The notes beneath the pieces are model-generated. The model searched no databases and was not told the DNA's origin. It saw only the letters and a list, made by a program, of their open reading frames with translations. Source: a virus. From it: a stretch of DNA of 64,000 nucleotides. Below are positions 1-64,000 of the stretch, piece after piece. How positions within the stretch are numbered: position 1 is the stretch's first letter; every line of letters begins with the position of its first letter. Location of the stretch: IMG/VR virus record IMGVR_UViG_3300020048_003367, positions 1 to 64,000 of that record; one strand, 5' to 3'. The position numbers and the translations under genes were made by a program.

Positions 1-72
1 CAGGGTGAGATTTGAACTCACGGTTTTAGGGATTTGCAATCCCTTGCGTTGGGCCGCTCCGCCACCTGTGCA
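1..72 (-). tRNA. tRNA-Cys(GCA), 3' end cut by window edge
   Basis: RC anticodon arm GGGA-TTGCAAA-TCCC; T-loop GTTCAAATC. Confidence 0.9.
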
Positions 73-79
73 TAAAAAT

Positions 80-153
80 TGGTCTCGGTAGCAGGAATCG
101 AACCTACGCTCCTGCGTCCCAAACGCAGAGTGATACCATTTCACCATACCGAG
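80..153 (-). tRNA. tRNA-Pro(TGG)
   Basis: Cloverleaf, CTGCG-TTTGGGA-CGCAG, encoded CCA. Confidence 0.92.
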
Positions 154-162
154 AAAACTAAC

Positions 163-238
163 TGGTACATCCTGACGGGCTCGAACCGCCGACATCAACC
201 GTGTAAGGATCGCGCTCTACCAACTGAGCTAAGGATGC
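163..238 (-). tRNA. tRNA-Val(TAC)
   Basis: Cloverleaf, loop CTTACAC, CCA. Confidence 0.92.
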
Positions 239-245
239 AAAAAAC

Positions 246-319
246 TGGAGCGGGGTACGAGGATCGAACTCGTCTCACTAGCTTGGAAGGCTAGAGCACA
301 GCCACTATACCAACCCCGC
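246..319 (-). tRNA. tRNA-Gly(TCC)
   Basis: CTAGC-CTTCCAA-GCTAG, GCG acceptor, U73, CCA. Confidence 0.93.
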
Positions 320-332
320 GTTAAATACGTTC

Positions 333-497
333 ATGTATATATATGATGCTATCACCAAGACCGGACTACTAATCCACTTGTCCATGAGCGAAGAACACAC
401 TTTCTACATTCTTGTGTTTGACATTGACAACTTCAAGTTGACCATGAAGTTTTTTAACAATATCGAAACAGCACTTGCTTTTATACAAGAGCTTTGA
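333..497 (+). CDS. 54-aa hypothetical protein antisense to the tRNA array (not in ORF track)
   Basis: MYIYDAITKTGLLIHLSMSEEHTFYILVFDIDNFKLTMKFFNNIETALAFIQEL*; fills the gap between two tRNAs; TAAATA 5 nt before ATG. Confidence 0.65.
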   Translation: MYIYDAITKTGLLIHLSMSEEHTFYILVFDIDNFKLTMKFFNNIETALAFIQEL

Positions 498-498
498 T

Positions 499-573
499 TG
501 GTGGTTGTAGTTGGTATCGATCCAACCTCCTCGGCTTATGAAGCCGGTGCGCATCCGTCTACGCCACACAACC
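499..573 (-). tRNA. tRNA(CAT), Met or Ile2; atypical T-loop ATCGATA
   Basis: CCGGC-TTCATAA-GCCGA; CCA. Confidence 0.82.
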
Positions 574-579
574 AGATTC

Positions 580-656
580 TGGGGTATAGTATGGAATTCG
601 AATCCATGCTGACGGAATCACAATCCGTAGTGCTAACCGCTGACACTAACTACACC
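580..656 (-). tRNA. tRNA-His(GTG)
   Basis: ACGGA-TTGTGAT-TCCGT, G-1 and C73. Confidence 0.92.
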
Positions 657-764
657 ATATAGAAACACACTCATTTCCTAGCTTTCGGTAAGCATGCCTG
701 CTGTTTAGGATAGCACCTGCGTCCAGTTGCTAGGTATCCCGACCGTGAATGTGTTTTTATATGG
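655..764 (-). ncRNA. Long-stem element A (AAACACA...TGTGTTT family)
   Basis: Terminal inverted repeat ccatatagaaacacactca / tgaatgtgtttttatatgg. Confidence 0.55.
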
Positions 765-836
765 TAGGGGCACAGAGAATTGAACTCTGATAGGTCGGTT
801 AAAAGCCGACTACTTTAGCCGTTAAGTTATACCCCC
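762..836 (-). tRNA. tRNA-Lys(TTT)
   Basis: GTCGG-CTTTTAA-CCGAC, CCA. Confidence 0.92.
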
Positions 837-839
837 ATA

Positions 840-914
840 TGGTCCATGCTCTGAGAATCGAACTCAGTTTGTCCGGGTAAGAGCCGGGTACTTCGCCAGC
901 AAAGTTTAGCATGG
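840..914 (-). tRNA. tRNA-Lys(CTT)
   Basis: CCGG-CTCTTAC-CCGG, CCA. Confidence 0.88.
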
Positions 915-997
915 ATGGATCGTAAAGTTTTGTCTTTTACGTGCCATCCAGGACCATACGGGGGTCTAGGATGACACTAGAGTTTACCTCGTTTCAT
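913..997 (-). promoter_or_regulatory. Minigene MKRGKL* (977-997) plus two alternative hairpins directly upstream of tRNA-Lys
   Basis: AAAGG SD-like; GTGTCATCC/GGATGGCAC competes with GGATGG..CGTAAAAG/CTTTACG..CCATCC. Confidence 0.55.
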
Positions 998-1024
998 GTC
1001 GTTACCTTTTGTGTTTAAGTTCTA

Positions 1025-1053
1025 ATTATACAACAATTACAGAATGTTGTCAA
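1025..1053 (-). promoter_or_regulatory. sigma70 promoter
   Basis: Perfect TTGACA-N17-TATAAT. Confidence 0.9.
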
Positions 1054-1062
1054 CTGTTTTTT

Positions 1063-1140
1063 TGGTGCGTCCCGAGGAATTCGAATCCCCAACCTCACGG
1101 CTTCGTAGGCCGGTGTTCTATCCAGTTGAACTAGAGACGC
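1063..1140 (-). tRNA. tRNA-Arg(ACG)
   Basis: CGGC-CTACGAA-GCCG, CCA. Confidence 0.92.
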
Positions 1141-1148
1141 ATTGTGAG

Positions 1149-1224
1149 TGGTGCCACGAGCTGGACTCGAACCAGCCACACACAGATTTTCAGTCTGCTG
1201 CTCTACCTGATGAGCTACCGCGGC
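1149..1224 (-). tRNA. tRNA-Phe(GAA)
   Basis: GCAGA-CTGAAAA-TCTGT, CCA. Confidence 0.93.
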
Positions 1225-1281
1225 GAAAAGAAATAGTCCAGGGACTTTCGTCACGTCAGGAGTGAGTGTAGACTATAAGAG

Positions 1282-1355
1282 TGGTGCCCCACGACAGAAT
1301 CGAACTGCCATCACAGGATTACAAAACCAGTGTACTGCCATTGTACTAGTAGGGC
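1282..1355 (-). tRNA. tRNA-Thr(TGT), weak anticodon stem
   Basis: GCC acceptor, loop TTTGTAA, T-loop GTTCGATTC; two U-U mismatches in anticodon stem. Confidence 0.8.
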
Positions 1356-1360
1356 GAATT

Positions 1361-1435
1361 TGGCTCCTCGACCTGGGCTCGAACCAGGGACCAATTGATT
1401 AACAGTCAACTACTCTACCACTGAGCTATCGAGGA
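1361..1435 (-). tRNA. tRNA-Asn(GTT)
   Basis: TCC acceptor, GTTGA-CTGTTAA-TCAAT, G73. Confidence 0.93.
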
Positions 1436-1442
1436 ATAAACA

Positions 1443-1518
<76 letters not shown>

Positions 1519-1526
1519 ATGTTGTT

Positions 1527-1616
1527 TGGCGGAACGACTGAGACTCGAACTCAGAAAGCCACTTTCGTGACTCGATGGATTAGCAATCCACTCCAATACC
1601 ATTATGGGACCGTTCC
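1527..1616 (-). tRNA. tRNA-Ser(GCT)
   Basis: GTGGA-TTGCTAA-TCCAT, long variable arm, G73. Confidence 0.92.
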
Positions 1617-1662
1617 ACTGACTTTTTACTTATAGACAGCACTCGCACCGACTACAAAAACT

Positions 1663-1741
1663 TGGCTCCGTGTGTGAGATTCGAACTCACCTAGTCACTG
1701 ATTAACAGTCAGGTCCTTGCACCTAGCTTGGATTTCACGGA
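1663..1741 (-). tRNA. tRNA-Asn(GTT), second divergent copy
   Basis: CTGA-CTGTTAA-TCAG, GCCA end. Confidence 0.85.
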
Positions 1742-1749
1742 ATAAAAAT

Positions 1750-1823
1750 TGGTAGCTCCAACAAGAATCGAACTTGTAATAAAGGCTTATCAAGCCTCCG
1801 TTATACCGTTTAACTATAGAGCT
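1750..1823 (-). tRNA. tRNA-Ile(GAT)
   Basis: GAGGC-TTGATAA-GCCTT, CCA. Confidence 0.9.
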
Positions 1824-1830
1824 GCAATAC

Positions 1831-1904
1831 TGGCACGGGAACCTGGGATCGAACCAGGGACGACAGAGTCAAAGTCTGTTGTGTTACCTCTACACCATTC
1901 CCGA
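1831..1904 (-). tRNA. tRNA-Gln(TTG)
   Basis: ACAGA-CTTTGAC-TCTGT, GCCA. Confidence 0.92.
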
Positions 1905-1913
1905 ACAAAAACT

Positions 1914-1990
1914 TGGCGTACCGCCAGGGATTCGAACCCCGAACCGCTGGTTTTGGAGACCAGAACTCTGCCAATTGAGCTAGCGATACA
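1914..1990 (-). tRNA. tRNA-Trp(CCA)
   Basis: CTGGT-CTCCAAA-ACCAG, GCCA. Confidence 0.92.
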
Positions 1991-1998
1991 TTAACATA

Positions 1999-2073
1999 TG
2001 GTGGACCGTAACGGGATCGAACCGTTCCTTAAGGCTTGCAAAGCCCTCGTGCCCCCAACAACACTTACAGCCC
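1999..2073 (-). tRNA. tRNA-Ala(TGC)
   Basis: Loop TTTGCAA, G3:U70 pair, ACCA. Confidence 0.92.
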
Positions 2074-2076
2074 ATA

Positions 2077-2184
2077 CATTCTAAAACACACTATGAGAAT
2101 CACACTTCCCAAGTTCTCACGCTTGGTTACAACTAGAAGTTACGGACTGATTTGGCAGTCCTGTGAGGAGTGTGTTTTAGAATG
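2077..2184 (-). ncRNA. Long-stem element B
   Basis: cattctaaaacacact / agtgtgttttagaatg, perfect 16-bp terminal stem. Confidence 0.55.
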
Positions 2185-2325
2185 CAGTGTATTGCTACAC
2201 CACATGACGGGGTTGATACCCCGACCAGGAGTCTTACTAGTGCGTTCTCACCACACGTTCATGTATCCTGTCCGCCCGTTTGCCTAGTTTAGTGTGCTGG
2301 CTGAGTCCTCGTTACTCATTACACA
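2185..2325 (-). ncRNA. Multi-hairpin structured RNA immediately after the attenuator terminator
   Basis: RC hairpins CGGGG-TATCAA-CCCCG and GTGTA-GCAA-TACAC; long-range CATGA/TCATG and CAGGA/TCCTG. Confidence 0.45.
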
Positions 2326-2326
2326 T

Positions 2327-2363
2327 AAAGAAAAACCCTGGAGTTTTTAGTTCCAGGGTCTTT
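2327..2363 (-). terminator. Intrinsic terminator of attenuator 1
   Basis: RC AAGACCCTGGA-ACTAAAAAC-TCCAGGGTTTTTCTTT. Confidence 0.85.
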
Positions 2364-2384
2364 TGAGTTTGTTAGTTACTGCTG

Positions 2385-2516
2385 TTATGCGTAACCACCA
2401 CCTTCACAAGACCCTGCGACTCCCGGAATACTATTCACGCGACCAAAGGCGTGCGACCAGGCTGTATTCGCCTGGAGCATGGATTTAGTTTGCAGTGAAC
2501 AAGAGATAGAAGTCAT
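2385..2516 (-). CDS. Leader peptide 1, 43 aa (not in ORF track)
   Basis: MTSISCSLQTKSMLQANTAWSHAFGRVNSIPGVAGSCEGGGYA*; SD AAGGA; 3' part carries the antiterminator strand CAGGGTCTT. Confidence 0.75.
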   Translation of the reverse strand: MTSISCSLQTKSMLQANTAWSHAFGRVNSIPGVAGSCEGGGYA

Positions 2517-2564
2517 TTTGTTTCCTTGGGTTACTCAATCAGCATTGCTGCTGTTCAAGTGTTA

Positions 2565-2593
2565 ATTATACTTTACTTAGTGATTGTTGTCAA
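2565..2593 (-). promoter_or_regulatory. sigma70 promoter driving leader 1
   Basis: Perfect TTGACA-N17-TATAAT. Confidence 0.9.
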
Positions 2594-2639
2594 CCACTAA
2601 ATGTTTTCAGTGCTGTATTTATACAACACGCCTTGAAAT

Positions 2640-2713
2640 TGGATGCGGGTGACAGATTTGAACTGCCGATGCACCTGGCTTATGAGACCGGTGTGGTGAC
2701 CACCCTACCCGCG
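2640..2713 (-). tRNA. Initiator-like tRNA(CAT) with reduced D-arm
   Basis: C1:A72 mismatch (CGCGGGT/ACCCGCA), CTCATAA loop; D region only GGTG-GT-CACC. Confidence 0.7.
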
Positions 2714-2769
2714 TAATTATTTATATCACATTATAGCTGACATCACATATGACGTCAACTGATTTTGGA

Positions 2770-2960
2770 TAAACTGAGCAGCCTACTATCTGATGTTTAA
2801 AGGTACTGACCGCTTTGATGCGCTCACTTCCTTCCACCAACATGGCTCGACTGTGACTAGCAGTCATGGTAACTTAATCCCCAGAGGTAGTGGATCAACT
2901 GGTGTCCCTGATAGTTGGGCCCATCGTCATTGAGTTTTTAACACAAGCCACTCAGTTTAA
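2770..2960 (-). ncRNA. ~190-nt RNA closed by a terminal stem
   Basis: RC AAACTGAGTGGCTT...AGGCTGCTCAGTTT; no convincing ORF. Confidence 0.4.
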
Positions 2961-2965
2961 CTTTT

Positions 2966-3057
2966 TGGTACCCCCACCGGGAATTGAACCCAGATGAACC
3001 AATTATCTGTTGCTTACGGGATATAAATCCGCCGTTTTACCATTAAACTATAGGGGT
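2966..3057 (-). tRNA. tRNA-Ile(TAT) with long variable region
   Basis: GCGGA-TTTATAT-CCCGT; ~22-nt variable region; ACCA. Confidence 0.75.
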
Positions 3058-3063
3058 AATTTC

Positions 3064-3155
3064 CCATTGAAAAACACACTCTTGAACAGTCCATAAGCGG
3101 TTACTCGCTGTCTCCCTAGGTAACAGGGCGAATCTGTAAGTGTGTTTATCAATGG
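3064..3155 (-). ncRNA. Long-stem element C
   Basis: ccattgaaaaacacact / agtgtgtttatcaatgg. Confidence 0.55.
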
Positions 3156-3226
3156 CGTCGCATACGGGTTACGATCCTGTCTGGTCACCTTTCAAGGTGA
3201 TAACCTCACCAGAAGTCTAATGCGAC
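3153..3226 (-). tRNA. Glu-like tRNA body with a non-7-nt anticodon loop (pseudo- or decoy tRNA)
   Basis: Acceptor GTCGCAT/ATGCGAC-GCCA; TCACC-TTGAAA-GGTGA; T-loop ATCGTAA. Confidence 0.6.
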
Positions 3227-3453
3227 ATGTTGAATTTGAAAGTAGTTGCGCCACTCGTTCATCGCAACCATTCGCCCGATTGCACTAGCCCGGACAGGAA
3301 GTGGTAAGTCACTTGGGATACTAGTCCAGTTTGTCTCCGTTACAGACACCACCCTTCCGAGTGGTTGGGAGTTGAACCCATCACCTTCTACTAACTTGGT
3401 CCTTCGAAGAAACCTCATTAGCGTGTTGTTCTCTTGCTGACACTCTCAAAACT

Positions 3454-3528
3454 TGGCGACTCGTGGGAGAATCGAACTCCCGTAAGCGGATAGACAATCC
3501 GCAGTAATGACCTCTATACGAACGAGCC
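3454..3528 (-). tRNA. tRNA-Asp(GTC)
   Basis: GCGGA-TTGTCTA-TCCGC, GCCA. Confidence 0.92.
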
Positions 3529-3534
3529 TTAACT

Positions 3535-3623
3535 TGGTGGAGTGTGATAGAATCGAACTACTTGGCAACCACCCCACTTGACAATGCCTACCGGGTTACA
3601 GCCGGCAATGGGGAACACACTCC
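3535..3623 (-). tRNA. D-armless tRNA-Tyr(GTA)-like RNA
   Basis: Acceptor GGAGTGT/ACACTCC-ACCA, GCCGG-CTGTAAC-CCGGT, normal T arm; only ~10 nt replace the D arm. Confidence 0.7.
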
Positions 3624-3743
3624 AAAAACTTTAGACTACTAGACCCGATCATAACTGCAACCAAGCAGCATGGCAACGGATTTTTCATCAGGGCGGCGTA
3701 CTGCATTCTGCTGGTTAGGCGTCCTGCCTCGGCAACCCAAAAC

Positions 3744-3828
3744 TGGTGGAGATGATAGGGATCGAACCTATCGTGACCGAAGTCGGAGGAGTTACAGTCC
3801 CCTGCCACACCATTGCGGCGTCATCTCC
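3744..3828 (-). tRNA. tRNA-Tyr(GTA)
   Basis: GGGGA-CTGTAAC-TCCTC, variable arm, ACCA. Confidence 0.92.
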
Positions 3829-3833
3829 AGATA

Positions 3834-3906
3834 GCAGTTGGAATCTTACTTCGTCACGCTCTAGACGTAACGGTCTGATGGAGCAAACCACGATTCAAGC
3901 AACTGC
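3834..3906 (-). ncRNA. Small stem-closed RNA between tRNA-Asp and tRNA-Tyr
   Basis: RC GCAGTTG..GAATC...GATTC-CAACTGC. Confidence 0.4.
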
Positions 3907-3913
3907 CAAAACT

Positions 3914-3988
3914 TGGCGCGACATGGGAGAATCGAACTCCCGTCTTCGGATAGACAATCCGAGATAATGACCATTATATGAATGCCGC
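3914..3988 (-). tRNA. tRNA-Asp(GTC), second copy
   Basis: TCGGA-TTGTCTA-TCCGA, GCCA. Confidence 0.92.
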
Positions 3989-3994
3989 TAAAAT

Positions 3995-4195
3995 TGGATA
4001 AGCTACTTGTTTCCACGCAAGCCCTTAATTGAGTTGTTACACTGTCCATCTCCATTTATTCGAAGTCTGTGTGCAGTTGAGATTCTGCCTATCAGATTCT
4101 GCGGGGGTAGTTTCCATCCCTGCGCTTACGGTCTTCTGCCACCGGAACTCTGTCGCTATTCAAACGCTACTTTAAAGAAAGTAGTAACTGGATTC
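3995..4195 (-). ncRNA. ~200-nt structured RNA candidate
   Basis: RC terminal pairing CTACTT/AAGTAG; internal hairpins CCGGTGGCAGAAGACCG and GGGATGGAAACTACCC. Confidence 0.4.
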
Positions 4196-4281
4196 TTGAC
4201 GCAATCGGAACAGTACTCCGATATCTACACTAAGGTACCCTAGTGTCGTTTTGTTCTAGTATTAAACTATGCGAAATTCTT

Positions 4282-4356
4282 TGGAAGAGCATAGGAGAAT
4301 CGAACTCCTCTTGGCTGGATGAAAACCAGCTGTCCTAACCGATAGACGAATGCTCC
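4282..4356 (-). tRNA. tRNA-Glu(TTC)
   Basis: GCTGG-TTTTCAT-CCAGC, T-loop GTTCGATTC, CCA. Confidence 0.88.
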
Positions 4357-4420
4357 ATGTAAAAATTCACTGTGCTCATCTGCTTATTAAGGCGATTTGA
4401 CTGTTCGGCACAGTGAATAA

Positions 4421-4502
4421 AATCATATTGAAACACACTGGATAACCACCATACTTCCGGGTCTTACGCCGGCTATGTCTCTCAGAATGTTTCAATATGA
4501 TT
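4421..4502 (-). ncRNA. Long-stem element D
   Basis: aatcatattgaaaca / tgtttcaatatgatt, 15-bp stem. Confidence 0.5.
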
Positions 4503-4597
4503 CCTCGCTACACGTTCTTTCACAAGATTGTGGACTGTTATCACTGGGCAACAAAATCGTGCTTTGTGTTGTCTTGCGAGGATATCATACAAGTAAG

Positions 4598-4638
4598 TTT
4601 TTAAGGAACCTTACAGCAGCTACTCGATCGTTTGCTGC
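4598..4638 (-). promoter_or_regulatory. boxB-like hairpin plus boxA-like antitermination site
   Basis: RC CAGCAAAC...GCTGCTG then GTTCCTTAAAAA (cf. rrn boxA GYTCTTTAANA). Confidence 0.5.
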
Positions 4639-4647
4639 TAAGTGTTT

Positions 4648-4676
4648 ATTATAACACTGTTTGGAATATTCGTCAA
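4648..4676 (-). promoter_or_regulatory. sigma70 promoter (tandem, proximal)
   Basis: TTGACG-N17-TATAAT, extended -10 TG. Confidence 0.85.
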
Positions 4677-4743
4677 CTGCTTCTGTGTCTCTTAGCAGTG
4701 CTACCGTTTCCGGAGCAGTTGTGTTTCTTCCTAACTAGCCACT

Positions 4744-4772
4744 AGTATAACACGATGTGCAATATTAGTCAA
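4744..4772 (-). promoter_or_regulatory. sigma70 promoter (tandem, middle)
   Basis: TTGACT-N17-TATACT, extended -10 TG. Confidence 0.8.
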
Positions 4773-4842
4773 CTTGTTTTGCAAAAGCCCCGCATCACTA
4801 CAGGGTCTTTGCAAACTTTGCTGTCTTTCCCGACTTGTATCT

Positions 4843-4871
4843 ATTATAACACTGTTTCAATTATTGGTCTA
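4843..4871 (-). promoter_or_regulatory. sigma70 promoter (tandem, distal)
   Basis: TAGACC-N17-TATAAT, extended -10 TG. Confidence 0.7.
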
Positions 4872-4877
4872 GCACTT

Positions 4878-4908
4878 AAAGAAAAACCCGCATCATGTGC
4901 GGGTCTTT
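4878..4908 (-). terminator. Intrinsic terminator of attenuator 2
   Basis: RC AAAGACCCGCA-CATGA-TGCGGGTTTTTCTTT. Confidence 0.85.
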
Positions 4909-4927
4909 GTGGAATGTAGTACTTTTG

Positions 4928-5026
4928 TTAACTACAATGACAAAGACCTCGCCCACAATCGTGTTCATAGGCCTGCTCATAATTGGCAGGTATGTTTTTG
5001 AACGCGAATGCTGTTTGTGTCATCAT
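4928..5026 (-). CDS. Leader peptide 2, 32 aa, probably leaderless (not in ORF track)
   Basis: MMTQTAFAFKNIPANYEQAYEHDCGRGLCHCS*; ATG 5 nt after TATAAT; 3' part GGTCTTTGT..TGTAGT is the antiterminator strand. Confidence 0.7.
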   Translation of the reverse strand: MMTQTAFAFKNIPANYEQAYEHDCGRGLCHCS

Positions 5027-5063
5027 AGTGTATTATATATATGCCTGTGAACTAAAAGTCAAT

Positions 5064-5090
5064 AAAAAAGGTGCCCGAAAGCACCTTTTT
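5064..5090 (-). terminator. Terminator after porin
   Basis: aaaaaaggtgc-ccgaaa-gcaccttttt. Confidence 0.8.
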
Positions 5091-5105
5091 GAACACATGC
5101 TTGGA

Positions 5106-5981
5106 TTAGAAGCGGTGTGTAATGCCCACGCCAACTTGACGGATGTCTGTTGCAGCATTGACATTGCGGTACGAAACACCGGCCACTGTTCGCTTGCTCA
5201 ACGCATAGTCCATGCCCAGGTTGTAGGCACGAACACCAGTGTTGGTATCGCCCACGCTGGCCTTGGCAGTGTATGCACCAAATGCTTGGCTCACACCAAC
5301 CAAGTGACCTTTAGAAGCCACAACACCTTGGTTGTCACTGTAGCTGTAGAACACATTGGTTCCGCCTAGTTTGGTAGTTGCGCCAACCACAGTGCTCTTT
5401 TCTGAGCCTGCTTCGTAACGAGCAACACTGGCTGCAACTGCGCCAAACTTGGCACCTGCAGAAACCGCAGTAGCTTCGGCACCTGCAGCGGTCAATGTAC
5501 GGTCAATACCGACTGTGACACCTGGCAGTGCAGTGAGGGCCACAAACACGCCATTGCTAACGCGAACGCCACGCAAGTTGTGGATGTCGCCAGCCACTGA
5601 TCCATAGTTGGTGTCAAATGCGTCCAAGGAGCTCACAGTGTTAAACAAGCTGTGTGTGTTGCGACCAAAGTCTACGCTACCAAAACGATTTGCCAGGCCC
5701 ACTGTGCTTTGACGATCGCCCAGTTGTGTGGCAGAGCCTGTTACAGGATCTTGGCTAGCAATACTAGTTTCGATCACAGCACGAGCGCTCATGCCATTGC
5801 CCAAGTCTTCTGTGACTCGGAAGCCAATACGACTGGTGTCATTTACAATGCTGGAAACTGCGGCAGCAGAACCAGTTCGAGTGCTATCCACAGTAGCGTT
5901 GATCTTGCCATATACAGTGACTTGAGCGGAGGCTGCAAAAGCAGCAGCGGCCAAAGTGGCTGCAATTAAGATTTTCTTCAT
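5106..5981 (-). CDS. Gram-negative trimeric porin (betaproteobacterial type)
   Basis: Signal peptide, VTVYG start, SRIGF..EDLGNG motif, C-terminal GITHRF. Confidence 0.92.
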   Translation of the reverse strand: MKKILIAATLAAAAFAASAQVTVYGKINATVDSTRTGSAAAVSSIVNDTSRIGFRVTEDLGNGMSARAVIETSIASQDPVTGSATQLGDRQSTVGLANRFGSVDFGRNTHSLFNTVSSLDAFDTNYGSVAGDIHNLRGVRVSNGVFVALTALPGVTVGIDRTLTAAGAEATAVSAGAKFGAVAASVARYEAGSEKSTVVGATTKLGGTNVFYSYSDNQGVVASKGHLVGVSQAFGAYTAKASVGDTNTGVRAYNLGMDYALSKRTVAGVSYRNVNAATDIRQVGVGITHRF

Positions 5982-6095
5982 TTTTAAGTTTCCTTTTGTT
6001 GATCGGCTACAGGATGTAACCTTGTGTAAATTTTACACTTGAACAGTTATTTAAGCGACCTGGCATTTGTCCAAAAGAAAACCCGCCGAAACGGG

Positions 6096-6265
6096 TTACC
6101 TTAGCAGGCTCAGGGCCAGCTCTCTAGCGTCTTGTAATCTATCCAGTACATGGTTGCTCAGGGGTTCATCACCATCTTCGTCAACTGTAACTGGCCTGCG
6201 ATAAGCAACCTGTAAGTCTTGTATTTCAAAGTCTTCACTGTCGCTATCGCAGAGGTCTAGATCAC
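6096..6265 (-). CDS. Small acidic hypothetical ORF, start unresolved
   Basis: Protein-like reading SDLDLCDSDSEDFE...ARELALSLLR; no clean start after the upstream stop. Confidence 0.35.
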
Positions 6266-6501
6266 TTGCCTGCTGGCTTGGCTGGTGCTGCAGGAGCAGC
6301 AGTTGCTGCTTTTTCGTCCTTGACAACGGCACTTTTGGCAGGCTTCTTTTCTTCTTTCTTAACTGCTGCTTTGGCAGGAGTTGCTGGAGCACTTGCTGCT
6401 GGAGCAGGAGCTGCGGCAGCTGGGGCGGCTGCTTTGGGGGCGTCAGCTGCGAAAGCGGACATTGCGAACACTGCCAAAACGGATACGATTGCTGATTTCA
6501 T
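6262..6501 (-). CDS. Secreted Ala/Pro/Lys-rich small protein
   Basis: Signal peptide ending AFA; low-complexity body; SD AAGGA. Confidence 0.8.
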   Translation of the reverse strand: MKSAIVSVLAVFAMSAFAADAPKAAAPAAAAPAPAASAPATPAKAAVKKEEKKPAKSAVVKDEKAATAAPAAPAKPAGK

Positions 6502-6590
6502 GATAAGTTTCCTTGGGTTAGTGTAGACAGAACCTTTCCGCCTACATATATATAACGCGGTAGCCCAGCAAGGCGTTTACAACAGTCCAA

Positions 6591-6617
6591 AAGAAAAGCA
6601 CCCGAAAGTGCTTTCTT
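6591..6617 (-). terminator. Terminator after tmRNA
   Basis: RC AAGAAAGCAC-TTTCGG-GTGCTTTTCTT. Confidence 0.8.
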
Positions 6618-6920
6618 GCTATTTTCTGTTACGAGGTATAACTACCCTAGGAAGCTTTTATCAAGCAGCCAATGCGTAGACGGAGTCGTTTGCATTTAAA
6701 GGTTTTGTGTCTACGACCGGGTTACCCCAATCCTAACGGCTTCTACATTGCCGGACTGTCCATTTCAATACTTGTGACCCAATCGATCCTGTGTCATCCC
6801 CACCTAACTATACTCAATTATAGTGAATTATAATAAATTATAGTGAATTATAGTTAGGTGGAGATGGCGGGCACTGCCCCCGCGTCTTGAATCCTTTTCT
6901 GTCTACTTCATACAGTCTTA
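6618..6920 (-). ncRNA. ssrA: Two-piece (circularly permuted) tmRNA, tag ANDSVYALAA
   Basis: Acceptor piece ending GCGGG-GGCAGTG-CCCGC-CATCTCC-ACC (to 6857) precedes coding piece starting GGGGATG (6801); tag ORF 6693-6661. Confidence 0.92.
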
Positions 6921-6926
6921 ACTCTT

Positions 6927-6955
6927 AGTATACTTGAATCTTTATTAATTGTCAA
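6927..6955 (-). promoter_or_regulatory. sigma70 promoter for tmRNA
   Basis: TTGACA-N17-TATACT. Confidence 0.85.
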
Positions 6956-7910
6956 GTAGTGTTTGCTCAACCGCTTGAATCAATCCAGGTGTAAAGGTGC
7001 CTTCGAATTGCTGATACACACTGGCCAACTCTAGCTTGGCAGCATCACGCTGTGCTTGAGTCCACTTGGTGATAGTTGCACCTTGCTCAATCAAGCGCTG
7101 TTCAGCACGTTCACCATCAGCAATGGTTTCTGCACGTTCTTCACGACCGGCCAGGATCGCAGCTTTCTTGACAATTTCTTGCACAGCCGGGCTCAACGAG
7201 TCCCAGAACCTGTCGCCAATGATCATGGAAGTAAGGAACAAACTGTGGCCGGTATCGATCACTGACTTGGTAACTTCGTTCTGACGCAGTGGGAACACAC
7301 GTGGATAGTTGGTTTCACCGCCTTCGGCTAGGCCTTCATTTACAACCTTGAGCAAGTCTTCTACTTCGGCCACAACAGGCTTCATGCCTAGCGCAGACAA
7401 AGTAGCTTGTGCAACTGGGTTGCGGTTGCTGCGAACACCAACCCCAGCCAGTTCAGCCAAGGTGCTTACTTGCTTGTTGGCAATCAACTGACGGAAACCG
7501 CCTGAATAGGTAAAGCTCAAGCCACGCACATTGGATTTGGCAGCTAGCTTTTGCAGTAGAGTTTCGCCAATGTTGCCTTCTAGCACTCGTGTGGCATGGT
7601 CGTGATCTTTAAACAAGAATGGCATGTCAAACACCAAGAAGTCTTGTTCGTACTTTTCGGCCAACCAAGTGGTGTACATCTGGCTCATCTCAATCTTGCC
7701 TTGCTCCATGAGTTCCAACAAATCGTGCTTGGTAACAACCACGCCATTGTTGTAGCGTTGGCTGTACTCAGTCAAGGTCATAATTTCAACCTCGATCTTG
7801 TGTTCAGTTTGCTGTTCATTAACACGGCGCTCGAAGTCTTCGGCTGCACGTAGGAAAAGATTCAGGGGTTCGTGGGCAATAACCCAACGGATTTTAGTAG
7901 TGTTGTTCAT
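6945..7910 (-). CDS. TRAP-type substrate-binding protein (DctP-like) without signal peptide
   Basis: FDMPFLFKDHDHA, GGFRQL, L.G..VR, FWDSLSPAVQEIV motifs. Confidence 0.85.
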   Translation of the reverse strand: MNNTTKIRWVIAHEPLNLFLRAAEDFERRVNEQQTEHKIEVEIMTLTEYSQRYNNGVVVTKHDLLELMEQGKIEMSQMYTTWLAEKYEQDFLVFDMPFLFKDHDHATRVLEGNIGETLLQKLAAKSNVRGLSFTYSGGFRQLIANKQVSTLAELAGVGVRSNRNPVAQATLSALGMKPVVAEVEDLLKVVNEGLAEGGETNYPRVFPLRQNEVTKSVIDTGHSLFLTSMIIGDRFWDSLSPAVQEIVKKAAILAGREERAETIADGERAEQRLIEQGATITKWTQAQRDAAKLELASVYQQFEGTFTPGLIQAVEQTLLDN

Positions 7911-8034
7911 TTTTGTTCCAAAAATATGTTTGATTAGCTTGCGATTAACGCTACGGCCCGGCGTTCCATATGGTAAAAGGGCCTTGCCCTAGGCGTCGTT
8001 GTAACCGGCGTCGGCCCCTGCCGGCGCTGCTTGA

Positions 8035-8934
8035 TTATTTATCTACCTTGACGTCTTGGCTTAGACGTTTCCACAAAGTCACTTGGTTATCAAACCAACG
8101 TTGCGTGTCTGCTACACCAAGATTGCTAGCATCACAAAAATCCACAGCATAGGCTTTTTGCACATTATCTGCACGGGCTACATCAACAACCAAGGCACGT
8201 AATTCGTTGTATTGTGTATCGGGCATGCTTTTTGGCACTTGCAAACTGTGCATATTTACAACCTCTCCAACCCCAGCAAAACCTTGACTTTCAAGTGTAG
8301 CTATGCCACGAACTGTTTTCTTGCCTGAAATTCCTAATGCAGCAAGTTCGTGCTGGTCCAGGAATCCCACAACTTCGCCCAAAAATGCCACGCTGAGATC
8401 TAGGTTACCTGCAATAACATCAATGCTGGCCTCACGTGTGCCTTTGTAGGGTACCACTGTGGCGTTGGGATAACGCTTGACAATCTCCATGGCCATAAGG
8501 TGCGAGGTTGCGCCAAGTCCGGATATTCCTATACTGATATTTTGATTGCGATCAATTTCTTTAAACGACTTAAACTTCTTGGAAACAATCAGCATAGGGG
8601 CTGCGCACTGCGTCATTAAAGGTCGAAAGTCTGCCACAACATGGCTTTCTTTTGGGTAAAAATTAGGGCGTACAAAAAACGCAGTGCTTGAGCTCAATAT
8701 AGAATTTGTATTGGTAGCCACATGTTTGGCACCGATAGTGGCACCTGCTCCCGGTTTGTTTTCCAGGATAAAGTTGTATTTCTTTTGAGTCTTGTTTAGC
8801 TCTTCAATCAAGCTGCGACTGTATTGTGCCTGAGTGTCGCCCATGCCAAAAGGCCAAACAATAGAGATAGTTTGTTGTGCGTGTGCAGCACATGCGAATG
8901 CTGTGATAGCAGCAGAGAGCAATAGTTTTTTCAT
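8035..8934 (-). CDS. Tripartite tricarboxylate transporter substrate-binding protein (Bug/TctC)
   Basis: ENKPGAGATIG, SGLGATSHL, VPYKG motifs; signal peptide. Confidence 0.88.
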   Translation of the reverse strand: MKKLLLSAAITAFACAAHAQQTISIVWPFGMGDTQAQYSRSLIEELNKTQKKYNFILENKPGAGATIGAKHVATNTNSILSSSTAFFVRPNFYPKESHVVADFRPLMTQCAAPMLIVSKKFKSFKEIDRNQNISIGISGLGATSHLMAMEIVKRYPNATVVPYKGTREASIDVIAGNLDLSVAFLGEVVGFLDQHELAALGISGKKTVRGIATLESQGFAGVGEVVNMHSLQVPKSMPDTQYNELRALVVDVARADNVQKAYAVDFCDASNLGVADTQRWFDNQVTLWKRLSQDVKVDK

Positions 8935-10115
8935 TTGAATAGTTCTTGCGATGTATCAGTATTGGAGTAATCGGCTGGCCCTAGATCGTAGAATGTGTCC
9001 ATGAATCCCACAAACCCAACTGGTCTGCCCATTTCGTATGTAAAGAACTTGGGATCAATCTTGTCTACCATGTGCTGTACGCCAGCCTTCCACACTTCGT
9101 AAAAGCGTGTTTCGGTAAAGTTCTTGAAAAACCACCAGCCCATTTCGCTGTAGAAGTTGTTGGTGCTTTTCATTGTTTGCCACGTGGTGGGATCATAATC
9201 TTCGTAGATCAGTGGACGAGCGATTTGCTCATATGCGTTGCGTTGTGCTGGGCTGTGGTTAGGCCAGCGCATTAGGAATTGCAAATGCCTGGTATGCGGC
9301 AGCTGGAACCAATTACGAATTGTGTGAGCTTGCTTGATAATTAATTCAGGAATGTCTGGTTGCCAATAAAAGTATTCTGTGGTCAGATTGGTATAAGGGC
9401 CTACAGTGGCTTGACTATGATTGGCTTGAATATCCAAAAAATACAAGTACCAACGACCGTCTTTGATACAGATCTTGGGCTTGTCAATCCCGTATAACAC
9501 ACAGATACTCTTGCCAGATTCTGCCAGTTGCTTGTGGCCATCAAACCCCAACGGATCATGTTTGAATGTGTGTTCTGGGTGCAGGTAATCTCTTGCACGT
9601 TCTACCCAAGACTCATCACCTTTGTAGTCAAGAATATTTTGACTAAAGTCGTGCATGGTAATTTTTATGTTGGGATGGCTCAGTGCTAGCTTTTGCAACA
9701 CCGGTTTGGCTGCAAAGTGCCACTCGCTAAGAGTGTTCTCTGCTTTCATGTTCTTGGCATCGGGACCAAGATTTTTGTCGCCTTGTGCAGGATAACGAAA
9801 CACTACTTCATCTAGATGAATTCCATTGTTGATAAAACTGTATAGCACTGTGGTGCTGTCCGATCCGCCACTGAATTCCAAACGAATGTAGTCGTATTTT
9901 TCACGAAGCTGTTTGGCTCTCATGCGATAAAGATCTCGCAAACTCAGCTGCGGTTCTATAGTTGTATCTATCTTGCTGTAGACTTCTCTGTTGAAATTAA
10001 AGTGAGGGAAGTGCCCTGTGGCTGTGGCTTCCAACAATGCTTGTGGCTTGCTGTAAAAGCGTTTGTCTCCTACAGTGTAAAAGCCCAGTTTGGGATTGTT
10101 TTCTAATTGTATCAC
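8931..10115 (-). CDS. PP-loop (adenine nucleotide alpha hydrolase) family protein
   Basis: LREKYDYIRLEFSGGSDS; GIDKP. Confidence 0.75.
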   Translation of the reverse strand: MIQLENNPKLGFYTVGDKRFYSKPQALLEATATGHFPHFNFNREVYSKIDTTIEPQLSLRDLYRMRAKQLREKYDYIRLEFSGGSDSTTVLYSFINNGIHLDEVVFRYPAQGDKNLGPDAKNMKAENTLSEWHFAAKPVLQKLALSHPNIKITMHDFSQNILDYKGDESWVERARDYLHPEHTFKHDPLGFDGHKQLAESGKSICVLYGIDKPKICIKDGRWYLYFLDIQANHSQATVGPYTNLTTEYFYWQPDIPELIIKQAHTIRNWFQLPHTRHLQFLMRWPNHSPAQRNAYEQIARPLIYEDYDPTTWQTMKSTNNFYSEMGWWFFKNFTETRFYEVWKAGVQHMVDKIDPKFFTYEMGRPVGFVGFMDTFYDLGPADYSNTDTSQELFK

Positions 10116-11029
10116 TTGCGTGGCTCTAGTGTAGGTAACAGTTGATATACCTTGATTGCTTCGCTTTGTATAAATTGTTGCAAATCTTTTGTATATCGCC
10201 CTTGGGTGATTGTTCCTAGTTTTGCGTAAGTGTTGGCCTCTGTTTTGGTTGCGTTGTCAAGGGCATTTTGTACTTGCTTGACCAAAACTGGGTCCGCTGA
10301 ATTGTTGGCAAACACCATGAACCAATTGATTGGTCCGCTAACTGCATTTATACCTTGTTCTTTTAATGTGGGCACATCGGGCATAGCTGGATGACGTAGT
10401 TTTCCAGTCACTCCTAATACTACCAACCGACCATCATCTAAATAAGGCTTGGCCCCGCTTAGAATGGAAAATACTGCACCTAAATTTCCTCCAGCAACAT
10501 CAATCAATGCCGGAGCTTCGCCCTTGTATGGCACATGAGTCATGTTCTGTTTAGTGTGCTGTTGTATCATGGCCATTGCGATAGAATTACCTGAGCCAAC
10601 TCCTGAACTTCCATAAAATACTTGAGACTTTAAAAACTTAGGCAATGTGTCTAGTGGGCCGTCTTTTTTGACCATCAAAAACATAGGCACAGCCCCCAAA
10701 TGAACAATGGGCTGAAAGTCAAGCATGGTGTATCCTGCGCCTGACTTGGTGCTGTTGACTACTACATTGAGACTGTGCAGCATCAGCACAGTTTCTTTGC
10801 CGGTTGATCGAGCTAGCATTTGGGCAGCAATGGCTCCACCTGCACCAGAATGAATCTCTGGTACAAAGTTATGTGCAGGAATACGCTCATTCAAGTGCTT
10901 GGCAATAATTCGTGCAGTTATGTCGCCCGACCCGCCAGGTGCGTACGGCACAATAAGTTTGATGTTGTCTGCTTGAGCAGCAAAACTGTACAAAGCTAAC
11001 GCGATGGCAGTTACAAAATGTTTTAACAT
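10112..11029 (-). CDS. Bug/TctC substrate-binding protein, second paralog
   Basis: IKLIVPYAPGGSGD, GAGGAIA, HVPYKG, PDVPTLKEQG. Confidence 0.92.
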   Translation of the reverse strand: MLKHFVTAIALALYSFAAQADNIKLIVPYAPGGSGDITARIIAKHLNERIPAHNFVPEIHSGAGGAIAAQMLARSTGKETVLMLHSLNVVVNSTKSGAGYTMLDFQPIVHLGAVPMFLMVKKDGPLDTLPKFLKSQVFYGSSGVGSGNSIAMAMIQQHTKQNMTHVPYKGEAPALIDVAGGNLGAVFSILSGAKPYLDDGRLVVLGVTGKLRHPAMPDVPTLKEQGINAVSGPINWFMVFANNSADPVLVKQVQNALDNATKTEANTYAKLGTITQGRYTKDLQQFIQSEAIKVYQLLPTLEPRK

Positions 11030-11031
11030 TG

Positions 11032-12189
11032 TTATTTTCCTAGATAATATGGGGGGCTTGTGTCTCTGAAAAAACCTTGAGACATACTTTTGGGATCACG
11101 TTTGCATGCATCAGGAGTTGTGCGCCATAAGTGCTCAAGGCCAACTCGCCAAGAATATTTAGCGATGTCCGAATCAGGCAAATTAAAAAACCAAGTGTCT
11201 CGCGGTGTAAAAAATGTGCTCTTTGTCTTGGCCTGAAATGGAACTTGCTGCCACCAAGGATAGATCAATTGGTTTATAGTGCTCAATGTGAGCCAAAGCA
11301 CTTGTCCTTGGTAAGTGAACGATACCAGGCCAATTCTTTCTGTAGTAACACCGGGGGTGGTATTGTTTGCACTCTTGAGAAAACGTTTGACTACGTGAGC
11401 CTGCTTGATAGGAATCAGCGGAGCTTCTGGAGACCAATAAAACAATTCGTCATGTTCCCAGTCTCTATTGAGTTTTTGTACTAAGGGGCTTACTGCGGTA
11501 TCTACCATGTTGACAAATTGATAATAAAAATCTCCGTTGATACCGGTTACTTTGGGTTTGTCAACACCGTGAATGAATCCTACACGCAGCCCTTGATCCA
11601 CCATGTTCATCCAGTCTGGCACTTTAGTTTTTATATCTCTGCGAGCCAATACATTGGGATTTTGATAACTGTTTACATCGTAGATCCAGTCAAACTTGTC
11701 TTCTTTGCCTGAGAACGAATCCATTGTGATTTGAGAAAGATCTAGTATGCGATGCTTGAGCCAAGGTTGTTTGACTTGTGCTGACTCTATCCAAGGCACC
11801 GCCACATTATAAATTTCGGCATTGAGAAAGTTAAACTTGTCACCAGTGGCATCATAGTTGACGTAACTGACTACTTCATCAATGCGAATGTTAAAGTTTA
11901 AAAATGTGTTTAAAATATTACCCGAGTCTGCACCGCCTGAGAACCACAATACAAGATAATCATATTTTTCTCTCAGACGCTGTGCATGCTGTCGATACAA
12001 CTCTTCAAGAGATTCTGGCGGCTCTTGCAACCAATCAAAACTAGAATAAACTTCTTGGTTAAAATTCCAGGCAACTTTTTGTCCGCCTTTGGCATGCTCA
12101 TATGCTTCATTTCTACTGTAGCTTCGAAAATCGCCAACTTGATAAAAACCAAAACGATCTTGATTATTAGATATCTGTATAATTGTCAT
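11032..12189 (-). CDS. PP-loop family protein, second paralog
   Basis: LREKYDYLVLWFSGGADS; GVDKP; FYW.P..P...IKQAH shared with 8931-10115. Confidence 0.75.
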   Translation of the reverse strand: MTIIQISNNQDRFGFYQVGDFRSYSRNEAYEHAKGGQKVAWNFNQEVYSSFDWLQEPPESLEELYRQHAQRLREKYDYLVLWFSGGADSGNILNTFLNFNIRIDEVVSYVNYDATGDKFNFLNAEIYNVAVPWIESAQVKQPWLKHRILDLSQITMDSFSGKEDKFDWIYDVNSYQNPNVLARRDIKTKVPDWMNMVDQGLRVGFIHGVDKPKVTGINGDFYYQFVNMVDTAVSPLVQKLNRDWEHDELFYWSPEAPLIPIKQAHVVKRFLKSANNTTPGVTTERIGLVSFTYQGQVLWLTLSTINQLIYPWWQQVPFQAKTKSTFFTPRDTWFFNLPDSDIAKYSWRVGLEHLWRTTPDACKRDPKSMSQGFFRDTSPPYYLGK

Positions 12190-12730
12190 CAGTTATTACT
12201 ATCCATCTTAGCTTGAACAGGTCTTCTTGGATTTCTTTAGTCACATGACTCTCTCCTACAAAGTTGGCTTTGTACCACTGGTGTCGTTCCAGTTGCTCGG
12301 GAGTCATTGTTTCAACATCTGCGTCACCTTGAATGCCTGAGCAGTACCAGTCCATGTAATCACCTTTGCCCAACATGTCTGCTAGGATGCCGCCAGCATA
12401 GCGCCATGAGCACGACCAGGTCTTGTTTTGTAGAGCAGGCCACACTTCGTTCTTTTGAAAGTCGTTGTTGCATAGCGCGGCATAAAGATTCTGTGCGTAA
12501 CCTTCTGACTCACGGGCTTTGGCCACAATCCAGTCAGTGGCACGGAGATCATACTCCATGTTGTTTTCTCGCCACTTGGGATCAGCTTCGCGTTCACGCA
12601 TTTGTGCTTGGTGTGACTGGTAGAACCCAATTATTTCTTGTGCTGCTTCGGCACTTTTTTCACCAGATTCAACTTTTGAAATCAAAGTCTCTATTTGAAA
12701 TGTACCACGCTCGGGACTTGAGCTGATCAT
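12167..12730 (-). CDS. Hypothetical phage protein
   Basis: ORF coupled to neighbours; YAQNLYAALCNN / WSCSWRYAGG / DWYCSG. Confidence 0.75.
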   Translation of the reverse strand: MISSSPERGTFQIETLISKVESGEKSAEAAQEIIGFYQSHQAQMREREADPKWRENNMEYDLRATDWIVAKARESEGYAQNLYAALCNNDFQKNEVWPALQNKTWSCSWRYAGGILADMLGKGDYMDWYCSGIQGDADVETMTPEQLERHQWYKANFVGESHVTKEIQEDLFKLRWIVITDDNYTDI

Positions 12731-12972
12731 TGCAGTTTCCTAACACGACCGGTTTGTTCCCACATTGCATCCAGGACCTCAGGATTGAGATCTAGATCCT
12801 CGGCCAAGTGGTCAAGATCAATTTCGCGGCTTTGTTCAGCTAGTTCTTCAGCTGACATGTTGGCAAAGGTCTTAGAGATCTCGGCCATTAGCTCATCCAG
12901 TTCGGCCTGAGTGCCTTCAAAGGTATCGAAACATCCTGGGGCAAAAACTACTTTTAACGGAGTATCACTCAT
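12727..12972 (-). CDS. Hypothetical protein
   Basis: SD AAGGGA; ATGA overlap. Confidence 0.7.
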   Translation of the reverse strand: MSDTPLKVVFAPGCFDTFEGTQAELDELMAEISKTFANMSAEELAEQSREIDLDHLAEDLDLNPEVLDAMWEQTGRVRKLQ

Positions 12973-12989
12973 GTTATCCCTTTGCTAAT

Positions 12990-13075
12990 TGGTACGACTG
13001 GAGGGACTTGAACCCTCAATCCCTTACGGGCGACAGATTTTAAGTCTGTAGTGTATACCATTCCACCACAGTCGC
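12990..13075 (-). tRNA. tRNA-Leu(TAA)
   Basis: ACAGA-CTTAAAA-TCTGT, variable arm, ACCA. Confidence 0.93.
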
Positions 13076-13081
13076 ATTGTT

Positions 13082-13156
13082 TGGTCCGGCGTAGAGGAAT
13101 CGAACCTCTATAATGACTTTAGAAGAATCATGTCCTATCCGTTGAACGAACGCCAG
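13082..13156 (-). tRNA. tRNA-Arg(TCT)
   Basis: TGATT-CTTCTAA-AGTCA, CCA. Confidence 0.9.
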
Positions 13157-13162
13157 ATATTT

Positions 13163-13241
13163 TGGTGGGACGTCTGTGAGTCGAACACAGCACCAATAGA
13201 TTATGAGTCTACTGCTCTAACCAAGCATGAGCTAACGTCCC
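13163..13241 (-). tRNA. tRNA(CAT), probably Ile2 (lysidine type)
   Basis: GTAGA-CTCATAA-TCTAT; GGG acceptor, A73. Confidence 0.85.
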
Positions 13242-13250
13242 AATAAACTT

Positions 13251-13279
13251 ATTATAACAGAAATGTTATTTATTGTCAA
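13251..13279 (-). promoter_or_regulatory. sigma70 promoter for the three-tRNA cluster
   Basis: Perfect TTGACA-N17-TATAAT. Confidence 0.9.
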
Positions 13280-13679
13280 CAGTTTTAAACAACTGCTCGG
13301 GGTCGCTTAGATGATCCGTTTTGATCTCGCGCATCTTGAGCCCAAACAACTCGGCAATTGAGTTCTTGTAGGTGATGCGACGGTTGTTCCAATCACGAAT
13401 AGCAATGGCTCTGCGTCCGATTTCGTCCATGGGCAACAGGTGCTCCACGCCGGACTTTAACTGCCATTCCAGGTCCCAGATCCGGTTATGGATCACAGTG
13501 ATTTCTGCAATGTTGTGATCCAAAGTAGCACGTTGGCGTGTGTCCATGATTTCAATCAGACTGCGATATTTGTCCTCGTACCAGTCCAGTTCGTCTTGGT
13601 TGGCACCTTGAGTGCGTTCATGTTTGATACGTGCAATGCACAGTCGATCAATTAGTTCTAGTACAGGTAAAAATTCCAT
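13266..13679 (-). CDS. Helical protein, DUF6165/DUF4254-like
   Basis: ELIDRL.I..IK ... N.IWDLE ... N..R...K..I pattern. Confidence 0.6.
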   Translation of the reverse strand: MEFLPVLELIDRLCIARIKHERTQGANQDELDWYEDKYRSLIEIMDTRQRATLDHNIAEITVIHNRIWDLEWQLKSGVEHLLPMDEIGRRAIAIRDWNNRRITYKNSIAELFGLKMREIKTDHLSDPEQLFKTVDNK

Positions 13680-13724
13680 TGTAAGCCTTTGTTACATGTA
13701 TTTTATGACACTACAATGCACAAG

Positions 13725-15692
13725 TCAAGTTTCTTGTGGCCTGTCCCATTGACCAGATCCTTGCCAATTTAATTCAAAGTTAGTAGATTTATTGTCCCAG
13801 TCATCAGCTACGAGTTTGTAATCAAATTTGGCACTCCAGTTCCCATCAAGATCAATTTTGAAGTCGTAAGTGGCCCAGAACTCATGTCCACCGCCTAATG
13901 GATACCTAAGGTATCCGTATTCTTTTTTGTCTTCTTCGGGATCAAATCTAATAGTGATATTAAACGGCCCCATACCCAACCAAAGCACACGTAGCAAAGC
14001 CCAGACTTCGTTTACCAAAGTATCGGCAACTGGATTTATATTGACCTTGATAACTTCGTAATCAAAATCTGGCTCCCACGGAATCTTATTTTCGGCCCAG
14101 TTCTTGGGGTCTGAATCAAGAGTGTACTGAGATTGTAAACCGGAATATGTTATGTTATTAGTGTGCTGAAAATAGTCTCTATGGGTTTTATGATTACGAA
14201 ATCTTTCCAACAGAATGTTACTGAACTTAAATCGCAAAAATCTATGAAACACAGTATTGCGCATATCAGTTGTATGCCAGCCCCATGACCAATCTGAATC
14301 AGACACTCCAAATTTATCACGCTCAGTGTCTAACGGTGTGTTTACGCCTAGCCCGCATGTGCCCATGCTTTGCTGTCCCATTCCCGAGTTTCTCAAACGC
14401 CACAGCATGGTAAGACTTTCTGCCACATGCTTTATTTCTTCTCCGGGAAATCCAGTAAACCATGTGGCAAAATTATTGTACATGCCCAAGGATGCAAAAT
14501 CTTCAAAATTTTGTTCAATCCATTCTGTCTTGCACTTTTTCCTCATGAGGTCCAAGGTATGCTGACTTCCTGATTCTACCCCAAATGCAAACCCCAAAGC
14601 ACCTGCTCGTTGCATTAGTTGCCAGGTATCCCGATCAATGCGGCCATCAATTCTTGCATAGCCCGTCCAAGTCACACGTATTTTTCTGTCTATCAAGCCT
14701 TGGGCAAATGCCTCGAGTTCTTTTAAATTGCCGTTGAGTAGACTGTCTATAAAATAGACCGAGTGTATTTTTTGTGCTCGATACACAGTTTCAATTTCAT
14801 CTAGTACTCGATGCGACTGTCTTGCTCGAAATTTCCAAAACGTTGTTTCGTTACAGTACGCACAACTGGCAATACATCCACGTGAAAACTCACATGTAAT
14901 TCCTTTTGATTCATATAATGAAATGTCAAAGTCTGAGTAATCGGCAGGTGGCATTGAGTCAAGATCTACTCTTTGATCTCGAGATTGTGTTATCACATGA
15001 GGTAGTACTCCCTGGGGATTCTCATAGTGTTCCAGCAGTTGAACCCACAACAGCTCACCTTCACCTGATATAACATGATCAGCTGCGGTGAGATCTGTAA
15101 CTATTCCTTGAGTGGCGCTGGCTCCTCCATACACAATGATCACTCCGGGCAGTAGTTCTCGTAAACGAGTTGAGATATACTGAGCGCAGCAATTGTTGGT
15201 GTACCAAATAGAAAATCCAATTATAGTAGGTTGATATTCTACAATCTCGTTAATTTTTTGATCTAGTAGATGCACAATTGTTGGATGTATGTGCTCACTA
15301 TAGTATGGGTCTTGCCACTTCCAATCTGCGTATGCGGTCCAGTACTCTTGCGGACCATTATGATAGCAATGTATATTGATATCCCAGGTCTTTGTTTTGA
15401 ACCCCATGTGACTACTTAATGCAGCCATTCTAGCAACTCCGTAAGGAGGAGAATTTGTGGCCCACTCGGGTGCAATAACCAATGCCACGCGATTGACCCG
15501 GTTGGCCTCGGTTTCTTGTAACAATACTTCTGTCAGATTTTTTTGTTTTCGACTAGGCACAGTATCTTTTTTGATCTGTTGATTTGCCTGTAAAAACATT
15601 TCAGTAACTTGTGAATGTATATCAGTAGTTACTGCACTAAACACAGGTGCCTGTGTTGTTTGAATTGGTATTACTTTGCGTGGTTCGTCCAT
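13725..15692 (-). CDS. B12-binding-domain radical SAM enzyme
   Basis: SRGCIASCAYC, VYGGASAT, GEGE, GVESGSQ, GFPGE. Confidence 0.88.
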   Translation of the reverse strand: MDEPRKVIPIQTTQAPVFSAVTTDIHSQVTEMFLQANQQIKKDTVPSRKQKNLTEVLLQETEANRVNRVALVIAPEWATNSPPYGVARMAALSSHMGFKTKTWDINIHCYHNGPQEYWTAYADWKWQDPYYSEHIHPTIVHLLDQKINEIVEYQPTIIGFSIWYTNNCCAQYISTRLRELLPGVIIVYGGASATQGIVTDLTAADHVISGEGELLWVQLLEHYENPQGVLPHVITQSRDQRVDLDSMPPADYSDFDISLYESKGITCEFSRGCIASCAYCNETTFWKFRARQSHRVLDEIETVYRAQKIHSVYFIDSLLNGNLKELEAFAQGLIDRKIRVTWTGYARIDGRIDRDTWQLMQRAGALGFAFGVESGSQHTLDLMRKKCKTEWIEQNFEDFASLGMYNNFATWFTGFPGEEIKHVAESLTMLWRLRNSGMGQQSMGTCGLGVNTPLDTERDKFGVSDSDWSWGWHTTDMRNTVFHRFLRFKFSNILLERFRNHKTHRDYFQHTNNITYSGLQSQYTLDSDPKNWAENKIPWEPDFDYEVIKVNINPVADTLVNEVWALLRVLWLGMGPFNITIRFDPEEDKKEYGYLRYPLGGGHEFWATYDFKIDLDGNWSAKFDYKLVADDWDNKSTNFELNWQGSGQWDRPQET

Positions 15693-15708
15693 GCAAATAC
15701 TTATGGTG

Positions 15709-15948
15709 TTATGTTTTCTTCAGGAGATACATGGTTACTTCTGCGCCTGATACCTTGACCAGTTCTTGTGGGTATTTGTTGCAGTCACCCCAACGTTCGA
15801 TACCCTTGACTCCCACCATCTTGGGATTGAGTTTGGATACTGTGCCCACATGCATGTTATTGCTACGTGGATACACTACACAGTCGCCAAGTTCCAAGGC
15901 CTGGCCAAACAAGTCTGAGTGTTGAACAGGAGTTTTTGTTGTTTTCAT
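15709..15948 (-). CDS. Hypothetical protein
   Basis: DLFGQALELGDCVV; start at ATGA overlap. Confidence 0.7.
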   Translation of the reverse strand: MKTTKTPVQHSDLFGQALELGDCVVYPRSNNMHVGTVSKLNPKMVGVKGIERWGDCNKYPQELVKVSGAEVTMYLLKKT

Positions 15949-16163
15949 GCTACTTGCCATTTCTTTTGGTCCAGGCAGTGACAGTGTACACAAAATCGAT
16001 TTTGTCGAGCCCAGATTGAAATGTTACTGCTTTCTACGGCACTCCACTTGGTCCAGGTGTGCCAGTTGAATCGGCACCAAAAGCTGGTCACAGCAGGCGG
16101 CAAATCTTGCAGTGTTCTAAATGTGTTGAGTTTTTCGTTCATAACCATGAGTCGCATGTCCAC
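15945..16163 (-). CDS. Small Cys/His/Trp-rich protein
   Basis: WCRFNWHTW...RFCVHC. Confidence 0.6.
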   Translation of the reverse strand: MDMRLMVMNEKLNTFRTLQDLPPAVTSFWCRFNWHTWTKWSAVESSNISIWARQNRFCVHCHCLDQKKWQVA

Positions 16164-16459
16164 TGGTTAAGATAACGCATACTTGCGTTGAATGAGCCAA
16201 AATGTCGAGCATAAAAAGTATCGTACGCATGTTTCCACTTCTTTTGAACAGGCTCGGGGCTATGACAAGCAAGATAGTGAAGATTACCAAACTGCTTGCT
16301 GATAGTTCGTTTGTTAAGTTTGTACCCTACTGGATACCATTCTACACGACTTTGCCAATTATAACTGCCCAGCACAGCACCGTGTCGACGGCGTTCACGC
16401 ATTATGCTCCGGGTAGTCATGGCAGAACTGGGGCGGAATCGATTAGGTATTTTGTTCAT
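16139..16459 (-). CDS. Hypothetical protein
   Basis: Likely start MNKIPNRF. Confidence 0.6.
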   Translation of the reverse strand: MNKIPNRFRPSSAMTTRSIMRERRRHGAVLGSYNWQSRVEWYPVGYKLNKRTISKQFGNLHYLACHSPEPVQKKWKHAYDTFYARHFGSFNASMRYLNQWTCDSWL

Positions 16460-16640
16460 AGCAAGTGGGGCAAAGTGCGTTACGGTTGGGACCACCTTGT
16501 GGGCGAATGGCAGTTTGGCACTGCCCACAAAGTACGAAAGCCTGGGTATAAATGTAGCCCGGTTTGGCAGGCAGGATAGGTTCCCAAGAGCCATCGGGCA
16601 GTTGGGAGTATCCTAGGATGGGTTGATCTAGGGTAGTCAT
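16443..16640 (-). CDS. Small zinc-finger protein
   Basis: CGQC...CPTC. Confidence 0.6.
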   Translation of the reverse strand: MTTLDQPILGYSQLPDGSWEPILPAKPGYIYTQAFVLCGQCQTAIRPQGGPNRNALCPTCYEQNT

Positions 16641-16643
16641 TCT

Positions 16644-16865
16644 TCAACCCCAAAAATGGTCGTTAATTTTGTTACTACCGCGAGTGTATTCTTCCGATGC
16701 TAAGTCACTAGTACGGCATTCTTCTGTCCACAATGCCCAGATGCATTCTTTCACAATCAACTCGGCGAACTTTTCTTTGTCAAAGATCCAGCCTTCGCCA
16801 CTATTAGATGTTGGCTCAATATAAGTTGTAGCCTGTTCGGCAAGTTCTTTAATTCGTTCGTTCAT
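16644..16865 (-). CDS. MNERI-KFAELIV-HFG family paralog 1
   Basis: Three shared motifs. Confidence 0.8.
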   Translation of the reverse strand: MNERIKELAEQATTYIEPTSNSGEGWIFDKEKFAELIVKECIWALWTEECRTSDLASEEYTRGSNKINDHFWG

Positions 16866-16868
16866 TCT

Positions 16869-17093
16869 TCAACTCCGAAATGTTTCTTTAAACTTATCAG
16901 CCAGTTCGGTGAATGTAATCGCCCGACCTGTAGTATAAACAATGTCAAAACTATCATTCACAATGTAATATTTGTTGCGATCACAATTTACATATTCACC
17001 GGCACTGTCGGTATAAACCTGTCGCATTTGTTTAAATGTGCTATCCACAACACCGTCAAGCATGACTCGGGTGGTAATTTTACGCTTGTTCAT
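16869..17093 (-). CDS. Hypothetical protein inserted in the paralog array
   Basis: Unrelated body flanked by the same junction repeat. Confidence 0.7.
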   Translation of the reverse strand: MNKRKITTRVMLDGVVDSTFKQMRQVYTDSAGEYVNCDRNKYYIVNDSFDIVYTTGRAITFTELADKFKETFRS

Positions 17094-17314
17094 TCTTCAA
17101 CTCCGAAATGTTCTTTAATCTGTTTAGCAATCCAAGGTGCCTGCGGTGCCATCAATAATCCAGTATCAAATTCCTTCATACAAATATCGATACATTCCCT
17201 AACAATCAACTCGGCGAACTTTTCAATGTCTGAGATTTGGCAATCAACAGTGTCAGTTCCGGGAAACAAAATAGTAGATTTTGTTTTGATAAGTTCTCTA
17301 ATTCGTTCGTTCAT
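17090..17314 (-). CDS. MNERI family paralog 2
   Basis: MNERIREL/KFAELIVREC/HFGVEE. Confidence 0.8.
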   Translation of the reverse strand: MNERIRELIKTKSTILFPGTDTVDCQISDIEKFAELIVRECIDICMKEFDTGLLMAPQAPWIAKQIKEHFGVEE

Positions 17315-17562
17315 TCTTCAACTCCAAAATGTGATTCTAATCTGCTGACAATGTCCGGAGCCACAACATCAGCATCCCATTCATTCTTAAAAATTATGGA
17401 TGGATGGTCCTTACATTTTTTAATACATTCCCGAACAATCAACTCGGCGAACTTTTGTTCAAACAATTTGTCACGCTCTAAGTTAGCACTCCAATGAGTT
17501 TCATTCTCCCAAGCATATTGCCTAGCCTCAGCGACAAGTTTCAAAATTCGTTCGTTCATCAT
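17311..17562 (-). CDS. MNERI family paralog 3
   Basis: Same motifs. Confidence 0.8.
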   Translation of the reverse strand: MMNERILKLVAEARQYAWENETHWSANLERDKLFEQKFAELIVRECIKKCKDHPSIIFKNEWDADVVAPDIVSRLESHFGVEE

Positions 17563-17756
17563 TCAACTCCAAAATGTTCTAAAATCTGTTCTCGGGCGGC
17601 GCCTAGCACAGCACTATCTCCACCATCAACATCTTCCAAGTTAGTATTGCTGGCAATGGCAGCACATTCCCGAACAATCAACTCGGCGAACTTTTTATAA
17701 TCAAACTCGGGAGCCTGATAACACTCAATGGCAAGTTTTTCAATTCGTTCGTTCAT
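17559..17756 (-). CDS. MNERI family paralog 4
   Basis: Start reset to MNERIEK after SD AGGAG. Confidence 0.8.
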   Translation of the reverse strand: MNERIEKLAIECYQAPEFDYKKFAELIVRECAAIASNTNLEDVDGGDSAVLGAAREQILEHFGVE

Positions 17757-17962
17757 ATCAGTTCTCCTGTAGCATCGTTGACACAGCCGAGGTAGACTGC
17801 CTGATAGTTCCATTCGTATGGATCATGCAGTCTGTTGTGATCCACGATCCACGCATCGGCTTGTTCTTTAGTGTCAAACTCACGCTCTGCCTTGACCTTG
17901 TGCAGGTTGGGCAGATCCTGTTCTACGGGGTGGACTTGGACGATGTGTACAAATTTTGTCAT
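17753..17962 (-). CDS. Hypothetical protein
   Basis: SD GGAG; ATGA overlap. Confidence 0.7.
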   Translation of the reverse strand: MTKFVHIVQVHPVEQDLPNLHKVKAEREFDTKEQADAWIVDHNRLHDPYEWNYQAVYLGCVNDATGELI

Positions 17963-17971
17963 TTCAACTCC

Positions 17972-18310
17972 TTATGCAACACCACGGACATCTGTGTTCA
18001 AGTTGGGCTTCATGCCACGGATCAAACCACGCTCCAGGTTGTGGGCTTCGGTCTTGCCGCGCACCACAGCCAAAACACGCACAGTAAACTCGCCAACACC
18101 ACGCTCGCGCATGGTTTCGTACAGCATCCAGCTCTTGTCTTCGCTACGTGAGCGATACAAGTGCTTGCGGCAACGAGTCATAACACTCAGCTTCACAGTG
18201 CTGGCAGTCTTGGCAGTAACGCCGATGTAAAAGTCAGCGCCGGACTCAATCATGTAAATGATATGAGTACGATCTGTACGCTTTTTACGGGTTACTGTTT
18301 TTGTGTTCAT
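17972..18310 (-). CDS. GIY-YIG nuclease family protein (leaderless)
   Basis: IIYMI...FYIGVT...R...H...E...LN; ATG 6 nt after -10 box. Confidence 0.8.
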   Translation of the reverse strand: MNTKTVTRKKRTDRTHIIYMIESGADFYIGVTAKTASTVKLSVMTRCRKHLYRSRSEDKSWMLYETMRERGVGEFTVRVLAVVRGKTEAHNLERGLIRGMKPNLNTDVRGVA

Positions 18311-18316
18311 GTGTAT

Positions 18317-18345
18317 ATTATAGCAAATCGAGCATTTTTGGTCAA
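18317..18345 (-). promoter_or_regulatory. sigma70 promoter
   Basis: TTGACC-N17-TATAAT with TG. Confidence 0.85.
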
Positions 18346-18399
18346 CCGTTTTTGCACATGAAAAAGGTAGTACTTTTGTAGTACTACCAGATGTATACT

Positions 18400-18591
18400 T
18401 TAGCTTACTTTTTGTATTTCTGCACGCCAGTAGCACTCAGGATCGCCGCCAGTTTCCCAGTGAGCTTTATAGGCTTTGGCTTCTTCTAGTGTAGTGTAAA
18501 AACGAGTGTCATCAGGGTCAACTCGTTGTGCGCCACAATCATATTCAGTCACTGTAACTTTATACAGTCCGGAAAGTTTGACTTCTGCCAT
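18400..18591 (-). CDS. Hypothetical early protein
   Basis: SD AAGGAG; promoter TTGACC-N17-TATACT at 18633-18661. Confidence 0.75.
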   Translation of the reverse strand: MAEVKLSGLYKVTVTEYDCGAQRVDPDDTRFYTTLEEAKAYKAHWETGGDPECYWRAEIQKVS

Positions 18592-18666
18592 TATGGGCTC
18601 CTTTCGCCTGGGTTATCAACTACTACAATTACAGTATAAGCGATCTGGGTTTTTTGGTCAACCAAA

Positions 18667-19026
18667 TTATGCTAGGCTTGCGATCCACTTTTCCACGTTG
18701 CCGTACAGGTTGATCATCATGGAATCACGGCTGCTGAAAACCATCAAGCTGGTCATTTTTTTGTTGTCCACCATGTAGTAGGGTGCAGTGAGATACTGGT
18801 CCAGGCGGAGATAGATCCAAGGAGGTATGCCTTGTTTTGCAAAATCAAACTGCCAGTATTCAATGTCCAAGTCGTTGACCAAAGCAGCGTATCCAGCCCA
18901 GGTCAATCTTAACCCGCCAGTGGGTCTGGTGTCTTGCCACCAAGACACCAGAGCTTCGCCGATAGACGGACGAGTGTCTGGGGGCAACAGACTCAGAAAC
19001 TTTTCAGTGTACTCAAGGCGCAACAT
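18667..19026 (-). CDS. Hypothetical protein
   Basis: Coupled ORF. Confidence 0.7.
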   Translation of the reverse strand: MLRLEYTEKFLSLLPPDTRPSIGEALVSWWQDTRPTGGLRLTWAGYAALVNDLDIEYWQFDFAKQGIPPWIYLRLDQYLTAPYYMVDNKKMTSLMVFSSRDSMMINLYGNVEKWIASLA

Positions 19027-19315
19027 CAGGGTACACCTGCTGTCCCTGAGTTAACAATACTACAGTGAACTTGTCTGTTTTGAATTGTACGTTGAGTTTC
19101 TTGGCCAAGTTCTTGGCATGCCCGGGGTTGGAGAACGAAACCTTTTTGTACTTGGGACCTGGATACTGAGTCAACAAGTTTGATGTCTTTAGATTGATAG
19201 CCTTGCCATTAAAGAACACAGCCCATACACCTTCACTGGCCAGCACTTGCTCAGTCTTATAAGTAGCTTTTTGTGTGTATTCAACAAGAATTTGTGGTTT
19301 GGGTCTCGACATCAT
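19013..19315 (-). CDS. Hypothetical phage protein
   Basis: MSRPKP...KYKKVSFSNPGHA; TAAATA and GGAG upstream. Confidence 0.75.
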   Translation of the reverse strand: MMSRPKPQILVEYTQKATYKTEQVLASEGVWAVFFNGKAINLKTSNLLTQYPGPKYKKVSFSNPGHAKNLAKKLNVQFKTDKFTVVLLTQGQQVYPDVAP

Positions 19316-19343
19316 TATCTCCGTACTTTATTTATCCTATAAA

Positions 19344-19556
19344 CTAGGGAGTTTTAAAGGTTCCGCCTTGCATTTCCACTTGCACTACTTGTTCCTCCGC
19401 CACGGGCTGTGAACGAATCTGTTCCAGTGTAAACAACAACTTGGTGATGTCTGCATGCAGGTCACGTGCATCACGCATGCTCATGGTCAAGTCACGTTGC
19501 CCGCGACTTTCGGCTGCTTTGATAGCATCCACAAATCTATTGATATGTAAACTCAT
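19344..19556 (-). CDS. Hypothetical protein
   Basis: SD GGAG. Confidence 0.7.
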   Translation of the reverse strand: MSLHINRFVDAIKAAESRGQRDLTMSMRDARDLHADITKLLFTLEQIRSQPVAEEQVVQVEMQGGTFKTP

Positions 19557-19559
19557 TTG

Positions 19560-19709
19560 TTAAACTCCATGTTTCAATTCTTTGATCATTCTATCACGCC
19601 ACTGGATGGCATCTTCTTCGTAATCAAAATGCGGGCTGAGTTCAGAATCTTCGTTGAGGTCATCCACCCAAACCCAGCAGTCGTTGTATTCGTCATTGAT
19701 AAGCTTCAT
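19560..19709 (-). CDS. 49-aa hypothetical protein (not in ORF track)
   Basis: MKLINDEYNDCWVWVDDLNEDSELSPHFDYEEDAIQWRDRMIKELKHGV*; fills gap with ATGA overlap. Confidence 0.7.
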   Translation of the reverse strand: MKLINDEYNDCWVWVDDLNEDSELSPHFDYEEDAIQWRDRMIKELKHGV

Positions 19710-20011
19710 TCGTCATCCTCAGGTAACATTTGGTCCACTATCTCTTCTGAATCAAAAAATGTTGTGACTTGATATTCTGTATCACCTATGCGATAACAAC
19801 TGGTCCAACTGTTTTGATTGTTTGATTCTTCAAACGGTTCAAGCAGGGCCAGCATGGTCATCACATGCTCGCGCTCTTGACCTGTAAGTGTGCGACGTGG
19901 TGATCCCATGATCTTTCGCAAGAACTGTTTGGCTTCCGCAGGCGTCCAACTGGCCTGAGTCTCACGGATAGCTGCCCAGTCTGCATCTGTCATGGGGCGT
20001 CTTCGATTCAT
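19706..20011 (-). CDS. Hypothetical protein
   Basis: Coupled ORF. Confidence 0.7.
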   Translation of the reverse strand: MNRRRPMTDADWAAIRETQASWTPAEAKQFLRKIMGSPRRTLTGQEREHVMTMLALLEPFEESNNQNSWTSCYRIGDTEYQVTTFFDSEEIVDQMLPEDDE

Positions 20012-20406
20012 TGCTTTTTCAAAAACGGCTTCAAGTCTGGCGGAGTCCAGCCCAACGGCTTCAGAACTTTGCCGTCTTCACGCTTGCGAACTTTGCCCGT
20101 TTCCTTATCAACTTTAGCAAAGTTAGTTGACATAACTTCTTTCCAAGCACCTTCGCCATCCATGCCTGCTGAGTGGATAGCGCCGATTGTTACAACAAGA
20201 ATGTCCAATAGGGCATCGAGAGTTTCCACCATGTCGACTGGTCCGACTTGATCTCCAGTTGATGTATCAATGCCTTGTGCCACTAGTAACTCTAAAAATT
20301 CTTCTTTGATAAGTCCTAGATACATTTTGAATTGTGCTTGATCTCCTGTGACACTTTGGTCACAAGCAGTCATAAATTTTTCTTGATCACGAAACGGATT
20401 TGTCAT
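20008..20406 (-). CDS. MazG-like / PRA-PH nucleoside triphosphate pyrophosphohydrolase
   Basis: LIKEEFLEL, DALLDILVV, TNFAK, REDGKVLKP. Confidence 0.85.
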   Translation of the reverse strand: MTNPFRDQEKFMTACDQSVTGDQAQFKMYLGLIKEEFLELLVAQGIDTSTGDQVGPVDMVETLDALLDILVVTIGAIHSAGMDGEGAWKEVMSTNFAKVDKETGKVRKREDGKVLKPLGWTPPDLKPFLKKQ

Positions 20407-20836
20407 TTGCTTCTTCTTTGGAGTGGAAAGGGCCTTGATATGTGTAGCGTTGCAAGGTGATTAGTTTGGGGTTCTGTATCTGTTTCCAGTTACGGTGTTG
20501 CTTGATTGAATACCATCCAGCAGCATACCATGACTTAGATTTAGTGTCTCTAGTAAACAATGGTAGTCGATGTTTCACATCCCAGATAGGATTGTAAACT
20601 CTGCCATCAACTTCGTAGCCATGTACTTGAGTTTGCTTGGTTTTACTTTGTTTTTCCAGCTTTTCAAACTCTACTTTTTCCAGGCGGCTAAGCATAGGGA
20701 TGGTTTTATAACTAGCAGTCCGATTACGAATAGTAACTTGATAACCATCTGGACCAGCAACAATGTTGCCAACCTTGCGGTCATCCTGCTTGAGAATCCA
20801 ATACTGCTTGTCCACTACTGGTTTTGCTAAGATCAT
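20387..20836 (-). CDS. Hypothetical phage protein
   Basis: Coupled ORF. Confidence 0.75.
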   Translation of the reverse strand: MILAKPVVDKQYWILKQDDRKVGNIVAGPDGYQVTIRNRTASYKTIPMLSRLEKVEFEKLEKQSKTKQTQVHGYEVDGRVYNPIWDVKHRLPLFTRDTKSKSWYAAGWYSIKQHRNWKQIQNPKLITLQRYTYQGPFHSKEEANDKSVS

Positions 20837-21866
20837 CTAATACTCCTTGATATGTTTTGTTCATCCAACGTCCCACAGCTTCAGCTTGATCACTGAGCTT
20901 GGTGAGTTCGTACTTGCCACAGAAGCGCAAAAAGTGCGCTCCTACCATGCCAATGTCACGGTGCGAAATTTGTTCACGGATGCAAGCATCCACCACGTCC
21001 TTGATGTCTTGTGGTTGTGCAGTCAAGTCAATCAACATTGAGTTGCGCTCGTAGTCTTCAGTTACCTTGTGCTCTGCACTTTCATGATCAACCCAGCGCT
21101 GCAACATGAGATTGTTCCACGCATAGCCTTTGCGACCACGATCTGCAAATGCTTCAGTCAAGCCCACACTGTTCTTGGTGCCTTTAATACGCACACCTGG
21201 ATAAGCACTAAACACGTTGTCACCCGGATCACCACGCATACACTTCAAAAACAACACCCATTCAGGATAGTCCACAGGCGTTTCGAAGTTGGCGTCAGCT
21301 TTGCCAACCTTGATCTTGCTGTTGCTTTCGATTGTGAAACTCATTTTCTGGCCCTTGCCATTGCGCACGCCATCCACAGTAAACAAGTGATCATTGATGC
21401 CATTGTAGAGTCGAACATTGGGAGCCACCAACTGAACAAAATCTGAATCTGTGCTTACGATTGTGTGCTCATCTTGGGGGTGTAGTGCAATCCAACGTGC
21501 AATGATGTCGTCAGCTTCGCCTGTGGGGCAACGGATAACGCTACAGTTGGTCTTTGCAGCCAGATATTTAGTCAGCTCATCATAGGTTTCCCAAAACAGC
21601 TTGTCTTCTTCTGCTTCTGTTTCGTTCATTTTACCACGGGCTACTGCACGGTTGCCTTTGTAGGGCTTGTATGCATCTTTGCGCCATGACCGACCTTCTA
21701 GTGCGAACATCACGTGATCGCACCCTAGATCACGTGCTACTTTGTTGGCGCTCATAATAGTCAAATGCAGTGCGATTCCCAACTTGGTCCATGTGTCTGC
21801 AGCACGATGGGCTTGATGCCGCGCACGAAAGAACATGTTGCTAGTATCAATTAACAGGTATTTCAT
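20781..21866 (-). CDS. rnh: T4 RNase H-like 5'-3' exonuclease / flap endonuclease
   Basis: LLIDTSN, SWRK...YKGNR, EADDII, STDSDFVQL, GDPGDNV. Confidence 0.9.
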   Translation of the reverse strand: MKYLLIDTSNMFFRARHQAHRAADTWTKLGIALHLTIMSANKVARDLGCDHVMFALEGRSWRKDAYKPYKGNRAVARGKMNETEAEEDKLFWETYDELTKYLAAKTNCSVIRCPTGEADDIIARWIALHPQDEHTIVSTDSDFVQLVAPNVRLYNGINDHLFTVDGVRNGKGQKMSFTIESNSKIKVGKADANFETPVDYPEWVLFLKCMRGDPGDNVFSAYPGVRIKGTKNSVGLTEAFADRGRKGYAWNNLMLQRWVDHESAEHKVTEDYERNSMLIDLTAQPQDIKDVVDACIREQISHRDIGMVGAHFLRFCGKYELTKLSDQAEAVGRWMNKTYQGVLDDLSKTSSGQAVLDSQAG

Positions 21867-22578
21867 CTGGTCTTAGTAGTTGGTTGCGTTTAATGTATTG
21901 TAACAGGTATTCGCCCCAAAAGCAATGGGCATCTGGCCCAAAATGCCAACTATCTGGTGCGACTGTTTTGAACCCATGATTTTTAAGTATACTATTGTAT
22001 GTGTTTTCTGCTGAATAAGGGTGTATGTAACTGGCACCCCAGTCGTATTGTTTTGATACTCGATCAAAGTGACTGTTGCCATTAAACATCACATGCCTAA
22101 TACCTTGTGCTTCGAGCTCTTGATGAAACTGCCAAATTTGTTCGTGTGCTTGTTCTGTACATTTTTTCCAGTCAATATTGGATACAAACTCCTTGTAACG
22201 TTGTTGGTAGTGTTCAGGAACCTGATCAATGCCACTAGCATTCACCTGTAGCCACCCAGCGTCACCATCAAACCATTCTTCACGTTCCCATGTTGACCAT
22301 TGTATTACTAAAAATACATCTTTAACATCATGTTGATCTAGTAACCAACGTCGGGTAGTACGCATTATGCGACGATTGGATCCGCCAGCTTGAGCATCAC
22401 AGTACAACGCAGCAAACAACCAATTGGCCAATTCACAACCAAAGCTGGCCTTCTCATTGTCAGGATGCGGGCGCTGTCCTAACCCCCAATAGAATTCGTC
22501 ATCGAATGCCCAGGCATGTGGATTAACACATTCGGCAGCGGCTGCATGACTATCGCCGTTTACATACAAAATTGTCAT
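21847..22578 (-). CDS. SGNH/GDSL-like protein
   Basis: LYVNGDSH, GGSN, IQWS...R.E, C-terminal HFG..AH. Confidence 0.7.
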   Translation of the reverse strand: MTILYVNGDSHAAAAECVNPHAWAFDDEFYWGLGQRPHPDNEKASFGCELANWLFAALYCDAQAGGSNRRIMRTTRRWLLDQHDVKDVFLVIQWSTWEREEWFDGDAGWLQVNASGIDQVPEHYQQRYKEFVSNIDWKKCTEQAHEQIWQFHQELEAQGIRHVMFNGNSHFDRVSKQYDWGASYIHPYSAENTYNSILKNHGFKTVAPDSWHFGPDAHCFWGEYLLQYIKRNQLLRPDEIPVN

Positions 22579-22817
22579 TCGTGATAGGCTGGATTGGGGA
22601 CTTCAAGTTCAAACACAAGATAGTTGGACCTTGGAGTAGCAGTGTCTTTGAGAACTTCTAGGGTTCTGCTATGTTCGGCTTCGTCCCTGGTGACATAAAA
22701 ACCTGGACCATATTGTATGTGGCTAGTACCAGGTACATACACATAAGTCATTGACAACCCAGTCTGCTTGATCAGTGAATAGACCTTGAAAGTCTTAGGC
22801 GGCTTGAGTGGTTCCAC
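22575..22817 (-). CDS. Hypothetical protein
   Basis: Coupled ORF. Confidence 0.6.
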   Translation of the reverse strand: MEPLKPPKTFKVYSLIKQTGLSMTYVYVPGTSHIQYGPGFYVTRDEAEHSRTLEVLKDTATPRSNYLVFELEVPNPAYHE

Positions 22818-23286
22818 GAGTCTGATCCTTTTCTACCTGTGCTGCTGCCACACGTTTGCGCAGGCTGGAACTTGAGAAGCTGTGATCACGCTTGTTGAAC
22901 ACATGGTGAATGCCGCGCCCCGCACCTTCGTTGCGTCCTGTGAAGTTGGTATCTTCATACTCTACTCCCAAGATTCGAACGTCGATGGGCAAAATCAAGA
23001 TCAAGTCAATAAGGTCCTGTTCAGTACTGTACACAACAACTTCGTCCACATAACGACATGCAGCTAGCTGAAGTTGTCGTTCAACAATACTTTGTATGGG
23101 TCGATTCTTGGTATCAGGTCTGTCAATTGTGGGATCAGTTTGTAATCCGCAGATAAGATAGTCACAATGATTTTTAGCTTCACTTAACATAGCGATATGA
23201 CCTGCATGCAACATATCAAAGGTCGAGAAAGTGATACCAATCTTTTTGCCTTGATCTTTGAGTTGTTTGATGTGATTTAAAATCAT
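22795..23286 (-). CDS. Cytidylyltransferase (TagD/RfaE-like)
   Basis: FDMLHAGH, YVDEV, SSSSLR. Confidence 0.9.
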   Translation of the reverse strand: MILNHIKQLKDQGKKIGITFSTFDMLHAGHIAMLSEAKNHCDYLICGLQTDPTIDRPDTKNRPIQSIVERQLQLAACRYVDEVVVYSTEQDLIDLILILPIDVRILGVEYEDTNFTGRNEGAGRGIHHVFNKRDHSFSSSSLRKRVAAAQVEKDQTRGTTQAA

Positions 23287-23699
23287 GACACCTCACTCCG
23301 ACCGCCACCAATATCCGTGCTCTTGACCCATACGCCACTTTTGCGCATGGCCTGTTCTTGTTCCCATGTCTCCATAACCACGTGTCTGCAAACATTCTGG
23401 AACCAACGGTCCACAATCTCAGCGTCAGTGTCTTCGGGTTTCATCATGTAGCCAGCCTTGACCAGTCTTGCTACAAAGATATCATTCCAGTCTAGTTCAA
23501 ATGCACCTTGGTGCAAGTTGTTGGGATCAATATCCATTCGGATCATGGCCACATAAGGCTCTTTGTTTTCTGTGGCAATATCCTTGGCAGTCTTCTCGGA
23601 CTTTTTAGGTGTCTTGGTTTTTGGTGGCGCAGCAATTTTGTTCCAGTCAATGGCCTGCTCTTGTGCAGGACTCAGTTTTTTCTTTAACCAATCAAACAT
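23283..23699 (-). CDS. Hypothetical phage protein
   Basis: Start MFDWLKKK; GAFELDWN. Confidence 0.75.
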   Translation of the reverse strand: MFDWLKKKLSPAQEQAIDWNKIAAPPKTKTPKKSEKTAKDIATENKEPYVAMIRMDIDPNNLHQGAFELDWNDIFVARLVKAGYMMKPEDTDAEIVDRWFQNVCRHVVMETWEQEQAMRKSGVWVKSTDIGGGRSEVS

Positions 23700-23700
23700 A

Positions 23701-24546
23701 TTATTTGCCCCATCCATTACCCCAGAGATCCACATGCAATCTTGGAGTATACCAGTAACCTCGCTTGAGTGCTTCATCTGCAACGTGAATTCTGTTGCTG
23801 TCGTACACACTAACTACACCGCCCACAGGCATCACAAACACCGGACCACCAAATCCACGCAGTCGATATTCGTCTGTCACAAGATCCAGTTCAGTAAAGT
23901 CTTCAACTTTTTCAACTACAAACTTGAGATAGGTTACACCGTATGTTTCATAGTCCCATATGATGTCGGGCTTGATGGCATCTTCATATTTCTCCCCAGA
24001 TACTGACAGTTTGGGACTGACACTGAATGTAATTTCTCCCATCCAGTTAGCAAGATACTGTTTGAATTCTCTGCTGAGTTCTTGAGTGCCATTGGTTTCA
24101 AATGTGATATGTCGTAAGCCACGTTCATGCAGTATGTCCAACAGTTCTGGATATGCACGTTGCCACCCCAGTAATGGTTCACCACCTGTGATAACCAAAT
24201 GCACAGGATTGCCATTGGGTTGCAGCCAGTTGCCATGCGGTAGTATCTCGGCCATTTTTGCCACAAGTTCATCTGTGGTGTATGTGGGGCTCAGATGTTT
24301 GAATGCAGGATGCCACGATGCATACGAATCACAACCGGTGTCTACCAGAGGCAATTCTTCAAATGTTTTATACAAATGCACAGTTTTTGCCACTTCGTCT
24401 GCACCTGTGCTTTTTTCGCCAGGCTTACAGCCAAAACCTGAGCAGGTAAAATTACAGCCAAACATGCGCAAAAATATTGATGGCACGCCAACATAGCGTC
24501 CTTCGCCTTGTGCTGAATAAAATAGTTCGCTTACTTTAAATTTCAT
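23701..24546 (-). CDS. queE: 7-carboxy-7-deazaguanine synthase (radical SAM)
   Basis: ELFYSAQGEG, GCNFTC..long insert..CDS, ITGGEPL, ETNGT, SPKL, PRLH. Confidence 0.92.
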   Translation of the reverse strand: MKFKVSELFYSAQGEGRYVGVPSIFLRMFGCNFTCSGFGCKPGEKSTGADEVAKTVHLYKTFEELPLVDTGCDSYASWHPAFKHLSPTYTTDELVAKMAEILPHGNWLQPNGNPVHLVITGGEPLLGWQRAYPELLDILHERGLRHITFETNGTQELSREFKQYLANWMGEITFSVSPKLSVSGEKYEDAIKPDIIWDYETYGVTYLKFVVEKVEDFTELDLVTDEYRLRGFGGPVFVMPVGGVVSVYDSNRIHVADEALKRGYWYTPRLHVDLWGNGWGK

Positions 24547-24553
24547 ATTGTTC

Positions 24554-25255
24554 CTATAGTCTTGTTACTGTTGAAATGCCAGACCTATTAGGGTCTTTGC
24601 GTAAATTGATTGTTTCTTCATGCATTATAGCACGAGTTTCCGCAGTTGTCACCCAGCCCGGCAATACTGCATCCAGATAAGCCAAGTGCTCGTCGGGTGT
24701 GGGATGCGGATCTTCAATCTGTTTGAATCCTGCAGGATACAGTACTTCTTGGTAACTGGGCAGAATTGAATCCAGTACGTCTGCATACACTGACATCACG
24801 TCTTGAGGTTCTCCTGGATTAGTTTCACATCTTGTGCCTAATTTAAGATTGGCCAGGCTTAGAAATCGCCAATTTAAATCTGGCCTGGCCTCTAACAATG
24901 CCTTGGCGCCCTTGATAAACGCAAAGTCACGTATAACATAGCCGCGCTCGTCCACATGAGTTTTTAAGTATTCAGAACGGTATATAGGAGTAGTGAACAT
25001 TCCACCTATAGTATTCCATCGATTGTTAACATACCAGTCATCACGCATAAAAGTAGACCAACATATAATCACCGTGTCGCCTGAGCCAAAGCGGTGGCGT
25101 TGATCGGCCTCCATGAGACTGTTGAATATGTAATGATTGCCACCACCGCTTTGTCCCCAGTTCTGAAATTCATCAAACTCGGGAGCAAGGCAGTCGGCCC
25201 AGGTACTCCAACGGTAGTTGGTATAACTGCAACCAAATGTGAATAGTCTCGACAA
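24554..25255 (-). CDS. SGNH-like protein
   Basis: FTFGCSYT, GGGN, WS...R.D, DPHPT..EH. Confidence 0.7.
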   Translation of the reverse strand: MSRLFTFGCSYTNYRWSTWADCLAPEFDEFQNWGQSGGGNHYIFNSLMEADQRHRFGSGDTVIICWSTFMRDDWYVNNRWNTIGGMFTTPIYRSEYLKTHVDERGYVIRDFAFIKGAKALLEARPDLNWRFLSLANLKLGTRCETNPGEPQDVMSVYADVLDSILPSYQEVLYPAGFKQIEDPHPTPDEHLAYLDAVLPGWVTTAETRAIMHEETINLRKDPNRSGISTVTRL

Positions 25256-25257
25256 TA

Positions 25258-26226
25258 TTATTCCTTGTTATAGATAGTCTTCCAGTGCTCAATCATCTCG
25301 TCCATGAGCGTCTCGAATGTATACTTAGGCTTCCATCCCAGTTGAGTTACCAACTTGGTGTTGTCCCCACGCAGGTATGGCAATTCTTCAGGTCGCAAGT
25401 ATTTAGGATTTTGAACCACATGGTTCTGATAATCAAGTCCCAGTTTGGTAAACACATATTCGCACATGTCACGAACAGATCTAGTAATACCAGTTGATAC
25501 CACAAAATCGTCAGGCTTGTCTTGTTGCAAAATCATGTGCATGGCTCGCACATAATCATAGCTGTGGCCCCAGTCACGATAACTGTCCATATTACCCATC
25601 TCTAGTTGGCTGCTCAAGCCCATTGCAATTTCTACAGCGCCCTTGACCACTTTGTTTGTGACAAAGTTTGAACCACGCCGTGGGCTCTCATGATTGAACA
25701 AGATACCATTGCTAGCATGCAATTTGTATGCATTACGATAGTGGTGTACCATGTTGTATGCAAATACCTTGGTGCAACCATACGGACTTACAGGCCTCAT
25801 AGGGGTAGTTTCTCGTTGATAGTTGTCAGCGTCAACACTGCTGCCAAACATCTCACTGGAACTAGCTTGATAAAAACGTGCGTTTGGAACTACAGTTTTG
25901 TAGGCGTCCAGAATGTTAACAACACCAAGCGCATTTACTTGTGTGGTAAACTGTGGAATGTCGCTGCTGATACGTACATGACTTTGTGCGCCTAGATTAT
26001 AGATTTCATCAGGCATGAACATACGCAAGGCACGTTCAAGACTGCTTTGATCTGTTAGGTCGCCGTACTCAACTGATACTGGCAAGTCGCCAATACGATC
26101 TTTTTGATGTTCAACTGTGCTGTTGCGTCGAATAATACCAGTGACATGATATCCTTGTTCCAACAGGTGCTCGGCCAAATAGCTGCCGTCTTGTCCTGCA
26201 ATACCTGTGATAAATGCTGTTTTCAT
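25258..26226 (-). CDS. gmd: GDP-mannose 4,6-dehydratase
   Basis: ITGIAGQDGSYL, AQSHV, QASSSE, SPYG.TK, LFNHESPRRG, RDWG. Confidence 0.95.
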   Translation of the reverse strand: MKTAFITGIAGQDGSYLAEHLLEQGYHVTGIIRRNSTVEHQKDRIGDLPVSVEYGDLTDQSSLERALRMFMPDEIYNLGAQSHVRISSDIPQFTTQVNALGVVNILDAYKTVVPNARFYQASSSEMFGSSVDADNYQRETTPMRPVSPYGCTKVFAYNMVHHYRNAYKLHASNGILFNHESPRRGSNFVTNKVVKGAVEIAMGLSSQLEMGNMDSYRDWGHSYDYVRAMHMILQQDKPDDFVVSTGITRSVRDMCEYVFTKLGLDYQNHVVQNPKYLRPEELPYLRGDNTKLVTQLGWKPKYTFETLMDEMIEHWKTIYNKE

Positions 26227-26228
26227 TG

Positions 26229-26801
26229 TTAAATTCCTAGTTCTAGTAGTGTACGACTTTTCATGTTGTTTGTCAACTCTATCATGACCTGTGCAACATA
26301 ATCTGGAGATAAACTTGGCCCTGGACGGCCGTTCAACATCTTGGTGTTGACTCTTGGTGGATGGACAAGACCAATGTTGACATTGGTTCCTGCAAATATG
26401 TCTTCTGTGCTTTGCCACAAGTTGTGCAAGGCTGATTTGCTAGCAGCATACAAAATTGAATTGCGGCGCGGCTGATTGTGAGTAGTAGAACCCACTAACA
26501 CTATCTGCACCTGTGCATCAGTGTGCTCAAGATAGTACTTGACGATAGCCCAGTTGCTACCAAAATTGGCGTCAAATACATCACGATAACTGTTTTGGTT
26601 GGTGCCTAATACTCCAATGCAGTTAAAGATCCAATCAGGCTTTGTGTCTCTGATGATATCAGCAACTTGTTGTTCCAGCTGCTCAGAACCACAATCTAGT
26701 TGTTCACGACCAATAGCTGTGACCACGTGCTGTTGTTGTTCAAGCGCTAGGCACAATGCAGAGCCAATTCCTCCACCTGCACCAAATACCAATGCTTTCA
26801 T
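26229..26801 (-). CDS. Short-chain dehydrogenase/reductase
   Basis: GAGGGIG, YAASK. Confidence 0.85.
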   Translation of the reverse strand: MKALVFGAGGGIGSALCLALEQQQHVVTAIGREQLDCGSEQLEQQVADIIRDTKPDWIFNCIGVLGTNQNSYRDVFDANFGSNWAIVKYYLEHTDAQVQIVLVGSTTHNQPRRNSILYAASKSALHNLWQSTEDIFAGTNVNIGLVHPPRVNTKMLNGRPGPSLSPDYVAQVMIELTNNMKSRTLLELGI

Positions 26802-27205
26802 TTGATCTTCTCCGAATCTGCTGCCGAACCGTTGTAGGGTCCGTTTTTGATTTCATAGATAACTGCATCTGGTGATACTACTGTAAAGTTGTGTCCTCCT
26901 CGATACAATACCATACAATCACCGGGGCCAAGATCAACAGTGGTTACTAGACTGTGATCAAAGTCAAGTATCTGTGCAGACAATGTGCCAGAGATTACTA
27001 TCCAAGCTTCGCTTGTTCCGTGGGTAGTACGCACCTGTGGCAAATGCGTGTGTGACAAAACAGTTTTGCCTTGTGGCAAGTTCAATCGACTTACTTGCAG
27101 TATTTCCTTGGCATCAGAAGCATCCTCTCGACCTAGTCCGGAAGAGGACACTACTGAAGCCAGCAACTGTGTGGGATAGCATTTACTGCATACTTTAAGA
27201 GTCAT
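26798..27205 (-). CDS. Cupin (WbuC-like)
   Basis: H.H...E...GGH...EIKNGPY. Confidence 0.8.
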   Translation of the reverse strand: MTLKVCSKCYPTQLLASVVSSSGLGREDASDAKEILQVSRLNLPQGKTVLSHTHLPQVRTTHGTSEAWIVISGTLSAQILDFDHSLVTTVDLGPGDCMVLYRGGHNFTVVSPDAVIYEIKNGPYNGSAADSEKIK

Positions 27206-28056
27206 TCTGCAACAATAGATTGTATTTTGTTGTTTTGATCCAGAGTCATATTGAACTGAACCATTTGACTGTTTATGTCATTGGCCTTGAGTTTTACCCA
27301 AGGATCTTGTTTGCCAGATTTTACACTTTCCCACCAAGCTGTACTTTGCCCTTGTGCTTGAAGATAAGTTGCAATTTTTTCAGAATCCGTCATGCGTTTG
27401 AGACTATTCTCGGGATGATGAAAGTCTGCTGGATCGTGCGGTTTACCCTCGAGGCAAGTACGACCTTTGAATGTAGCATCTGAATTGTTGCCAGTAAGAT
27501 CGTGCCGATCATGTGTAACATCGATATCCACAATTTCTATCAGGTCCATCATGTACCCAATCTGGCTGATCCATGCGTCAATCATCTGATGGCCAGTCAA
27601 GTACCCTAGCAAATCGATCCAGGTGCTAGGCACAATAGGAAAGATACTATAAGGATGTTCATTGTGAGTGTGTATCTTCAAGACTTTTAATTGTCCGTTG
27701 TGCTGTTCAACAACTTTGTCCCAGCCTTGCGTGGTCATAAACGCATCGTCGTTCCAGATAAACACCCAGTCAGCATCAGCATGCTTGGCCAAATGGTTAT
27801 AGTATTTGTGAATATTTACATAGCCCAAACGATCAAACTTCATGGCCACAAAGTTGATGTTTCGTTGCTCAAGGGCTGGTCGCAAGTTGGTATCAAAGTG
27901 TTCCAGCGCCGCAGTGTCGTCACGATCAAAGCCCAACAGCAGTTGGATTTTGCTGGGATCGGCAGCAGTGTCGATTATGCTGTAAACGCTGCGGTCCAGT
28001 GCAGTGGTTCTACCACGGGTTGGCAATAGAACTGCAATGCTGTGCTTTTTTGTCAT
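27202..28056 (-). CDS. Glycosyltransferase, GT-A/GT2-like
   Basis: VLLPTRGR, WNDD. Confidence 0.8.
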   Translation of the reverse strand: MTKKHSIAVLLPTRGRTTALDRSVYSIIDTAADPSKIQLLLGFDRDDTAALEHFDTNLRPALEQRNINFVAMKFDRLGYVNIHKYYNHLAKHADADWVFIWNDDAFMTTQGWDKVVEQHNGQLKVLKIHTHNEHPYSIFPIVPSTWIDLLGYLTGHQMIDAWISQIGYMMDLIEIVDIDVTHDRHDLTGNNSDATFKGRTCLEGKPHDPADFHHPENSLKRMTDSEKIATYLQAQGQSTAWWESVKSGKQDPWVKLKANDINSQMVQFNMTLDQNNKIQSIVAE

Positions 28057-28223
28057 GCTTTGTTCACTATATTATTGATGTAATAGGACATCTCTTTTCT
28101 GAGAGCATCTATTATTTTTTCTTCTACCACGATAGGTTCGCCTTTGACAACTTCGGGGGAATATTCCCAGGTTGCAATTTTTACAGATTTACCCTCGTGT
28201 TCACCGGCGATAGTTATTTTCAT
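28053..28223 (-). CDS. 56-aa hypothetical protein (not in ORF track)
   Basis: MKITIAGEHEGKSVKIATWEYSPE...NIVNKA*; ATGA overlaps at both ends. Confidence 0.7.
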   Translation of the reverse strand: MKITIAGEHEGKSVKIATWEYSPEVVKGEPIVVEEKIIDALRKEMSYYINNIVNKA

Positions 28224-28726
28224 GCAAACAAGTCCTCATTCCATTCACGATGGCCTTCTCGGAACGCCATGTTGGCTTGTGTTTCACGCACTTCTACACG
28301 GTAGCACCATAGGCGTTTGGCTTCTCCAGGACCCCACAGCTCGGGAATGTAAACGCCGTTCACATACTTGTACAGCATGTCAGCAAGTCCTTCACAGCCC
28401 AGTCTAGGTAACACAACTACCTTGGCCATGTTCTTGGCTACCAACAGATTGTAGGTCTCCATCTCTGGGTCATCTTGTGCCACAATCAAAGTATGATCAA
28501 ACTGGCTCTCTAGGGTCTTTTTAAGTTCTTTGAGTCCACCATAGTCAGCTGCCCAATTTCGAACATCTAGATCGTTAGTGCCAAAGTAGAACTTCATTGA
28601 GAAGCTGTAGCCATGAATAAGATTACAGTGTGAGTCAGCACGCCATTGACGGTATGCGCAAGGAAATGCATCTACATATTCCTTGGTTGAAGTAAATTTA
28701 TATTGTACGGGTTCGAGTTTTGCCAT
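28220..28726 (-). CDS. queD: 6-carboxytetrahydropterin synthase
   Basis: C.LIHGY, DYG.LK, FDH, VRET. Confidence 0.9.
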   Translation of the reverse strand: MAKLEPVQYKFTSTKEYVDAFPCAYRQWRADSHCNLIHGYSFSMKFYFGTNDLDVRNWAADYGGLKELKKTLESQFDHTLIVAQDDPEMETYNLLVAKNMAKVVVLPRLGCEGLADMLYKYVNGVYIPELWGPGEAKRLWCYRVEVRETQANMAFREGHREWNEDLFA

Positions 28727-28730
28727 TGTG

Positions 28731-28796
28731 TTCTCCTATGTCATTATAGCATAGGCAGCAGAGTTTGTATAGCGGGAGTGATGCCAAAAGACCGCT
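28731..28796 (-). promoter_or_regulatory. Candidate pseudoknot riboswitch upstream of queD
   Basis: P1 AGCGG/CCGCT, A-rich tail, loop GGCA pairing TGCC, SD-sequestering CCTATG/CATAGG. Confidence 0.5.
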
Positions 28797-28807
28797 GAGA
28801 CCGTTAC

Positions 28808-29506
28808 TTATCGCGGCGCAAAGTCCTGTTGCAGTTTGATGTTGTCAAAGAATTCCTTCTTGACACTTTGGTCATCTTTGAAAGCGCCTCTTAGGACTGT
28901 GGTCTGTGTAAGACTACTGTGAGCCATAATACCACGATTCTCGCAGCATCCGTGGGTAGCTTGGATATAAACAGCCACGTCCGTGGTCCCAGTTGCAAAT
29001 TCGATTTCTCGAGCAATATCCATACATAGCTCTTCCTGGAGAGTACCTCGTCTTGCACACCATTGGGCAATCCGTGTGTACTTTGAAAGACCAATGAGTT
29101 TAGGACCAGCAATGATTCCAATATAAGCAACACCCGTAACAGGTTGATGATGGTGCGAGCACATGCTCTTAAGCTCTGAACGCACAACCAGCATACCGTC
29201 GTATGCTCCGTCCGTATCGTTTGGGAAAGCCGTAGCATTAGGGCTCGATTCATATCGACCAGACATGATTTCATTGTAGTACATCTTGGCAAGCCTTCGC
29301 GCCGTGCCCTTGCTATTTGGATCATTTTCTCTGTCAATCAGTAGTGTGTCTAGCACCTTTTCAAAAGCCTCAGTGGCCTCATTGATCAGTTCTGGCTTGA
29401 CATTGTCATCAACATAGTCGCTGATGTTGTCTCCTGCCCAGAAGCGTTTGTTATCTTGTTTCATTCGATCGCGGATAACTTGCGATAGATTTTTACTTGT
29501 GTCCAT
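28808..29506 (-). CDS. folE: GTP cyclohydrolase I
   Basis: SMCSHH, IGLSK..R, LQE, HGC...RG. Confidence 0.95.
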   Translation of the reverse strand: MDTSKNLSQVIRDRMKQDNKRFWAGDNISDYVDDNVKPELINEATEAFEKVLDTLLIDRENDPNSKGTARRLAKMYYNEIMSGRYESSPNATAFPNDTDGAYDGMLVVRSELKSMCSHHHQPVTGVAYIGIIAGPKLIGLSKYTRIAQWCARRGTLQEELCMDIAREIEFATGTTDVAVYIQATHGCCENRGIMAHSSLTQTTVLRGAFKDDQSVKKEFFDNIKLQQDFAPR

Positions 29507-29569
29507 TTTTTCTCCGATGTTGAAGCAGTGGATTGCTTTTGTTAATTGTAATGTATTTAGATCGCAAAG

Positions 29570-30175
29570 TCAAGGTAATATGGTTATCTTGCGTAAATCT
29601 GGATATGATACATGCACAGGTTTGGGGTTGGTTTCCTTGATACCCTCTAGCATAGCAAGACCTTGTACAGCTTCTTCCGGAGTGGGCTTGTAGTGATAGC
29701 CTACCCGGAATGTTTGTTGTTCTTGCCATGGTGATATATTTAGATCGCGTCCGTCATAGCGTTGCAAAAGTATCTCATGGTAGGCCGTTGGATCATCTAA
29801 CAATATAGCACCACCGCGTCCTATGTGCAAGGGCTTGGTGTGCCCAAAACTCAAGCACTGCATCTGCCCTGCCCGGTACATGTTCTTTTCAAGCCGTCGG
29901 GCACTATCCCAAATTCGAGTAAATTCAAACTTGTATTCGCCAGTCCACTGTTGCCGTTGTGGCAAATGATCTGGATAATATTCATAAGTGATTCCCAGTT
30001 TGTGCATGGTCATCGGAACGCTCAAATATGTATAAGGAGTAAATGTACACTGCTCGACTCGATCATACCGCAAGCACAGTTCGATAGCATGTGTGCAGCA
30101 ATCAGTCATGATAGCATACGGTGCGCCAGTGAACTTGGCCAGGGCTTGTTCAAACCTTAGAATTTTATCAAACAT
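29570..30175 (-). CDS. DegT/DnrJ/EryC1/StrS aminotransferase-like (short)
   Basis: FEQALAKF.G, DSA, SFGHTKPL..GRGGAI. Confidence 0.85.
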   Translation of the reverse strand: MFDKILRFEQALAKFTGAPYAIMTDCCTHAIELCLRYDRVEQCTFTPYTYLSVPMTMHKLGITYEYYPDHLPQRQQWTGEYKFEFTRIWDSARRLEKNMYRAGQMQCLSFGHTKPLHIGRGGAILLDDPTAYHEILLQRYDGRDLNISPWQEQQTFRVGYHYKPTPEEAVQGLAMLEGIKETNPKPVHVSYPDLRKITILP

Positions 30176-31109
30176 ACCAGTTCCATGCGTGTTGAATCAT
30201 GGTGTCTAGGTTATGTTGTTGCCAGGTACCCGCAGCCTTTGCAAATTTGTCTGCACTAGCGCTGAGTATAGGAGGATCGCCTGCACGTTGCTGTCCTACT
30301 ACCACGTTGACTGTTTGACCAGTCACTCGCTCAGCAGCAGCAATTATTTGTCGATTGGTAGTTTCTTGATTGGAACCAATATTGTACACACCTGCTGGGA
30401 CCATTCGATCCAAGGCAAGAATATGTGCTTTTGCAATATCTTCCACGTGGATGTAATCACGTACACAGGTACCATCAGCAGTGGGATAGTTATCGCCGTA
30501 CAATGTGAATTCTCGGCTGTCACGAATACTTTCTAGCACTCTAGCAATCATGTGTGTGGCACCAGGCTCTTGACCGTGTCGACCTTGACTATCAGCACCA
30601 CACGCATTGAAGTAACGGAATGCCACATAGTCAAGCCCATATGCACGATGATAACTTTCTAGAATCATTTCTGTCATCAGCTTTGATTCACCATAGGGAC
30701 TGATAGGTTCCTTAGGATCAACTTCGTGACACGGAGTCATGATAGGCTCACCATACACTGCTGCACTAGAGCTAAAGATAAATCTAGCTCGCGGCACAGC
30801 AGCCATCATGATGTTCAACAGGTTCATGGTCTTGACCACGTTGTTGTTGTAATAATCGCTGGGTGCTTTAATACTAGGACCAACCAAGCTGGTGCCTGCA
30901 CAATGTACAATGGCATCTGGTCGGACTTCAATCAGCTTACGGAATGATTCGTCGCTGTCAAAATCTGCCTGCACAAAGTTCATTACACCTTGCAAGTGGC
31001 TGGGCAAAGGTCTACGATCAATGCCTAGGACTGTGTGTCCGGCGTCTGTTAACTGCAATGCAATTTGGCCGCCAATGTATCCAGCGGCTCCTGTTACTAC
31101 TACATTCAT
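30168..31109 (-). CDS. galE: UDP-glucose 4-epimerase
   Basis: TGAAGYIG, SSSAAVYG, YGESK, RYFN, DGTCVRDYIHV. Confidence 0.93.
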   Translation of the reverse strand: MNVVVTGAAGYIGGQIALQLTDAGHTVLGIDRRPLPSHLQGVMNFVQADFDSDESFRKLIEVRPDAIVHCAGTSLVGPSIKAPSDYYNNNVVKTMNLLNIMMAAVPRARFIFSSSAAVYGEPIMTPCHEVDPKEPISPYGESKLMTEMILESYHRAYGLDYVAFRYFNACGADSQGRHGQEPGATHMIARVLESIRDSREFTLYGDNYPTADGTCVRDYIHVEDIAKAHILALDRMVPAGVYNIGSNQETTNRQIIAAAERVTGQTVNVVVGQQRAGDPPILSASADKFAKAAGTWQQHNLDTMIQHAWNWYV

Positions 31110-32320
31110 TTCTCAACCTTTACAACTTGATATTTTTCGTGAGCAACATGGTCACGATATCGATTGCCTGCCCGGTTCCATTGCTCACCGTTACCAGTAA
31201 CAATATCAACAACGCGATCCACGGTGGCATTGTTCCAATCGCTAATAAGTCCCATGTTGTGATGTGGCTCGCGAAGCAAGTTTTGCATCTTGTGGTAGGC
31301 ATCATCTATGCTCCATGGAACATAGAGCCGGTTAGGATCATTTGCAAAAGTTTCAGGAAAGCTACGATATGCAGGGTAAAGAACATTGCACCCCACAGTG
31401 TCGGCTTCGGATACAGTGTTAGATACCCAGTCTTGAAGAGCACAATTAAAGAGAACACGAGTATCGTTAAGTAGATCATAGTACTGATTCTTGTTCAAGT
31501 TATCATAGATTTTAAGCTTGCCTTCTGCCTCCATACGGCGGGCTCTCTCCACAAACTCTTGATTGTTAGATCTAAGTGGGCCGCCTGAGTAAATTGCAAA
31601 CTCACAGGGTTCTGTGGTAAGCTCGCTATACATTTCAATAAGGTCCATGAAAAAGCCAGGTTGTTTTTCTTGGTCAAAGCGGGCTGCAAAACCCACCCTC
31701 CGGGGACGCGAGCCAAACGCACGGATTTTTTCCGATCCACCAATACGCTCAAGAACTTCATCTTTGCCGAACGCCAGCCCTGATATGTTGTAGATCGGAG
31801 CAGTCCATCCAGCGATGCGCATGTGCGCAACCATTTCTTCGTTGGTTGCAAGGACACCACCTGCGCTGAACGCAACGATTTCGTTAACCATCTTTTCATA
31901 CAAATCCATCCACTTGCTCATGCCCCAAACATGTACAAAGTCATCGGGATCAATGGCTTGTGCCAAACAACGCACATAGATCTTTGGAACTTGATCTCGG
32001 GGAATCTGATTGATAATGTAACCAAGACTTTCGAAGCCCGGCTGGAACATGTCTTCAAAGTAGATCACATCTTCGCCAGTAACATCACCGTTTTTCATCA
32101 GCTGAACCAAGTTCATCATTTGGCTCATTGAGAAATAGCTGCGACCGTGTGCGTCCAACACCTGTCCGACACTGATAGCTTGTGTGTTGTCAATTGTGGT
32201 GCCGGGAACATAAACCACGTCCAGGCCACGACGATCAAACACACGTCGATTCCACTCAGTTAGCTGTAGTGTGTATCGTTCTTGATAGGCTTCCAGGCCC
32301 ATGTAAAACAGTTTTCTCAT
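31106..32320 (-). CDS. Glycosyltransferase, GT-B fold
   Basis: FAARFDQEKQP, D.VSNTVSEA..GC..L.P..RSFPE. Confidence 0.75.
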   Translation of the reverse strand: MRKLFYMGLEAYQERYTLQLTEWNRRVFDRRGLDVVYVPGTTIDNTQAISVGQVLDAHGRSYFSMSQMMNLVQLMKNGDVTGEDVIYFEDMFQPGFESLGYIINQIPRDQVPKIYVRCLAQAIDPDDFVHVWGMSKWMDLYEKMVNEIVAFSAGGVLATNEEMVAHMRIAGWTAPIYNISGLAFGKDEVLERIGGSEKIRAFGSRPRRVGFAARFDQEKQPGFFMDLIEMYSELTTEPCEFAIYSGGPLRSNNQEFVERARRMEAEGKLKIYDNLNKNQYYDLLNDTRVLFNCALQDWVSNTVSEADTVGCNVLYPAYRSFPETFANDPNRLYVPWSIDDAYHKMQNLLREPHHNMGLISDWNNATVDRVVDIVTGNGEQWNRAGNRYRDHVAHEKYQVVKVEK

Positions 32321-32742
32321 TTTAATCCTTGTATTTTGGTTCGGTACGTGGCCTTGAGTTGATTCAGCATATCTTGATCAACTTGAGCTGCCATTGCTTG
32401 TGCAGCCTTCAAGGTGTACTTTTCGTTGGGATACTGTTCGTAGCGATATTTTTCAGTATCCTGGTCTCGTTCACGAAATCTAATACTATTGATTTTTTCT
32501 TCCATGTCATGCAGTCGTCTATTTAGATGATTCATGTCTTCGAACAATCTTCTTAGAGGCCCGTGATTACAATCGTGTAAGCCACTGTCCCGGCTCTCAG
32601 GTCTAGTCAGCGTGACCATCATCATGAGACTGCGTAGAGCATTGACCACACGCGGATCTTGACTGGTCAGGGCCTCGTCGAACATGTCAACGAATCGCTC
32701 GAGATCAAAGTCCGCTTGGTCTTTTTCTCGAGCGGCGCTCAT
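32317..32742 (-). CDS. Hypothetical protein
   Basis: Coupled ORF. Confidence 0.7.
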   Translation of the reverse strand: MSAAREKDQADFDLERFVDMFDEALTSQDPRVVNALRSLMMMVTLTRPESRDSGLHDCNHGPLRRLFEDMNHLNRRLHDMEEKINSIRFRERDQDTEKYRYEQYPNEKYTLKAAQAMAAQVDQDMLNQLKATYRTKIQGLK

Positions 32743-32966
32743 GCTGGTCGGTATCCTGCAAAACGTCGAGCGTCTTCACTCCACATGTTTTTGGCGTTTT
32801 TGCCAGTGCTGTACTTGGTAAACTGTTGCCAAGCATAGCTCTTGAAGTTGTAGAGATCGCTCTCGTTGTAACGATACCCATAGTCTTGGCAGAATTCCAA
32901 GAACACTTCGAGATCTTCAAAGATCTCGGTCAGGCGCTGGTTGGGTTTAAATGTAGGCTTGGCCAT
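32739..32966 (-). CDS. Hypothetical protein
   Basis: SD AAGGA. Confidence 0.7.
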   Translation of the reverse strand: MAKPTFKPNQRLTEIFEDLEVFLEFCQDYGYRYNESDLYNFKSYAWQQFTKYSTGKNAKNMWSEDARRFAGYRPA

Positions 32967-32975
32967 GATACTTCC

Positions 32976-33416
32976 TTAAATGCTAATTGTTTGTGCGCGG
33001 TGAGTTTCATATTTTATGAGGGCTCCGTTTTCACCATCTTCGGAAACCTCAATCTCAATCGAACGATCAGGATAGCGTGATGCAATTTGAATGTACAGAT
33101 CGTCTGACATCATTTCGCAAGATTTGTAATCAAGTTGGAGAATTCCATCCTTGTAGAGATTCTCTAGCCAGCGTTTGAACTGGATGAATTCAATGTCTCG
33201 GTCGTTGTGCAACACATCAATCCACACACGGAAGTGAAAGATATGACGATGTGGTGTGCCGAGAAAGCTTACATCGTATTCATCACCTGTGGCCAGTGCA
33301 GGGTCTGTTGCAGCAGCAGGATAGCAATGGATGCCTTCCTTTTGAAACTGTACAAATATTTTCCTGTTAGCACTTTCTATAATTCTATCAACTGTAGCTC
33401 GTTGTTCTTGATTCAT
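32976..33416 (-). CDS. QueD-paralog T-fold protein, DpdL-like (putative CDG decarboxylase)
   Basis: LGTPHRHIF (LxxxHRHxF), SCE, VSEDGENG. Confidence 0.7.
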   Translation of the reverse strand: MNQEQRATVDRIIESANRKIFVQFQKEGIHCYPAAATDPALATGDEYDVSFLGTPHRHIFHFRVWIDVLHNDRDIEFIQFKRWLENLYKDGILQLDYKSCEMMSDDLYIQIASRYPDRSIEIEVSEDGENGALIKYETHRAQTISI

Positions 33417-34036
33417 TTCGGTTTGGGTCCTGTTTTACGTTGAGTTTGTGCGGCCAGGCGTCTTGCTTCTGACCACGGTTTGCCTTTTAATTGTACACTT
33501 TTTTTCTGACTACTGTCAATACTCATTGATACATTTTTCTTTGATTCGCTTATTTTTTTCTTTGTGTCATCGGTATGGGTCTTCCCTTCCATACCAGATT
33601 TTAAAGTTCCGTTTTTCTTCTTAGTTTCAATTATTTTTTTCTTTGTTTCTTCGGATAACTTTTTACCTAAGTGTGCAATAGATAGATTTTTTCTATGCTC
33701 GATAGACTTTGGTCTTCCCTTCCAGCTCGGTGGTCTTGCATCATCTAGTATGTTTGTTAGAATTCCCGAACCATCAATGATCTTACCATATTTTTTTATA
33801 AGTTTGGACTCTTCGTCGTAAGCATCTGCTTCGTTAATGATTGAATCGAGTAGAATTTGAACCACAGGCTCTGCACCTGCTTTACGTAGATGACAAATCC
33901 TCTGCCATCGAAGCTTATTTTCCTTGCCACGGCGTTCTGTTAGATGATCTTTGTGGCGGTTATTTGATGTTTTACCTTTTCCTACATAGAACAACTCATT
34001 TGCTATCGGGTCGTATAAACCATAAACATAATACAT
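33413..34036 (-). CDS. GIY-YIG homing endonuclease with NUMOD3 repeats
   Basis: YYVYGL..FYVGKG..R..H, LTN, HTDDTKKKIS; AT-rich. Confidence 0.85.
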   Translation of the reverse strand: MYYVYGLYDPIANELFYVGKGKTSNNRHKDHLTERRGKENKLRWQRICHLRKAGAEPVVQILLDSIINEADAYDEESKLIKKYGKIIDGSGILTNILDDARPPSWKGRPKSIEHRKNLSIAHLGKKLSEETKKKIIETKKKNGTLKSGMEGKTHTDDTKKKISESKKNVSMSIDSSQKKSVQLKGKPWSEARRLAAQTQRKTGPKPK

Positions 34037-34077
34037 GATTGAATCTCCTCATGTTTATTTATGAAAACTGACCCAAA

Positions 34078-34290
34078 TTATTCAACTCCAAAATGTTCTT
34101 TGATAAATGCCGGAGTGATCCATGCGTTTTGTGGATCCATGTTATCTTCTACCAGTTGCGCACATTCCCGCACAATCAACTCGGCGAACTTTTGTATATC
34201 TTGGGGGCAGGTAGTAATGGCTTGAGTCATAGAGCCAGGGCCATCATAAATTTTAGCCTCTGACAAAAGTTGTTTAATTCGTTGATTCAT
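34078..34290 (-). CDS. MNERI family paralog 5 (dispersed)
   Basis: MNQRIKQL/KFAELIVREC/HFGVE. Confidence 0.8.
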   Translation of the reverse strand: MNQRIKQLLSEAKIYDGPGSMTQAITTCPQDIQKFAELIVRECAQLVEDNMDPQNAWITPAFIKEHFGVE

Positions 34291-34814
34291 AATGTTGAGT
34301 CCTTGTTGTATTGGTCCCAGTCGGTAAACGTTCTTCTTGACATCAAGCTATGCAGGCTGTGTGTCCAAACGCCAGGGTTTGTTGCATCAAAATCTTTGTC
34401 GTCAATCTTGATCATGGTGTTGTAGTTCCACAGTTTCACATAAGGCATGCTTATACGAATCTGTGGGATAAAGTTGCGATACTCGCACAAACCTGCTTCA
34501 TTAAATTCTTCCACAGCAGTGAAGGGAATGTCCAAGCTGCACAAGTATCCTTTGGCAAGAAAATGCCCAACAAGACCTTCCCAACGTGCCCATTCTAAAT
34601 TGTCTTTGGGATCAAAGCTGTGATTGGCTCCAAAGAAAATATGTTCGATGTGTTTGGATTTGTCTTGATAAGACGCAAAGTCATCAATCCAGTCTTGTAC
34701 TTCTTGCTGCTTAGGCGTTCCTACCACAAACAAGGTTTGTTTTCCAAATGCAGGAGTTCGTTCTACTTCCGTACCTGTAAAGAACTCTACGTTGTTGTGC
34801 CCTTGGCGATTCAT
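34287..34814 (-). CDS. Hypothetical protein coupled to dpdA-like gene
   Basis: FFTGTEVE, HIFFGANHSF, KIDD.DF..TNPGVW. Confidence 0.75.
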   Translation of the reverse strand: MNRQGHNNVEFFTGTEVERTPAFGKQTLFVVGTPKQQEVQDWIDDFASYQDKSKHIEHIFFGANHSFDPKDNLEWARWEGLVGHFLAKGYLCSLDIPFTAVEEFNEAGLCEYRNFIPQIRISMPYVKLWNYNTMIKIDDKDFDATNPGVWTHSLHSLMSRRTFTDWDQYNKDSTL

Positions 34815-36451
34815 TGTTGGTCCTGTTCAAGTTGATCAAGTTTGCTGTTGTCTAATTGTACACTATCTTCTAGATCTTGTTCAACCTCAGGTTCTTCGAA
34901 ACTGAACAGTGCATTAAATTGGGTACGAGCATTCATGGCCTTCTTGCCCTTGAATCCGCGTGTGCCCACAATTTGCATCCAGTAAGAACTATATGCTTCA
35001 ATTATAGAATCAGCAGTTTCTCGATCAGGTGCTGCAAAAATAGCTTCTACAATGTCTTCAAAGCGCTCGTAATTGCCACCATCTCTACGCATCATGGCAG
35101 GATGTTCACCTGCGTCAAATCGTCTATTGGCTTCTTGCACCGCAGTCAAGTGCATCCAAACATTGTGTCCCATGAGTAAAGCATAACTGAAACTGTCCCA
35201 ACTTGTCTTGCCCCACTTGCCGTTCTTGTTCATGCTGGGTAGCACATCGTACAGTTCGGGATCACGGAAGTTTTCTTCTGTAATAGTAACACCAGCTTTG
35301 GGCACGCCTGCATTGTAGATACAAATGTCCTTCATTGTGAGCATATCGCTAATAGGACTATCTTCCCAACGAGGATAAATTCCGTCTTGAACTACTCCGT
35401 CTGACCACTTGCGAGTGTCAGTTGAATACTTTTTGTCATCTGCACTAGGCGCCATACGATACGACCACTTTGAATCGTGCTCGTATACATTTTCGAAATA
35501 CACCTGTCCGTTTGCAGTTGCCAAGAATGGACTTGCACAGTCAAAAGATATGGTAAAGTTAGGGTTAACGTACTTGCGAACAGCTCGCTGAATAACAGTG
35601 AGCAGTACTGCCCACTCCAGTTTACTTGTGCCCAAGAAGTGCATCCAATCATGCTTTCCCTCTTGCAACAAGTTGTCGTAACGCAAGGCCACAAGGCGTT
35701 TTAACACCAAGTGTACATCACACATGTTCTGACCACCCATGCTCCAGCCATCAAAGTGTGTATCAGGATATTTCACAGGATCACAATAGTCCTTCATGAG
35801 CTGATACCATTCTTCTGCTGATGTATGATTATCACCTTGCAGCACGTTCAAGAACTTGGCACCACCGTTCTTGACTCCACGACGATTCTTCATAAAGTAC
35901 TCGTTGTTGAACTTGGTGGCTGCAACCGCTTGATCTAGCGTCTTGATACCGCACTTGTCACTAGCGTTCTTGTCATGAATAACCCAGGTGGGAATATCCA
36001 GAATCATGCCGTAGTCAGCAATGTTGTCTAACCACTTGAGTACGCCGTCACGTTTTTTCTGTGCCTTGGGACAACCAGAGTTGGCTTTCCAATCACCTTC
36101 CCACAAGCCCTTTGCAATCTGGAAACCTCCTGAGTCGCCCAAGATAAAATTCCCTGGCTCTCGGTTTCGGACCATGTCCTCACTCCAGTCTTGCTTGGCA
36201 AGATCCAAGTTAGCATGCCCTCCTGAATATAGGCTCCAGCGATAGGGGAATAACGCTTTGGTGGAGTTGAGCCAGTTAAGCTGTTCCATATCCGAAAGGC
36301 CTTGAGGGAATCTAGTCGGATCGACATATTGTTCATTCCTTTGTCTGCCTACAAACGTGGCATAGAACCCGCTGATAGCAGGCAGAAAAACGGCATATTG
36401 ACTCTGGCCGTCGGGTCCTGTTTGCTTGGCAGTTAGGTTATCTTGTGCCAT
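34811..36451 (-). CDS. TGT-superfamily base-exchange transglycosylase, DpdA-like
   Basis: GDSGGFQI, LDIP, VLQG, HFLG, SFDCASP, HN; deazaguanine gene context. Confidence 0.8.
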   Translation of the reverse strand: MAQDNLTAKQTGPDGQSQYAVFLPAISGFYATFVGRQRNEQYVDPTRFPQGLSDMEQLNWLNSTKALFPYRWSLYSGGHANLDLAKQDWSEDMVRNREPGNFILGDSGGFQIAKGLWEGDWKANSGCPKAQKKRDGVLKWLDNIADYGMILDIPTWVIHDKNASDKCGIKTLDQAVAATKFNNEYFMKNRRGVKNGGAKFLNVLQGDNHTSAEEWYQLMKDYCDPVKYPDTHFDGWSMGGQNMCDVHLVLKRLVALRYDNLLQEGKHDWMHFLGTSKLEWAVLLTVIQRAVRKYVNPNFTISFDCASPFLATANGQVYFENVYEHDSKWSYRMAPSADDKKYSTDTRKWSDGVVQDGIYPRWEDSPISDMLTMKDICIYNAGVPKAGVTITEENFRDPELYDVLPSMNKNGKWGKTSWDSFSYALLMGHNVWMHLTAVQEANRRFDAGEHPAMMRRDGGNYERFEDIVEAIFAAPDRETADSIIEAYSSYWMQIVGTRGFKGKKAMNARTQFNALFSFEEPEVEQDLEDSVQLDNSKLDQLEQDQQ

Positions 36452-37179
36452 TACTTGCTTTGCGCTGGAATGATGTAGTTGTAAACTGCAATGCCCGAGT
36501 CCACAGTGATCTTGGCAGCACCATCATTGCTGATGTAGATCTTCTTGTCACCGCTCAAGGCAAGAATACTCTGGAACTGTGCAACAGGCCAAGACCATGT
36601 GCGTGTGAGCGCACCAGTAACACCAGGATGAAACACAAAGTTACCAGCATGGGTTGAATGGTCACCAAAGAAAAACTTAAGGTCACCGTTTTCAGTCTTG
36701 GCCTGGAAGTTGGGTTCCTCTGCGTTGGCTTGTGCCTGCATGCGCAGTCGCTGAATACCTGCCACAGTTGGTTCAAACTCCACATGCCAGTTAACACCGG
36801 CAAACTTGGGCGTCTTGAGTTTGTCTATAACAATTTCTTCAGCCATAAAGCGATAGTTGTTCTTGAAGTCACCTGTGGCGTTTTCAAAATTGATACCATC
36901 TGGTGCCCCTGTTTGAGCACGATGTGTGATAGCCAAAGTGGCATTCTCACGGTACTCTTGAAGATTCAACAAGATTTTTAATTTGCTCAAGTTAGGCATG
37001 CCAAATGTACCAACAAATTCAGGAACAGGATTCTTGAAGTCGGCTAGCAGTACAACACTAGTACCATCACTAGCCACAGCTACAATTTTTGTTTCTTTGG
37101 CGGTGCCCACGATTTTCACAAGGTCAATACAACCTAAATCCAATGTGTGCTCAACCAAGTCTAATAGATAATCTCTCAT
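36451..37179 (-). CDS. Probable DNA sliding clamp (gp45-like)
   Basis: ~240 aa, C-terminal YNYIIPA, near polymerase; fold inferred. Confidence 0.55.
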   Translation of the reverse strand: MRDYLLDLVEHTLDLGCIDLVKIVGTAKETKIVAVASDGTSVVLLADFKNPVPEFVGTFGMPNLSKLKILLNLQEYRENATLAITHRAQTGAPDGINFENATGDFKNNYRFMAEEIVIDKLKTPKFAGVNWHVEFEPTVAGIQRLRMQAQANAEEPNFQAKTENGDLKFFFGDHSTHAGNFVFHPGVTGALTRTWSWPVAQFQSILALSGDKKIYISNDGAAKITVDSGIAVYNYIIPAQSK

Positions 37180-37218
37180 AATGTCTCCTTAATGTATAGT
37201 ATATAGAGTTTTTTGCAA

Positions 37219-38166
37219 TTAAGCAATAATTTTTGCCAGTGTTTGGCCACCTCTAAGTGATTCAATATCGCCAGAACGTTTAAATTCAAGCCAGCTTGTA
37301 TCACCTTGTCCGTCATAACTTTCCGCCAGTTCAAAACCAAGATCTGCTGCATGCTCCAAAATAAGACGTTTAGGCGTATACAACATCCAATTGCGCTCAG
37401 CTAGTCCAACTCCGTGCGATCGATCACAATTGTTGTAAGTCATGATCAAGGTGCCACCTGGTCTTAATTTAGCATGCAATTCAGTTAGATATCGTTGGAT
37501 TAATTCCAATGGCTTAAAGTTAAAGAAGTTGAACGCAAATACAAAACCAAACTGATTGCTGGGTAACTGGTTCATGATTGGACCAAAAATTGGACCAAGT
37601 TGACGATCATCAATTACATAAGGTCGCAGTCGACGTTGATAGTCAATAGTAAACTTCTGGATCGACGGTGTTAACAAATCCTGATGCGTATCAACCAAGT
37701 ACAACGGATCCATAGGCACCATCTCTTCAATGAATGTGTCGAGTCCGGGTCTCAACATCATGCCCGGCAATCGCCAATCTGTTAAAGTTTTAATACGTGC
37801 TTGCAACTTGATAAGGCTTTGATCATCTAATCTGAGTCTACGATTTAGAATGTAGTCGTTGGCGTCAACCAGCATTTCTTGATAAAATAAACGACTGCTT
37901 TCTCTTAGCATTTTTGGTTCGAGTTCAAGTATACGCTTTTTCAAACTGTTTCTCAGCTGCTCAACTGTATCGCTGAACTTGTCTACCCCAATTTTCAAAT
38001 CATTGAATTGTATATCCAGTACAGCATCATATGGATTTAGGTCTGGACGCTGATGCTTGACTGTGTGAAACACAGCCGCTAATTGACGTAGAGACTCGTT
38101 GCATTTGTCGGGCACATGTAACGAGTCTAGGACGTTTAGATAGTCAACAATTTCACTCAGTTTCAT
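37219..38166 (-). CDS. Class I SAM-dependent methyltransferase-like protein
   Basis: LP.NQFGFVFA, YL.E..KLRPGG.LI.TYN. Confidence 0.7.
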   Translation of the reverse strand: MKLSEIVDYLNVLDSLHVPDKCNESLRQLAAVFHTVKHQRPDLNPYDAVLDIQFNDLKIGVDKFSDTVEQLRNSLKKRILELEPKMLRESSRLFYQEMLVDANDYILNRRLRLDDQSLIKLQARIKTLTDWRLPGMMLRPGLDTFIEEMVPMDPLYLVDTHQDLLTPSIQKFTIDYQRRLRPYVIDDRQLGPIFGPIMNQLPSNQFGFVFAFNFFNFKPLELIQRYLTELHAKLRPGGTLIMTYNNCDRSHGVGLAERNWMLYTPKRLILEHAADLGFELAESYDGQGDTSWLEFKRSGDIESLRGGQTLAKIIA

Positions 38167-40832
38167 TCGAATGTAAACAATGATGTAAATGTATTTTCTG
38201 TGTTAGTAGCTGCTGCAAGATCCCACTCCAACACACCCAGCAAGTTATCAACTTTTTGATCAACCACTGTTGCCTCCATCAAACTATCATCAAACGGCAA
38301 ATCCTTGAACCACTGCGGCAAATGTCGCTCGTCAGTGGGATAGCCAATTGACGTCCAACCTAGTGCATTTGATTTCAACTTGCATACAATGGTCTTCATG
38401 CCATCTACGATCTGCATTGAGTAGTTGTCGCTGTGCATTCTGCGCATGGAGTTCCAGTTGAGTGCAGCCCGGACATGACCTGGCATGTTGGCTTTGCCTT
38501 GTGCTTTTTCTGCTGCACCATACTTGGTCAAGTTGTTCACACGCTTGGGCGAGCCTTTTTCCCAACCTGGACGCTCTTTAAAGATATATTTAAACTCGCG
38601 AATCTTTTCAATGATATCTTCACGGCTAACACTGGTTAGTACCAATTGCAGAATCTCGCTCAAGAAGTCTTGAATTACCTTGGGTGTATCACTACGCTTG
38701 AGGTCAAGACCTGTTACTTTGATCTGCCCAGGGCCATCTTTGTCCTTGCGCTTGCCTTCTTTGTCAATGATCATTACAGCATAACGCTTCTTGGTAATGA
38801 ACAAGCCGCGACTGGCAACCACTTCTCGACCACCCTTGATCACACTGCCCATCTCACGTGGCACATGGAATGCCTGCTCCAAAAAGCCTGGGAAGGACTC
38901 GTTGACTTGTTCAGCAATTGAATCATACAGTTGGATGCAAATATCCTTGCTCCACTCCATGTGGCCAGCTTCTACTTCTTTTTGCAACACAGACCAAGCT
39001 GAGAAATAGCACGAGTCAGTGTCACCATAAATGATAGTTTCCCCTACATGATCATATTCGCCAGTGATACATTCGTTTACATATGCATCCATGTGTTTAG
39101 CAATTGAACGACCAGTTAGCGTTGTACTTTGTCCGATACGCTTGTCAAAGAATCTGCAATGTGGATTAAGAATAGCACCATACAAGCTGTTCAAGTTAAT
39201 CTTCTTGACCAACTGCCGCTTGTCCCAGTATTCTTCTGCTGCCTTGTCACCGGAGTTGCTACATTCTTTTAGTTTGGCCTGCATGATCTTGCGTTCTGCG
39301 TACCAGCGTTTGAGCAAGCCGGGAATCACAGCTTCACGCTCGTAAGTAAAAATAGTACCGTTTGCACTCATAATCCAGGGCTGATCACTATCAAAGATCA
39401 TGTGCCAGATTTCTGCACCCGAGTGCTTGCTTTCTGTGCCGTCTTGCCAGTCAATCACAATTTCACTTCCGCGACTTTGTTCCATCACAGCAGTGTATTC
39501 TATACTGGCAAACAAGCCTTCCCAAGCATCGGCAAACTTGCCTCCGTTGGCTAGCATTTTGTCCTTGATCAATCGATCAGTTGCTGTGGGCCTGAGTTGG
39601 CCAACAATGGTTTCTGGTCCCATGTTGAGCGCACGAATAGTCGAGGGATAGAGCGAGTTGATGTCGATACTACCAATGTATTCGTGGACGCCTTTTTTGG
39701 GATAAGCAACATAGGCACCTGCGGCTTGCGTGTCTTCATCATTGATTCTTTCTTTACGGTTAGGAACAACAACGCCTCTTTCGTGCGCTTCGATAATAAT
39801 TGCTTGCTCGGTCACTGCCACAGCACCCATGGTGGTCTGAAGCAGCACAGTGTTTTCGTGGGCCAGGGTATTAGCCAGGTCCAGAAACTTCAACTTCTTG
39901 TCCAACTTGGCCAACAGTGCAGTATCCTGCCTGTTGTATTCAATGAACTTTTGGAAGTGTTGGTTATACAGCTGATCTAGTGTGCCTTCGAACTGTGTCT
40001 TGCGTTCATCCAGTTCGTATTCACCAATAGCATCCAAGCTGTAACTGTGACGTTCTTCATATGTGTACTTGCGATACAGTTGCATATAGTCCATATGCAC
40101 TCGCCCCACAAGATCATAAGTTTCTTGTTCCGCACCAAAACGTTCAAACATACGCTTCTTGGGAAACTGCCCCCACAAGCAGAACTTGCGAGTATCATCC
40201 TTGCTGAGAATACGTGTGGTACGGTTTACTGTGTAGGGAATGTCGTAGCCTTCTGAGTTCCAGCCACTCAACACATCAGCATCATCAATAACGTCCAAGA
40301 ACATTTTGATCATGTCCTCTTCACGCTCAAACATGATGGTGTTTTCAAACTCAGCAGCAATTTCTTGTGCGGTATCCCAGCTCAAGTGCTTGGGCGGCAC
40401 AGCAAAGGTGACCAACTGATCCAGCCAGTCGAGATATACTGAAATAGCTGTGATAGGATTGAACGGATCAGTAGTGGGCGAGAATCCTCGTTCGTTGTCG
40501 AATGCTACCTCAATGTCAAAAAATGCTGTGTGCAGTTTAGGACCTTCTTGGCCTTTGTAGTTGTCCTCTAAACAACGAAAGATTGGATTGATGTCCGATT
40601 CATACAGCTTTTTGTTGCTGTGTTGTTGAACCTCCTTGCGGAACTCTTTGCTGTTCTTGGTGCTGAATCTACTGACTGGGTTGCCATAGATGCTGCGATG
40701 TTTTCCTCGCGGGTCATCAAAGTAGAACACATAGTTTGCAGGGTACTCTTGATAGATACGAGCGCCATCGCGTCGTTCTACTACATGGATGCGATCGCTT
40801 TTGCGATCAAAAAGTGCGTCAATATAACTCAT
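38163..40832 (-). CDS. Family B DNA polymerase (gp43-like)
   Basis: FFDIE, GWNS.GYD, YN..D, DINSLYP, K..LNSLYG, YGDTDS, KKRY. Confidence 0.97.
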   Translation of the reverse strand: MSYIDALFDRKSDRIHVVERRDGARIYQEYPANYVFYFDDPRGKHRSIYGNPVSRFSTKNSKEFRKEVQQHSNKKLYESDINPIFRCLEDNYKGQEGPKLHTAFFDIEVAFDNERGFSPTTDPFNPITAISVYLDWLDQLVTFAVPPKHLSWDTAQEIAAEFENTIMFEREEDMIKMFLDVIDDADVLSGWNSEGYDIPYTVNRTTRILSKDDTRKFCLWGQFPKKRMFERFGAEQETYDLVGRVHMDYMQLYRKYTYEERHSYSLDAIGEYELDERKTQFEGTLDQLYNQHFQKFIEYNRQDTALLAKLDKKLKFLDLANTLAHENTVLLQTTMGAVAVTEQAIIIEAHERGVVVPNRKERINDEDTQAAGAYVAYPKKGVHEYIGSIDINSLYPSTIRALNMGPETIVGQLRPTATDRLIKDKMLANGGKFADAWEGLFASIEYTAVMEQSRGSEIVIDWQDGTESKHSGAEIWHMIFDSDQPWIMSANGTIFTYEREAVIPGLLKRWYAERKIMQAKLKECSNSGDKAAEEYWDKRQLVKKINLNSLYGAILNPHCRFFDKRIGQSTTLTGRSIAKHMDAYVNECITGEYDHVGETIIYGDTDSCYFSAWSVLQKEVEAGHMEWSKDICIQLYDSIAEQVNESFPGFLEQAFHVPREMGSVIKGGREVVASRGLFITKKRYAVMIIDKEGKRKDKDGPGQIKVTGLDLKRSDTPKVIQDFLSEILQLVLTSVSREDIIEKIREFKYIFKERPGWEKGSPKRVNNLTKYGAAEKAQGKANMPGHVRAALNWNSMRRMHSDNYSMQIVDGMKTIVCKLKSNALGWTSIGYPTDERHLPQWFKDLPFDDSLMEATVVDQKVDNLLGVLEWDLAAATNTENTFTSLFTFE

Positions 40833-40904
40833 TAGTCTCCGTTTATGGCCGGTAAGCCGTGTTGCTTGCTCGTAACGTGAGCGATCCGGTACTCGACGCA
40901 GTAC

Positions 40905-41168
40905 TTATAATGTTTTGCCCACAGTTTCAAGAATTGTTTCCAGCAATTCGTGATCCTGCTTGGCTTTACCAAACTCAGCCTTGTGTGCCAATTTGATAGC
41001 TTTCTTGAGCACACCGGGCTTGATCTCTAGTTCTTCAGCAATGGCCTTGATAGTATCATTAAGTCCGCCTGTGAGTGTTTCAATTTCTTGAGTCACTTGC
41101 ATGCCCTCGTTGATGATTTGAATCAGTTTGATCTTTTGATCGCCGTTGAATGTTTTTGGTTGGTCCAT
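40905..41168 (-). CDS. Small dsDNA-binding protein (T4 DsbA/GapR-like)
   Basis: Helical pattern IKAIAEELEIKPGVLKKAIKLAHK; promoter TTGACT-N17-TATACT at 41193-41221. Confidence 0.6.
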   Translation of the reverse strand: MDQPKTFNGDQKIKLIQIINEGMQVTQEIETLTGGLNDTIKAIAEELEIKPGVLKKAIKLAHKAEFGKAKQDHELLETILETVGKTL

Positions 41169-41228
41169 AGAAATCTCCTAAAGTAGTCAGCTAGTATAAC
41201 TGATACAGTAGGAGAAGTCAAGGTGTAT

Positions 41229-41337
41229 TTGCTCACTTTAGCCAATGCCTGGCGTAGCATTGTGTCAGGCAGCAGCCGCCTGTTGACGCCTGGAGCATAG
41301 CTCCTAACCGATAGCGACACCGGTCCCAAGGTGGATT
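41229..41337 (-). ncRNA. Compact pseudoknotted RNA candidate
   Basis: RC hairpins ACCGGT/ATCGGT, GGAGC/GCTCC, CAGGC/GCCTG, CAATGC/GCATTG; loop ACGCC complementary to GGCGT. Confidence 0.55.
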
Positions 41338-41339
41338 CT

Positions 41340-42134
41340 TTACTTGCGCATCTTTCTCAACAGCGTCATACCTGGATCAAAGTTCTTGCTCCAAGCCAAA
41401 CTTTCAACAGTGGCCTTGCCCATGATTTTATCATATGCAGGATCAGTTGGTAGAATCTTTTGTCCACCAATTGTGATTGGTTGTTTTGGAGCAGCCGGTG
41501 TAACTGGAACTTTTGTAGCAGCCGGTGTAACTGGTTTGAATGAAGTAGTAACTTTGCCATATCCGCCAGGGCCGGCAAAATTAGGAGTCTTTGCCGGTGC
41601 TGCTGGCTTGGCATATTTTTCCATACCGGGCATTTTCATTACATTGGCTGCATTGAAGCCAGCAGGTTGGGCAGCAGTAGCTGCTGGCATTGCCGGTTCT
41701 CCTTGACTTTTACGGTAACTGTTTACCTGCTGTAGTTCTGCTGCAGACAATGCCGGGCCACCTTGTAAGCTTGCAGTAGCTCGCTTTAATAAATCAAGTG
41801 ATGGTTCAGCAGTTGCTGCTGGTTGTGCAGCAGGCTTAGTGGCGCTTGGGTACACCTGTTGATTAGGATTCAATGGACTTGCAGCATGGCGCACTCCCCT
41901 GCCAGTTGCAATTGTTGCTCCGCCTGTGCTGGTTTGTGATTGTCCTCTTGCAGCTAGTTGTCTTGTCATGTTACCTATAGACGAAGCTGGGGCTATATTT
42001 GGTTCTGTATCTGTAACAGTTGGTTCATCAGCAGGAACTGGTGCTGGTGCCGGTTGCGACATTACAGCATACGGATTATTAGTGTAACTGTTGTTACTAC
42101 GTTTTGGAAAACCAAATAACTCATTTACTATCAT
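41340..42134 (-). CDS. Ala/Pro-rich hypothetical, possibly virion protein
   Basis: N-terminal MIVNELF; low complexity. Confidence 0.7.
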   Translation of the reverse strand: MIVNELFGFPKRSNNSYTNNPYAVMSQPAPAPVPADEPTVTDTEPNIAPASSIGNMTRQLAARGQSQTSTGGATIATGRGVRHAASPLNPNQQVYPSATKPAAQPAATAEPSLDLLKRATASLQGGPALSAAELQQVNSYRKSQGEPAMPAATAAQPAGFNAANVMKMPGMEKYAKPAAPAKTPNFAGPGGYGKVTTSFKPVTPAATKVPVTPAAPKQPITIGGQKILPTDPAYDKIMGKATVESLAWSKNFDPGMTLLRKMRK

Positions 42135-42135
42135 A

Positions 42136-42885
42136 TTATCGCTCTTCTATGTAATCTTGATTTTGTGCAGCAGCTTGAGCTTGCTCTCTACGCTTTTGAA
42201 ACAACTTCACTGCCATGTCAGTATGATCTAGGTTCTTGAATCTAGTAGGCATGCGTCTCTCGCCGCGACGCAGTTCAAACCCGTCACGTTCATTGCCATA
42301 ACATTCAAACGCATCACCGTCTTCGAGAGCATAAGTTTTTACTGGTGACTCTGCAATTGGTGCAATAGGTGCTTGCGGCGCATCTAGAGTTTGCTGCCCT
42401 TTGAGTTCAGCAGCATGGCCGGCTTCAGAGTCCATGTCAACATCAGGACCAAGTTGCTCGTCGTCTGTTGGATCAACATCTTGTTCTTCAATCTCGTCTT
42501 CTTCCTGGGCCCCGGCCTTGGCAGGATTTTTGTCTTCAATATCTCGGACTGCTTTGTCTTTGAGATCAGGATCAATCTTGAGCTTTTGTTCCAGTTGGTC
42601 CAAATATGTTGTTAGATCTTTCTTGACCTTGCTCAACATGTCTTCTTCAACTTCTTGCATGGCTTCTGCCAAGCTGTTTTCACCAACCATGTAGCCATCC
42701 ATGGGATGTGCCTGGTAAGGTTTCTTGCTCAAAGTAGGACTGATGTTTCTGGGTTTGAACAATGCAGGCAACTGTGGTACACCCTTTTGTTGCTGGTTCA
42801 AACCTTGTTTAACTGACACTGGAGTAGTTTTACCTTCTACTAGGGCTAGTTTTTCTAGAATGGATCTAATGTCTGATGAACTCAT
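42136..42885 (-). CDS. Acidic hypothetical, possibly virion protein
   Basis: DIRSILEKL..VE; C-terminal DYIEE (cf. DYMEE of 56976 ORF). Confidence 0.7.
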   Translation of the reverse strand: MSSSDIRSILEKLALVEGKTTPVSVKQGLNQQQKGVPQLPALFKPRNISPTLSKKPYQAHPMDGYMVGENSLAEAMQEVEEDMLSKVKKDLTTYLDQLEQKLKIDPDLKDKAVRDIEDKNPAKAGAQEEDEIEEQDVDPTDDEQLGPDVDMDSEAGHAAELKGQQTLDAPQAPIAPIAESPVKTYALEDGDAFECYGNERDGFELRRGERRMPTRFKNLDHTDMAVKLFQKRREQAQAAAQNQDYIEER

Positions 42886-43322
42886 GCTCTTTGGTCTTTC
42901 AAATAACTTCTCAACATCCAGCCATGCTTTTGATGTGCATCAATACGCGAGGCCAAAAAGTCCATGATGCCTTGTTGGTTTTCTTGTTCGGCTTCGCTAA
43001 AGCATTCATTTAGTAGTTCTATCATTTGACCATTGTTGGCCAGTAATTCTTCAAGCATGAGTCGGGCACGTGGGATTTTTGTTTGTCCAGAAATACGAGA
43101 TAACTCTGCAAAACGCTCAAAACTGCCAGGAGCATATTCGTTCAGCGCACGAATGTATTCAGCTGTGGGATCAATTGCACCATATACATCATCGTAGATC
43201 ATGTTAAAGAACTTGTGCAGTTGTCCAAAGTCTGGTCCTTCCACATTCCAGTGGAACTGTTGTGCTTTTGTGACAAAAGCGTACTCAGTTGCCAGGAGTG
43301 TTTTTAAAGCGTCCGCTAACAT
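42882..43322 (-). CDS. dps: Dps ferritin-like protein
   Basis: FHWNVEGPDF..LH, D..AE.IR, K.GWML. Confidence 0.93.
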   Translation of the reverse strand: MLADALKTLLATEYAFVTKAQQFHWNVEGPDFGQLHKFFNMIYDDVYGAIDPTAEYIRALNEYAPGSFERFAELSRISGQTKIPRARLMLEELLANNGQMIELLNECFSEAEQENQQGIMDFLASRIDAHQKHGWMLRSYLKDQRA

Positions 43323-43506
43323 GTTTATTCCTTTTGTATTCTTTAGGTGTATTTGGGGTAGGATCCGCATCCGTTACATATTTACCTGTCAGCAAACTTC
43401 CGCCGCCCCTTGACAACACCCCGCCACCTAATCCATTGCCACTAGGGGCTATGGCGCCAGACGATGTCGCCCCAGCCGATGTTTCCATTATTTCTCTTGC
43501 TCTCAT
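43285..43506 (-). CDS. Small protein with MRAxE N-terminus
   Basis: MRAREIME; SD GGAG. Confidence 0.65.
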   Translation of the reverse strand: MRAREIMETSAGATSSGAIAPSGNGLGGGVLSRGGGSLLTGKYVTDADPTPNTPKEYKRNKHVSGRFKNTPGN

Positions 43507-43805
43507 GTGGTTCTCTCCGGCATGTATATTTGAACTTGTCCTTTAGGCGTAATTACTGCTGGTCCAGACTTGACTCTGAGGTTCTTTATTTTCAATGTTG
43601 CGTGCTCTGGATCAACTAGTTCAAACCGTACTTGGTACTTACCGATTGGTGCTTGTATCTGTATCATTTCTTCAAGGTACGTATCATGCCAGATCCAGGT
43701 TCGCTCAGTAAACAACTCATCATTTACGTAACAACGATAGCGAGGATGTGGGCCAGTCCACTTGCAGTGTACATCACATTCAACAATAACAAATTCTGTT
43801 TGCAT
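43503..43805 (-). CDS. Hypothetical protein
   Basis: TAAATA 6 nt before ATG. Confidence 0.7.
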   Translation of the reverse strand: MQTEFVIVECDVHCKWTGPHPRYRCYVNDELFTERTWIWHDTYLEEMIQIQAPIGKYQVRFELVDPEHATLKIKNLRVKSGPAVITPKGQVQIYMPERTT

Positions 43806-43811
43806 AAAGTA

Positions 43812-43839
43812 TATTTAGTAAAATAGCAGCCTATAAATA
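43812..43839. promoter_or_regulatory. Back-to-back T4-late-type promoters
   Basis: TAAATA (-) 43812-43817 and TATAAATA (+) 43832-43839. Confidence 0.75.
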
Positions 43840-43844
43840 TCACA

Positions 43845-44849
43845 ATGTTAACACTTGATCAAATACGCCGAGTTCATGTAGAACTATCCACTAGATGCAA
43901 TTCTAGGTGCCCTATGTGCCCTAGAAACTATCGGGGATTAGATTATAATTCAGGATATCCTATTTGTGACATGAGTCTTGAAGATTTTCAACATATTATT
44001 ACTCCAATTCTGCACCAACTAAAACTTAACAAATCTTATGGGGTAAATTTCAACGGCAATCTTGGAGATTTTGCCCTGGCTCGAGATGGGTCTGAAATAG
44101 TAAACTGGCTTGCTGATAATCAAGTGCGTATCAGCATCAATACCAACGGCAGTCTACGTTCACCAGCTTGGTGGGCAAGCTTGGCTCGGACCGGGATACA
44201 GATTGGGTTTGCGCTAGATGGCTTAGCTGATACTCATGCCCTATATCGACAAGATACTGATTGGAATCGTGTGATCGAAAACGCCAAAGCTTTTATTGCA
44301 GCAGGAGGCCACGCAATATGGAGATTTGTACCGTTTGATCACAATCGAGCCCAGGAAGCTGCATGTAGAAAATTAGCAATTGATCTTGGATTTGCAGGGT
44401 TTGAAAACATATACGATGGTCGCGATGCAGGACCTGTATACACTCGTGATGGTGAGTTTTCACACTGGCTAGGGCCCGAGTCTAATCCACCACCTATAGA
44501 TGCATTGTTAGAGAGCCATAAAACATGGTTCAATCATAAAACTATACGCATTGAGAAAGATACTACTGATTTGAATTTGCGATGCCAACACTTGGTGAAT
44601 CAAGAGATTTATATTGCGGCCGACGGATCTGTCTATCCTTGTTGTTATCTGGGATTTTATCCCAAAAAGATGCAGCATCCAGGCAACGAACAATTAGTGG
44701 ACATGGTTCAAGAAAACAATGCACTGGAATATGACCTGGCACACTGCATGAACTGGTTCGCTCAAGTTGAGCAATCGTGGCATCAAGATAGCATTGCCAA
44801 TGGCAGATTGTATGCGTGCGTGAACAGTTGCAATCAAGGACAAACATAA
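43845..44849 (+). CDS. Radical SAM/SPASM-twitch protein
   Basis: CNSRCPMC, TNGS, DGSVYPCC, C...C. Confidence 0.88.
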   Translation: MLTLDQIRRVHVELSTRCNSRCPMCPRNYRGLDYNSGYPICDMSLEDFQHIITPILHQLKLNKSYGVNFNGNLGDFALARDGSEIVNWLADNQVRISINTNGSLRSPAWWASLARTGIQIGFALDGLADTHALYRQDTDWNRVIENAKAFIAAGGHAIWRFVPFDHNRAQEAACRKLAIDLGFAGFENIYDGRDAGPVYTRDGEFSHWLGPESNPPPIDALLESHKTWFNHKTIRIEKDTTDLNLRCQHLVNQEIYIAADGSVYPCCYLGFYPKKMQHPGNEQLVDMVQENNALEYDLAHCMNWFAQVEQSWHQDSIANGRLYACVNSCNQGQT

Positions 44850-45424
44850 TGTATTCACAAATAACCGTTTTACCAGTAGAAGAACGTGGATTTAGTTCCA
44901 TTACTGGGACCGAACATCTACGTAGCCAATTACCTGCATTGTTTGCACAACACAATATTTCCAGTATGTTTGATGCAGGGGCAAACGATGCTGCGTGGCA
45001 AGCAGTTACTCTGCCCAACATTGTCAAGTATTCTGCAGGCGAATTAAATGCGCCAATAGTTGCTATTGCCAAATCAACGTATCCTGACTTGAATATTGTT
45101 GTTCATGACGTCACAGCTAGTACATTGCCACAAGTAGATCTGTTGTTTGTGAGAGACGTTGCAATTCATCTCAACACCAAAAGCAAATACGAAATGATTC
45201 AACGCTGGAAGGAAAGTTCAATTCCGTGGATCTTGATGACACAATTGTCCTACGCGACAGAAAATACAGACTTCGAATACCTTCCTGGTAGACCAGTACA
45301 GTTTGCAGAAATTAATTGGTTGTTACCTCCTTGGTCGTGGCCTGAACCAGTTGCATCAATAACTGAGATGCCCGACGGGAATAGGTACATGAGCTTGTGG
45401 CATCGGGATCAAATATGGCCGTAA
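44849..45424 (+). CDS. Class I SAM methyltransferase-like protein
   Basis: MFDAGA.D, LPQVDLLFVRDV.IHL. Confidence 0.75.
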   Translation: MYSQITVLPVEERGFSSITGTEHLRSQLPALFAQHNISSMFDAGANDAAWQAVTLPNIVKYSAGELNAPIVAIAKSTYPDLNIVVHDVTASTLPQVDLLFVRDVAIHLNTKSKYEMIQRWKESSIPWILMTQLSYATENTDFEYLPGRPVQFAEINWLLPPWSWPEPVASITEMPDGNRYMSLWHRDQIWP

Positions 45425-46281
45425 CGAGAGTTTTATTTCTGGCCAAGTACAGAGTGCCACATGCTGCATTTGCTATGCAGTTTGATCACTTTCTTGAAGG
45501 TGTTGACCGCACAGTTATTGCTACGCCTATGAGTCGAGAAGAACTAGAGCCAGTTTGGCGCAAGTACGATATAGACAGTAGCCAATTTGAATACGTCAAT
45601 GACAGTGTGATCTATGAGTTGTACCCCGAAGTCAACAACTGGATATTCAAGGACGATTACCGAGGTTGGTGGTTACGCCAGCAAGCAATCAAGTTGGCTT
45701 ACCTGGACTACCTGGACGCAGAAGTTATACTCATGCATGACGCAGACACATTTGCAATCAAGCCGTACTGTTGTTACAAAAACAACAAGTTGAATCTATT
45801 GAGTATTGTCAACACCACACAAGATAGTTATACAGGGGTGTTTGAATCCATAACTGGAATCCCGCATCCTAGTCCTCACTGTTTTATTACCGAGCTGTGT
45901 GCTGTTCGCAAAGTAGATTTTGTAGCACTCAAGCAGCACATCAGTCAGAGATGGCCTGACAAAAAATGGCTCAATGCTATCATTGATGCTGTCCCAGGCA
46001 TGCCTACTGTCCCACCATGGGGCACAGGTAATATAATCAAATGGTTTAGCGAATATGAGTTATTGGGTAATTGGGCAGTGACTCGGGGCAATACCACCTA
46101 CCAAGAACAACAACGATATGAATATTCTCAATTAACCAATATTGCCAACTTTGGCGCTGAGCATACCGCAGTATGTGACGCCATTCCTGATCTAAGTCTT
46201 AGTATGCAAATAGACTGGGATACTTTAGAAATTCCAGGATTTGATCAATATCTTGAGTCTGTAAAAAAATGTTTAAACTAA
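45415..46281 (+). CDS. DUF6492-like, GT-A-like protein
   Basis: GWWLRQQAIKL, DADT, FSEYELLG. Confidence 0.7.
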   Translation: MAVTRVLFLAKYRVPHAAFAMQFDHFLEGVDRTVIATPMSREELEPVWRKYDIDSSQFEYVNDSVIYELYPEVNNWIFKDDYRGWWLRQQAIKLAYLDYLDAEVILMHDADTFAIKPYCCYKNNKLNLLSIVNTTQDSYTGVFESITGIPHPSPHCFITELCAVRKVDFVALKQHISQRWPDKKWLNAIIDAVPGMPTVPPWGTGNIIKWFSEYELLGNWAVTRGNTTYQEQQRYEYSQLTNIANFGAEHTAVCDAIPDLSLSMQIDWDTLEIPGFDQYLESVKKCLN

Positions 46282-47372
46282 AATTTCGTTATCCTATTTA
46301 CAATCCCTGTATTGACTCAGTAGATGTAGCCGCCGACTGGGGCGAGTTTGATACTACTCAGTGTCGTCAGACAGCACTTGGCAAACCGTTTAGTATAGCA
46401 GCAATGCGTGTATTTTATGATGAGCCTTGGATTTTTAATTTTGACCCTGAGATTGCTGCCATTGATGTAAGTGAGTTTGATTTGGTACTGTTAAGTGATA
46501 TAGAGTATTATTCACAGCGCCAAATTCAGGAATGGGCGCAGCGCAAAGGGATCAAAAAATATGTACTGGCATTAGGCGGCCTTACTGATGAGACGCTGGC
46601 CGATAATGTTATATATCGTCCGTACTGGGCTGACGTGTATCTCAGGGCTGATCAACCCAGTGAGTTAAATTGCACTGTACGGCCCTATATGTTTGACTGC
46701 CTACTAGGTGCCCGCAGGCCGCATCGCGATTATGCAATGTTGGCATTAACACGCACTGGATTACTTGATCAAAATATAGTAACTTATCGTGACTGTTTTC
46801 CTGGTTCAGTCGTAGATGAAACTTCTGAAGCTTTTGCAAAGTTATTCCCTGACGTTAAATTAAACTGGCCTTATGTGAGTCCAAATCTTGTGCCAGAATG
46901 GGAAATTAGCAATCAAGTGACCAATCAGGCAAATCTTGTGAGTCCGATTGAGATATTTCGACAAACAAATTATAGTATTCTAGCAGAAACACTTGGTACC
47001 GGTAACGGTTTTTTCTTGAGCGAAAAAACCACAAAGTACATGCATGCATACAGGCCCTTTATAGTATTTGGGCCCAGGCATCATTTACGCAGATTAAATG
47101 AAATGGGCTTTCAAACATTTGACGCTGCTATAGACGAAAGCTACGATGACGAACCAATTGATTCGTTACGATTTCAAAAGGCTATGTTACAGGTGATTCG
47201 CTTGGCTTATTTTGAGCCTGTTGAATCTGTCTATAACAAAATACAATATGCCTTGGAAAATAATGCAAGGCATCTTGTTTATATAGGAACACAAACAAAA
47301 GCAGCTATGGCACGGTTACTAACAAATCACATTAGTTCGACACATTATTATCTATTAGAAATTCCTGAGTAA
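46269..47372 (+). CDS. Putative glycosyltransferase-like protein
   Basis: RPHR, ET..FFLSEKT.K, PFIV.G, GFQTF..IDESYD. Confidence 0.55.
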   Translation: MFKLKFRYPIYNPCIDSVDVAADWGEFDTTQCRQTALGKPFSIAAMRVFYDEPWIFNFDPEIAAIDVSEFDLVLLSDIEYYSQRQIQEWAQRKGIKKYVLALGGLTDETLADNVIYRPYWADVYLRADQPSELNCTVRPYMFDCLLGARRPHRDYAMLALTRTGLLDQNIVTYRDCFPGSVVDETSEAFAKLFPDVKLNWPYVSPNLVPEWEISNQVTNQANLVSPIEIFRQTNYSILAETLGTGNGFFLSEKTTKYMHAYRPFIVFGPRHHLRRLNEMGFQTFDAAIDESYDDEPIDSLRFQKAMLQVIRLAYFEPVESVYNKIQYALENNARHLVYIGTQTKAAMARLLTNHISSTHYYLLEIPE

Positions 47373-48159
47373 TACGACGATAGTAGTTTTCCGCAATAAT
47401 TTCTTGTCCACGGCGGCCGGAATGATATCCTGGATCCTCGCCTTCAAAGCTGTTGTTTCCACATATGGGCAATACTGACTCGGGCTCATTAAACATTACA
47501 TATTTGTCAGGTATGGCCTGAGTAATTGTTTCTCTCCATTGCTGTGGTCCTAGGGCAGGATCATAAGGCCATAATAACACAGGCACAAACAAAAAGTTGA
47601 TACCTGCGTGATACAGTTCGTAAATGCCAGACTTGATGATCCACTCGTCTTGCTGTTTTTTCCAGTTACTATCGTAAATTCCGTCAATATAATGTCTTAC
47701 AGCAGTCTGTGCTGTTTTGCTAATCAGGCCTGATCTGTAAGGATGTTTAAAGTTTTCTGCTAAGGTATAAATGGTTTCGCATATCATGTTGTAGTTGTTG
47801 TTGCCATAGTTGACATTGTTGATGCCATCAGTTCGATCATATCCATTCTTGATTGTGCGGTCTTGCAGGTGATGTTGTATTGCTGGATTCCACCCATCTG
47901 TGCTCTTGCTCCAGTCGAACGGTGCTGCCACTGCCGGGATTTCCATCCTGTCCCAGAATGTTGGAGTTATAATAGCAAAATCGGGGCGCTGTCTCAAGAT
48001 TTCATCAATTTGTACTCTTACTCCGCCATTGCTGCAACCCTGCCGTGCTAGATTTTCTAAATCCCAGCCCAGTTGCTGAGCCAAAACTTCACTCCAGGCA
48101 GTACCCGGATGTGTGCTGCTGACAGCACTAAAGCTGCATCCTGCTATCATCAATTTCAT
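47332..48159 (-). CDS. SGNH-like protein
   Basis: IAGCSFS, NLARQGCSN, C-terminal YH...GQE.IA. Confidence 0.7.
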   Translation of the reverse strand: MKLMIAGCSFSAVSSTHPGTAWSEVLAQQLGWDLENLARQGCSNGGVRVQIDEILRQRPDFAIITPTFWDRMEIPAVAAPFDWSKSTDGWNPAIQHHLQDRTIKNGYDRTDGINNVNYGNNNYNMICETIYTLAENFKHPYRSGLISKTAQTAVRHYIDGIYDSNWKKQQDEWIIKSGIYELYHAGINFLFVPVLLWPYDPALGPQQWRETITQAIPDKYVMFNEPESVLPICGNNSFEGEDPGYHSGRRGQEIIAENYYRRITQEFLIDNNVSN

Positions 48160-48668
48160 TTTGATTCCTTGTAACTATTTTGGTGCTGCTTGTTGTGGAA
48201 GCTAGAGATGATTTCACCATGCATGGGCAACTCGTCTAGACTGTATGTGCCTTGGGGTATTGTGTATGTTGTACCATGCCCTGGTTTGTCAAAAGTAATC
48301 AAGTTGGGGTGGTGTTTAACTGCGTCATGAACTACTCGGTGATGTATGTGTCCATAATCGCCATGCTCGTCGTGTGTTAGCACTAGGTCGTATTGTCGAG
48401 CAAGACCTGCGCATTCAGCCATGGCATCAATACCGTACCATTGCAATAATTGTTGCTGTTCTTGATCATGATAGTCATCCACAAAGCCAAGAAACACACA
48501 AGGTATGTTTCTACTTTGCCAAAACGCTGCTAGTTCGGCTCCACGAGGATCATTGGCAGTATAGGTTAGATAGCCAATAGTCCAATCATGCTCGGGATGA
48601 TTGTGAATGTAACTGTACGCAAATATCACACAGTCGTCAGGATGAGCAACAAGGCACAATGCTTTCAT
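48156..48668 (-). CDS. PIG-L/LmbE family deacetylase
   Basis: VAHPDD, TH..HGDYGHIHH. Confidence 0.85.
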   Translation of the reverse strand: MKALCLVAHPDDCVIFAYSYIHNHPEHDWTIGYLTYTANDPRGAELAAFWQSRNIPCVFLGFVDDYHDQEQQQLLQWYGIDAMAECAGLARQYDLVLTHDEHGDYGHIHHRVVHDAVKHHPNLITFDKPGHGTTYTIPQGTYSLDELPMHGEIISSFHNKQHQNSYKESK

Positions 48669-49504
48669 AATCGCTCAGCCTCTTGAATTCCACGATCAAT
48701 CAAGAAGTTCTTGTACTGCTGCTGCTGCACATCAAATAGCTTTTGCCATGCGTTTCTGTGTACACTTACAGTAAGAGTTTGTTCTTGATGCATTTCTTCA
48801 AGTTTGCGGTCCCAGGCAGCAACTTCACTGTGACACACATTGACGGGCCGGAACTGCAATTGATCAGAATAAAACATGTCAAAGCTGCCAAACTTGTGTT
48901 GCACGTATCCCGAATACAACATGAATTCAGTCAGTTTGCCATTGCCCTGAAACCAACGAGGGAAGCCGCGTCCAGTTAGAAATGATATTTCTCCAATCAT
49001 GAGTCTCACTGTGTCGTTTTGCAGCATGAAAGGTACGCCGCCGGGGCCTAGTTGCTGCGTCATGTTGATTTTGAACAAGTCATTTACAATTAATCTAGCT
49101 GATTCAAAGACAGGAAATGTTGCCATTCTGCCAACACAGGCACGGCCTTGCGAATCAATCAGTTCTGTTAATTTGACGTCACGGACAAATATGGTCTTGG
49201 CATCTAGTACCATGCTCCAGATATTATAGCTCATTGATGCAGCTAGCAATTTCAGCACCTGTTGACTGACCCAACCATGCTGAACAAACTCTGTACTAAA
49301 CGCACTACGCGGAATTACCAGTACATGATTGGCCAAGTCTCCCCACCAACCGGCATCAATTTTATGAATAGTGTCATCATCATCGTTGACCACAACATAA
49401 ATGTTACGAATGCCAATGTTTTGACAATACCGTGCTACACTAGCAGCTTGTATTTTTAGAATAGGGAGTTCGTCTTGGAAGACTACTGTAACAAGATCAA
49501 TCAT
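48665..49504 (-). CDS. DUF6492-like, GT-A-like protein
   Basis: GWVSQQVLKL, VLDAK, TEFMLY. Confidence 0.7.
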   Translation of the reverse strand: MIDLVTVVFQDELPILKIQAASVARYCQNIGIRNIYVVVNDDDDTIHKIDAGWWGDLANHVLVIPRSAFSTEFVQHGWVSQQVLKLLAASMSYNIWSMVLDAKTIFVRDVKLTELIDSQGRACVGRMATFPVFESARLIVNDLFKINMTQQLGPGGVPFMLQNDTVRLMIGEISFLTGRGFPRWFQGNGKLTEFMLYSGYVQHKFGSFDMFYSDQLQFRPVNVCHSEVAAWDRKLEEMHQEQTLTVSVHRNAWQKLFDVQQQQYKNFLIDRGIQEAERL

Positions 49505-49531
49505 GCAATTATGTAGCACAATTGACAGTGG

Positions 49532-49732
49532 CTATGCTACTTTATTGACGTTGGTAATTGACGCATCTTTACCGTACTGAGCTAGTAGTAGGGCACGAGC
49601 CATGCTGGGATTCTTGGCAAACACTGCCACTTCCATGGAGTTGTTGTACAAAGGGTTCTTGACTTTGACCCAGGCAGAATACACATTGAACCCTGCTGGT
49701 ATGGCTTCTTGTAAAAACTCTGTTGCTCGCAT
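49532..49732 (-). CDS. Small protein with MRATEF N-terminus
   Basis: Start reset to ATG 5 nt after TAAATA. Confidence 0.7.
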   Translation of the reverse strand: MRATEFLQEAIPAGFNVYSAWVKVKNPLYNNSMEVAVFAKNPSMARALLLAQYGKDASITNVNKVA

Positions 49733-49740
49733 ACAGTTAT

Positions 49741-50325
49741 TTATCGCTTTTTCTCTGACAGACCATTCATGTGTCCCTTTACCCATCCGTTTGATATCCA
49801 ATTCTGAACTTCTGTCTCGGGGACCCTTTTTCTTTGTGTACCGTTATTGATCCAAACAGTTTTTTTGAATAGGCCGTTGTTATAAGAATCACGTTTTTGT
49901 CCTATGCGAGATTGATTATTTGCTCTCCAACTTTCTCTACACTTCTCTTTTTGCTCGTCAGATGCTTTGGCCCACCAGGGATTTTTCTTTATTGATTCTC
50001 GTATTTTTTGTTTAACGTGTTCTGGGGTAGATTTTCTTTTGCCAACTTGCGATCCTTTGCCGCCCGACGATACATTGTATCCATTTGGATATCGAGTTTT
50101 GTGCTCGACAATAAACTCGGGTTCAAGCTGATACGCTTCATCCATTGTTTCGCATTCGTATATGGACTCTATAGAAAAGTTTTCTTTACCATATTTTCTA
50201 ATAGCTTTACTAATAACGTTACGATCGTATAGATGGCTTTTCCATCTTTCTTGAAGTGAGTTGTTAGTTACTCCTACATACTGTTTATTGTTTACTTTGT
50301 TTGTGATGATATAGACGTGTGCCAT
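49741..50325 (-). CDS. GIY-YIG homing endonuclease (Seg-like)
   Basis: VYIITN..N.K.YVG.T, R..H, GYN, WINNG. Confidence 0.88.
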   Translation of the reverse strand: MAHVYIITNKVNNKQYVGVTNNSLQERWKSHLYDRNVISKAIRKYGKENFSIESIYECETMDEAYQLEPEFIVEHKTRYPNGYNVSSGGKGSQVGKRKSTPEHVKQKIRESIKKNPWWAKASDEQKEKCRESWRANNQSRIGQKRDSYNNGLFKKTVWINNGTQRKRVPETEVQNWISNGWVKGHMNGLSEKKR

Positions 50326-50332
50326 AGTACTA

Positions 50333-50881
50333 TTATTTAGCACGGCCTCGCCTCATATTCGCCTGCCATCTGGCTAGCTGCGCTTTACGTCCTGAGCCAT
50401 TGCCTATTTTATCTAACTGTGCCATTGAGGCGTGCTTTGGGATACCGTGACGCTTGCTGTCGCCCTTGTCTTGTGGATTCTTACCATCTGCAAAGTTTTC
50501 ATTCAGGTGTGTGAGCGCTTGTTCAAGTCCAGGATGCAGTGGGCTAGGCCATTCACCAGGCTCTACCCAGCACCAATCTTTGCTTTCGTAATTGATCTTG
50601 GGCTCAAACTCTTCGGGGACTCTGGCAACAAATGTTGCATACCTAGAGTTCTTGTGCAGCGGTTCCAGCGTCATGTTACCGGTGTATCCACCTTCTTCCT
50701 CAAGCTCTCTACGCACAGCTTGTTCCAGCGTTTCGCCAGGTTCAACACCACCACCCCATGCTGCCCAAACACCTGGATCATCCACTGCATCACTGCGTTG
50801 TTGAAAGCACCAGCGGCCAGTGTCTTCTGCTACGATTACGCAGCCAGCTGATTCGGGTTGTGTAAATTCTTGTGCTCTCAT
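50333..50881 (-). CDS. NUDIX hydrolase with basic C-terminal module
   Basis: GGGVEPGETLEQAVRRELEEEGG Nudix box; MRAQEF start. Confidence 0.88.
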   Translation of the reverse strand: MRAQEFTQPESAGCVIVAEDTGRWCFQQRSDAVDDPGVWAAWGGGVEPGETLEQAVRRELEEEGGYTGNMTLEPLHKNSRYATFVARVPEEFEPKINYESKDWCWVEPGEWPSPLHPGLEQALTHLNENFADGKNPQDKGDSKRHGIPKHASMAQLDKIGNGSGRKAQLARWQANMRRGRAK

Positions 50882-51357
50882 GCTATAGCTTTTTTTATAC
50901 GTTGCCAAACACTGGGAGGAGTAGATGGTTTAACAGGGGTAGCTGGCTCAGGTGGTTGTTTAACACTACCAGACAATCCCTTCCACATGCTTTTTCCCAT
51001 GTCAGTCTGCAATTCACTAGGACGAATATCATTACCAAGACTATTGGCATATTGATACATTACTTTAGACAAGCCTTGTCCTCTGTTGGCAGGATTTACA
51101 TAAGTGTAAACAGATTCAAGATATTGTTCGCCATCTTCCTTGCGAGACTTGACAAGAAAATCTACCCAGGCCAATTCTTTTTTTGTTTGTTGATCAAACA
51201 ACTTGACATGCAAGACATCGGCGGTGTGAGATCCGTACTGTCGTGTTTCCCCTGAGCTGGTAAGTAACCACTGGGCCCCTACCAATTGCTGATCTTTAAA
51301 ACCAGTTTTTGTAGTATCAGGATTTATTTTTTCTCCGACAAATTCTTCAGCTCGCAT
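50878..51357 (-). CDS. GNAT acetyltransferase-like protein
   Basis: YVNPANRGQGLSK.MY motif A; MRAEEF start. Confidence 0.75.
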   Translation of the reverse strand: MRAEEFVGEKINPDTTKTGFKDQQLVGAQWLLTSSGETRQYGSHTADVLHVKLFDQQTKKELAWVDFLVKSRKEDGEQYLESVYTYVNPANRGQGLSKVMYQYANSLGNDIRPSELQTDMGKSMWKGLSGSVKQPPEPATPVKPSTPPSVWQRIKKAIA

Positions 51358-54300
51358 TATGGCTCCATCACAGGCGCAACTGTAACACCGCCCTGCATGG
51401 CACCTGGGTGTTGTCTCAACCAGTCCATGGCCACACGGTTAGCATCACTTTGTACATTACCTATACCCGAGAATCGGTGTATTTCGTTGCCCTGTGGATC
51501 AAGAATTTGCCATGTGCCACGGAATGTCTGCTGCGGCTGTCCAGGACGAGTCAGGGTTTGCGGCGCTGGTGCTGTGCCAGGTGCCACGTCAACAATGCCA
51601 CCTTGTGCCGCGTCAGCAGATGATTGACGCTGACGTTGTAGATCGATTGTGCTGCCTGGAATAGGTTCGCTGGCAGTTTGACGAGTTCTCACACCATATA
51701 GTTCTGGAGCTTCTCCACGCAGACCCAGGACAGTAATAGCTTCTGCTTCTGCTCCGGCCCTGTTAGTATGCTCTAGTTCTCTTACAGCAGTGTTGTCGCT
51801 GCGTCTATAAATTTGCCATGGTCCGGGTCCGGTTGGCACTAGGTTACGTTGCTGTACTGGGCGGCCTACTGGTGCGCCCAGTGCTTGATAGTCTGCAGGA
51901 ATTTCACGAACTTCAATGTCGCTTCGCATGTCTGATCTCTCTGCACGAGTGTTTGACAAGAACTGTTCAGCAGCTTCACGACTTGGAAATCTGCGCAACA
52001 CACTGTGGTCCAATTGCCCGGGAGATCTAACAAAGCGGTCTGCATTAGTTATCCAGATACCCCAGTTGCCAGTGCCCGGTGCAGCAGCAGGCTTTGGCTC
52101 AGGTTCTTCGTATGGTCGCAACATTGTGACTTTGGCTATGGCCAATTGTGATTCTGGAACATTCCATTCTTCGGCAGCAACTTGACGTGCTACCTCTTTG
52201 GAACCAGCAACAACTTCCATTCTTCGGTTGGCGTCCCATTGAACATTCCACCAATATTTTTGTCCTGCTGGCGTTTTACCTTTGGCAAAATTTCGTGCCA
52301 ATTGCTTTTCACGCACCTGACGGATTAGTGCAGCTTTGTCTAGCTCACCGGCCGAGTAGTTGGCAAACAGTTGTAGAATATCCGGGCCACCTTTTTCTTG
52401 CGAGCCTTCCAGCAGCTTGTATAATTTTTTCAAGTATTCTTGACGATATGCTGCAGGGTCAATAGCAGCACTCAAGGCCACTGTAAATCTCATAAGTGTG
52501 TCTTCAATCTTGCTGAAGTTTGAGTCTAACCAATCACCACCCGGACTACGAAACTCGATGTACCCAGTCTTGGTATTAATACTGGTGTACTTGTCAGTGA
52601 TACCTGTGTGGATGGCCTTGGTAGCAAGGTCTTCCATGTGCTCACGCATCTTGCTCATCACCTGAGGAGCAACATCGGGATTCTTTTGCAGCATGCCTTT
52701 GATCTTGCTGATTGCTGATTTAGCATAGGTGTTGCCTGAACGATCAAACAATTCCAACACATACTCGTCGCCCATGAGCAAGGCCAGTTTAACATAGTCC
52801 AGCTTTTCAAGACTATAGTTAGGCACTGAAATGTTAATGTGCAAGCCAGTGCTTTCGTTGGTATAGCAACCAGTCTTGTCTGCCCAAGCCTTGACCTTGT
52901 TCAGATCTGAGATCATTTCATCTATGGGCATGGGAGGACTCACAAACTCTAGACCTTCATCACCGGGATTGTCGCCTTGCAAACTGCCGTCGGGTTCCAC
53001 CACATAAGTTCCTGCTTCTCGACGTCCACCATGATACTGCCTGCTGGCGTTGACTGGCTTGCCCATATAACTGGAGAATTCGTCAGCCACTTGATCTATG
53101 TCTGCACCTTCGCGGTCAGCGTTCATGTCAGTGTAATAAGGCCATGAAATATCAAAGCCGTTTTCAATGTCAGTCATGCGGGGATACTTGTCATCCAAGA
53201 AACTGCGTTCGTCGTATTCGTCTCTTTGCTCGTCGGAGAACGCTTCAAATGCGTCATCGTAGATACGGCCTTGACTTTCGAGCTCGCTAGCAGCAAACTC
53301 ACGTTCCATCTCGTCTAGTCTGGCACTGATAAGTTGTTGGAAGTCTTCACTTTCTTGTGGTAGGTCGGGGTTGGCGTCCATGATCTCATCTCGAGCCTGA
53401 GCCATGGCTTCATCACGATCAAACAAGTCATTGAGTGAAATATAGTCCGTTATGAACTCTAGGCCATCGCGGGCCCACGATTCAGCAGTTTGCTCATATT
53501 GCCACTCTTGAAATTCGTTTTGTATTTCTTCCAACAAATTATCTGCATCGCGACGAGTGTTGTAGTCACCATCATGGAAGAAGCTTCTGATGTCTTCAAA
53601 GCTTCTGGTGCGTGTATCTTGGTCGTAGTCAGCTTCGTAATCAGGCTCTTGTTCATCAACCCCAACATCAGGCACAATCATTTCAAATTCCATGCCTGCT
53701 TGTGCGCCAGTTCTAGCAGCTTCGGCTCGCAGGTTTTTGCCAGTCATTTTGATTTCGCTCAAGTACTCAGTTTCCAACAGTGCGAATTCTTGACGAAGGC
53801 TTTCGGCCAGTTCTTCTTGAAAACTTTCTGTCACAGCTACATTTCCCATTCTAGCCAATTCGTATGTAACTAGATTACCACTATCTGCTCTGTATGCTCG
53901 ATAGCCCCATGCTTTGCTATAACGCTGAACTAATCTATCATATAACTTAGCACGACTTTCAGGATTTGGCTGAGGCTCACCTGGTTCATAATGAATAGTT
54001 GGATCAGTTTCTTTGCTTGCCGAGAACGTCAATCTTGCGGGTTTGTACTCTTTGACATATTGTTGAATAGCAGATAATACTGTAGCAAAAATACGCGTTG
54101 CGTCACCTTCACTAGTAACTTCTTGACTATTGTTTCTATAAAACTCGACTTGAACAGCTTCATCACCTTCATCATTTGTCTGTTTATTGAACATGATGTT
54201 TAGTGGGCCCCCGTCCGGTAATCTAGCCAATGCGTCAACATCGCCATACGCAGTCTTTTCCCATGTGAAAGGGTATGGTTGGTCAAATGCTTCATTAACA

Positions 54301-56003
54301 TTGTAGGTGGGATCTGTTTTCTGACGAGGCATACCCGGCGGTTGATTGGGATCCTTGGGATCAATGTCGGTGGTTGTTAGTCCGGTGGCTTCGAGATCCT
54401 TGATGTATTTGTGCTCAGTGTCTTCGTCACCAAAGCTCAGTATGGCACTAGGAGGACCTGCACCAAAGTCATGCTTGCCGAGGCCTTTCATGTTTGAGAT
54501 ATGCTGGCCTAGCTTGTACCAGTCATACACATCACTAACATCAACTTTTACTGTGCCTGCTGGCATTGTAGGCGGAGTCTCTGGACCTAGAGGTTCATTT
54601 AGATCACGATACTGACCTGGCCCTTGACTCAGTTGCGGCATCTTTGCGCCGTCTTTGAACTCACGTAAAGCATTTTTTAGGCTCTTGATCAACAGTGCAG
54701 GCTTGCCTTGTGCATCTGTTTGCAAACCCATTTTGTTGGCTTCTTTACCTGTTTGACCAGGATGCACATCCACACTCAGTGCTGTCTTGAAACGTGGATC
54801 ATTCTTTTCAGCAGAGGTAGGAATATAGCCAGAACTTTCTTCAATCTGGCTCATGTCAAAGTGATCAGGGTGAGCATCAGCCCAGTCACGCATAATCACT
54901 CCTGCCATTGCATTAGCTTGGTTCTCCCACTTGCTACCAGTCTCGCCTGCATTGTCGGGTAATGGACTTAGCTCATTTTGACGGCAGTGTGCTAGTTCAT
55001 GCGCAGTGGTACGTAGTATGTCCAGCAAGTGTCTGTTGATTAAGCACACATGCAGTTCATTGGTATCAGGTTCGTAACGACCAAAGCTGCTGTTCTCTTG
55101 GCTCCAGCCATCATCACGATGCAGGTTCACCCGGGGCACTTTTCGGATATCCAGTTTCTTGGCAGTTTGTGCAATAAAATCACGCACCACGTTTTCAGAG
55201 TCTACTTCACTCAGGAACATCTTGGTTTCGGGACTGACACCATTAGGGCTACTGGACTCGCCAAATCCATAACGCACAGACTTGCGAGGTGTTTCTAATT
55301 CTTTAAGGCTGAGTTCACGATCCTTGGCATTGGCTCTAGCTGTGTACAGTTGCTCAATCAAGCCTTGAGTACGCAACATCTTGAACGCAAGATTCTCAGG
55401 ACCAAATTCACCATGTGCATCAAGTCCAGCTTGACGCATGGTTTTAATCTTGGCAATCAAGCTGCCGATACGGTCAGCATCATCTGCTGCCAGGGCAGAT
55501 TTAATGCGTTCACGCAAATCTTCATACTTGTGACGCACTAGATTCTGATCAATTGCAGCACGTTTTCTGCGTGGTACTTGAATCCACTCGTTGTTCTTGA
55601 TGCTGTACTCGCCTAGACTTACCGGAGTCTCTGCAGCATCTTGTACATATAACTCAACGTCTGCGCCACGAATACGAATGTCATGAGAATCGTTAAATTC
55701 GTATTTCTTGGCATTGAATAACTCTCGGTACACTGGATCGGGAGGTATATCTACTACCAAATGCAAATCGATATCAGAGTGTTTTGTGTATGAATAAGCT
55801 GCGTTCGAGCCAGATATGGTAATATCTTTAACTTTTAGATTGTCTAGTCCTAAAAACTCTTGAAAATATTCGGCTATTTCTAACAGCTTGGCCTGGACTT
55901 CCGGACGCAGATGCTCGTTGGCATCCCACAAACCGGGGTTGAGCCGGTTGTGGAATTTTACTGCGTCAGCAAGGTTGTAAGTTGACAGTTCATTAAAGTT
56001 CAT
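51357..56003 (-). CDS. 1548-aa polyvalent protein: nucleotidyltransferase + HExxH metallopeptidase + amidoligase-like + C-terminal repeats
   Basis: SGS...SDIDLH; AHELAH; GMEFE, DGSL, EFVSP, STGLHINI, IEFRSPG. Confidence 0.8.
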   Translation of the reverse strand: MNFNELSTYNLADAVKFHNRLNPGLWDANEHLRPEVQAKLLEIAEYFQEFLGLDNLKVKDITISGSNAAYSYTKHSDIDLHLVVDIPPDPVYRELFNAKKYEFNDSHDIRIRGADVELYVQDAAETPVSLGEYSIKNNEWIQVPRRKRAAIDQNLVRHKYEDLRERIKSALAADDADRIGSLIAKIKTMRQAGLDAHGEFGPENLAFKMLRTQGLIEQLYTARANAKDRELSLKELETPRKSVRYGFGESSSPNGVSPETKMFLSEVDSENVVRDFIAQTAKKLDIRKVPRVNLHRDDGWSQENSSFGRYEPDTNELHVCLINRHLLDILRTTAHELAHCRQNELSPLPDNAGETGSKWENQANAMAGVIMRDWADAHPDHFDMSQIEESSGYIPTSAEKNDPRFKTALSVDVHPGQTGKEANKMGLQTDAQGKPALLIKSLKNALREFKDGAKMPQLSQGPGQYRDLNEPLGPETPPTMPAGTVKVDVSDVYDWYKLGQHISNMKGLGKHDFGAGPPSAILSFGDEDTEHKYIKDLEATGLTTTDIDPKDPNQPPGMPRQKTDPTYNVNEAFDQPYPFTWEKTAYGDVDALARLPDGGPLNIMFNKQTNDEGDEAVQVEFYRNNSQEVTSEGDATRIFATVLSAIQQYVKEYKPARLTFSASKETDPTIHYEPGEPQPNPESRAKLYDRLVQRYSKAWGYRAYRADSGNLVTYELARMGNVAVTESFQEELAESLRQEFALLETEYLSEIKMTGKNLRAEAARTGAQAGMEFEMIVPDVGVDEQEPDYEADYDQDTRTRSFEDIRSFFHDGDYNTRRDADNLLEEIQNEFQEWQYEQTAESWARDGLEFITDYISLNDLFDRDEAMAQARDEIMDANPDLPQESEDFQQLISARLDEMEREFAASELESQGRIYDDAFEAFSDEQRDEYDERSFLDDKYPRMTDIENGFDISWPYYTDMNADREGADIDQVADEFSSYMGKPVNASRQYHGGRREAGTYVVEPDGSLQGDNPGDEGLEFVSPPMPIDEMISDLNKVKAWADKTGCYTNESTGLHINISVPNYSLEKLDYVKLALLMGDEYVLELFDRSGNTYAKSAISKIKGMLQKNPDVAPQVMSKMREHMEDLATKAIHTGITDKYTSINTKTGYIEFRSPGGDWLDSNFSKIEDTLMRFTVALSAAIDPAAYRQEYLKKLYKLLEGSQEKGGPDILQLFANYSAGELDKAALIRQVREKQLARNFAKGKTPAGQKYWWNVQWDANRRMEVVAGSKEVARQVAAEEWNVPESQLAIAKVTMLRPYEEPEPKPAAAPGTGNWGIWITNADRFVRSPGQLDHSVLRRFPSREAAEQFLSNTRAERSDMRSDIEVREIPADYQALGAPVGRPVQQRNLVPTGPGPWQIYRRSDNTAVRELEHTNRAGAEAEAITVLGLRGEAPELYGVRTRQTASEPIPGSTIDLQRQRQSSADAAQGGIVDVAPGTAPAPQTLTRPGQPQQTFRGTWQILDPQGNEIHRFSGIGNVQSDANRVAMDWLRQHPGAMQGGVTVAPVMEP

Positions 56004-56020
56004 TGAACTGTATTTACCGC

Positions 56021-56923
56021 TTAGGTTGCAGTGTTGGTATTGTCGCTGGCGGCCATAATTTCAGCATTGGGTTCTGCTGCCAACACTTCTGCAGGAACAT
56101 CATGCACTGCTGGAGGTGTGATTTGTGCAGCAGCGGCAGCATTTTGCTGGGCAATTGTATGCAAATCAAGATACAATTTGTCTTGTGTGGCAGCGTCAAA
56201 CACATAGGTACCAGTATGCTTGAGCAACACTCGCTTGTCCACGTACACTTGTCCGCCAATGTCTCGCCAGTTTTCACAGAATGTCCAGTCTTCTGAGTAG
56301 TAGCGACCTTCACGCACTGCGGTGTCGAAGTAGGTTTTCATGTACTTGTTGAGTGCAGGATCAAGACCAATATCATTAGCAAACGGCTTCACAGCAGGAT
56401 GTGCATCTAGCTTTTCAAATACATCACGCTTGATCAACAAAAAGCCTGTGCCAGTCTTGGTAACTTCTACCAAGTTGTCTACACCTTGTTCTTGGCCTGG
56501 GATACCGTTTACACACCACTTGATAGGCATGCTTTTCATAGGGTATAAACCACCAATAACGTCAACCTTGCGGTTCAACAGTACCAGCAGGTGCCACGGC
56601 TCCCAGCCAATGTCAGCGTCAATAAACATCAGGTGTGTAGAACCTTCAGTGTGCAGGAACTTGGCAGTTAGTGTGTTTCTAGCACGGCTAATCAAGCTTT
56701 CGTTGGTCATGGTTTCCACAGTCCATTCAATACCAAGTTGACGAGCCATGTTAGCCCACTTGATATAGCTCATGAATGTTGATTCAGTTAGTTGCCCGCC
56801 ATAGCAGGGCATGCACATATGAACTCGTGTGGTTTTCAAATAGTCCAAGTCAACTTGGATATTCATTTGATTCTGAACGTTAGGATCAGTTGGGGGTGTA
56901 GTTGTAGGTAGGGCGTCTGCCAT
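56021..56923 (-). CDS. GT-A-like glycosyltransferase
   Basis: PCYGG, ESLISRARN, FIDADI, GTGF, SEDW.FC. Confidence 0.75.
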   Translation of the reverse strand: MADALPTTTPPTDPNVQNQMNIQVDLDYLKTTRVHMCMPCYGGQLTESTFMSYIKWANMARQLGIEWTVETMTNESLISRARNTLTAKFLHTEGSTHLMFIDADIGWEPWHLLVLLNRKVDVIGGLYPMKSMPIKWCVNGIPGQEQGVDNLVEVTKTGTGFLLIKRDVFEKLDAHPAVKPFANDIGLDPALNKYMKTYFDTAVREGRYYSEDWTFCENWRDIGGQVYVDKRVLLKHTGTYVFDAATQDKLYLDLHTIAQQNAAAAAQITPPAVHDVPAEVLAAEPNAEIMAASDNTNTAT

Positions 56924-56975
56924 GTGTTCTCCATAAAGATAGTATAAAACTATTTACAAAGTATAACACGGTGGC

Positions 56976-59909
56976 TTAAATTTTGCGACTGCTTTCTTCC
57001 ATATAATCAGGATTTTTTGCCTGTTGTTGAATTTTGAGTTGCATATTATCAACTTTAGCAGTTAATTGTTTTAGCTTGCGATCATGGTCTTTGTCATTTT
57101 TCTCGCTGTGGCCCAAGCCACGCTGCACCCATTTTGCAAAGGCCATGTCCTCGTCGCCGCCAAATTCTGGATAATGTTGCTGTGCAAAGCGTCTAGCTTG
57201 AGTGAGTTCTGGATCAGTAGCCAGATCCACGCGGCTACTTTCATAGGTAGCGGCCCAGCCTTGATTTTCGTCAACTGGTTTGTCTGCTAGTGGGCCACCT
57301 GTTACCCAAGCATCGCAGGTTCTACGACTGGCACATTTGAACTTCAGGAACTTGCAGTAGCCCAAGTCGCCAGCATCAATTACGCCTTCGGCATCTTCGG
57401 GACTGCTACTGTCAATACCTTGTGCAATGCAGTCCAAGGTGTCTTGACGAATGTCAAATGCTGCACAGTTGCCGCACAAGCTGCTTTGTGCTTCTTCCAT
57501 GCTGTCCAGATTCCACTCATCAACTTTTTTCATCCAGAACTTGGTGTTGGGCAAGTCTGGGTTGAGTGGGCCGTATCCGTATTCGTTGATGGCTTTTTGT
57601 CTGTTGTTGAGATTCAGTGTGATATCTTGTGTGGCAGGTGGACACTTCTTGGCAGCTTCTGTCATGCCTTCATCATACTTGGGCATTGGTCGTTGCCCAG
57701 GGCGGCCTTTAACTCCACGCTTCTCTGTGCTTGGTGGTTTTGTTGGAGGAACAATATCACCCTGATTTCTAAATGGCTGCGGAGCCTTCTTAGGATTGCG
57801 GATATGGATAGGAGCCAGTGGTACTACAAAAGGAGCGCCTTCCGCCACACCTTGTTGACCTTCATATATCAAACTATCTATACGTTTATATTTAATATTA
57901 AACGCATTCATTAATAATTCAACTTCTCGTAAACATTGATCTCTAGCACCGCCCACTAGGTAAGCACCGTTAAATCTTTTTAATTGTGCTACACTGGTCC
58001 AGTTTACTGACAGTGGTTCATCATTTAATTCTTCCATGGCTCCTTGAATCAAAGACTGCTGTGTCGTGCGTTTGTTGAATGGAGGAAACTGCAATTCTCT
58101 GCTGTCGTTTTTGTGTTGTTGATATAACTCACGTATGGTAGCAATAATAGTAGACGGTTCTATGCCAGCATCCATCCAGCCACGGAAGTATCCATAGCCC
58201 TTGTCCACTATTTGAAAACGGCTCCAGTTAATAGGATTGGTGTCGGGGTCATTGTCATACCAGTCTGGATCAATGGTATCTTCCCAGTATGTTTGAATCG
58301 CAGCCACAGTATCACCGCTGAGTCCTTGGTCTTCTGCGTTGACAAACATCAGCACTGGGCCTGTTTGTTTATTAACAAAATTAATAATTTGCGGAAACAC
58401 TGCTGACTCGTCGCCGTCATTCATTCCCGAATATTCGGGCTGAACATCCACTACTATGACTGGATGTGCTAGACCTTCATTCAACGAGCCTTCCGCCACA
58501 CCTTTCTCTACGCTTTCTTTAAATTCGTCCTTTGGTGCAGACTTATTCAAATTGTCAATAATAGATTTGTGTGCTTTTATAAATGAATCCTCTCTTCGAG
58601 TCTGAACTTCAGGATCTCTTTTTCTAGCTGACTCGATTGTACTAACAATAGCACGATAAGCATCATTTACAAATTCTTTATTGTTGTTATTTTGAATATA
58701 TTGATTTAATGTATCTTTGACTTGTGTATGTATTTCAGGATTAGAGTCTTTTGAAATTATGTATAAAGTTAATGCTAAGTTTAGATTGGCATATTCGGGA
58801 GTAAAAATATCTTTCGCTCCAGAACGTTGCTGTTGAGCCTGTTGTTGTGGTTGCGATTGTTGTCGAGAACGTCCAGCTTTTGTATACTCATTGAGTTTTT
58901 GTAAAATTGCAGCCGTGTAAGCATCCATAAAAGTGTTTGCTGTGCTTATAGCAGTCTTTGCGCCTCCACGATCTGTAATAGACGGAGGCACTGCATCAGC
59001 GGCACGATAAGCCGAATCGGTAGCATAATCAATTACCTCTAATACATTATAGCCATTGGTGTCCATACAATACGCCAATACAGCTTTGTTTACATTCTGT
59101 GCAATGTAGTCCATTATTCTGCTTTGCTCTCCACCAAATTTAACTGTGAAAAACTTTCCGATTGCAGTTTGTGCTTTTTGAACAGCAATACGGGCCGCAA
59201 CGTCGAACTTAACCTCTTGAGCCTTAGCACCACCAGCTGCACCTGCTACTGCCGCTGCACCCATGCCCTTTAAGAATCCTCTACGGTCTATTTCTGATAA
59301 GGAGCCTTCCGCCACACCTTGCTCACCACCAATAGCAGCGTCTAACAGTTTGACCACTGTAGCAGCTAACTTGGCGTTGCCTTGCGCTTTAGGGTACAAG
59401 CTCATCACAAGAGCTGTTTTGCGGCGGTCGTCTAGACTGGGCCATGCACTACGGATCTGTGTAGCTGACGTCATGCCTGGACCAAACTCCACTGTGGGCA
59501 AGTAGGCCATGTAAGCATGTTTTGCAAATGGTTCTAACTTTTTGGCACCCAGCAAAGGCTGCAAGTAGCTAGGTGAGCCGTCTTTTTTAACACCACCGGG
59601 TAGTGGTTGCGACTTGGCGTCTTTTTCTGAACGAACAAAGATCAAGGTGTCTTGTTCGGGATTGTACTTGCTGGTAATTTCAGCAGCACGAAATGGTGAG
59701 CTTACTTGTACAAAGTGTCCAGCTTCTACACCGGCCAATTTGGCCAGCTTTTCTTTTACAGCAAACGGAAAAGGTCTTGAACTGGTATCATTGGTTGCAG
59801 CAACATACACCTCAGCGTTGGGGAAAGTTCTTTTTGCGCTTTGATAAAGGGCATGGTGCCCTGCGTGGTAGGGATGGAAACCGCCCGGCATGATTACAAT
59901 TGTGGTCAT
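56976..59909 (-). CDS. 977-aa modular protein: HxGH nucleotidyltransferase + helical domain + cysteine-hydrolase-like + Cys-rich domain
   Basis: PGGFHPYHAGH and SATQIR; VIVVDVQP..KGYG..GG...CL; CGNC..C..C..C; GVAEG linkers. Confidence 0.75.
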   Translation of the reverse strand: MTTIVIMPGGFHPYHAGHHALYQSAKRTFPNAEVYVAATNDTSSRPFPFAVKEKLAKLAGVEAGHFVQVSSPFRAAEITSKYNPEQDTLIFVRSEKDAKSQPLPGGVKKDGSPSYLQPLLGAKKLEPFAKHAYMAYLPTVEFGPGMTSATQIRSAWPSLDDRRKTALVMSLYPKAQGNAKLAATVVKLLDAAIGGEQGVAEGSLSEIDRRGFLKGMGAAAVAGAAGGAKAQEVKFDVAARIAVQKAQTAIGKFFTVKFGGEQSRIMDYIAQNVNKAVLAYCMDTNGYNVLEVIDYATDSAYRAADAVPPSITDRGGAKTAISTANTFMDAYTAAILQKLNEYTKAGRSRQQSQPQQQAQQQRSGAKDIFTPEYANLNLALTLYIISKDSNPEIHTQVKDTLNQYIQNNNNKEFVNDAYRAIVSTIESARKRDPEVQTRREDSFIKAHKSIIDNLNKSAPKDEFKESVEKGVAEGSLNEGLAHPVIVVDVQPEYSGMNDGDESAVFPQIINFVNKQTGPVLMFVNAEDQGLSGDTVAAIQTYWEDTIDPDWYDNDPDTNPINWSRFQIVDKGYGYFRGWMDAGIEPSTIIATIRELYQQHKNDSRELQFPPFNKRTTQQSLIQGAMEELNDEPLSVNWTSVAQLKRFNGAYLVGGARDQCLREVELLMNAFNIKYKRIDSLIYEGQQGVAEGAPFVVPLAPIHIRNPKKAPQPFRNQGDIVPPTKPPSTEKRGVKGRPGQRPMPKYDEGMTEAAKKCPPATQDITLNLNNRQKAINEYGYGPLNPDLPNTKFWMKKVDEWNLDSMEEAQSSLCGNCAAFDIRQDTLDCIAQGIDSSSPEDAEGVIDAGDLGYCKFLKFKCASRRTCDAWVTGGPLADKPVDENQGWAATYESSRVDLATDPELTQARRFAQQHYPEFGGDEDMAFAKWVQRGLGHSEKNDKDHDRKLKQLTAKVDNMQLKIQQQAKNPDYMEESSRKI
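57837..59320 (-). repeat. Three identical 17-bp direct repeats encoding GVAEG linkers
   Basis: gccttccgccacacctt at 57837, 58488, 59304. Confidence 0.9.
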
Positions 59910-59925
59910 GCCAGTATTTAGCGAG

Positions 59926-60363
59926 TTATAATCGTTCTAGCAACCAGAGGTACATTGGTGTACCAAAGCTAAAGATTAGGTCACCGTTGCAGCCCGCATG
60001 ATCATGGAACTGATCTATCATGGGCTCTGCATATCCGTTGCTGTCATGATGATATTCAACAATGCTGTTCATTAATGGATCTATACAGATACCATCAAGC
60101 GCAAAGTTATTCAATACCAGCAATACATCACTAACAATAGTTCCTTGTTGGTCGATCACAGTGTGTTCAGATTTTTTACCTGATATTGTTATTTTGATTT
60201 TATGTGTTTGTTCAATTTCGTCATCAAATGGGTGACTAAATGTCAATGGCTTAGTCACGTGATCAACACGGAGTAAACACACATCTTGATACCATACACT
60301 AACTCCAAGGGAGCAAGAGTAATCAGTAGAAGCAATATCAAATGTTAGTAATGCCTGTGACAT
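59926..60363 (-). CDS. Hypothetical protein
   Basis: ORF track; fills gap. Confidence 0.7.
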   Translation of the reverse strand: MSQALLTFDIASTDYSCSLGVSVWYQDVCLLRVDHVTKPLTFSHPFDDEIEQTHKIKITISGKKSEHTVIDQQGTIVSDVLLVLNNFALDGICIDPLMNSIVEYHHDSNGYAEPMIDQFHDHAGCNGDLIFSFGTPMYLWLLERL

Positions 60364-60365
60364 GG

Positions 60366-60731
60366 TTAATATGTGACCGAAACAGTGTTGATTGTGCCAG
60401 TTGTAAATCCCTGGACTCTGGCACGCAGCCAGGTGAAATTGCCGGTAATCGTGGATGTGTAATAAGTGGTAACGGTTGAGTTTAAATCTCCAAACACATC
60501 AACTTCAACCCAGTTGGCCGAATCAGGATCATCATCCAGTGTGGCTTCAATGTGTATTAAGCCTTCAACAGTGTTGAGATTAAACAACACAGTTTGAATA
60601 CCAACTCGCCCGCGATAGTAAGCGGCGGCCTTGACAGGATAGCTGCTCCAGTCCAAACTGGAACCATCATAGGTGCCTGATGGATCACCGTGAACCACAT
60701 TGCTCAACAAGATTTCTGTATTAACAGTCAT
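60366..60731 (-). CDS. Hypothetical beta-rich protein
   Basis: Coupled ORF. Confidence 0.7.
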   Translation of the reverse strand: MTVNTEILLSNVVHGDPSGTYDGSSLDWSSYPVKAAAYYRGRVGIQTVLFNLNTVEGLIHIEATLDDDPDSANWVEVDVFGDLNSTVTTYYTSTITGNFTWLRARVQGFTTGTINTVSVTY

Positions 60732-60898
60732 TACGCTCTCACAACTTCTACCACAATGCCTTGACCCAGGAGCTCTTCGGCTACTGATTGCAGTGCTTCG
60801 CAGATTTCATTTGTAGCAAGATACTGTTCTCCAGTATCTTTTACCTTGACCAACTTGCTCAGTGTGATCACTACTGTTTCTTCGTGTATTTTTGCCAT
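60731..60898 (-). CDS. 55-aa hypothetical protein (not in ORF track)
   Basis: MAKIHEETVVITLSKLVK...GIVVEVVRA*; TATAAATA at 60906-60913. Confidence 0.75.
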   Translation of the reverse strand: MAKIHEETVVITLSKLVKVKDTGEQYLATNEICEALQSVAEELLGQGIVVEVVRA

Positions 60899-60900
60899 AG

Positions 60901-61554
60901 TCAAGTATTTATACGCTGAACAATAGGCACAGTCTTTCTAAAAGGCCTGGGCATGATCAGAGCCAGCATGGTAGCATACACAGGATCGTCATAGTCTACA
61001 TAGTAGTGATCCGGGAACCAGTGCTTGCCGGGCCAGGAGCCTTTCAAAAACTGCTTCATTCCCGGGCTAGGTTTTATAGCAGTGCCTTGTGCGTCAAAGA
61101 ACTCTCGAAGAGCCGGAATCTTGTCTCCAGGAAATTGTTGTGCTTTGAAGTAGCTGCGTAGTTTATGCGTGGGCTCTAGTAACAGCACAGTGTCGCGTGG
61201 CCGATCAATCACAGCTTGCTTGATTCTTGCGTTACATACAAATGCACAGTCCGCAATCAAGTTGTCAGCCAGAGCGGGTGTGTTTGTGTAGATTGTGCCC
61301 CAGCTACCCGACACCATCAGTTTGAACGGTTCTGTGATACTGTTGATGTGGGCCAATGCAGTCTGTAGATTCGGCACAACATCGCCGGAATACCGAGCCT
61401 GGCTCGTCCAGCTCATTCTAATACTAATATAGTCGTTAAACTTTACGCTATCACGAATCCTGAGAGTATGTGCTTCTTTCAAAAAGAAACTAAACGCATA
61501 CTCCCACTTGTCAAAGTACAGCCGATCGCGGCTTTCAGTTTTGAGTGTCAACAA
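60901..61554 (-). CDS. Hypothetical protein
   Basis: Probable TTG start overlapping the clpA end. Confidence 0.65.
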   Translation of the reverse strand: MLTLKTESRDRLYFDKWEYAFSFFLKEAHTLRIRDSVKFNDYISIRMSWTSQARYSGDVVPNLQTALAHINSITEPFKLMVSGSWGTIYTNTPALADNLIADCAFVCNARIKQAVIDRPRDTVLLLEPTHKLRSYFKAQQFPGDKIPALREFFDAQGTAIKPSPGMKQFLKGSWPGKHWFPDHYYVDYDDPVYATMLALIMPRPFRKTVPIVQRINT

Positions 61555-63799
61555 CGATGATCCCTTCTTGATTGACTCCGGGCTGCGCGGTGTGTTCCAC
61601 AGCAAACACAGCAGCATCATTCTCGATATCCACTGTGACTACACAATTGTCAAGACGTTCAAACAAGATCTTCTTTGACAGAGGTACACGGATAATCTCG
61701 TCAATTTTGCGACTCAAGGGGCGAGCACCCATTTTGCTGTCGTAACCTTTATCGGCCAAGTAGTCCACAACTGCTTCAGTAATGTTGAGTCGGATACCTT
61801 TGGGTGTCAAGCTGGTCTTGAGTTGATCTACGAATTTTACCACAATCTTCTTGATGGCCAGAGTATCTAGCTTACCAAACTTTACAATAGCATCAATACG
61901 ATTTCGCAGCTCAGGACGGAAGAACTCTTTCAAAGCACGGTCATCTTCACCTGTTTTCTCTTGTGCTCCAAAGCCAATAGCATTGACTTCGCTATCACGT
62001 GCGCCCAGGTTAGATGTCATGATGATAATGGTGTTCTTGCATGACACTCTCTTGCCGTTGGCGCCGGTAATGTGTCCTTCATCCAGCATTTGCAGCAAGA
62101 TGTTGGTGACATCGGGGTGTGCTTTTTCGATCTCGTCAAACAAGATCACAGCAAACGGATTCTTGCTGATGTCTGAAATCAGTTTGCCGCCGCCCAAGTT
62201 GCCATCTTCAAAGCCCACATAGCCCGGAGGTGCACCAATTAGACTTGATACAGTGTGTTTTTCTTGGAACTCACTCATATCATAGCGCAACATCTTCATT
62301 TCAAGATTGTCTGCTAGTGCCTTGGCCAGTTCAGTTTTGCCTGTACCAGTTGGGCCCAAGAACAAGAAGCTGCTCATGGGCTTGGCTTCGTTGCCAATGC
62401 CTGCAAAACTGATGTACACACGTTCTAACACTGTGTCCACTGCTGAGTCTTGTCCATACAAGCGTTGCTTGACGTTGCTTTCCAGTTCCATGATCTTGAC
62501 ACTGCGTTCGTTTTGCAGTTTGTCCACAGGCACGCCTGCTACACGACTCAGTTGTTCTTCGATCATGCTCTTGGTTATGGTTGTAAGACCTGCATCCTTG
62601 ACACGTTCTCTAGCACATGCTGCATCAATAAGGTCAATACTCTTGTCCGGATTCTTGCGATCATGGATGTATCGGTTTGCAAGTTCAACTGCGGCCAAGA
62701 TAGCTTCGGTGTCAATTAGTACGTTATGAAACTGTTCAAGTCTAGGACTAAGACCAATGAGAATTTGTTCAGTAGTGTTGGCATCTGGCTCGTCAATACT
62801 CAAGCGATAGAAGCGGCGCATAAGAGCCCGATCCTTTTCAAAGCTTTCGTAATACTCTTCCCAGGTAGTGCTTGCTACAACTTTCAAGTGGCCCTTGGTA
62901 ATAGCCGGTTTTAGCATGTTGGCAAAGTCCAAGCTAGATTGTGACCCTGCTCCTGCACCTTTCATGGTATGCGCTTCATCCACAAACAAGATGCAGTTCT
63001 TTTTGCTTTCAAGAGCACCAATCACTTGTTTGAACTTTTCTTCAAACTCACCGCGGTACTTTGATCCAGCCAACAGCGAACCAATCTCCAGGCTCCAGAC
63101 TTCGTGTCCCTTGATAAACTCAGGCACACGCCCGGCAATGATTTCCTGGGCCAGACCATCAATAATAGCAGTCTTGCCCACACCAGGATCGCCTACCATG
63201 AGCACGTTGGCCTTGAAGCGGCGTGCTAGCACAGTGATCATTTCTTGCAGTTCTGTGGCACGACCAATCATGGGCTCCAACTGACCTTTTTGTGCTTGAG
63301 CAGTGATGTTGGTGCAGTACTCGGTAAGAATCTCATCAGCTTGATTTGAAGTCATTCGAACTTCAGCAGCAGGCTGATAATTTTTGTGCCAGAACTCCAC
63401 AAACTCTGACTTCTTCAAGCCATGCTTGAGCATGAAGTATTGTGCATGGCTATTGCTTTCACTCATGATACTAAGAAATACATCAATCACGCTGAGTGTG
63501 CGACGACCTGTAAACATCACTTGCACGTTAGCGCGATTGAATACTCGTTCCAGTGCAGATGTTTTCTTTGGGCTGTCATTGCTGGCACGGGCCAGGCTCA
63601 CCAGGCTCACTATATAAGCCATCAAGTCAATGTCTAATTGTTCTACATCCATACCATATTTGGCCAAGCATTTTCTAAAAGGCACATGCCGTACCATGGC
63701 CAAGGTCAAGTGCTCGGTTGTTACGTATTCGTGTCCAAGTTCACGTGCCAGTTGCACAGATTGATCAACGATGTTTTCGATTTCAGCTGAGGGATTCAT
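61535..63799 (-). CDS. clpA: ClpA-like AAA+ chaperone
   Basis: Clp-N domain, GDPGVGKT, FVDEAH, GPTGTGKT, IGAPPGYVG, FDEIEKAH, IGF loop, GARPL. Confidence 0.93.
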   Translation of the reverse strand: MNPSAEIENIVDQSVQLARELGHEYVTTEHLTLAMVRHVPFRKCLAKYGMDVEQLDIDLMAYIVSLVSLARASNDSPKKTSALERVFNRANVQVMFTGRRTLSVIDVFLSIMSESNSHAQYFMLKHGLKKSEFVEFWHKNYQPAAEVRMTSNQADEILTEYCTNITAQAQKGQLEPMIGRATELQEMITVLARRFKANVLMVGDPGVGKTAIIDGLAQEIIAGRVPEFIKGHEVWSLEIGSLLAGSKYRGEFEEKFKQVIGALESKKNCILFVDEAHTMKGAGAGSQSSLDFANMLKPAITKGHLKVVASTTWEEYYESFEKDRALMRRFYRLSIDEPDANTTEQILIGLSPRLEQFHNVLIDTEAILAAVELANRYIHDRKNPDKSIDLIDAACARERVKDAGLTTITKSMIEEQLSRVAGVPVDKLQNERSVKIMELESNVKQRLYGQDSAVDTVLERVYISFAGIGNEAKPMSSFLFLGPTGTGKTELAKALADNLEMKMLRYDMSEFQEKHTVSSLIGAPPGYVGFEDGNLGGGKLISDISKNPFAVILFDEIEKAHPDVTNILLQMLDEGHITGANGKRVSCKNTIIIMTSNLGARDSEVNAIGFGAQEKTGEDDRALKEFFRPELRNRIDAIVKFGKLDTLAIKKIVVKFVDQLKTSLTPKGIRLNITEAVVDYLADKGYDSKMGARPLSRKIDEIIRVPLSKKILFERLDNCVVTVDIENDAAVFAVEHTAQPGVNQEGIIVVDTQN

Positions 63800-63862
63800 A
63801 GAGCTCCTTGATTAGATTGTTTATTATACAACATGTAGAATTGTTTCACAAGTGGTTTTGGT

Positions 63863-64000
63863 TTATCGATGTTGTTCGATTGCTGCTAGTATTTCGGGTG
63901 CAATAGTGGCAGGGACTTGTGCCTGCAAACGAATCATTACATCTCCACGCTGTCCTTGTGAATTGCCCAAACCATGACCTCGTAGACGCATGACTGAGCC
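63863..64000 (-). CDS. DnaJ C-terminal domain protein (3' fragment)
   Basis: GSVMRLRGHG...RGDVMI.....P...*. Confidence 0.8.
   Translation of the reverse strand, partial: GSVMRLRGHGLGNSQGQRGDVMIRLQAQVPATIAPEILAAIEQHR

Follow-up and report, generated by a model that had tools for sequence, protein, structure and literature searches.

How does a phage that carries its own tRNA genes govern when those genes are transcribed? The regulation of phage tRNA genes has, to our knowledge, been left almost unstudied. Why phages carry such genes in the first place has been debated for fifty years, with codon compensation, replacement of a degraded host tRNA pool, and escape from tRNA-cutting defences put forward as answers (PMC10264068, PMC11555353, PMC11464382).

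Here, we have tried to address the first of these questions at a single locus. Our window is a stretch of 64,000 nucleotides (positions 1 to 64,000 of IMG/VR record IMGVR_UViG_3300020048_003367) from a freshwater phage contig of 101.9 kb, on the minus strand of which two units, each upstream of tRNA genes, had been read from the letters alone as ribosome-sensing attenuators. The attenuation interpretation is supported by our analysis; translation of the leaders, termination, and a shortage of tRNA as the trigger remain inferences. With no expression data in hand, we consider it probable, and well short of settled, that in each unit a transcription attenuator, operated by the ribosome, stands before a phage tRNA block and senses tRNA shortage.

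Anatomy of the Two Units

The anatomy is a matter of observation. In both units, promoter, short ORF, terminator, and tRNA block follow one another as the original prediction had it, down to the ATG-ATG with which leader 2 begins, and in both, the ORF ends in a stretch complementary to the 5′ arm of the terminator, as had likewise been claimed (Table 1). One detail has to be withdrawn: block 2 was thought to hold two tRNA-Tyr genes, and ARAGORN detects one.

Because its ATG-ATG stands just 5 nt past the −10 box, leader 2 is leaderless in type, without an SD sequence, and the same geometry (−10 box, 5–7 nt, ATG) is repeated at other early promoters of the source genome. SD-led leaders are confined to one subgroup, namely, the window's leader 1 and those of loci L012, L145, and L262. 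The frame of leader ORF 1 is kept across its type A relatives in spite of indels, homologs of leader ORF 2 are found at loci L003, L012, L001, L039, L066, and L098, and the terminator hairpin of the unit 1 type is almost invariant throughout the family, loop included. The Tyr/Glu-rich codons 15–21 of leader 2 fall inside its predicted read-through zone. An Rfam search with the structured spacer RNA that follows unit 1 gave no match.

Table 1. Features of the two units and their tRNA blocks, by position in the window
Feature	Positions	Strand	Details
Unit 1 promoter	2565..2593	-	TTGACA-17-TATAAT (2593-2565), sigma-70, 12/12 match; kept in relatives
Leader 1 5′ UTR	2517..2558	-	small 5′ hairpin and SD AAGGA (2527-2523)
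Leader ORF 1	2385..2516	-	43 codons + TAA; predicted sensing zone codons 2-30
Unit 1 antiterminator 5′ strand	2403..2420	-	codons 33-38; duplex with terminator 5′ arm -19.6 kcal/mol
Unit 1 antiterminator 3′ strand, terminator hairpin, T-run	2327..2364	-	hairpin 2359-2335; T-run to 2327
Structured spacer RNA, unit 1 attenuator to first tRNA	2074..2326	-	alignment: conserved, some compensatory pairs
tRNA block 1, first part	within 1..2073	-	Ala Trp Gln Ile Ser Gly Asn Thr Phe Arg
tRNA block 1, second part	within 1..2073	-	Lys Lys His Met Gly Val Pro Cys; Cys gene runs past contig start
Internal consensus promoter and mini-ORF	915..1053	-	promoter at 1053; SD-led mini-ORF of 6 codons, two of them Lys, directly 5′ of two tRNA-Lys genes
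Unit 2 promoter	5032..5062	-	TTGACT; TATAAT at 19 nt or TATATA at 17 nt
Leader ORF 2	4928..5026	-	32 codons + TAA; leaderless in type; starts ATG-ATG
Unit 2 antiterminator 5′ strand	4939..4953	-	codons 25-30; duplex -18.8 kcal/mol
Unit 2 antiterminator 3′ strand, terminator hairpin, T-run	4878..4912	-	hairpin 4904-4886; T-run to 4878
Three more sigma-70 consensus promoters, unit 2 terminator to first tRNA	4648..4871	-	at 4871, 4772, 4676
tRNA block 2	2640..4356	-	Glu, Asp, Tyr, Asp, one odd tRNA-like gene, Ile(TAT), promoter 2758-2730, Met(CAT)

A Predicted RNA Switch

Could a ribosome operate these leaders? Compared with shuffles, they fold with z scores of −5.5 (unit 1) and −4.5 (unit 2), and the antiterminator is the MFE structure in the first and the centroid structure in the second. 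When a ribosome is represented by masking the RNA beneath it, the predicted probability of the terminator in leader 1 stays at or below 0.07 while the A site occupies codons 2–30 (naked RNA gives 0.03) and stands at 0.78–0.98 from codon 31 on. In other words, folding with and without the mask returns the switch that was originally proposed, here as predicted read-through at codons 2–30 and predicted termination from codon 31. With the ribosome at the stop codon, the masked folding puts this probability at 0.94 or more in 87/87 units of the family.

The helices themselves are conserved. Structure counts were made on 30 short-form units, unit 2 among them, in which the antiterminator is 87% paired, shows 28 two-sided changes against 9.2 ± 2.2 in shuffles (0/500), and has a covariation of 0.215, compared with at most 0.074 when slid; the terminator is 96.5% paired and shows 16 two-sided (compensatory) changes against 2.4. 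Since four columns are common to both helices, the two are mutually exclusive. Among 20 type A units, from the subgroup to which the window's leader 1 belongs, the antiterminator retains its pairing in 83% of cells, against 53% when slid by one column, with no significant compensatory change.

What happens when no ribosome arrives? Naked RNA is predicted to read through, the probability of the terminator being 0.02 in unit 2 and below 0.5 in 66% of units, and the folding predicts no anti-antiterminator (1:2) helix; an untranslated leader would thus be expected to let polymerase pass instead of super-attenuating. Such read-through speaks for a less specific device, a generic translation-status attenuator that reports global inhibition, a shortage of ribosomes, or early infection but not the identity of the scarce tRNAs, and in which the composition of the leader has no sensing role. 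We think this unlikely, for reasons that lie in the leader peptides.

A Family of Units Before tRNA Genes

The two units are not alone. IMG/VR and lake-metagenome contigs contain 87 distinct units, in 43 clusters at 30% nucleotide distance (loose-pattern scans of viral contigs gave mostly chance loci, which were filtered by blastn and anatomy). All 87 have a promoter, an ATG-started ORF of 25–48 codons, a terminator, and an antiterminator strand (−13 to −25 kcal/mol) that overlaps the end of the ORF. tRNA genes lie downstream in 76/87, and the other 11 are cut short by the end of the locus; that is, every unit with enough flanking sequence is found upstream of tRNA genes. The prediction would have failed had homologs not kept the ORF and the pairing, and they keep both, with compensatory changes in both helices of the short-form units.

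One might imagine that the open frame is incidental and that a noncoding RNA, T-box- or riboswitch-like, binds tRNA or another ligand directly, as the terminator/antiterminator design and the position upstream of translation-related genes would allow. The frame, however, is open in 87/88 units across the 43 clusters, while the other two frames are open in 0/87 and 11/87; a start signal is retained in one of two forms, leaderless or SD-led, with the ATG no more than 11 nt past the −10 box in 82/87 units; and the region 5′ of the antiterminator evolves fast, without a conserved core that resembles a ligand pocket. We give this possibility very little credence. A T-box or other known RNA family was also rejected on direct search: positions 1–6500 gave no T-box match in Rfam at E values up to 1, and the Trp_leader model (RF00513) matched 4878–4963 at 25.8 bits (E = 0.059), which does not reach its gathering threshold of 41.

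Or the ORF could be just what it looks like, a small early protein gene with an ordinary and somewhat leaky terminator, whose peptide is functional and whose complementarity merely tunes the strength of the terminator. Small genes are abundant in the early regions of phages, peptide motifs persist within types (type A has a W-S-H/R core, and the peptides of types B and C end in G-G-L), and there is a modest synonymous excess, with 86 synonymous codon changes in the reading frame compared with 53 and 51 in the other two frames. That G-G-L, however, is encoded by the antiterminator strand itself; compensatory changes are seen in the antiterminator, whose overlap with the end of the ORF is constant, and the units always lie 5′ of tRNA genes. 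Differences are spread nearly evenly over the codon positions (124/134/151, a weak third-position excess), so the peptide sequence is weakly constrained, and we have rejected a functional small protein as the main reading, leaving it a slim chance. In some type B units, two genes, one DctP-like and one unknown, separate the attenuator from the tRNAs, which counts against the reading that we prefer.

Searches of cultured phages with positions 2300–5100 and with the leader 1 unit returned similarity to tRNA-Glu or nothing, and thus no cultured example. A scan of bacterial genomes gave 17 pattern matches, with true units only on two contigs of a single MAG; these are probably binned phage DNA, and the scan therefore yielded no information about the host.

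Leader Amino Acids and Block tRNAs

If a leader senses tRNAs, which ones does it sense? Leader 1 was said to contain a codon for every amino acid of its block and none for Asp, Glu, or Tyr, and this is what we find: codons 2–32 include all 16 amino acids of block 1 and lack those three. The leader set and the block tRNA set thereby agree for 19/20 amino acids, compared with 12.4 ± 1.7 for random peptides of the phage's composition (P = 6e-5), an agreement that leader 1 alone attains among 116 mechanical ORFs of 38–48 aa. The prediction would also have failed on a codon–tRNA match no better than chance, and for leader 1 this did not happen. That its codons mostly call for the exact isoacceptor is only partly true, inasmuch as no tRNA of the block reads its six Ser TCN codons, two Leu codons, or the GCC codons. 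For leader 2, the match that had been described stands to the extent that all five amino acids of block 2 are present, but the agreement of sets (11–12/20) is not above chance when taken alone (P 0.10–0.18).

In 13 divergent representatives with at least 15 tRNAs each, 240/260 cells are concordant between leader and block, and the joint absences differ from one representative to another (e.g., Cys, Ala, His, Phe, Tyr, or Asp/Glu). Permutation within type A gives an own-block match of 18.7 against 17.3 ± 0.3, which 0/20,000 permutations equaled. Six disjoint pairs of divergent units with complete arrays, used in place of nearest-neighbour contrasts, show 9 differences in the same direction and 0 in the opposite one (sign test, p = 0.002). 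That leader content should co-vary with downstream tRNA content was part of the original prediction, and it does so at the level of amino acids among divergent relatives. Leaders have no Asp, Glu, or Tyr when their blocks are without the corresponding tRNAs, and these amino acids are concentrated where blocks begin with such tRNAs; Leu-rich type C leaders precede blocks that start with two tRNA-Leu genes, whereas the Leu-poor leader 2 of the window precedes a block without them.

These are the observations that count against the generic status report: within type A, leaders fit their own blocks better than others, the contrasts run 9 to 0 in the direction of the tRNAs, and Asp, Glu, and Tyr are omitted or gathered according to the block. 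The same data hold some comfort for it. Amino acids are represented by one or a few dispersed codons, with no runs of the kind that end-product sensing would lead one to seek, and close relatives differ in tRNA content without a change of leader. Nearest-neighbour pairs have 35 block differences of this sort, largely because inserted ORFs and cut loci leave the ends of the arrays ill defined; tree-based contrasts on supported branches give 7.6 in the same direction, 2.3 in the opposite, and 49 without leader change, which is few and not significant, and the test has low power because the leader tree has few supported branches. The partial isoacceptor match points the same way: Ser TCN codons occur in 12/21 representatives whose block has no TCN-reading tRNA, and GCC, CCC, and ACC leader codons often go unread by block tRNAs. 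Isoacceptor-exact matching is rejected as a general rule, and the matching holds more at the amino-acid than at the isoacceptor level.

Comparison with Known Systems

In the trpL, hisL, and pheL attenuators, slow decoding of leader codons leads to read-through, and the multivalent leaders of thr and ilvGMEDA sense several amino acids. The phage units resemble these amino-acid-operon attenuators in combining a short leader ORF with an intrinsic terminator and with an antiterminator that excludes it and whose 5′ strand a ribosome at the leader end would mask (for pheL, see PMC3082878); the start signal is there also, although translation is inferred. They differ in what follows, tRNA genes instead of biosynthetic ones, and in composition, with about one codon apiece for as many as 17 amino acids where classical leaders have runs for one to three. 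Most members of the phage family are leaderless, unlike the trp/his type, they have no predicted 1:2 helix such as terminates an untranslated trp/his-type leader, and by sequence they are not Trp_leader. The logic matches; the design differs.

In the antibiotic leader-ORF attenuators (e.g., Bacillus vmlR and bmrCD; Listeria lmo0919), a drug stalls the ribosome, often on a specific nascent peptide, and resistance genes are switched on. There, as in the proposed phage switch, full translation of the upstream ORF favours the terminator, a stalled ribosome frees the antiterminator, and the output relieves a problem of translation. Their output, however, is a protein (an ABC-F factor or a transporter), and in the phage, leader composition mirrors the tRNA genes.

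The T-box needs no ribosome and binds uncharged tRNA directly, by means of its specifier codon and T-box sequence. It too is a terminator/antiterminator switch that senses the state of a specific tRNA and controls translation-related genes, but the proposed sensor of the phage unit is a conserved ORF.

TrcR-controlled L-arrays have direct repeats of 9 nt, in tandem, that cover the −10 box and TSS. The trn operon of Anabaena sp. PCC 7120, an L-array of 26 tRNA genes, is induced by translational stress (PMC8421152), a general response that could be claimed for the generic reading, and its repressor, TrcR, controls initiation by binding direct repeats over the −10 box (PMC10272220). The words attenuator, terminator, and leader peptide do not occur in the text of the 2021 paper (PMC8421152). 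This array is supernumerary and horizontally mobile, and its expression is low until translation is impaired, much as we propose for the phage blocks; unlike them, it sits on a bacterial megaplasmid and uses a repressor rather than an attenuator, and the resemblance is functional only. It is the nearest published case; we found no leader-peptide attenuation of tRNA genes in the literature.

How the Switch Might Work

On the reading that we prefer, that of an attenuator sensing tRNA shortage, RNA polymerase would initiate at a strong sigma-70 promoter, and a ribosome would load on the short ORF at its 5′-terminal AUG or, in leader 1, at the SD. Were all codons decoded fast, the ribosome would come to lie in the last third of the ORF, covering or just unwinding the 5′ strand of the antiterminator; with that strand masked, the terminator hairpin would form, and transcription would end before the tRNA genes. 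A ribosome lagging in the first two thirds would leave the strand free to pair with the emerging 5′ arm of the terminator, and polymerase would read through into the tRNAs, as it may also do when no ribosome loads. Because the leader is built of nearly the same amino acids as its block serves, transcription of the block should rise whenever any tRNA that it can supply becomes scarce. The supply would be under negative feedback, the phage probably producing these tRNAs in answer to a shortage at the ribosome.

Both the efficiency of termination and the natural cause of the shortage are inferred, and starvation or host anticodon nucleases are guesses as to the latter. A bolder version, possible and by our reckoning short of even odds, is that the units form a circuit of surveillance and repair for the tRNA pool: the leader would be a roster of replaceable tRNAs, and loss of any one of them, to a host defence nuclease or to exhaustion of the host pool by the phage, would induce the phage copies. 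Phage tRNA arrays would in that case be counter-defence cargo, inducible through a sensor of their own, and not constitutive helpers of codon usage. Should even the plainer version be true, the conserved switch would mean tRNA synthesis on demand in these phages, the leader would be a direct readout of the tRNAs that a phage expects to run short, classical attenuation would be extended from amino-acid supply to tRNA supply, and the units would constitute a compact natural sensor of decoding speed at many codons at once.

Promoters Beyond the Attenuators

Are the attenuators the only way in? The three promoters between the unit 2 terminator and its first tRNA, two of which are kept in relatives, argue against unit 2 as sole gate, and the consensus promoters at 2758 and 1053 lie inside the tRNA blocks, downstream of the attenuators. 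Much tRNA transcription may bypass the attenuators through such promoters, which would make the attenuators an added inducible layer and not the only gate. The mini-ORF that follows the promoter at 1053 has the pattern M-K-(R/Q)-x-(x)-K-x-stop, which is conserved in 6 relatives.

The Two Units and Their Setting

The phage contig is 101,862 bp long (G+C 44.8%), with its genes running in the direction of the minus strand, and it carries 28 tRNA genes, 25 of which form one array at 1-4356. Host-like auxiliary genes adjoin that array, interleaved with ORFs lacking a Pfam match; these genes, taken with the sigma-70 consensus promoters found throughout the genome, suggest that the host is a freshwater betaproteobacterium.

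Two minus-strand sets of promoter, short ORF, terminator, and tRNA block had been proposed here, the end of each ORF being complementary to the 5' arm of its terminator, and both sets are where the original prediction placed them, in each of these parts (see the table). The complementary strand lies in codons 33-38 of leader 1 (2420-2403; -19.6 kcal/mol) and codons 25-30 of leader 2 (4953-4939; -18.8 kcal/mol). Both leaders fold far more stably than their shuffles (z -5.5 for unit 1, z -4.5 for unit 2), and the antiterminator form, in which the ORF-end strand pairs with the terminator arm and excludes the terminator hairpin, is the minimum free energy structure of unit 1 and, for unit 2, the centroid structure.

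Features in and around the tRNA array (positions in the window, the contig's first 64 kb)
Feature	Position	Strand	Remarks
Unit 1 promoter	2593-2565	-	perfect consensus match; SD present before ORF
Leader ORF 1	2516-2385	-	43 codons
Unit 1 terminator hairpin	2359-2335	-	
Structured spacer RNA	2074-2326	-	about 180-250 nt; leader 1 terminator to first tRNA
Unit 2 promoter	5062-5032	-	-10 box to ATG, 5 nt
Leader ORF 2	5026-4928	-	32 codons
Unit 2 terminator	4904-4886	-	
Three tandem sigma-70 consensus promoters	4648-4871	-	after unit 2 terminator, ahead of tRNA-Glu; each with extended -10 TG
Consensus promoters	2758 and 1053	-	inside tRNA blocks
Perfect promoter and SD-led 6-codon mini-ORF	915-1053	-	two Lys codons; directly before two tRNA-Lys genes
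Two odd tRNA-like genes	3153-3226 and 3538-3624	-	
Gram-negative porin, DctP-like protein, two Bug/TctC-like binding proteins	5106-12189	-	host-like auxiliary genes
Radical SAM/B12-domain protein	13725-15692		

A Family of Units

The observation holds, and the two units belong to a large family. IMG/VR and lake metagenomes were covered by a porin-anchored search and by scans for DNA patterns; after an anatomy filter, this yielded 87 distinct units in 43 clusters (30% nucleotide distance). Every one has a consensus promoter, a terminator, and an ORF that begins with ATG and runs for 25-48 codons, with a complementary strand at the end of the ORF (-13 to -25 kcal/mol); the terminator hairpin, including its loop, is nearly invariant, and the ATG lies no more than 11 nt from the -10 box in 82/87. 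tRNA genes follow on the same strand in 76 units, and in the remaining 11 the locus stops short or the flank is under about 2 kb. The leader peptides are of three types: A (including leader 1 of the window), B (which heads arrays in phages that apparently have a single leader), and C (including leader 2). Our search of an INPHARED copy did not find the element in cultured phages, and by sequence the units are members of no Rfam family.

Unit 2 may be leaderless, an inference for which the family norm is the better support, since the ATG stands 5-10 nt past the -10 box in most members; weaker support comes from the short gaps that recur in this genome, where at least one such ATG instead begins a 5' hairpin.

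Switch and tRNAs are not adjacent in some type B units: at the related locus L247 (6030-7452, minus strand), and likewise at L153, L193, and L223, the interval holds a DctP-like gene without a signal and an unknown ORF of 145-153 aa without a Pfam match, so that the switch would govern protein genes there too.

What kind of ORF is it? The annotated frame is open in 87/88 units (the sole exception runs on into the terminator loop), and the other two frames are open across the same span in 0/87 and 11/87. Relatives keep both frame and stop position despite indels that shift how the antiterminator strand is read locally, and the start signal is either leaderless or SD-led, the two forms being interchangeable. 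A count along 44 minimum-spanning edges gives 86 synonymous codon changes in frame versus 53 and 51 out of frame, and differences are near even across codon positions (124/134/151). The pattern fits a putative leader peptide, in which openness and codon content would weigh more than peptide sequence, and does not fit a functional small protein.

The Switch and the Ribosome

Structure was counted in 30 short-form units, leader 2 of the window among them. The antiterminator is 87% paired there; its two-sided changes number 28, compared with 9.2 +/- 2.2 for shuffles, and its covariation score is 0.215 (at most 0.074 in the slid control). For the terminator, pairing is 96.5% and the two-sided changes number 16, compared with 2.4. 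Because four columns are common to both helices, the two are mutually exclusive. In the long-form subgroup, that of leader 1, 83% of cells are paired versus 53% when slid; compensatory change in this subgroup is not above shuffles, because the shared strand hardly varies. An RNA switch is, in short, well supported.

Is it the ribosome that throws the switch? Folding the leaders with and without a ribosome mask had been put forward as a check, and we did this with partition functions of the RNA remaining free downstream of the ribosome. For leader 1, the predicted terminator probability is 0.03 in naked RNA, no more than 0.07 while any of codons 2-30 is in the A site, and 0.78-0.98 from codon 31, the point at which it turns from read-through to termination. 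For leader 2, it is 0.02 in naked RNA, no more than 0.10 at codons 2-8 and again at codons 15-21 (a Tyr/Glu-rich stretch), 0.6-0.8 at codons 11-14, and no lower than 0.74 from codon 22 onward. When the ribosome has reached the stop codon, the value is at least 0.94 in 87/87 units. Naked RNA favors read-through in 66% of units, so an untranslated leader should read through, unlike the trp attenuator. Even without expression data, we consider a ribosome-operated attenuator very probable.

Leader Content and tRNA Content

Does a leader spell out the tRNAs that follow it? Each of the 16 amino acids in block 1 is found in codons 2-32 of leader 1, along with one extra (Leu), and Asp, Glu, and Tyr are absent. 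Agreement is thus 19/20, where random peptides matched to the composition of this phage give 12.4 +/- 1.7 (P = 6e-5); among 116 mechanical ORFs of similar length, leader 1 alone reaches 19. Leader 2 includes all five amino acids of block 2 and many others besides, and its agreement of 11-12/20 is unexceptional in the random-peptide test (P 0.10-0.18). That is, a match better than chance, as originally predicted, holds for leader 1 and not, taken alone, for leader 2.

Relatives bear out the further expectation that leader content co-varies with the tRNAs downstream. Family-wide agreement is 14.1/20, compared with 11.0 when blocks are permuted among all units and 13.1 when they are permuted within type, a result that holds with the counted leader segment offset by 0 to 6 codons. 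For type A, with one representative per divergent cluster and complete arrays, it is 18.7 versus 17.3 +/- 0.3 (0/20,000 permutations). Across 13 representatives with at least 15 tRNAs, leader and block agree in 240/260 cells, and their joint absences vary by lineage (Cys in four, Ala in one, His in one, Phe in two, Tyr in seven, Asp and Glu in eight or nine). Among these same representatives, six disjoint pairs give nine differences in the same direction and none in the opposite one (sign test p = 0.002; amino-acid label permutation p < 1e-5); in one pair, Ala is lost and Cys gained in leader and block alike. Type C blocks that start with two tRNA-Leu genes follow Leu-rich leaders and not Leu-poor ones (the window's included), an association that is probably a single evolutionary event.

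Codon by codon the match is looser: in the large-block representatives, only 71-93% of the codons in the sensing zone have a reader among the block tRNAs, with the Ser TCN codons a systematic exception and GCC, CCC, and ACC often unread too. Supported branches of the tree offer few contrasts, which do not reach significance, and pairs of closest relatives show tRNA differences without leader change, mostly because inserted ORFs and cut loci blur the array ends. In the absence of expression data, we judge it likely, though not more than that, that the leaders sense the downstream tRNA set in an amino-acid-specific way.

Relation to Known Systems

The proposed mechanism is the one known from classical leader-peptide attenuation, and in design the units come nearest to the multivalent thr and ilv leaders. 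In their predicted default of reading through without translation, they are like drug-sensing leader-ORF attenuators. Full-text literature searches turned up no description of an attenuator ahead of tRNA genes, in phages or elsewhere. By function, the nearest published case is the Anabaena trn array, which is induced by translational stress but is controlled by a repressor (TrcR) at the promoter rather than by attenuation. Recent work reports that phage tRNAs overcome tRNA-cutting defences; such a defence would be a plausible, if so far hypothetical, natural trigger of the switch.

Other Elements Around the Arrays

Consensus promoters downstream of the attenuators are conserved in relatives, and the switches are probably an inducible layer added to other transcription. 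The three tandem promoters (at 4871, 4772, and 4676) head short, conserved, hairpin-rich predicted transcripts, two of the three being kept in the related loci L003 and L012. At the mini-ORF, a conserved hairpin begins at the stop codon and no terminator follows; the pattern M-K-(R/Q)-x-(x)-K-x-stop precedes tRNA-Lys in six relatives. Consensus promoters at window 18345 and at genome 99022 and 83238 also have an ATG 5-7 nt past the -10 box, with gene starts unestablished, and at genome 101748 an ATG near the promoter starts a 5' hairpin and no ORF.

The spacer RNA, which has no Rfam match, is conserved: many type A relatives share it, and some of its pairs show compensatory change. One type A subgroup (L140:1049-1298, plus strand, with L239, L263, and L278) has in its place a small SD-led ORF directly after the terminator. 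One of the odd tRNA-like genes has a two-base anticodon according to ARAGORN, and the corresponding genes of L012 and L003 receive a tRNA-Glu call; the second has only a weak match to a tRNA-Sec model (E = 0.034). Much of the sequence between tRNAs looks structured. In L012 (7370-7830, plus strand), an ORF with Cys-rich, HNH-like motifs, likely a homing endonuclease, is apparently inserted in or next to one of the array's tRNA genes, and similar ORFs interrupt the arrays of other relatives.

Follow-up and report, generated by a model that had tools for sequence, protein, structure and literature searches.

In the attenuators of amino acid operons (trpL, hisL, thrL, leuL and pheL), a short ORF close to the promoter and an intrinsic terminator precede the regulated genes, the antiterminator and the terminator have one strand in common, and the ORF is placed so that the position of the ribosome picks one of the two folds. 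The element addressed here, which lies ahead of a tRNA gene array in an uncultured phage, is alike in all these respects, and its conserved codons are located where the regulatory codons sit in classical attenuators. It differs, however, from these attenuators on several points. The genes that it would gate are phage tRNA genes and not biosynthetic genes. Its leader carries no run of a single codon, and no 1:2 protector hairpin was found in it; it is, across its family, mostly leaderless (i.e. devoid of a 5' untranslated region), long (37-45 codons) and endowed with a conserved peptide core. Furthermore, it matches none of the Rfam families Trp_leader, His_leader, Thr_leader and Leu_leader.

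Some attenuators are multivalent, such as the ilvGMEDA leader, which carries Ile, Val and Leu codons, or the thr leader, which carries Thr and Ile codons. The likeness with the phage element is that one leader would report several aminoacyl-tRNAs at once. Whereas these leaders cluster two or three related amino acids, the phage leader displays about ten different ones, once each, in its critical stretch, and its sensitivity to any single one of them is therefore doubtful. The pyrBI attenuator involves another long leader, the 44-codon pyrL, whose ORF runs through the terminator, so that a closely following ribosome prevents termination. Like the phage leader, it is devoid of special codons, the signal being how closely the ribosome trails the RNA polymerase. 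By contrast with pyrBI, the phage ORF comes to an end 24 nt upstream of the shared strand, and a ribosome close behind the polymerase should promote termination.

Other systems are more distant. In T-box riboswitches, the status of a tRNA also chooses between terminator and antiterminator, but the T-box recognises the tRNA by direct binding, independently of translation, and its targets are synthetase or amino acid genes. Arrest peptides (MifM, SecM, TnaC) also have a conserved Trp-containing core in a short regulatory ORF, but those known act on protein genes, through translation or Rho-dependent termination. Physiologically, the closest case in the literature is the trn operon of Anabaena sp. 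PCC 7120, a long tRNA array that is induced by translational stress through relief of promoter repression by the RHH protein TrcR, acting via direct repeats over the -10 box (PMC8421152, PMC10272220). The likeness is physiological only, an accessory tRNA array being turned on under impaired translation; PMC8421152 contains none of the words attenuation, leader peptide and terminator. A full-text search of the literature found no leader-peptide control of tRNA genes.

The window, i.e. the whole stretch of DNA that was analysed (64,000 nucleotides), is the first 64 kb of a 101,862-bp IMG/VR virus record with an estimated completeness of 25%. The DNA polymerase that it encodes shares 51% identity with the enzyme of Sinorhizobium phage Phosso (469 kb) and 47% with that of Agrobacterium phage Atu_ph07. 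A total of 27 tRNA genes and a two-piece beta-type tmRNA are encoded, every one on the minus strand. The features of the locus and of a second, sister element are the following:

5062-4878, minus strand: sister attenuator-like element with the same layout and an unrelated peptide
2640-2758, minus strand: initiator-like tRNA(CAU) with a C1·A72 mismatch and its own promoter (2758-2730, 11/12 matches), the upstream neighbour of the leader
2565-2593, minus strand: sigma-70 consensus promoter, TTGACA (2593-2588), 17 nt, TATAAT (2570-2565), 12/12 matches
2517-2558, minus strand: 5' UTR of about 45 nt, with a hairpin CAGCA-GCAA-TGCTG (2553-2540) and a Shine-Dalgarno sequence (SD) AAGGA (2527-2523)
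2385-2516, minus strand: leader ORF, 43 codons followed by TAA
2422-2461, minus strand: stem-loop inside the ORF, codons 19-32 (RNAalifold consensus)
2421-2438, minus strand: invariant codons Val-Asn-Ser-Ile-Pro-Gly (GTG AAT AGT ATT CCG GGA)
2408-2416, minus strand: region 2, the 5' strand of the antiterminator, CAGGGTCTT, parts of codons 34-37
2363-2407, minus strand: interior of the antiterminator hairpin, with TGA/TCA and GGTTAC/GTAAC helices and the stop codon in the loop
2352-2362, minus strand: region 3, the shared strand AAGACCCTGGA, whose partner is either region 2 or region 4
2327-2342, minus strand: region 4 (TCCAGGG) and U-tract, the 3' arm and tail of the terminator
2074-2326, minus strand: structured spacer from the terminator to the first tRNA gene (conservation judged by eye)
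1063-2073, minus strand: putatively gated tRNA block Ala, Trp, Gln, Ile, Ser, Gly, Asn, Thr, Phe, Arg (ARAGORN)
about 1742-1663, minus strand: an eleventh, tRNA-like gene (our own reading of the sequence)

The locus is as the initial annotation described it: the promoter, the SD, the ORF, the base of the antiterminator and the terminator are all present on the minus strand. The promoter, noted as a perfect TTGACA-17-TATAAT, indeed matches the consensus at 12 positions out of 12 (2593-2565), and the SD ahead of the 2516-2385 ORF lies 6 nt before its ATG. The claim that no other strong promoter precedes 1053 also holds: a consensus scan, which is blind to phage-specific promoters, found no further sigma-70-like promoter on the minus strand from 2565 to 1053, and the tRNA block extends to the next consensus promoter (1053-1025). 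As for the proposed gating of at least 11 tRNA genes, ten are identified by ARAGORN, the eleventh being recognized only by eye. Transcripts of the upstream tRNA(CAU) unit would continue into the leader. The spacer contains a hairpin with a conserved AACGAGG loop (2317-2303) and a 16-bp inverted repeat (2184-2169 with 2092-2077).

The element belongs to a family of which 14 distinct DNA members are known, all from contigs of uncultured jumbo phages. The protein database contains relatives of the 43-residue peptide, and the DNA of the 14 members was located with back-translated patterns; further members are known as peptides only. A profile search of 1.84 billion representatives added eight small peptides of 37-43 residues sharing W-S-[HR]-x4-V-N-S-I-P-G. 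A pattern search recovered a near-identical copy on a 300-kb contig (L016), and a metagenome scan recovered only L020. The other candidates of the first pattern scan (L013-L015, L017 and L018) were rejected as unrelated palindromes or coding sequence. The 55 pattern matches in GTDB genomes were all due to chance, with no family member among them, and no homologue was found in GenBank phages. The peptide has no relative in Pfam, PHROGs or the ESM Atlas. In Rfam, nothing matched at gathering score, T-box included; with E values up to 10, the only match was Thr_leader, which was confined to the terminator and reached 19.1 bits, the gathering score being 55.

The genomic context is shared as well. 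Nearly all DNA members sit between a tRNA(CAU) gene, which is the upstream neighbour in most relatives too, and a block starting with Ala/Trp/Gln/Ile. The conserved order is an initiator-like tRNA(CAU), the element, a structured spacer of 200-250 nt, and a block starting with Ala/Trp/Gln/Ile/Ser/Asn/Thr/Gly. Other conserved structured segments are also found in the flanks of these tRNA arrays.

The terminator consists of ACCCTGGA and TCCAGGGT separated by a 9-nt loop and followed by the tail TTTTTCTTT; it spans 2361-2327 and ends at 2327. Because of the 9-nt loop, this minus-strand terminator was overlooked by a consensus scan. Throughout the family it takes the form of an 8-12-bp G+C-rich stem followed by a T5-7 tract, and its pairing is conserved in 99.4% of cells across the 14 members, with four pairs changed on both sides, a score matched by none of 500 shuffles.

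The base of the antiterminator is formed by CAGGGTCTT (2416-2408), the perfect complement of AAGACCCTG (2362-2354). As had been proposed, it excludes the terminator, since the base helix engages the 5' arm of the terminator and the two folds are mutually exclusive. A perfect complement of at least 9 nt to the 5' zone of the terminator occurs within the 107 nt upstream in only 27-46 of 20,000 randomised sequences (0.14-0.23%). In the family, 84.7% of cells of the base helix are paired, against 49-60% when it is slid by one column; two pairs are changed on both sides (AU/GU/GC and UA/CG), and 14-23 of 500 shuffles equal its pairing. Since few of its columns vary, most being invariant, this helix receives modest support. 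Two variants are informative. In L049, the shared strand is ACCCCAGG instead of ACCCTGGA (U to C) and both partners have a G, the terminator supplying CCTGGGGT and the ORF CAGGGGTCC. L035 retains CAGGGTC under a different reading frame (Ile-Arg-Val-His versus Val-Ala-Gly-Ser-Cys), which indicates that RNA and not peptide is constrained there.

The 232-nt transcript folds at -81.2 kcal/mol against -56.2 kcal/mol for shuffles (z = -6.05), with the antiterminator in the minimum free energy (MFE) fold, and, across the family, every member folds better than its shuffles (z = -2.6 to -5.7). The antiterminator (-18 to -30 kcal/mol) is stronger than the terminator (-14 to -18 kcal/mol) in all 14 members and is present in the full-length MFE fold of 11 of them. 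The helices of its interior occur at the same place with other sequences in relatives (GAAG/CTTC, ACGAT/GTCGT, GTGTA/TACAC, AGATTC/GAATCT). The stop codon of the ORF, which is located in the apical loop of the hairpin in this window, lies inside or beside this interior in every subgroup. The element thus displays four structural features of leader-peptide attenuators, i.e. a start behind a promoter, a terminator, a mutually exclusive antiterminator and an appropriately positioned ORF.

Several features make the leader ORF look translated. The promoter TTGAC-17-TA(T/C)AAT is kept in 14 of the 14 members. In ten of them, the end of the -10 box is only 6-10 nt from ATG(ATG), so that the mRNA would start at or beside the start codon; the four others, including that of this window, have a UTR of 47-48 nt with AAGGA at the right distance. 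The start signal is swapped between members, yet some start signal is always retained. The variation has a codon periodicity: within codons 19-32, column entropy is 0.25, 0.44 and 0.75 for codon positions 1, 2 and 3. Across the 14 sequences, Val-Asn-Ser-Ile-Pro-Gly varies at only three sites, each of them a third position (in the Ser, Pro and Gly codons), and the core varies synonymously (Ser TCG/TCA, Ser AGT/AGC, Pro CCG/CCA/CCC, all four Gly codons). The N-terminal half of the peptide drifts freely between relatives, with indels of 3 or 6 nt; in L035, a 2-nt gap and a 1-nt gap jointly restore the frame. Lastly, each of the 14 DNA members has an uninterrupted ORF, as does every gene call.

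The geometry of the ORF points in the same direction. While its length varies from 37 to 45 codons, it spans region 2 in all members, and its stop codon is 17-27 nt from region 3 in all of them. Given this stop position, a translating ribosome would always cross region 2 and never reach the shared strand. The distance from region 2 to the stop codon is variable (4 to 28 nt across the family). It is 22 nt in the subtype of this window, in which a ribosome waiting at the stop codon would leave region 2 uncovered, so that termination would rest on timing. It is 4 nt in the L036 subgroup, in which a ribosome at the stop codon would cover region 2.

The conserved core is probably not constrained as peptide alone. 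GTG, AAT and ATT are invariant, although the phage-wide usage of these codons is only 32-50%, so that some of the conservation concerns the RNA itself. The core ends 4 nt upstream of the 9-nt antiterminator strand (5-7 nt upstream of the GGGTC core in the family as a whole) and belongs to the stem-loop of the ORF, in which, in the window, CCTGG (2461-2457) and CCGGG (2426-2422) enclose CACGC (2453-2449) and GCGTG (2440-2436). In the family, CCUGG pairs with CCAGG around CACGC paired with GCGUG, 97.1% of cells being paired, which 4 of 500 shuffles equal. This stem-loop holds the candidate regulatory codons and may act as an RNA polymerase pause or synchronising hairpin. It lies 5 nt upstream of region 2 and does not include it, and no hairpin sequestering region 2 was found. 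Helices that single-sequence MFE folding places in the 5' half of the ORF (alignment columns 92-99/162-169 and 125-130/138-143) were set aside, 87% of their cells being paired and 81 of 500 shuffles doing as well; the stem-loop just described, at columns 139-178, is better supported (97%, 4 of 500 shuffles).

This comparison of sequences identifies the components of the element, shows that they are conserved and that two pairings compete, and reveals signs of translation. On this basis, it is reasonably probable that the element is a ribosome-dependent, leader-peptide transcription attenuator gating the phage tRNA block. The role given below to the position of the ribosome, the direction of the response and the nature of what is sensed are what we infer. 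Transcription from the consensus promoter would yield a short mRNA whose 37-45-codon ORF would be translated at once, from an SD in four members and without leader in ten. By default, the RNA would fold into the long hairpin in which region 2 pairs with region 3; the terminator would be blocked and the polymerase would read into the tRNA genes. An untranslated element would also read through, as no protector hairpin on region 2 was found. A ribosome keeping pace with the polymerase would melt or occupy region 2 and the interior of the hairpin, then come to rest on the stop codon, with 17-27 nt still to go to region 3. The latter would then be free to pair with region 4, and transcription would end at 2327. 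Slow decoding before about codon 30 would, by contrast, leave region 2 free and lead to read-through. This would hold especially for a delay at the conserved Ala-Trp-Ser-His...Val-Asn-Ser-Ile-Pro-Gly codons, in the stem-loop 5' of region 2. The net effect would be a negative feedback, the phage tRNAs being made when decoding capacity is short.

What the leader may sense was addressed through its codons. The initial annotation took the presence of 19 of the 20 amino acids as an argument for a multiplex sensor. The count is correct (Asp is missing), but it is ordinary: for 43-codon peptides drawn at the composition of the proteome of the window, the probability of at least 19 amino acids is 0.13. 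Selection for amino acid diversity is likewise not retained at the scale of the family, whose peptides contain 16-20 types (mean 18, against about 17 under the null). The observation that codons are single and dispersed, without runs of one codon, is borne out. The leader shows no enrichment in codons that the downstream tRNAs can read (62.5%, versus 57.8% genome-wide, P = 0.37), and 12 of 32 leader codons, among which five UCN Ser codons, are unreadable by any downstream tRNA in the window. The leader residues that correspond to amino acids of the downstream block are, for their part, enriched (21 of 31 versus a baseline of 43%, P = 0.005), and the conserved Ala-Trp-Ser-His ... Val-Asn-Ser-Ile-Pro-Gly codons are located just 5' of the antiterminator strand. 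The simultaneous sensing of several amino acids is plausible.

The N-terminal halves of the leaders are biased, being rich in Thr, Ser, Gln, Met, Lys, Leu and Ala, with not a single Asp, Glu or Gly among 476 pooled residues, a lack that fits a G-poor 5' end. The idea that codons 1-33 lack Asp, Glu and Tyr as a reflection of the tRNAs encoded upstream is weakened, as this half lacks Gly too. Against such mirroring, the L036 group has a Tyr codon while its tRNA-Tyr gene is upstream; for it, L044/L048 is alone among the subgroups in having Asp and Tyr codons within the critical stretch, and its Asp and Tyr tRNA genes are downstream.

The conservation of the peptide core raises the question of whether the same switch might be operated by the nascent peptide. 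The Trp ... Val-Asn-Ser-Ile-Pro-Gly chain would then slow or stall the ribosome as residues 31-36 occupy the P site, directly over region 2, and an arrest tuned by a signal, rather than tRNA supply, would set termination. This is unlikely in our view, although the core is conserved as amino acids with synonymous variation, W-S-[HR]-x4-V-N-S-I-P-G being kept by relatives at about 45% identity, and although an invariant Trp precedes Pro31 to Ser36 by 11-16 residues. The spacing W-x5-R-[MV]-N-S is in addition common to MifM of B. subtilis, a likeness that serves as a lead only. In MifM, W73, M80 and N81 are critical, as well as F78, R79 and S82, and the stall sites are D89-S92 (PMC4423224). The likeness amounts, however, to four residues, and the arrest by MifM is specific to Bacillus ribosomes (PMC4423224). 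Furthermore, RNA pairing (the CCUGG/CCAGG stem and the CACGC/GCGUG hairpin) explains much of the conserved stretch, and the peptide of the sister leader (5062-4878) is unrelated, its conserved residues being simply Ile(AUA), Tyr, Glu and Asp.

Alternatively, the element could be an ordinary small phage gene, whose product would be the 43-residue peptide itself (for example an early, host-directed one); the upstream complement of the terminator would then be an mRNA-stabilising or translation-coupled hairpin and the read-through into the tRNA genes would be incidental. The peptide is indeed conserved at the amino acid level, and its gene has its own consensus promoter and terminator. Besides, leader peptides acting in trans are reported, such as peTrpL of Sinorhizobium (PMC7298713). 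This explanation is nonetheless improbable, since it accounts neither for the stronger upstream hairpin that always engages the terminator's 5' arm, nor for the retention of CAGGGTC across a frame change, the fixed distance from the stop codon to region 3 or the near-constant position at the head of the same tRNA block; moreover, the N-terminal half drifts freely and the peptide is without Pfam, PHROG or Atlas relative.

Finally, a structured non-coding RNA with an incidental reading frame (either a small RNA transcribed and terminated by signals of its own, or an element for tRNA-precursor processing or spacing) would fit the very strong folding (z = -6.05 here), the invariance of GTG, AAT and ATT as nucleotides and the further conserved structured segments that flank these tRNA arrays, but it is very improbable given the ATG at the transcription start (ten members) or behind an SD (four), the three-base periodicity of variation, the in-frame indels, with the frame restored by the 2+1-nt pair of L035, and the ORF that is open everywhere, and given that termination would be poor for a small RNA in which a more stable hairpin further upstream outcompetes the terminator, as happens in 11 of the 14 MFE folds.

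Leader-peptide attenuation, which remains our preferred reading, may apply to more than one block of the array. The sister element (5062-4878) is conserved in five relatives and is leaderless in all five. In each of them, an AUA codon and a cluster of Tyr, Glu and Asp codons are found just before the antiterminator strand, and the sister leader is Leu-rich only where the block behind it contains Leu tRNA genes. This match between the codon cluster and its own block is the strongest hint of a block-wise matching, although it comes from few independent lineages. The tRNA arrays could accordingly be split into blocks, each with its own, usually leaderless, attenuator whose critical codons would name the tRNAs of the block, and each could be switched separately when its own tRNAs are short, for example after attack by a host anticodon nuclease. 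We regard this extension as possible but rather doubtful. Under it, attenuator 1 would use Ala, Trp, Ser(AGY), Asn, Ile, Gly and other codons for the Ala-Trp-Gln-Ile-Ser-Gly-Asn-Thr block, and attenuator 2 would use Ile(AUA), Tyr, Glu and Asp codons, with Leu codons only in the presence of Leu tRNA genes, for the Glu-Asp-Tyr-Ile(UAU) block. If true, block-matching would amount to a tRNA-supply homeostat, for which no published precedent was found.

The reasons why phages carry tRNA genes, and the moment at which they use them, have been debated for decades, the debate opposing codon compensation and escape from tRNA-cleaving defences (PMC10264068). Our data suggest that a giant uncultured phage probably makes the tRNAs of one block only when ribosomes lag. 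If this is true, the phage would gauge decoding capacity during infection and supply tRNAs on demand, and ribosome-mediated attenuation, known so far for amino acid and pyrimidine operons, would apply to tRNA genes, and to viruses, as well. With leaderless and SD-led forms among them, the 14 natural variants would then constitute a compact system in which to study it.

The tRNA region of the window contains a second attenuator, whose layout is the same as that of attenuator 1, the proposed leader-peptide attenuator that precedes the tRNA block beginning with tRNA-Ala. Counterparts occur in related contigs from uncultured jumbo phages, L030 (~4640-4780), L002 (~10960-11115), L004 (~11930-12085) and L049 (~4870-5000).

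Features of the tRNA region, all on the (-) strand
5062-4878 (-), second attenuator
4871-4843, 4772-4744, 4676-4648, 2758-2730 and 1053-1025 (-), near-perfect sigma-70 promoters
2960-2770 (-), conserved segment of ~190 nt, 3' of tRNA-Ile(UAU) (L002:13390-13590; L004:13680-13880)
2713-2640 (-), tRNA(CAU), directly upstream of attenuator 1
2326-2074 (-), spacer from the attenuator 1 terminator to tRNA-Ala, conserved across the family of attenuator 1 relatives
~1742-1663 (-), tRNA-like gene without an ARAGORN call

The ORF of the second attenuator is leaderless, comprises 25-32 codons and is unrelated to that of attenuator 1. Within it, GGTCTTTGT pairs with ACAAAGACC of its own terminator. The relatives (5/5) retain a cluster of Tyr/Glu/Asp codons as well as an AUA codon, and the leader is rich in Leu (5-7 Leu) only where the block behind it includes tRNA-Leu genes. 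The density of near-perfect sigma-70 promoters in this tRNA region is unusual, 13 being found in window positions 1-6000 (both strands pooled) versus 7.6 expected.

The tRNA(CAU) resembles bacterial initiator tRNA in its C1·A72 mismatch and its 5' start CGCGGG, and the tRNA(CAU) of the related locus L041 also has GGG/CCC pairs in the anticodon stem; the window gene reaches just 20.9 bits with the Rfam tRNA model, for which the gathering score is 29. It is curious that an initiator-like tRNA gene adjoins an ORF that is mostly leaderless in the family.

Behind attenuator 1, the spacer carries a GGGCGG box, a 16-bp inverted repeat whose arms, 2184-2169 and 2092-2077, flank a variable insert, and a hairpin (2317-2303) whose AACGAGG loop is conserved, the stem being GAGT/ACTC in the window and GGC/GCC or GGGA/TCCC in relatives. 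The tRNA-like gene has a TCCGTG/CACGGA acceptor stem and a CTGTTAA anticodon loop (GUU, Asn); its T arm is normal and its CCA is encoded, but the D region is odd.

Six proteins retrieved by profile search with the attenuator 1 leader peptide (P0005-P0008, P0012 and P0013; 540-1377 aa) each contain 5-15 separate matching stretches, mostly at profile positions 27-43; these are probably Gly/Ser-rich repeats, and the proteins are unlikely to be relatives.

The independent contigs L002 and L004 have 3' ends at an identical sequence (...CAGTTAATTGGTATGA), and L020:1-50, from another related contig, carries CAGTTAATTGGTATGA onward, toward tRNA(CAU) and the attenuator; the shared end looks like a recurrent assembly break within the tRNA array. 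Finally, the 2960-2770 segment is kept in relatives whose adjoining porin-like protein is just 65% identical, and may correspond to a non-coding RNA.

Follow-up and report, generated by a model that had tools for sequence, protein, structure and literature searches.

A putative leaderless leader-peptide attenuator at the head of a tRNA gene array in a huge-phage genome fragment

Huge phages characteristically carry large tRNA arrays, and to our knowledge the control of their expression is essentially unknown. In the attenuators of Escherichia coli amino-acid operons (trpL, hisL, leuL, thrL and pheL), a short leader ORF carrying a run of one codon precedes an intrinsic terminator and a set of biosynthetic genes, and the position of the ribosome selects between the terminator and an alternative helix, which uses the 5′ arm of the terminator and thereby excludes it. 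The stable-RNA genes of rrn operons in turn are preceded by tandem promoters with boxA, and we know of no rrn operon that has a translated leader. In mycobacteria, leaderless polycysteine short ORFs are described, in the abstract of a preprint, as cysteine-responsive attenuators (bioRxiv 10.1101/834739). In Anabaena sp. PCC 7120, translational stress induces the trn operon, which is a long array of tRNAs (PMC8421152) and has TrcR as its repressor (PMC10272220). Its control involves direct repeats overlapping the −10 element and the transcription start together with the transcriptional repressor (PMC8421152, PMC10272220), and the terms “attenuator”, “leader peptide” and “terminator” are absent from the main text of both papers. 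A literature search found no leader-peptide attenuator for tRNA genes.

The leader unit analysed here (5062–4878, minus strand) combines, like the E. coli attenuators, a short leader ORF with an intrinsic terminator. The overlap at the third pairing strand and the covariation of the helices suggest that an alternative helix would use the terminator 5′ arm and exclude the terminator in the same manner, and ribosome position is predicted, in an equilibrium model, to select the helix. The unit differs from the E. coli systems in that it probably has neither a 5′ UTR nor a Shine-Dalgarno sequence, its putative control codons form a mixed Tyr/Glu/Asp cluster in place of a single-codon run, tRNAs and not biosynthetic enzymes are encoded downstream, promoters lie between the terminator and the genes, unlike in the trp/his/leu/thr type, and the element is phage-encoded. 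Rfam returned only a sub-threshold match to Trp_leader (RF00513) at 4878–4963 (25.8 bits versus a gathering score of 41, E 0.13). Read from the sequence, the logic of the unit matches that of enterobacterial leader-peptide attenuators, whereas sequence membership in Trp_leader and a promoter-free interval are both lacking.

With the mycobacterial polycysteine ORFs the unit shares a short ORF at the 5′ end as the presumed sensor for downstream genes; the mycobacterial system, in the abstract-level description used for the comparison, differs in its Cys codon runs, its operon mRNA targets and the organisms concerned. If the phage switch works, the likeness to the Anabaena trn operon would be that an accessory tRNA array goes up when translation is impaired. 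The likeness to rrn operons concerns the region downstream of the leader unit, where several tandem sigma-70 promoters and a GTTCCTTAAAAAC element, boxA-like by its sequence, precede the stable-RNA genes.

The DNA analysed (the window) covers the initial 64 kb of an IMG/VR virus record of 101,862 bp with a CheckV completeness of 25%, and on account of this rating the record is a fragment of a huge phage. The minus strand of the window holds 27 tRNA genes. A blastn query against GenBank phages gave matches to tRNA-Glu only, and thus no cultured relatives were found. The leader unit sits between a porin gene (5981–5106, minus strand) and the first tRNA gene (Glu, 4356–4282, minus strand), and the head of the array consists of Glu(ttc), Asp(gtc), Tyr(gta) and Asp(gtc) genes (4356–3454, minus strand). 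The phage-borne porin is of Gram-negative type (Porin_4, E 4e-30) and ends in a C-terminal HRF; homologs with 65–66% identity were identified in three other viral contigs. Further cell-like genes of the window encode Bug/TctC and DctP binding proteins and a radical-SAM enzyme. A tmRNA gene is located at 6592–6962 (minus strand; Rfam permuted tmRNA 109 bits, beta_tmRNA 84 bits), and at 3153–3226 (minus strand) ARAGORN called a tRNA with a two-base anticodon “ga”, to which no amino acid was assigned.

Homologous units were recovered by porin-gene anchoring, followed by pattern scans at the DNA level, four on viral and two on metagenome contigs, whereas a metagenome scan with a 22-mer from a conserved downstream element gave no match. 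The resulting family comprises 22 distinct units including that of the window, drawn from contigs of huge phages and metagenomes that measure up to 343 kb. All 22 contain a sigma-70-type promoter, a short ORF and a terminator of the form AAAGACCC...GGGTTTT, and all except L059 and L073 have the GGTCTTTGT...ACAAAGACC hairpin (20 units). Judged by its conservation in 21 further distinct units, the leader unit is not due to chance. Natural variants are available within the family, which uses three reading registers and two types of stop codon and includes two members that lack the hairpin.

The gene upstream of the unit varies, being a porin in the window and L002, another ORF in L013 and L016, and tmRNA in L034, where the unit lies directly 3′ of the tmRNA gene. 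Downstream, a tRNA-Glu(ttc) gene with Tyr(gta) and/or Asp(gtc) follows at a distance of 200–600 nt in every unit with enough flanking sequence, and in some lineages Leu tRNAs precede the Glu/Tyr/Asp tRNA genes. Because the upstream gene varies while the downstream tRNAs stay, the unit belongs to the tRNA array.

The initial annotation had described a TTGACT...TATAAT promoter, an ATG 5 nt further on without a Shine-Dalgarno sequence, and a reading frame of 32 codons, and all of these were found on the minus strand: the −35 element TTGACT at 5062–5057, the −10 element TATAAT at 5037–5032, and the ORF at 5026–4928 (ATG 5026–5024, TAA 4930–4928), translated as MMTQTAFAFKNIPANYEQAYEHDCGRGLCHCS. The −35 element reads TTGAC or TAGAC in the corresponding position of 20 of the 22 homologs. 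The spacer to TATAAT is 19 nt in the window, owing to an extra TA, and a TATATA sits at 17 nt, which is the optimal spacer of such promoters; the relatives combine TTGAC/TAGAC with a 17–18 nt spacer and TATAAT or TATACT. In every unit (22/22) the ATG follows the −10 hexamer by 5–6 nt, which places the usual +1 on or beside its A. Since the ATG of the window lies only 5 nt past the −10 element, there is no room for a Shine-Dalgarno sequence, and the leader mRNA is probably leaderless, with no 5′ UTR.

The end of the ORF belongs to the first of two helices that would exclude each other. Strand 2, GCG-A-GGTCTTTGT-CAT-TGTAGT (4952–4931, minus strand), consists of the final ORF codons and pairs with strand 3, ACTACA-TTCC-ACAAAGACC-CGC (4920–4899, minus strand), which from 4908 on may pair with strand 4 instead. 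The resulting hairpin 2:3 (−16.9 kcal/mol, folded without the GCG/CGC extension) brackets the stop codon, which lies 9–18 nt into the hairpin in the 20 units that keep GGTCTTTGT. The intrinsic terminator, AAAGACCCGCA-CATGA-TGCGGGTTTTTCTTT (4908–4878, minus strand; −14.9 kcal/mol, z −5.5), folded better than all of 200 shuffles and is composed of a 7-bp GC-rich core ACCCGCA/TGCGGGT, an A-tract/U-tract extension and a T-run at 4886–4878, the core plus T-run spanning 4904–4878. Its 5′ arm is part of strand 3, that is, of the 3′ strand of the hairpin at the stop codon. The antiterminator strands that had been proposed to bracket the stop codon and to remove the terminator arm are thus present, and both helices covary.

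Among the 19 aligned members, 93% of the cells of helix 2:3 were paired, against at most 56% in slid controls, and changes on both sides occurred at three pairs (e.g. UGA/UCA versus UAA/UUA; A-U, G-C and G-U types). Covariation of this helix was 0.117 versus 0.073 in shuffled alignments (0 of 500 shuffles as high), its invariant 9-bp core partly reflecting the search patterns that demanded that core, and a U-A to U-G change was found in L060. The terminator helix 3:4 was 94% paired, with a covariation of 0.183 versus 0.040 shuffled (0 of 500 as high) and compensatory changes at three pairs across the family. The RNAalifold consensus yielded the terminator only, since the sequences do not align inside the hairpin.

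The overlap of helix 2:3 with the terminator extends over ACCCGC in the window, and in many relatives it is limited to the A-tract and ACC(C) of the GC core; in L002, the MFE structure combines a shortened 2:3 helix with the full terminator. The flank upstream of strand 2 did not track the variable terminator arm, native pairing being better in 12 of 20 units (mean 0.8 kcal/mol), and antitermination over the full arm across the family was dropped as a candidate on this count.

Two family members, L059 (~1006–1200, minus strand) and L073 (1898–2092, plus strand), have no GGTCTTTGT and were found by the promoter alone. Their last codons form a hairpin with differing stems, the loop of which, GCGGG, is complementary to CCCGC of the terminator 5′ arm, and a loop-strand (pseudoknot-type) antiterminator is possible in these two units.

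Two further pairings involve the ORF. A candidate strand 1, ACUAUGAUGACA (5018–5029, minus strand), pairs in the MFE structure with the ORF end UGUCAUUGUAGU (4942–4931). This pairing is retained via a U-A to U-G change in L013 and is weak in the L002 clade; such a strand would be melted by an initiating ribosome. A mid-ORF hairpin, CAUA-CCUGC...GCAGG-CC-UAUG (4994–4966, minus strand), base pairs the AUA codon (Ile12) with UAU (Tyr20). In the other clade this place is likewise occupied by a hairpin, the inner stem of which differs (GUCAUUG/CAAUGAC) and shows one compensatory change, read from the sequence of L024.

On the basis of sequence anatomy, conservation, covariation and equilibrium modelling, the unit probably represents, if only just, a translation-operated transcription attenuator heading the phage tRNA array; the transcription start, the translation, the control by the ribosome and the effect on tRNA levels are what we infer in this reading. 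Host RNA polymerase would start on, or a few bases from, the A of the ATG, and a 70S ribosome would translate the 32-codon ORF from the 5′-terminal AUG, leaderless translation in the host being assumed. Strand 2, which comprises the last six ORF codons, would pair with strand 3, and strand 3 would double as the terminator 5′ arm. A ribosome at the stop codon would cover strand 2, so that strands 3 and 4 would pair and a transcript of ~145 nt would end there. With the ribosome absent, or slowed on a Tyr/Glu/Asp motif 4–11 codons before strand 2, strand 2 would be left free to form the antiterminator, and transcription would run on into the promoter/tRNA region. Slow decoding of the leader would in this way give extra tRNA transcription atop that from the constitutive downstream promoters.

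The proposed switch was modelled by partition function with the U-tract withheld and with a ribosome mask of 27 nt (−15 to +11 around the A site). A ribosome at the ORF end is predicted to cause termination, and one on the Tyr/Glu/Asp motif read-through. The model is an equilibrium and not a kinetic one; it presupposes a start at the ATG, and where the jump falls depends on the footprint chosen for the ribosome. For the window it gave the terminator core a probability of 0.01 with no ribosome, 0.33–0.50 with the A site at codons 10–14, 0.00–0.05 at codons 15–23 except for 0.28 at E21, and 0.69–0.70 from codon 24 through the stop. A step to ~0.8 was obtained for 14 of the 15 GGTCTTTGT-type units modelled; it comes one codon past the conserved Asp, or past Glu in the L002 clade. 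The contrast was weak in L013, the closest relative, and in several members a ribosome further upstream gave intermediate termination, as if the motif region acted as strand 1. In L059 and L073 the terminator was insensitive to ribosome position under the nested-structure model (P 0.64–0.69 throughout). Of the attenuator put forward in the initial annotation, the architecture is supported, with the ORF open in 22/22 units, both helices covarying and the ribosome-mask model fitting, while sensing of specific amino acids is no more than suggestive.

The leader frame is open in all 22 units over 25–35 codons, and the other two frames contain 0–5 stops each, with at least one stop between them in every unit. 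In shuffled sequences the probability of an open frame was 0.14–0.33 per unit; given the common ancestry of the lineages, the product over eight diverged ones, 4e-6, sets an upper bound on significance. No interrupted frame was found among the family members recovered by ORF-independent patterns, and a 6-nt indel between clades leaves the frame intact. The N-terminal halves of the leader peptides, in turn, have diverged almost fully between units. In L049 and L054, GGTCTTTGT is read in the other two registers and the stop still falls 14–16 nt into strand 2, and since the reading register differs while the position of the stop holds, GGTCTTTGT is a signal at the RNA level. As judged from these alignments, the conserved properties of the ORF are its start, its openness and its stopping place.

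Substitutions showed no third-position excess (variable columns by codon position 10/10/14 and 9/8/8), and hence, by this measure, the leader peptide as such is not under strong selection. Weak selection on the peptide sequence is the expected pattern for a leader peptide. These observations also bear on the alternative that the unit is an independent small gene, transcribed from its own promoter to its own terminator and specifying either a micropeptide or a small RNA of dual function, in which the hairpin at the stop would stabilise or process the transcript and read-through would have no regulatory role. The unit does possess its own promoter and an efficient-looking terminator, the strong downstream promoters would make read-through dispensable, and a second short promoter-hairpin unit without an ORF lies at 4871–4783, which suggests that small transcription units typify the region. 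A YE.D motif in the peptide is conserved, and L059 and L073 retain the ORF without the 2:3 helix. However, outside YE.D the peptide is almost free to vary, its C-terminus switches register in L049 and L054, and a PHROGs scan of three leader peptides matched no family. Because a small gene would also leave the sharing of the hairpin 3′ strand with the terminator arm, and the placement of the stop inside the hairpin, without explanation, we consider it unlikely.

Absence of third-position bias would be expected as well if the unit were a non-coding structured RNA or a plain insulator with an incidental ORF, its terminator shielding the tRNA promoters from upstream transcription and its T-run doubling as an UP element. 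The entire leader unit is strongly structured (−46.3 kcal/mol, z −4.65, no shuffle as good), and the T-run lies directly upstream of the next −35 element. Against shielding as the function, the upstream porin gene already has its own terminator (5090–5065, minus strand) and the unit has a conserved promoter of its own; moreover, an incidental ORF is difficult to reconcile with the fixed distance from the −10 element to the ATG and with a frame that stays open in 22/22 units through indels and register changes. Such an origin of the unit is very improbable in our view.

Within the attenuator reading, the sensed signal would reside in the motif YEQAYEHD at codons 16–23 (4981–4958, minus strand), the last Asp of which lies four codons before strand 2. 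All five Tyr/Glu/Asp residues of the window leader fall within this stretch of eight codons. A motif [AT]YE[RHS](E)D recurs in every lineage at 3–4 codons ahead of strand 2, its codons varying synonymously to some extent (TAT/TAC, GAA/GAG, GAT/GAC), and Tyr, Glu and Asp are among the first non-Leu tRNA identities downstream in every member with enough flank (Glu with Tyr and/or Asp). The switch might accordingly sense charged tRNA-Tyr, -Glu and -Asp (Leu in some relatives) and autoregulate the phage tRNA genes just downstream, a possibility that we regard as doubtful. The clustering of the codons, the persistence of the motif despite synonymous variation and the peak of modelled read-through with the ribosome on the motif are consistent with it, as is the agreement between the set of three amino acids and the set of three tRNAs, for which post hoc arithmetic gives a chance of ~1 in 1140. 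Owing to the shared ancestry of the homologs, on the other hand, this agreement amounts to roughly one event.

The Tyr/Glu/Asp window of the earlier proposal is thus clustered, conserved and matched by the first three downstream tRNA identities, but over its full length the leader shows no excess of codons for its own tRNA block (0.25 observed versus 0.25 expected). Its overall E+D+Y content is at background level, and the tandem codon runs of classical leaders are absent from it, which likewise speaks against specific sensing. The pairing of AUA with UAU and the conservation of GAGCGUGA at the nucleotide level point in the same direction, as constraints on the RNA may explain the motif.

The AUA codon had been proposed as part of the sensing window. 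It is kept in 20 of the 22 units and accounts for 1% of the codons in the long ORFs of the window, yet sensing of AUA as a separate claim found no support, since the codon pairs with UAU in the mid-ORF hairpin. Because both codons pair at the base of this hairpin, RNA structure may be the cause of their conservation.

Leucine codons show a partial relationship to the tRNA content. Leu-rich leaders (5–6 Leu) mostly occur with Leu tRNA genes in the block (the L002 clade, L056 and L034), and Leu-poor leaders occur without them (the window, L013, L044, L048, L054, L053 and L073), which would agree with specific sensing. The clear exception is L049: its leader has six Leu codons, but 3.8 kb of sequence contain no Leu tRNA gene, and Val tRNA genes are present while the leader lacks a Val codon. 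The link between Leu codons and Leu tRNA genes was not retained, being suggestive, yet contradicted by L049 and not phylogenetically independent.

The tRNA genes are also served by promoters of their own. The first, TAGACC-17 nt-TATAAT (4871–4843, minus strand), starts 7 nt past the T-run, and two more sigma-70-like promoters were identified in the sequence at 4772–4744 and 4676–4648 (minus strand); all three have a TG-extended −10 element. In every homolog examined, the stretch from the terminator to the tRNAs contains one to three strong promoters, and a promoter at the place of the first one, a few bases past the T-run, is kept in all units. The caveat that three further sigma70 promoters precede the tRNAs was therefore correct and holds family-wide. 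Because these promoters follow the terminator, the arrangement implies that the switch cannot be the main gate and would only add to constitutive tRNA transcription.

Were the unit to work as proposed, the control principle of amino-acid operons would be applied to tRNA genes with a leaderless ORF as the sensor, and the translation status of the infected cell would be linked directly to the phage tRNA supply. It is conceivable, although we think it somewhat improbable, that huge phages autoregulate their own tRNA genes via leader peptides that read decoding speed. Ribosomes slowed on Tyr/Glu/Asp codons (and Leu codons in some lineages) would then cause the terminator to be bypassed and more phage tRNA to be made, and the slowing could stem from depletion or cleavage of host tRNAs during infection. 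Paralogous units before other tRNA blocks, such as the attenuator 1 at 2593–2327, would in that case constitute a modular control of tRNA supply.

Several smaller elements were observed in the region between the leader unit and the tRNA genes. At 4871–4783 (minus strand), ~25 nt past the first downstream promoter, comes a hairpin, GCAAAGACCC...GGGGCTTTTGC, which has only a short T-run and lacks an ORF. The hairpin is kept in L013, L053, L073 and L048, and its base shows a compensatory GC-to-TA change, G[CT]AAAGACCC...CTTTT[GA]C. By its sequence, this element may be a small RNA of ~60 nt or a second, untranslated stop. A 30-nt ACAACTGCTCCGGAAACGGTAGCACTGCTA (4722–4693, minus strand), placed between the second and third of the downstream promoters, forms a stem with a GAAA-loop hairpin and is identical in the four units compared (the window, L013, L002 and L016), in two of which the porins are only 65–66% identical to that of the window. 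The boxA-like GTTCCTTAAAAAC (4609–4597, minus strand) is located past the last promoter and resembles the boxA of rrn operons; variants of it, TTCGTTAAAAATT and GTTCTTTAAAATT, occur at the same place in L034 and L022.

Attenuator 1 (2593–2327, minus strand) has the same type of terminator, AAAGACCCTGGA...TCCAGGGTTTTT, and an upstream CAGGGTCTT that is complementary to AAGACCCTG; it is conserved in L013 (10382–10414) and L053 (8285–8317). Apparent relatives in L062 and L069 carry the promoter of the present unit, the leaderless CATATATA(A/C)T-ACACT-ATG, and the two units may therefore be paralogs. In the 43-codon leader of attenuator 1, 30 of the 43 codons specify amino acids of its own tRNA block (expected fraction 0.53, P 0.017).
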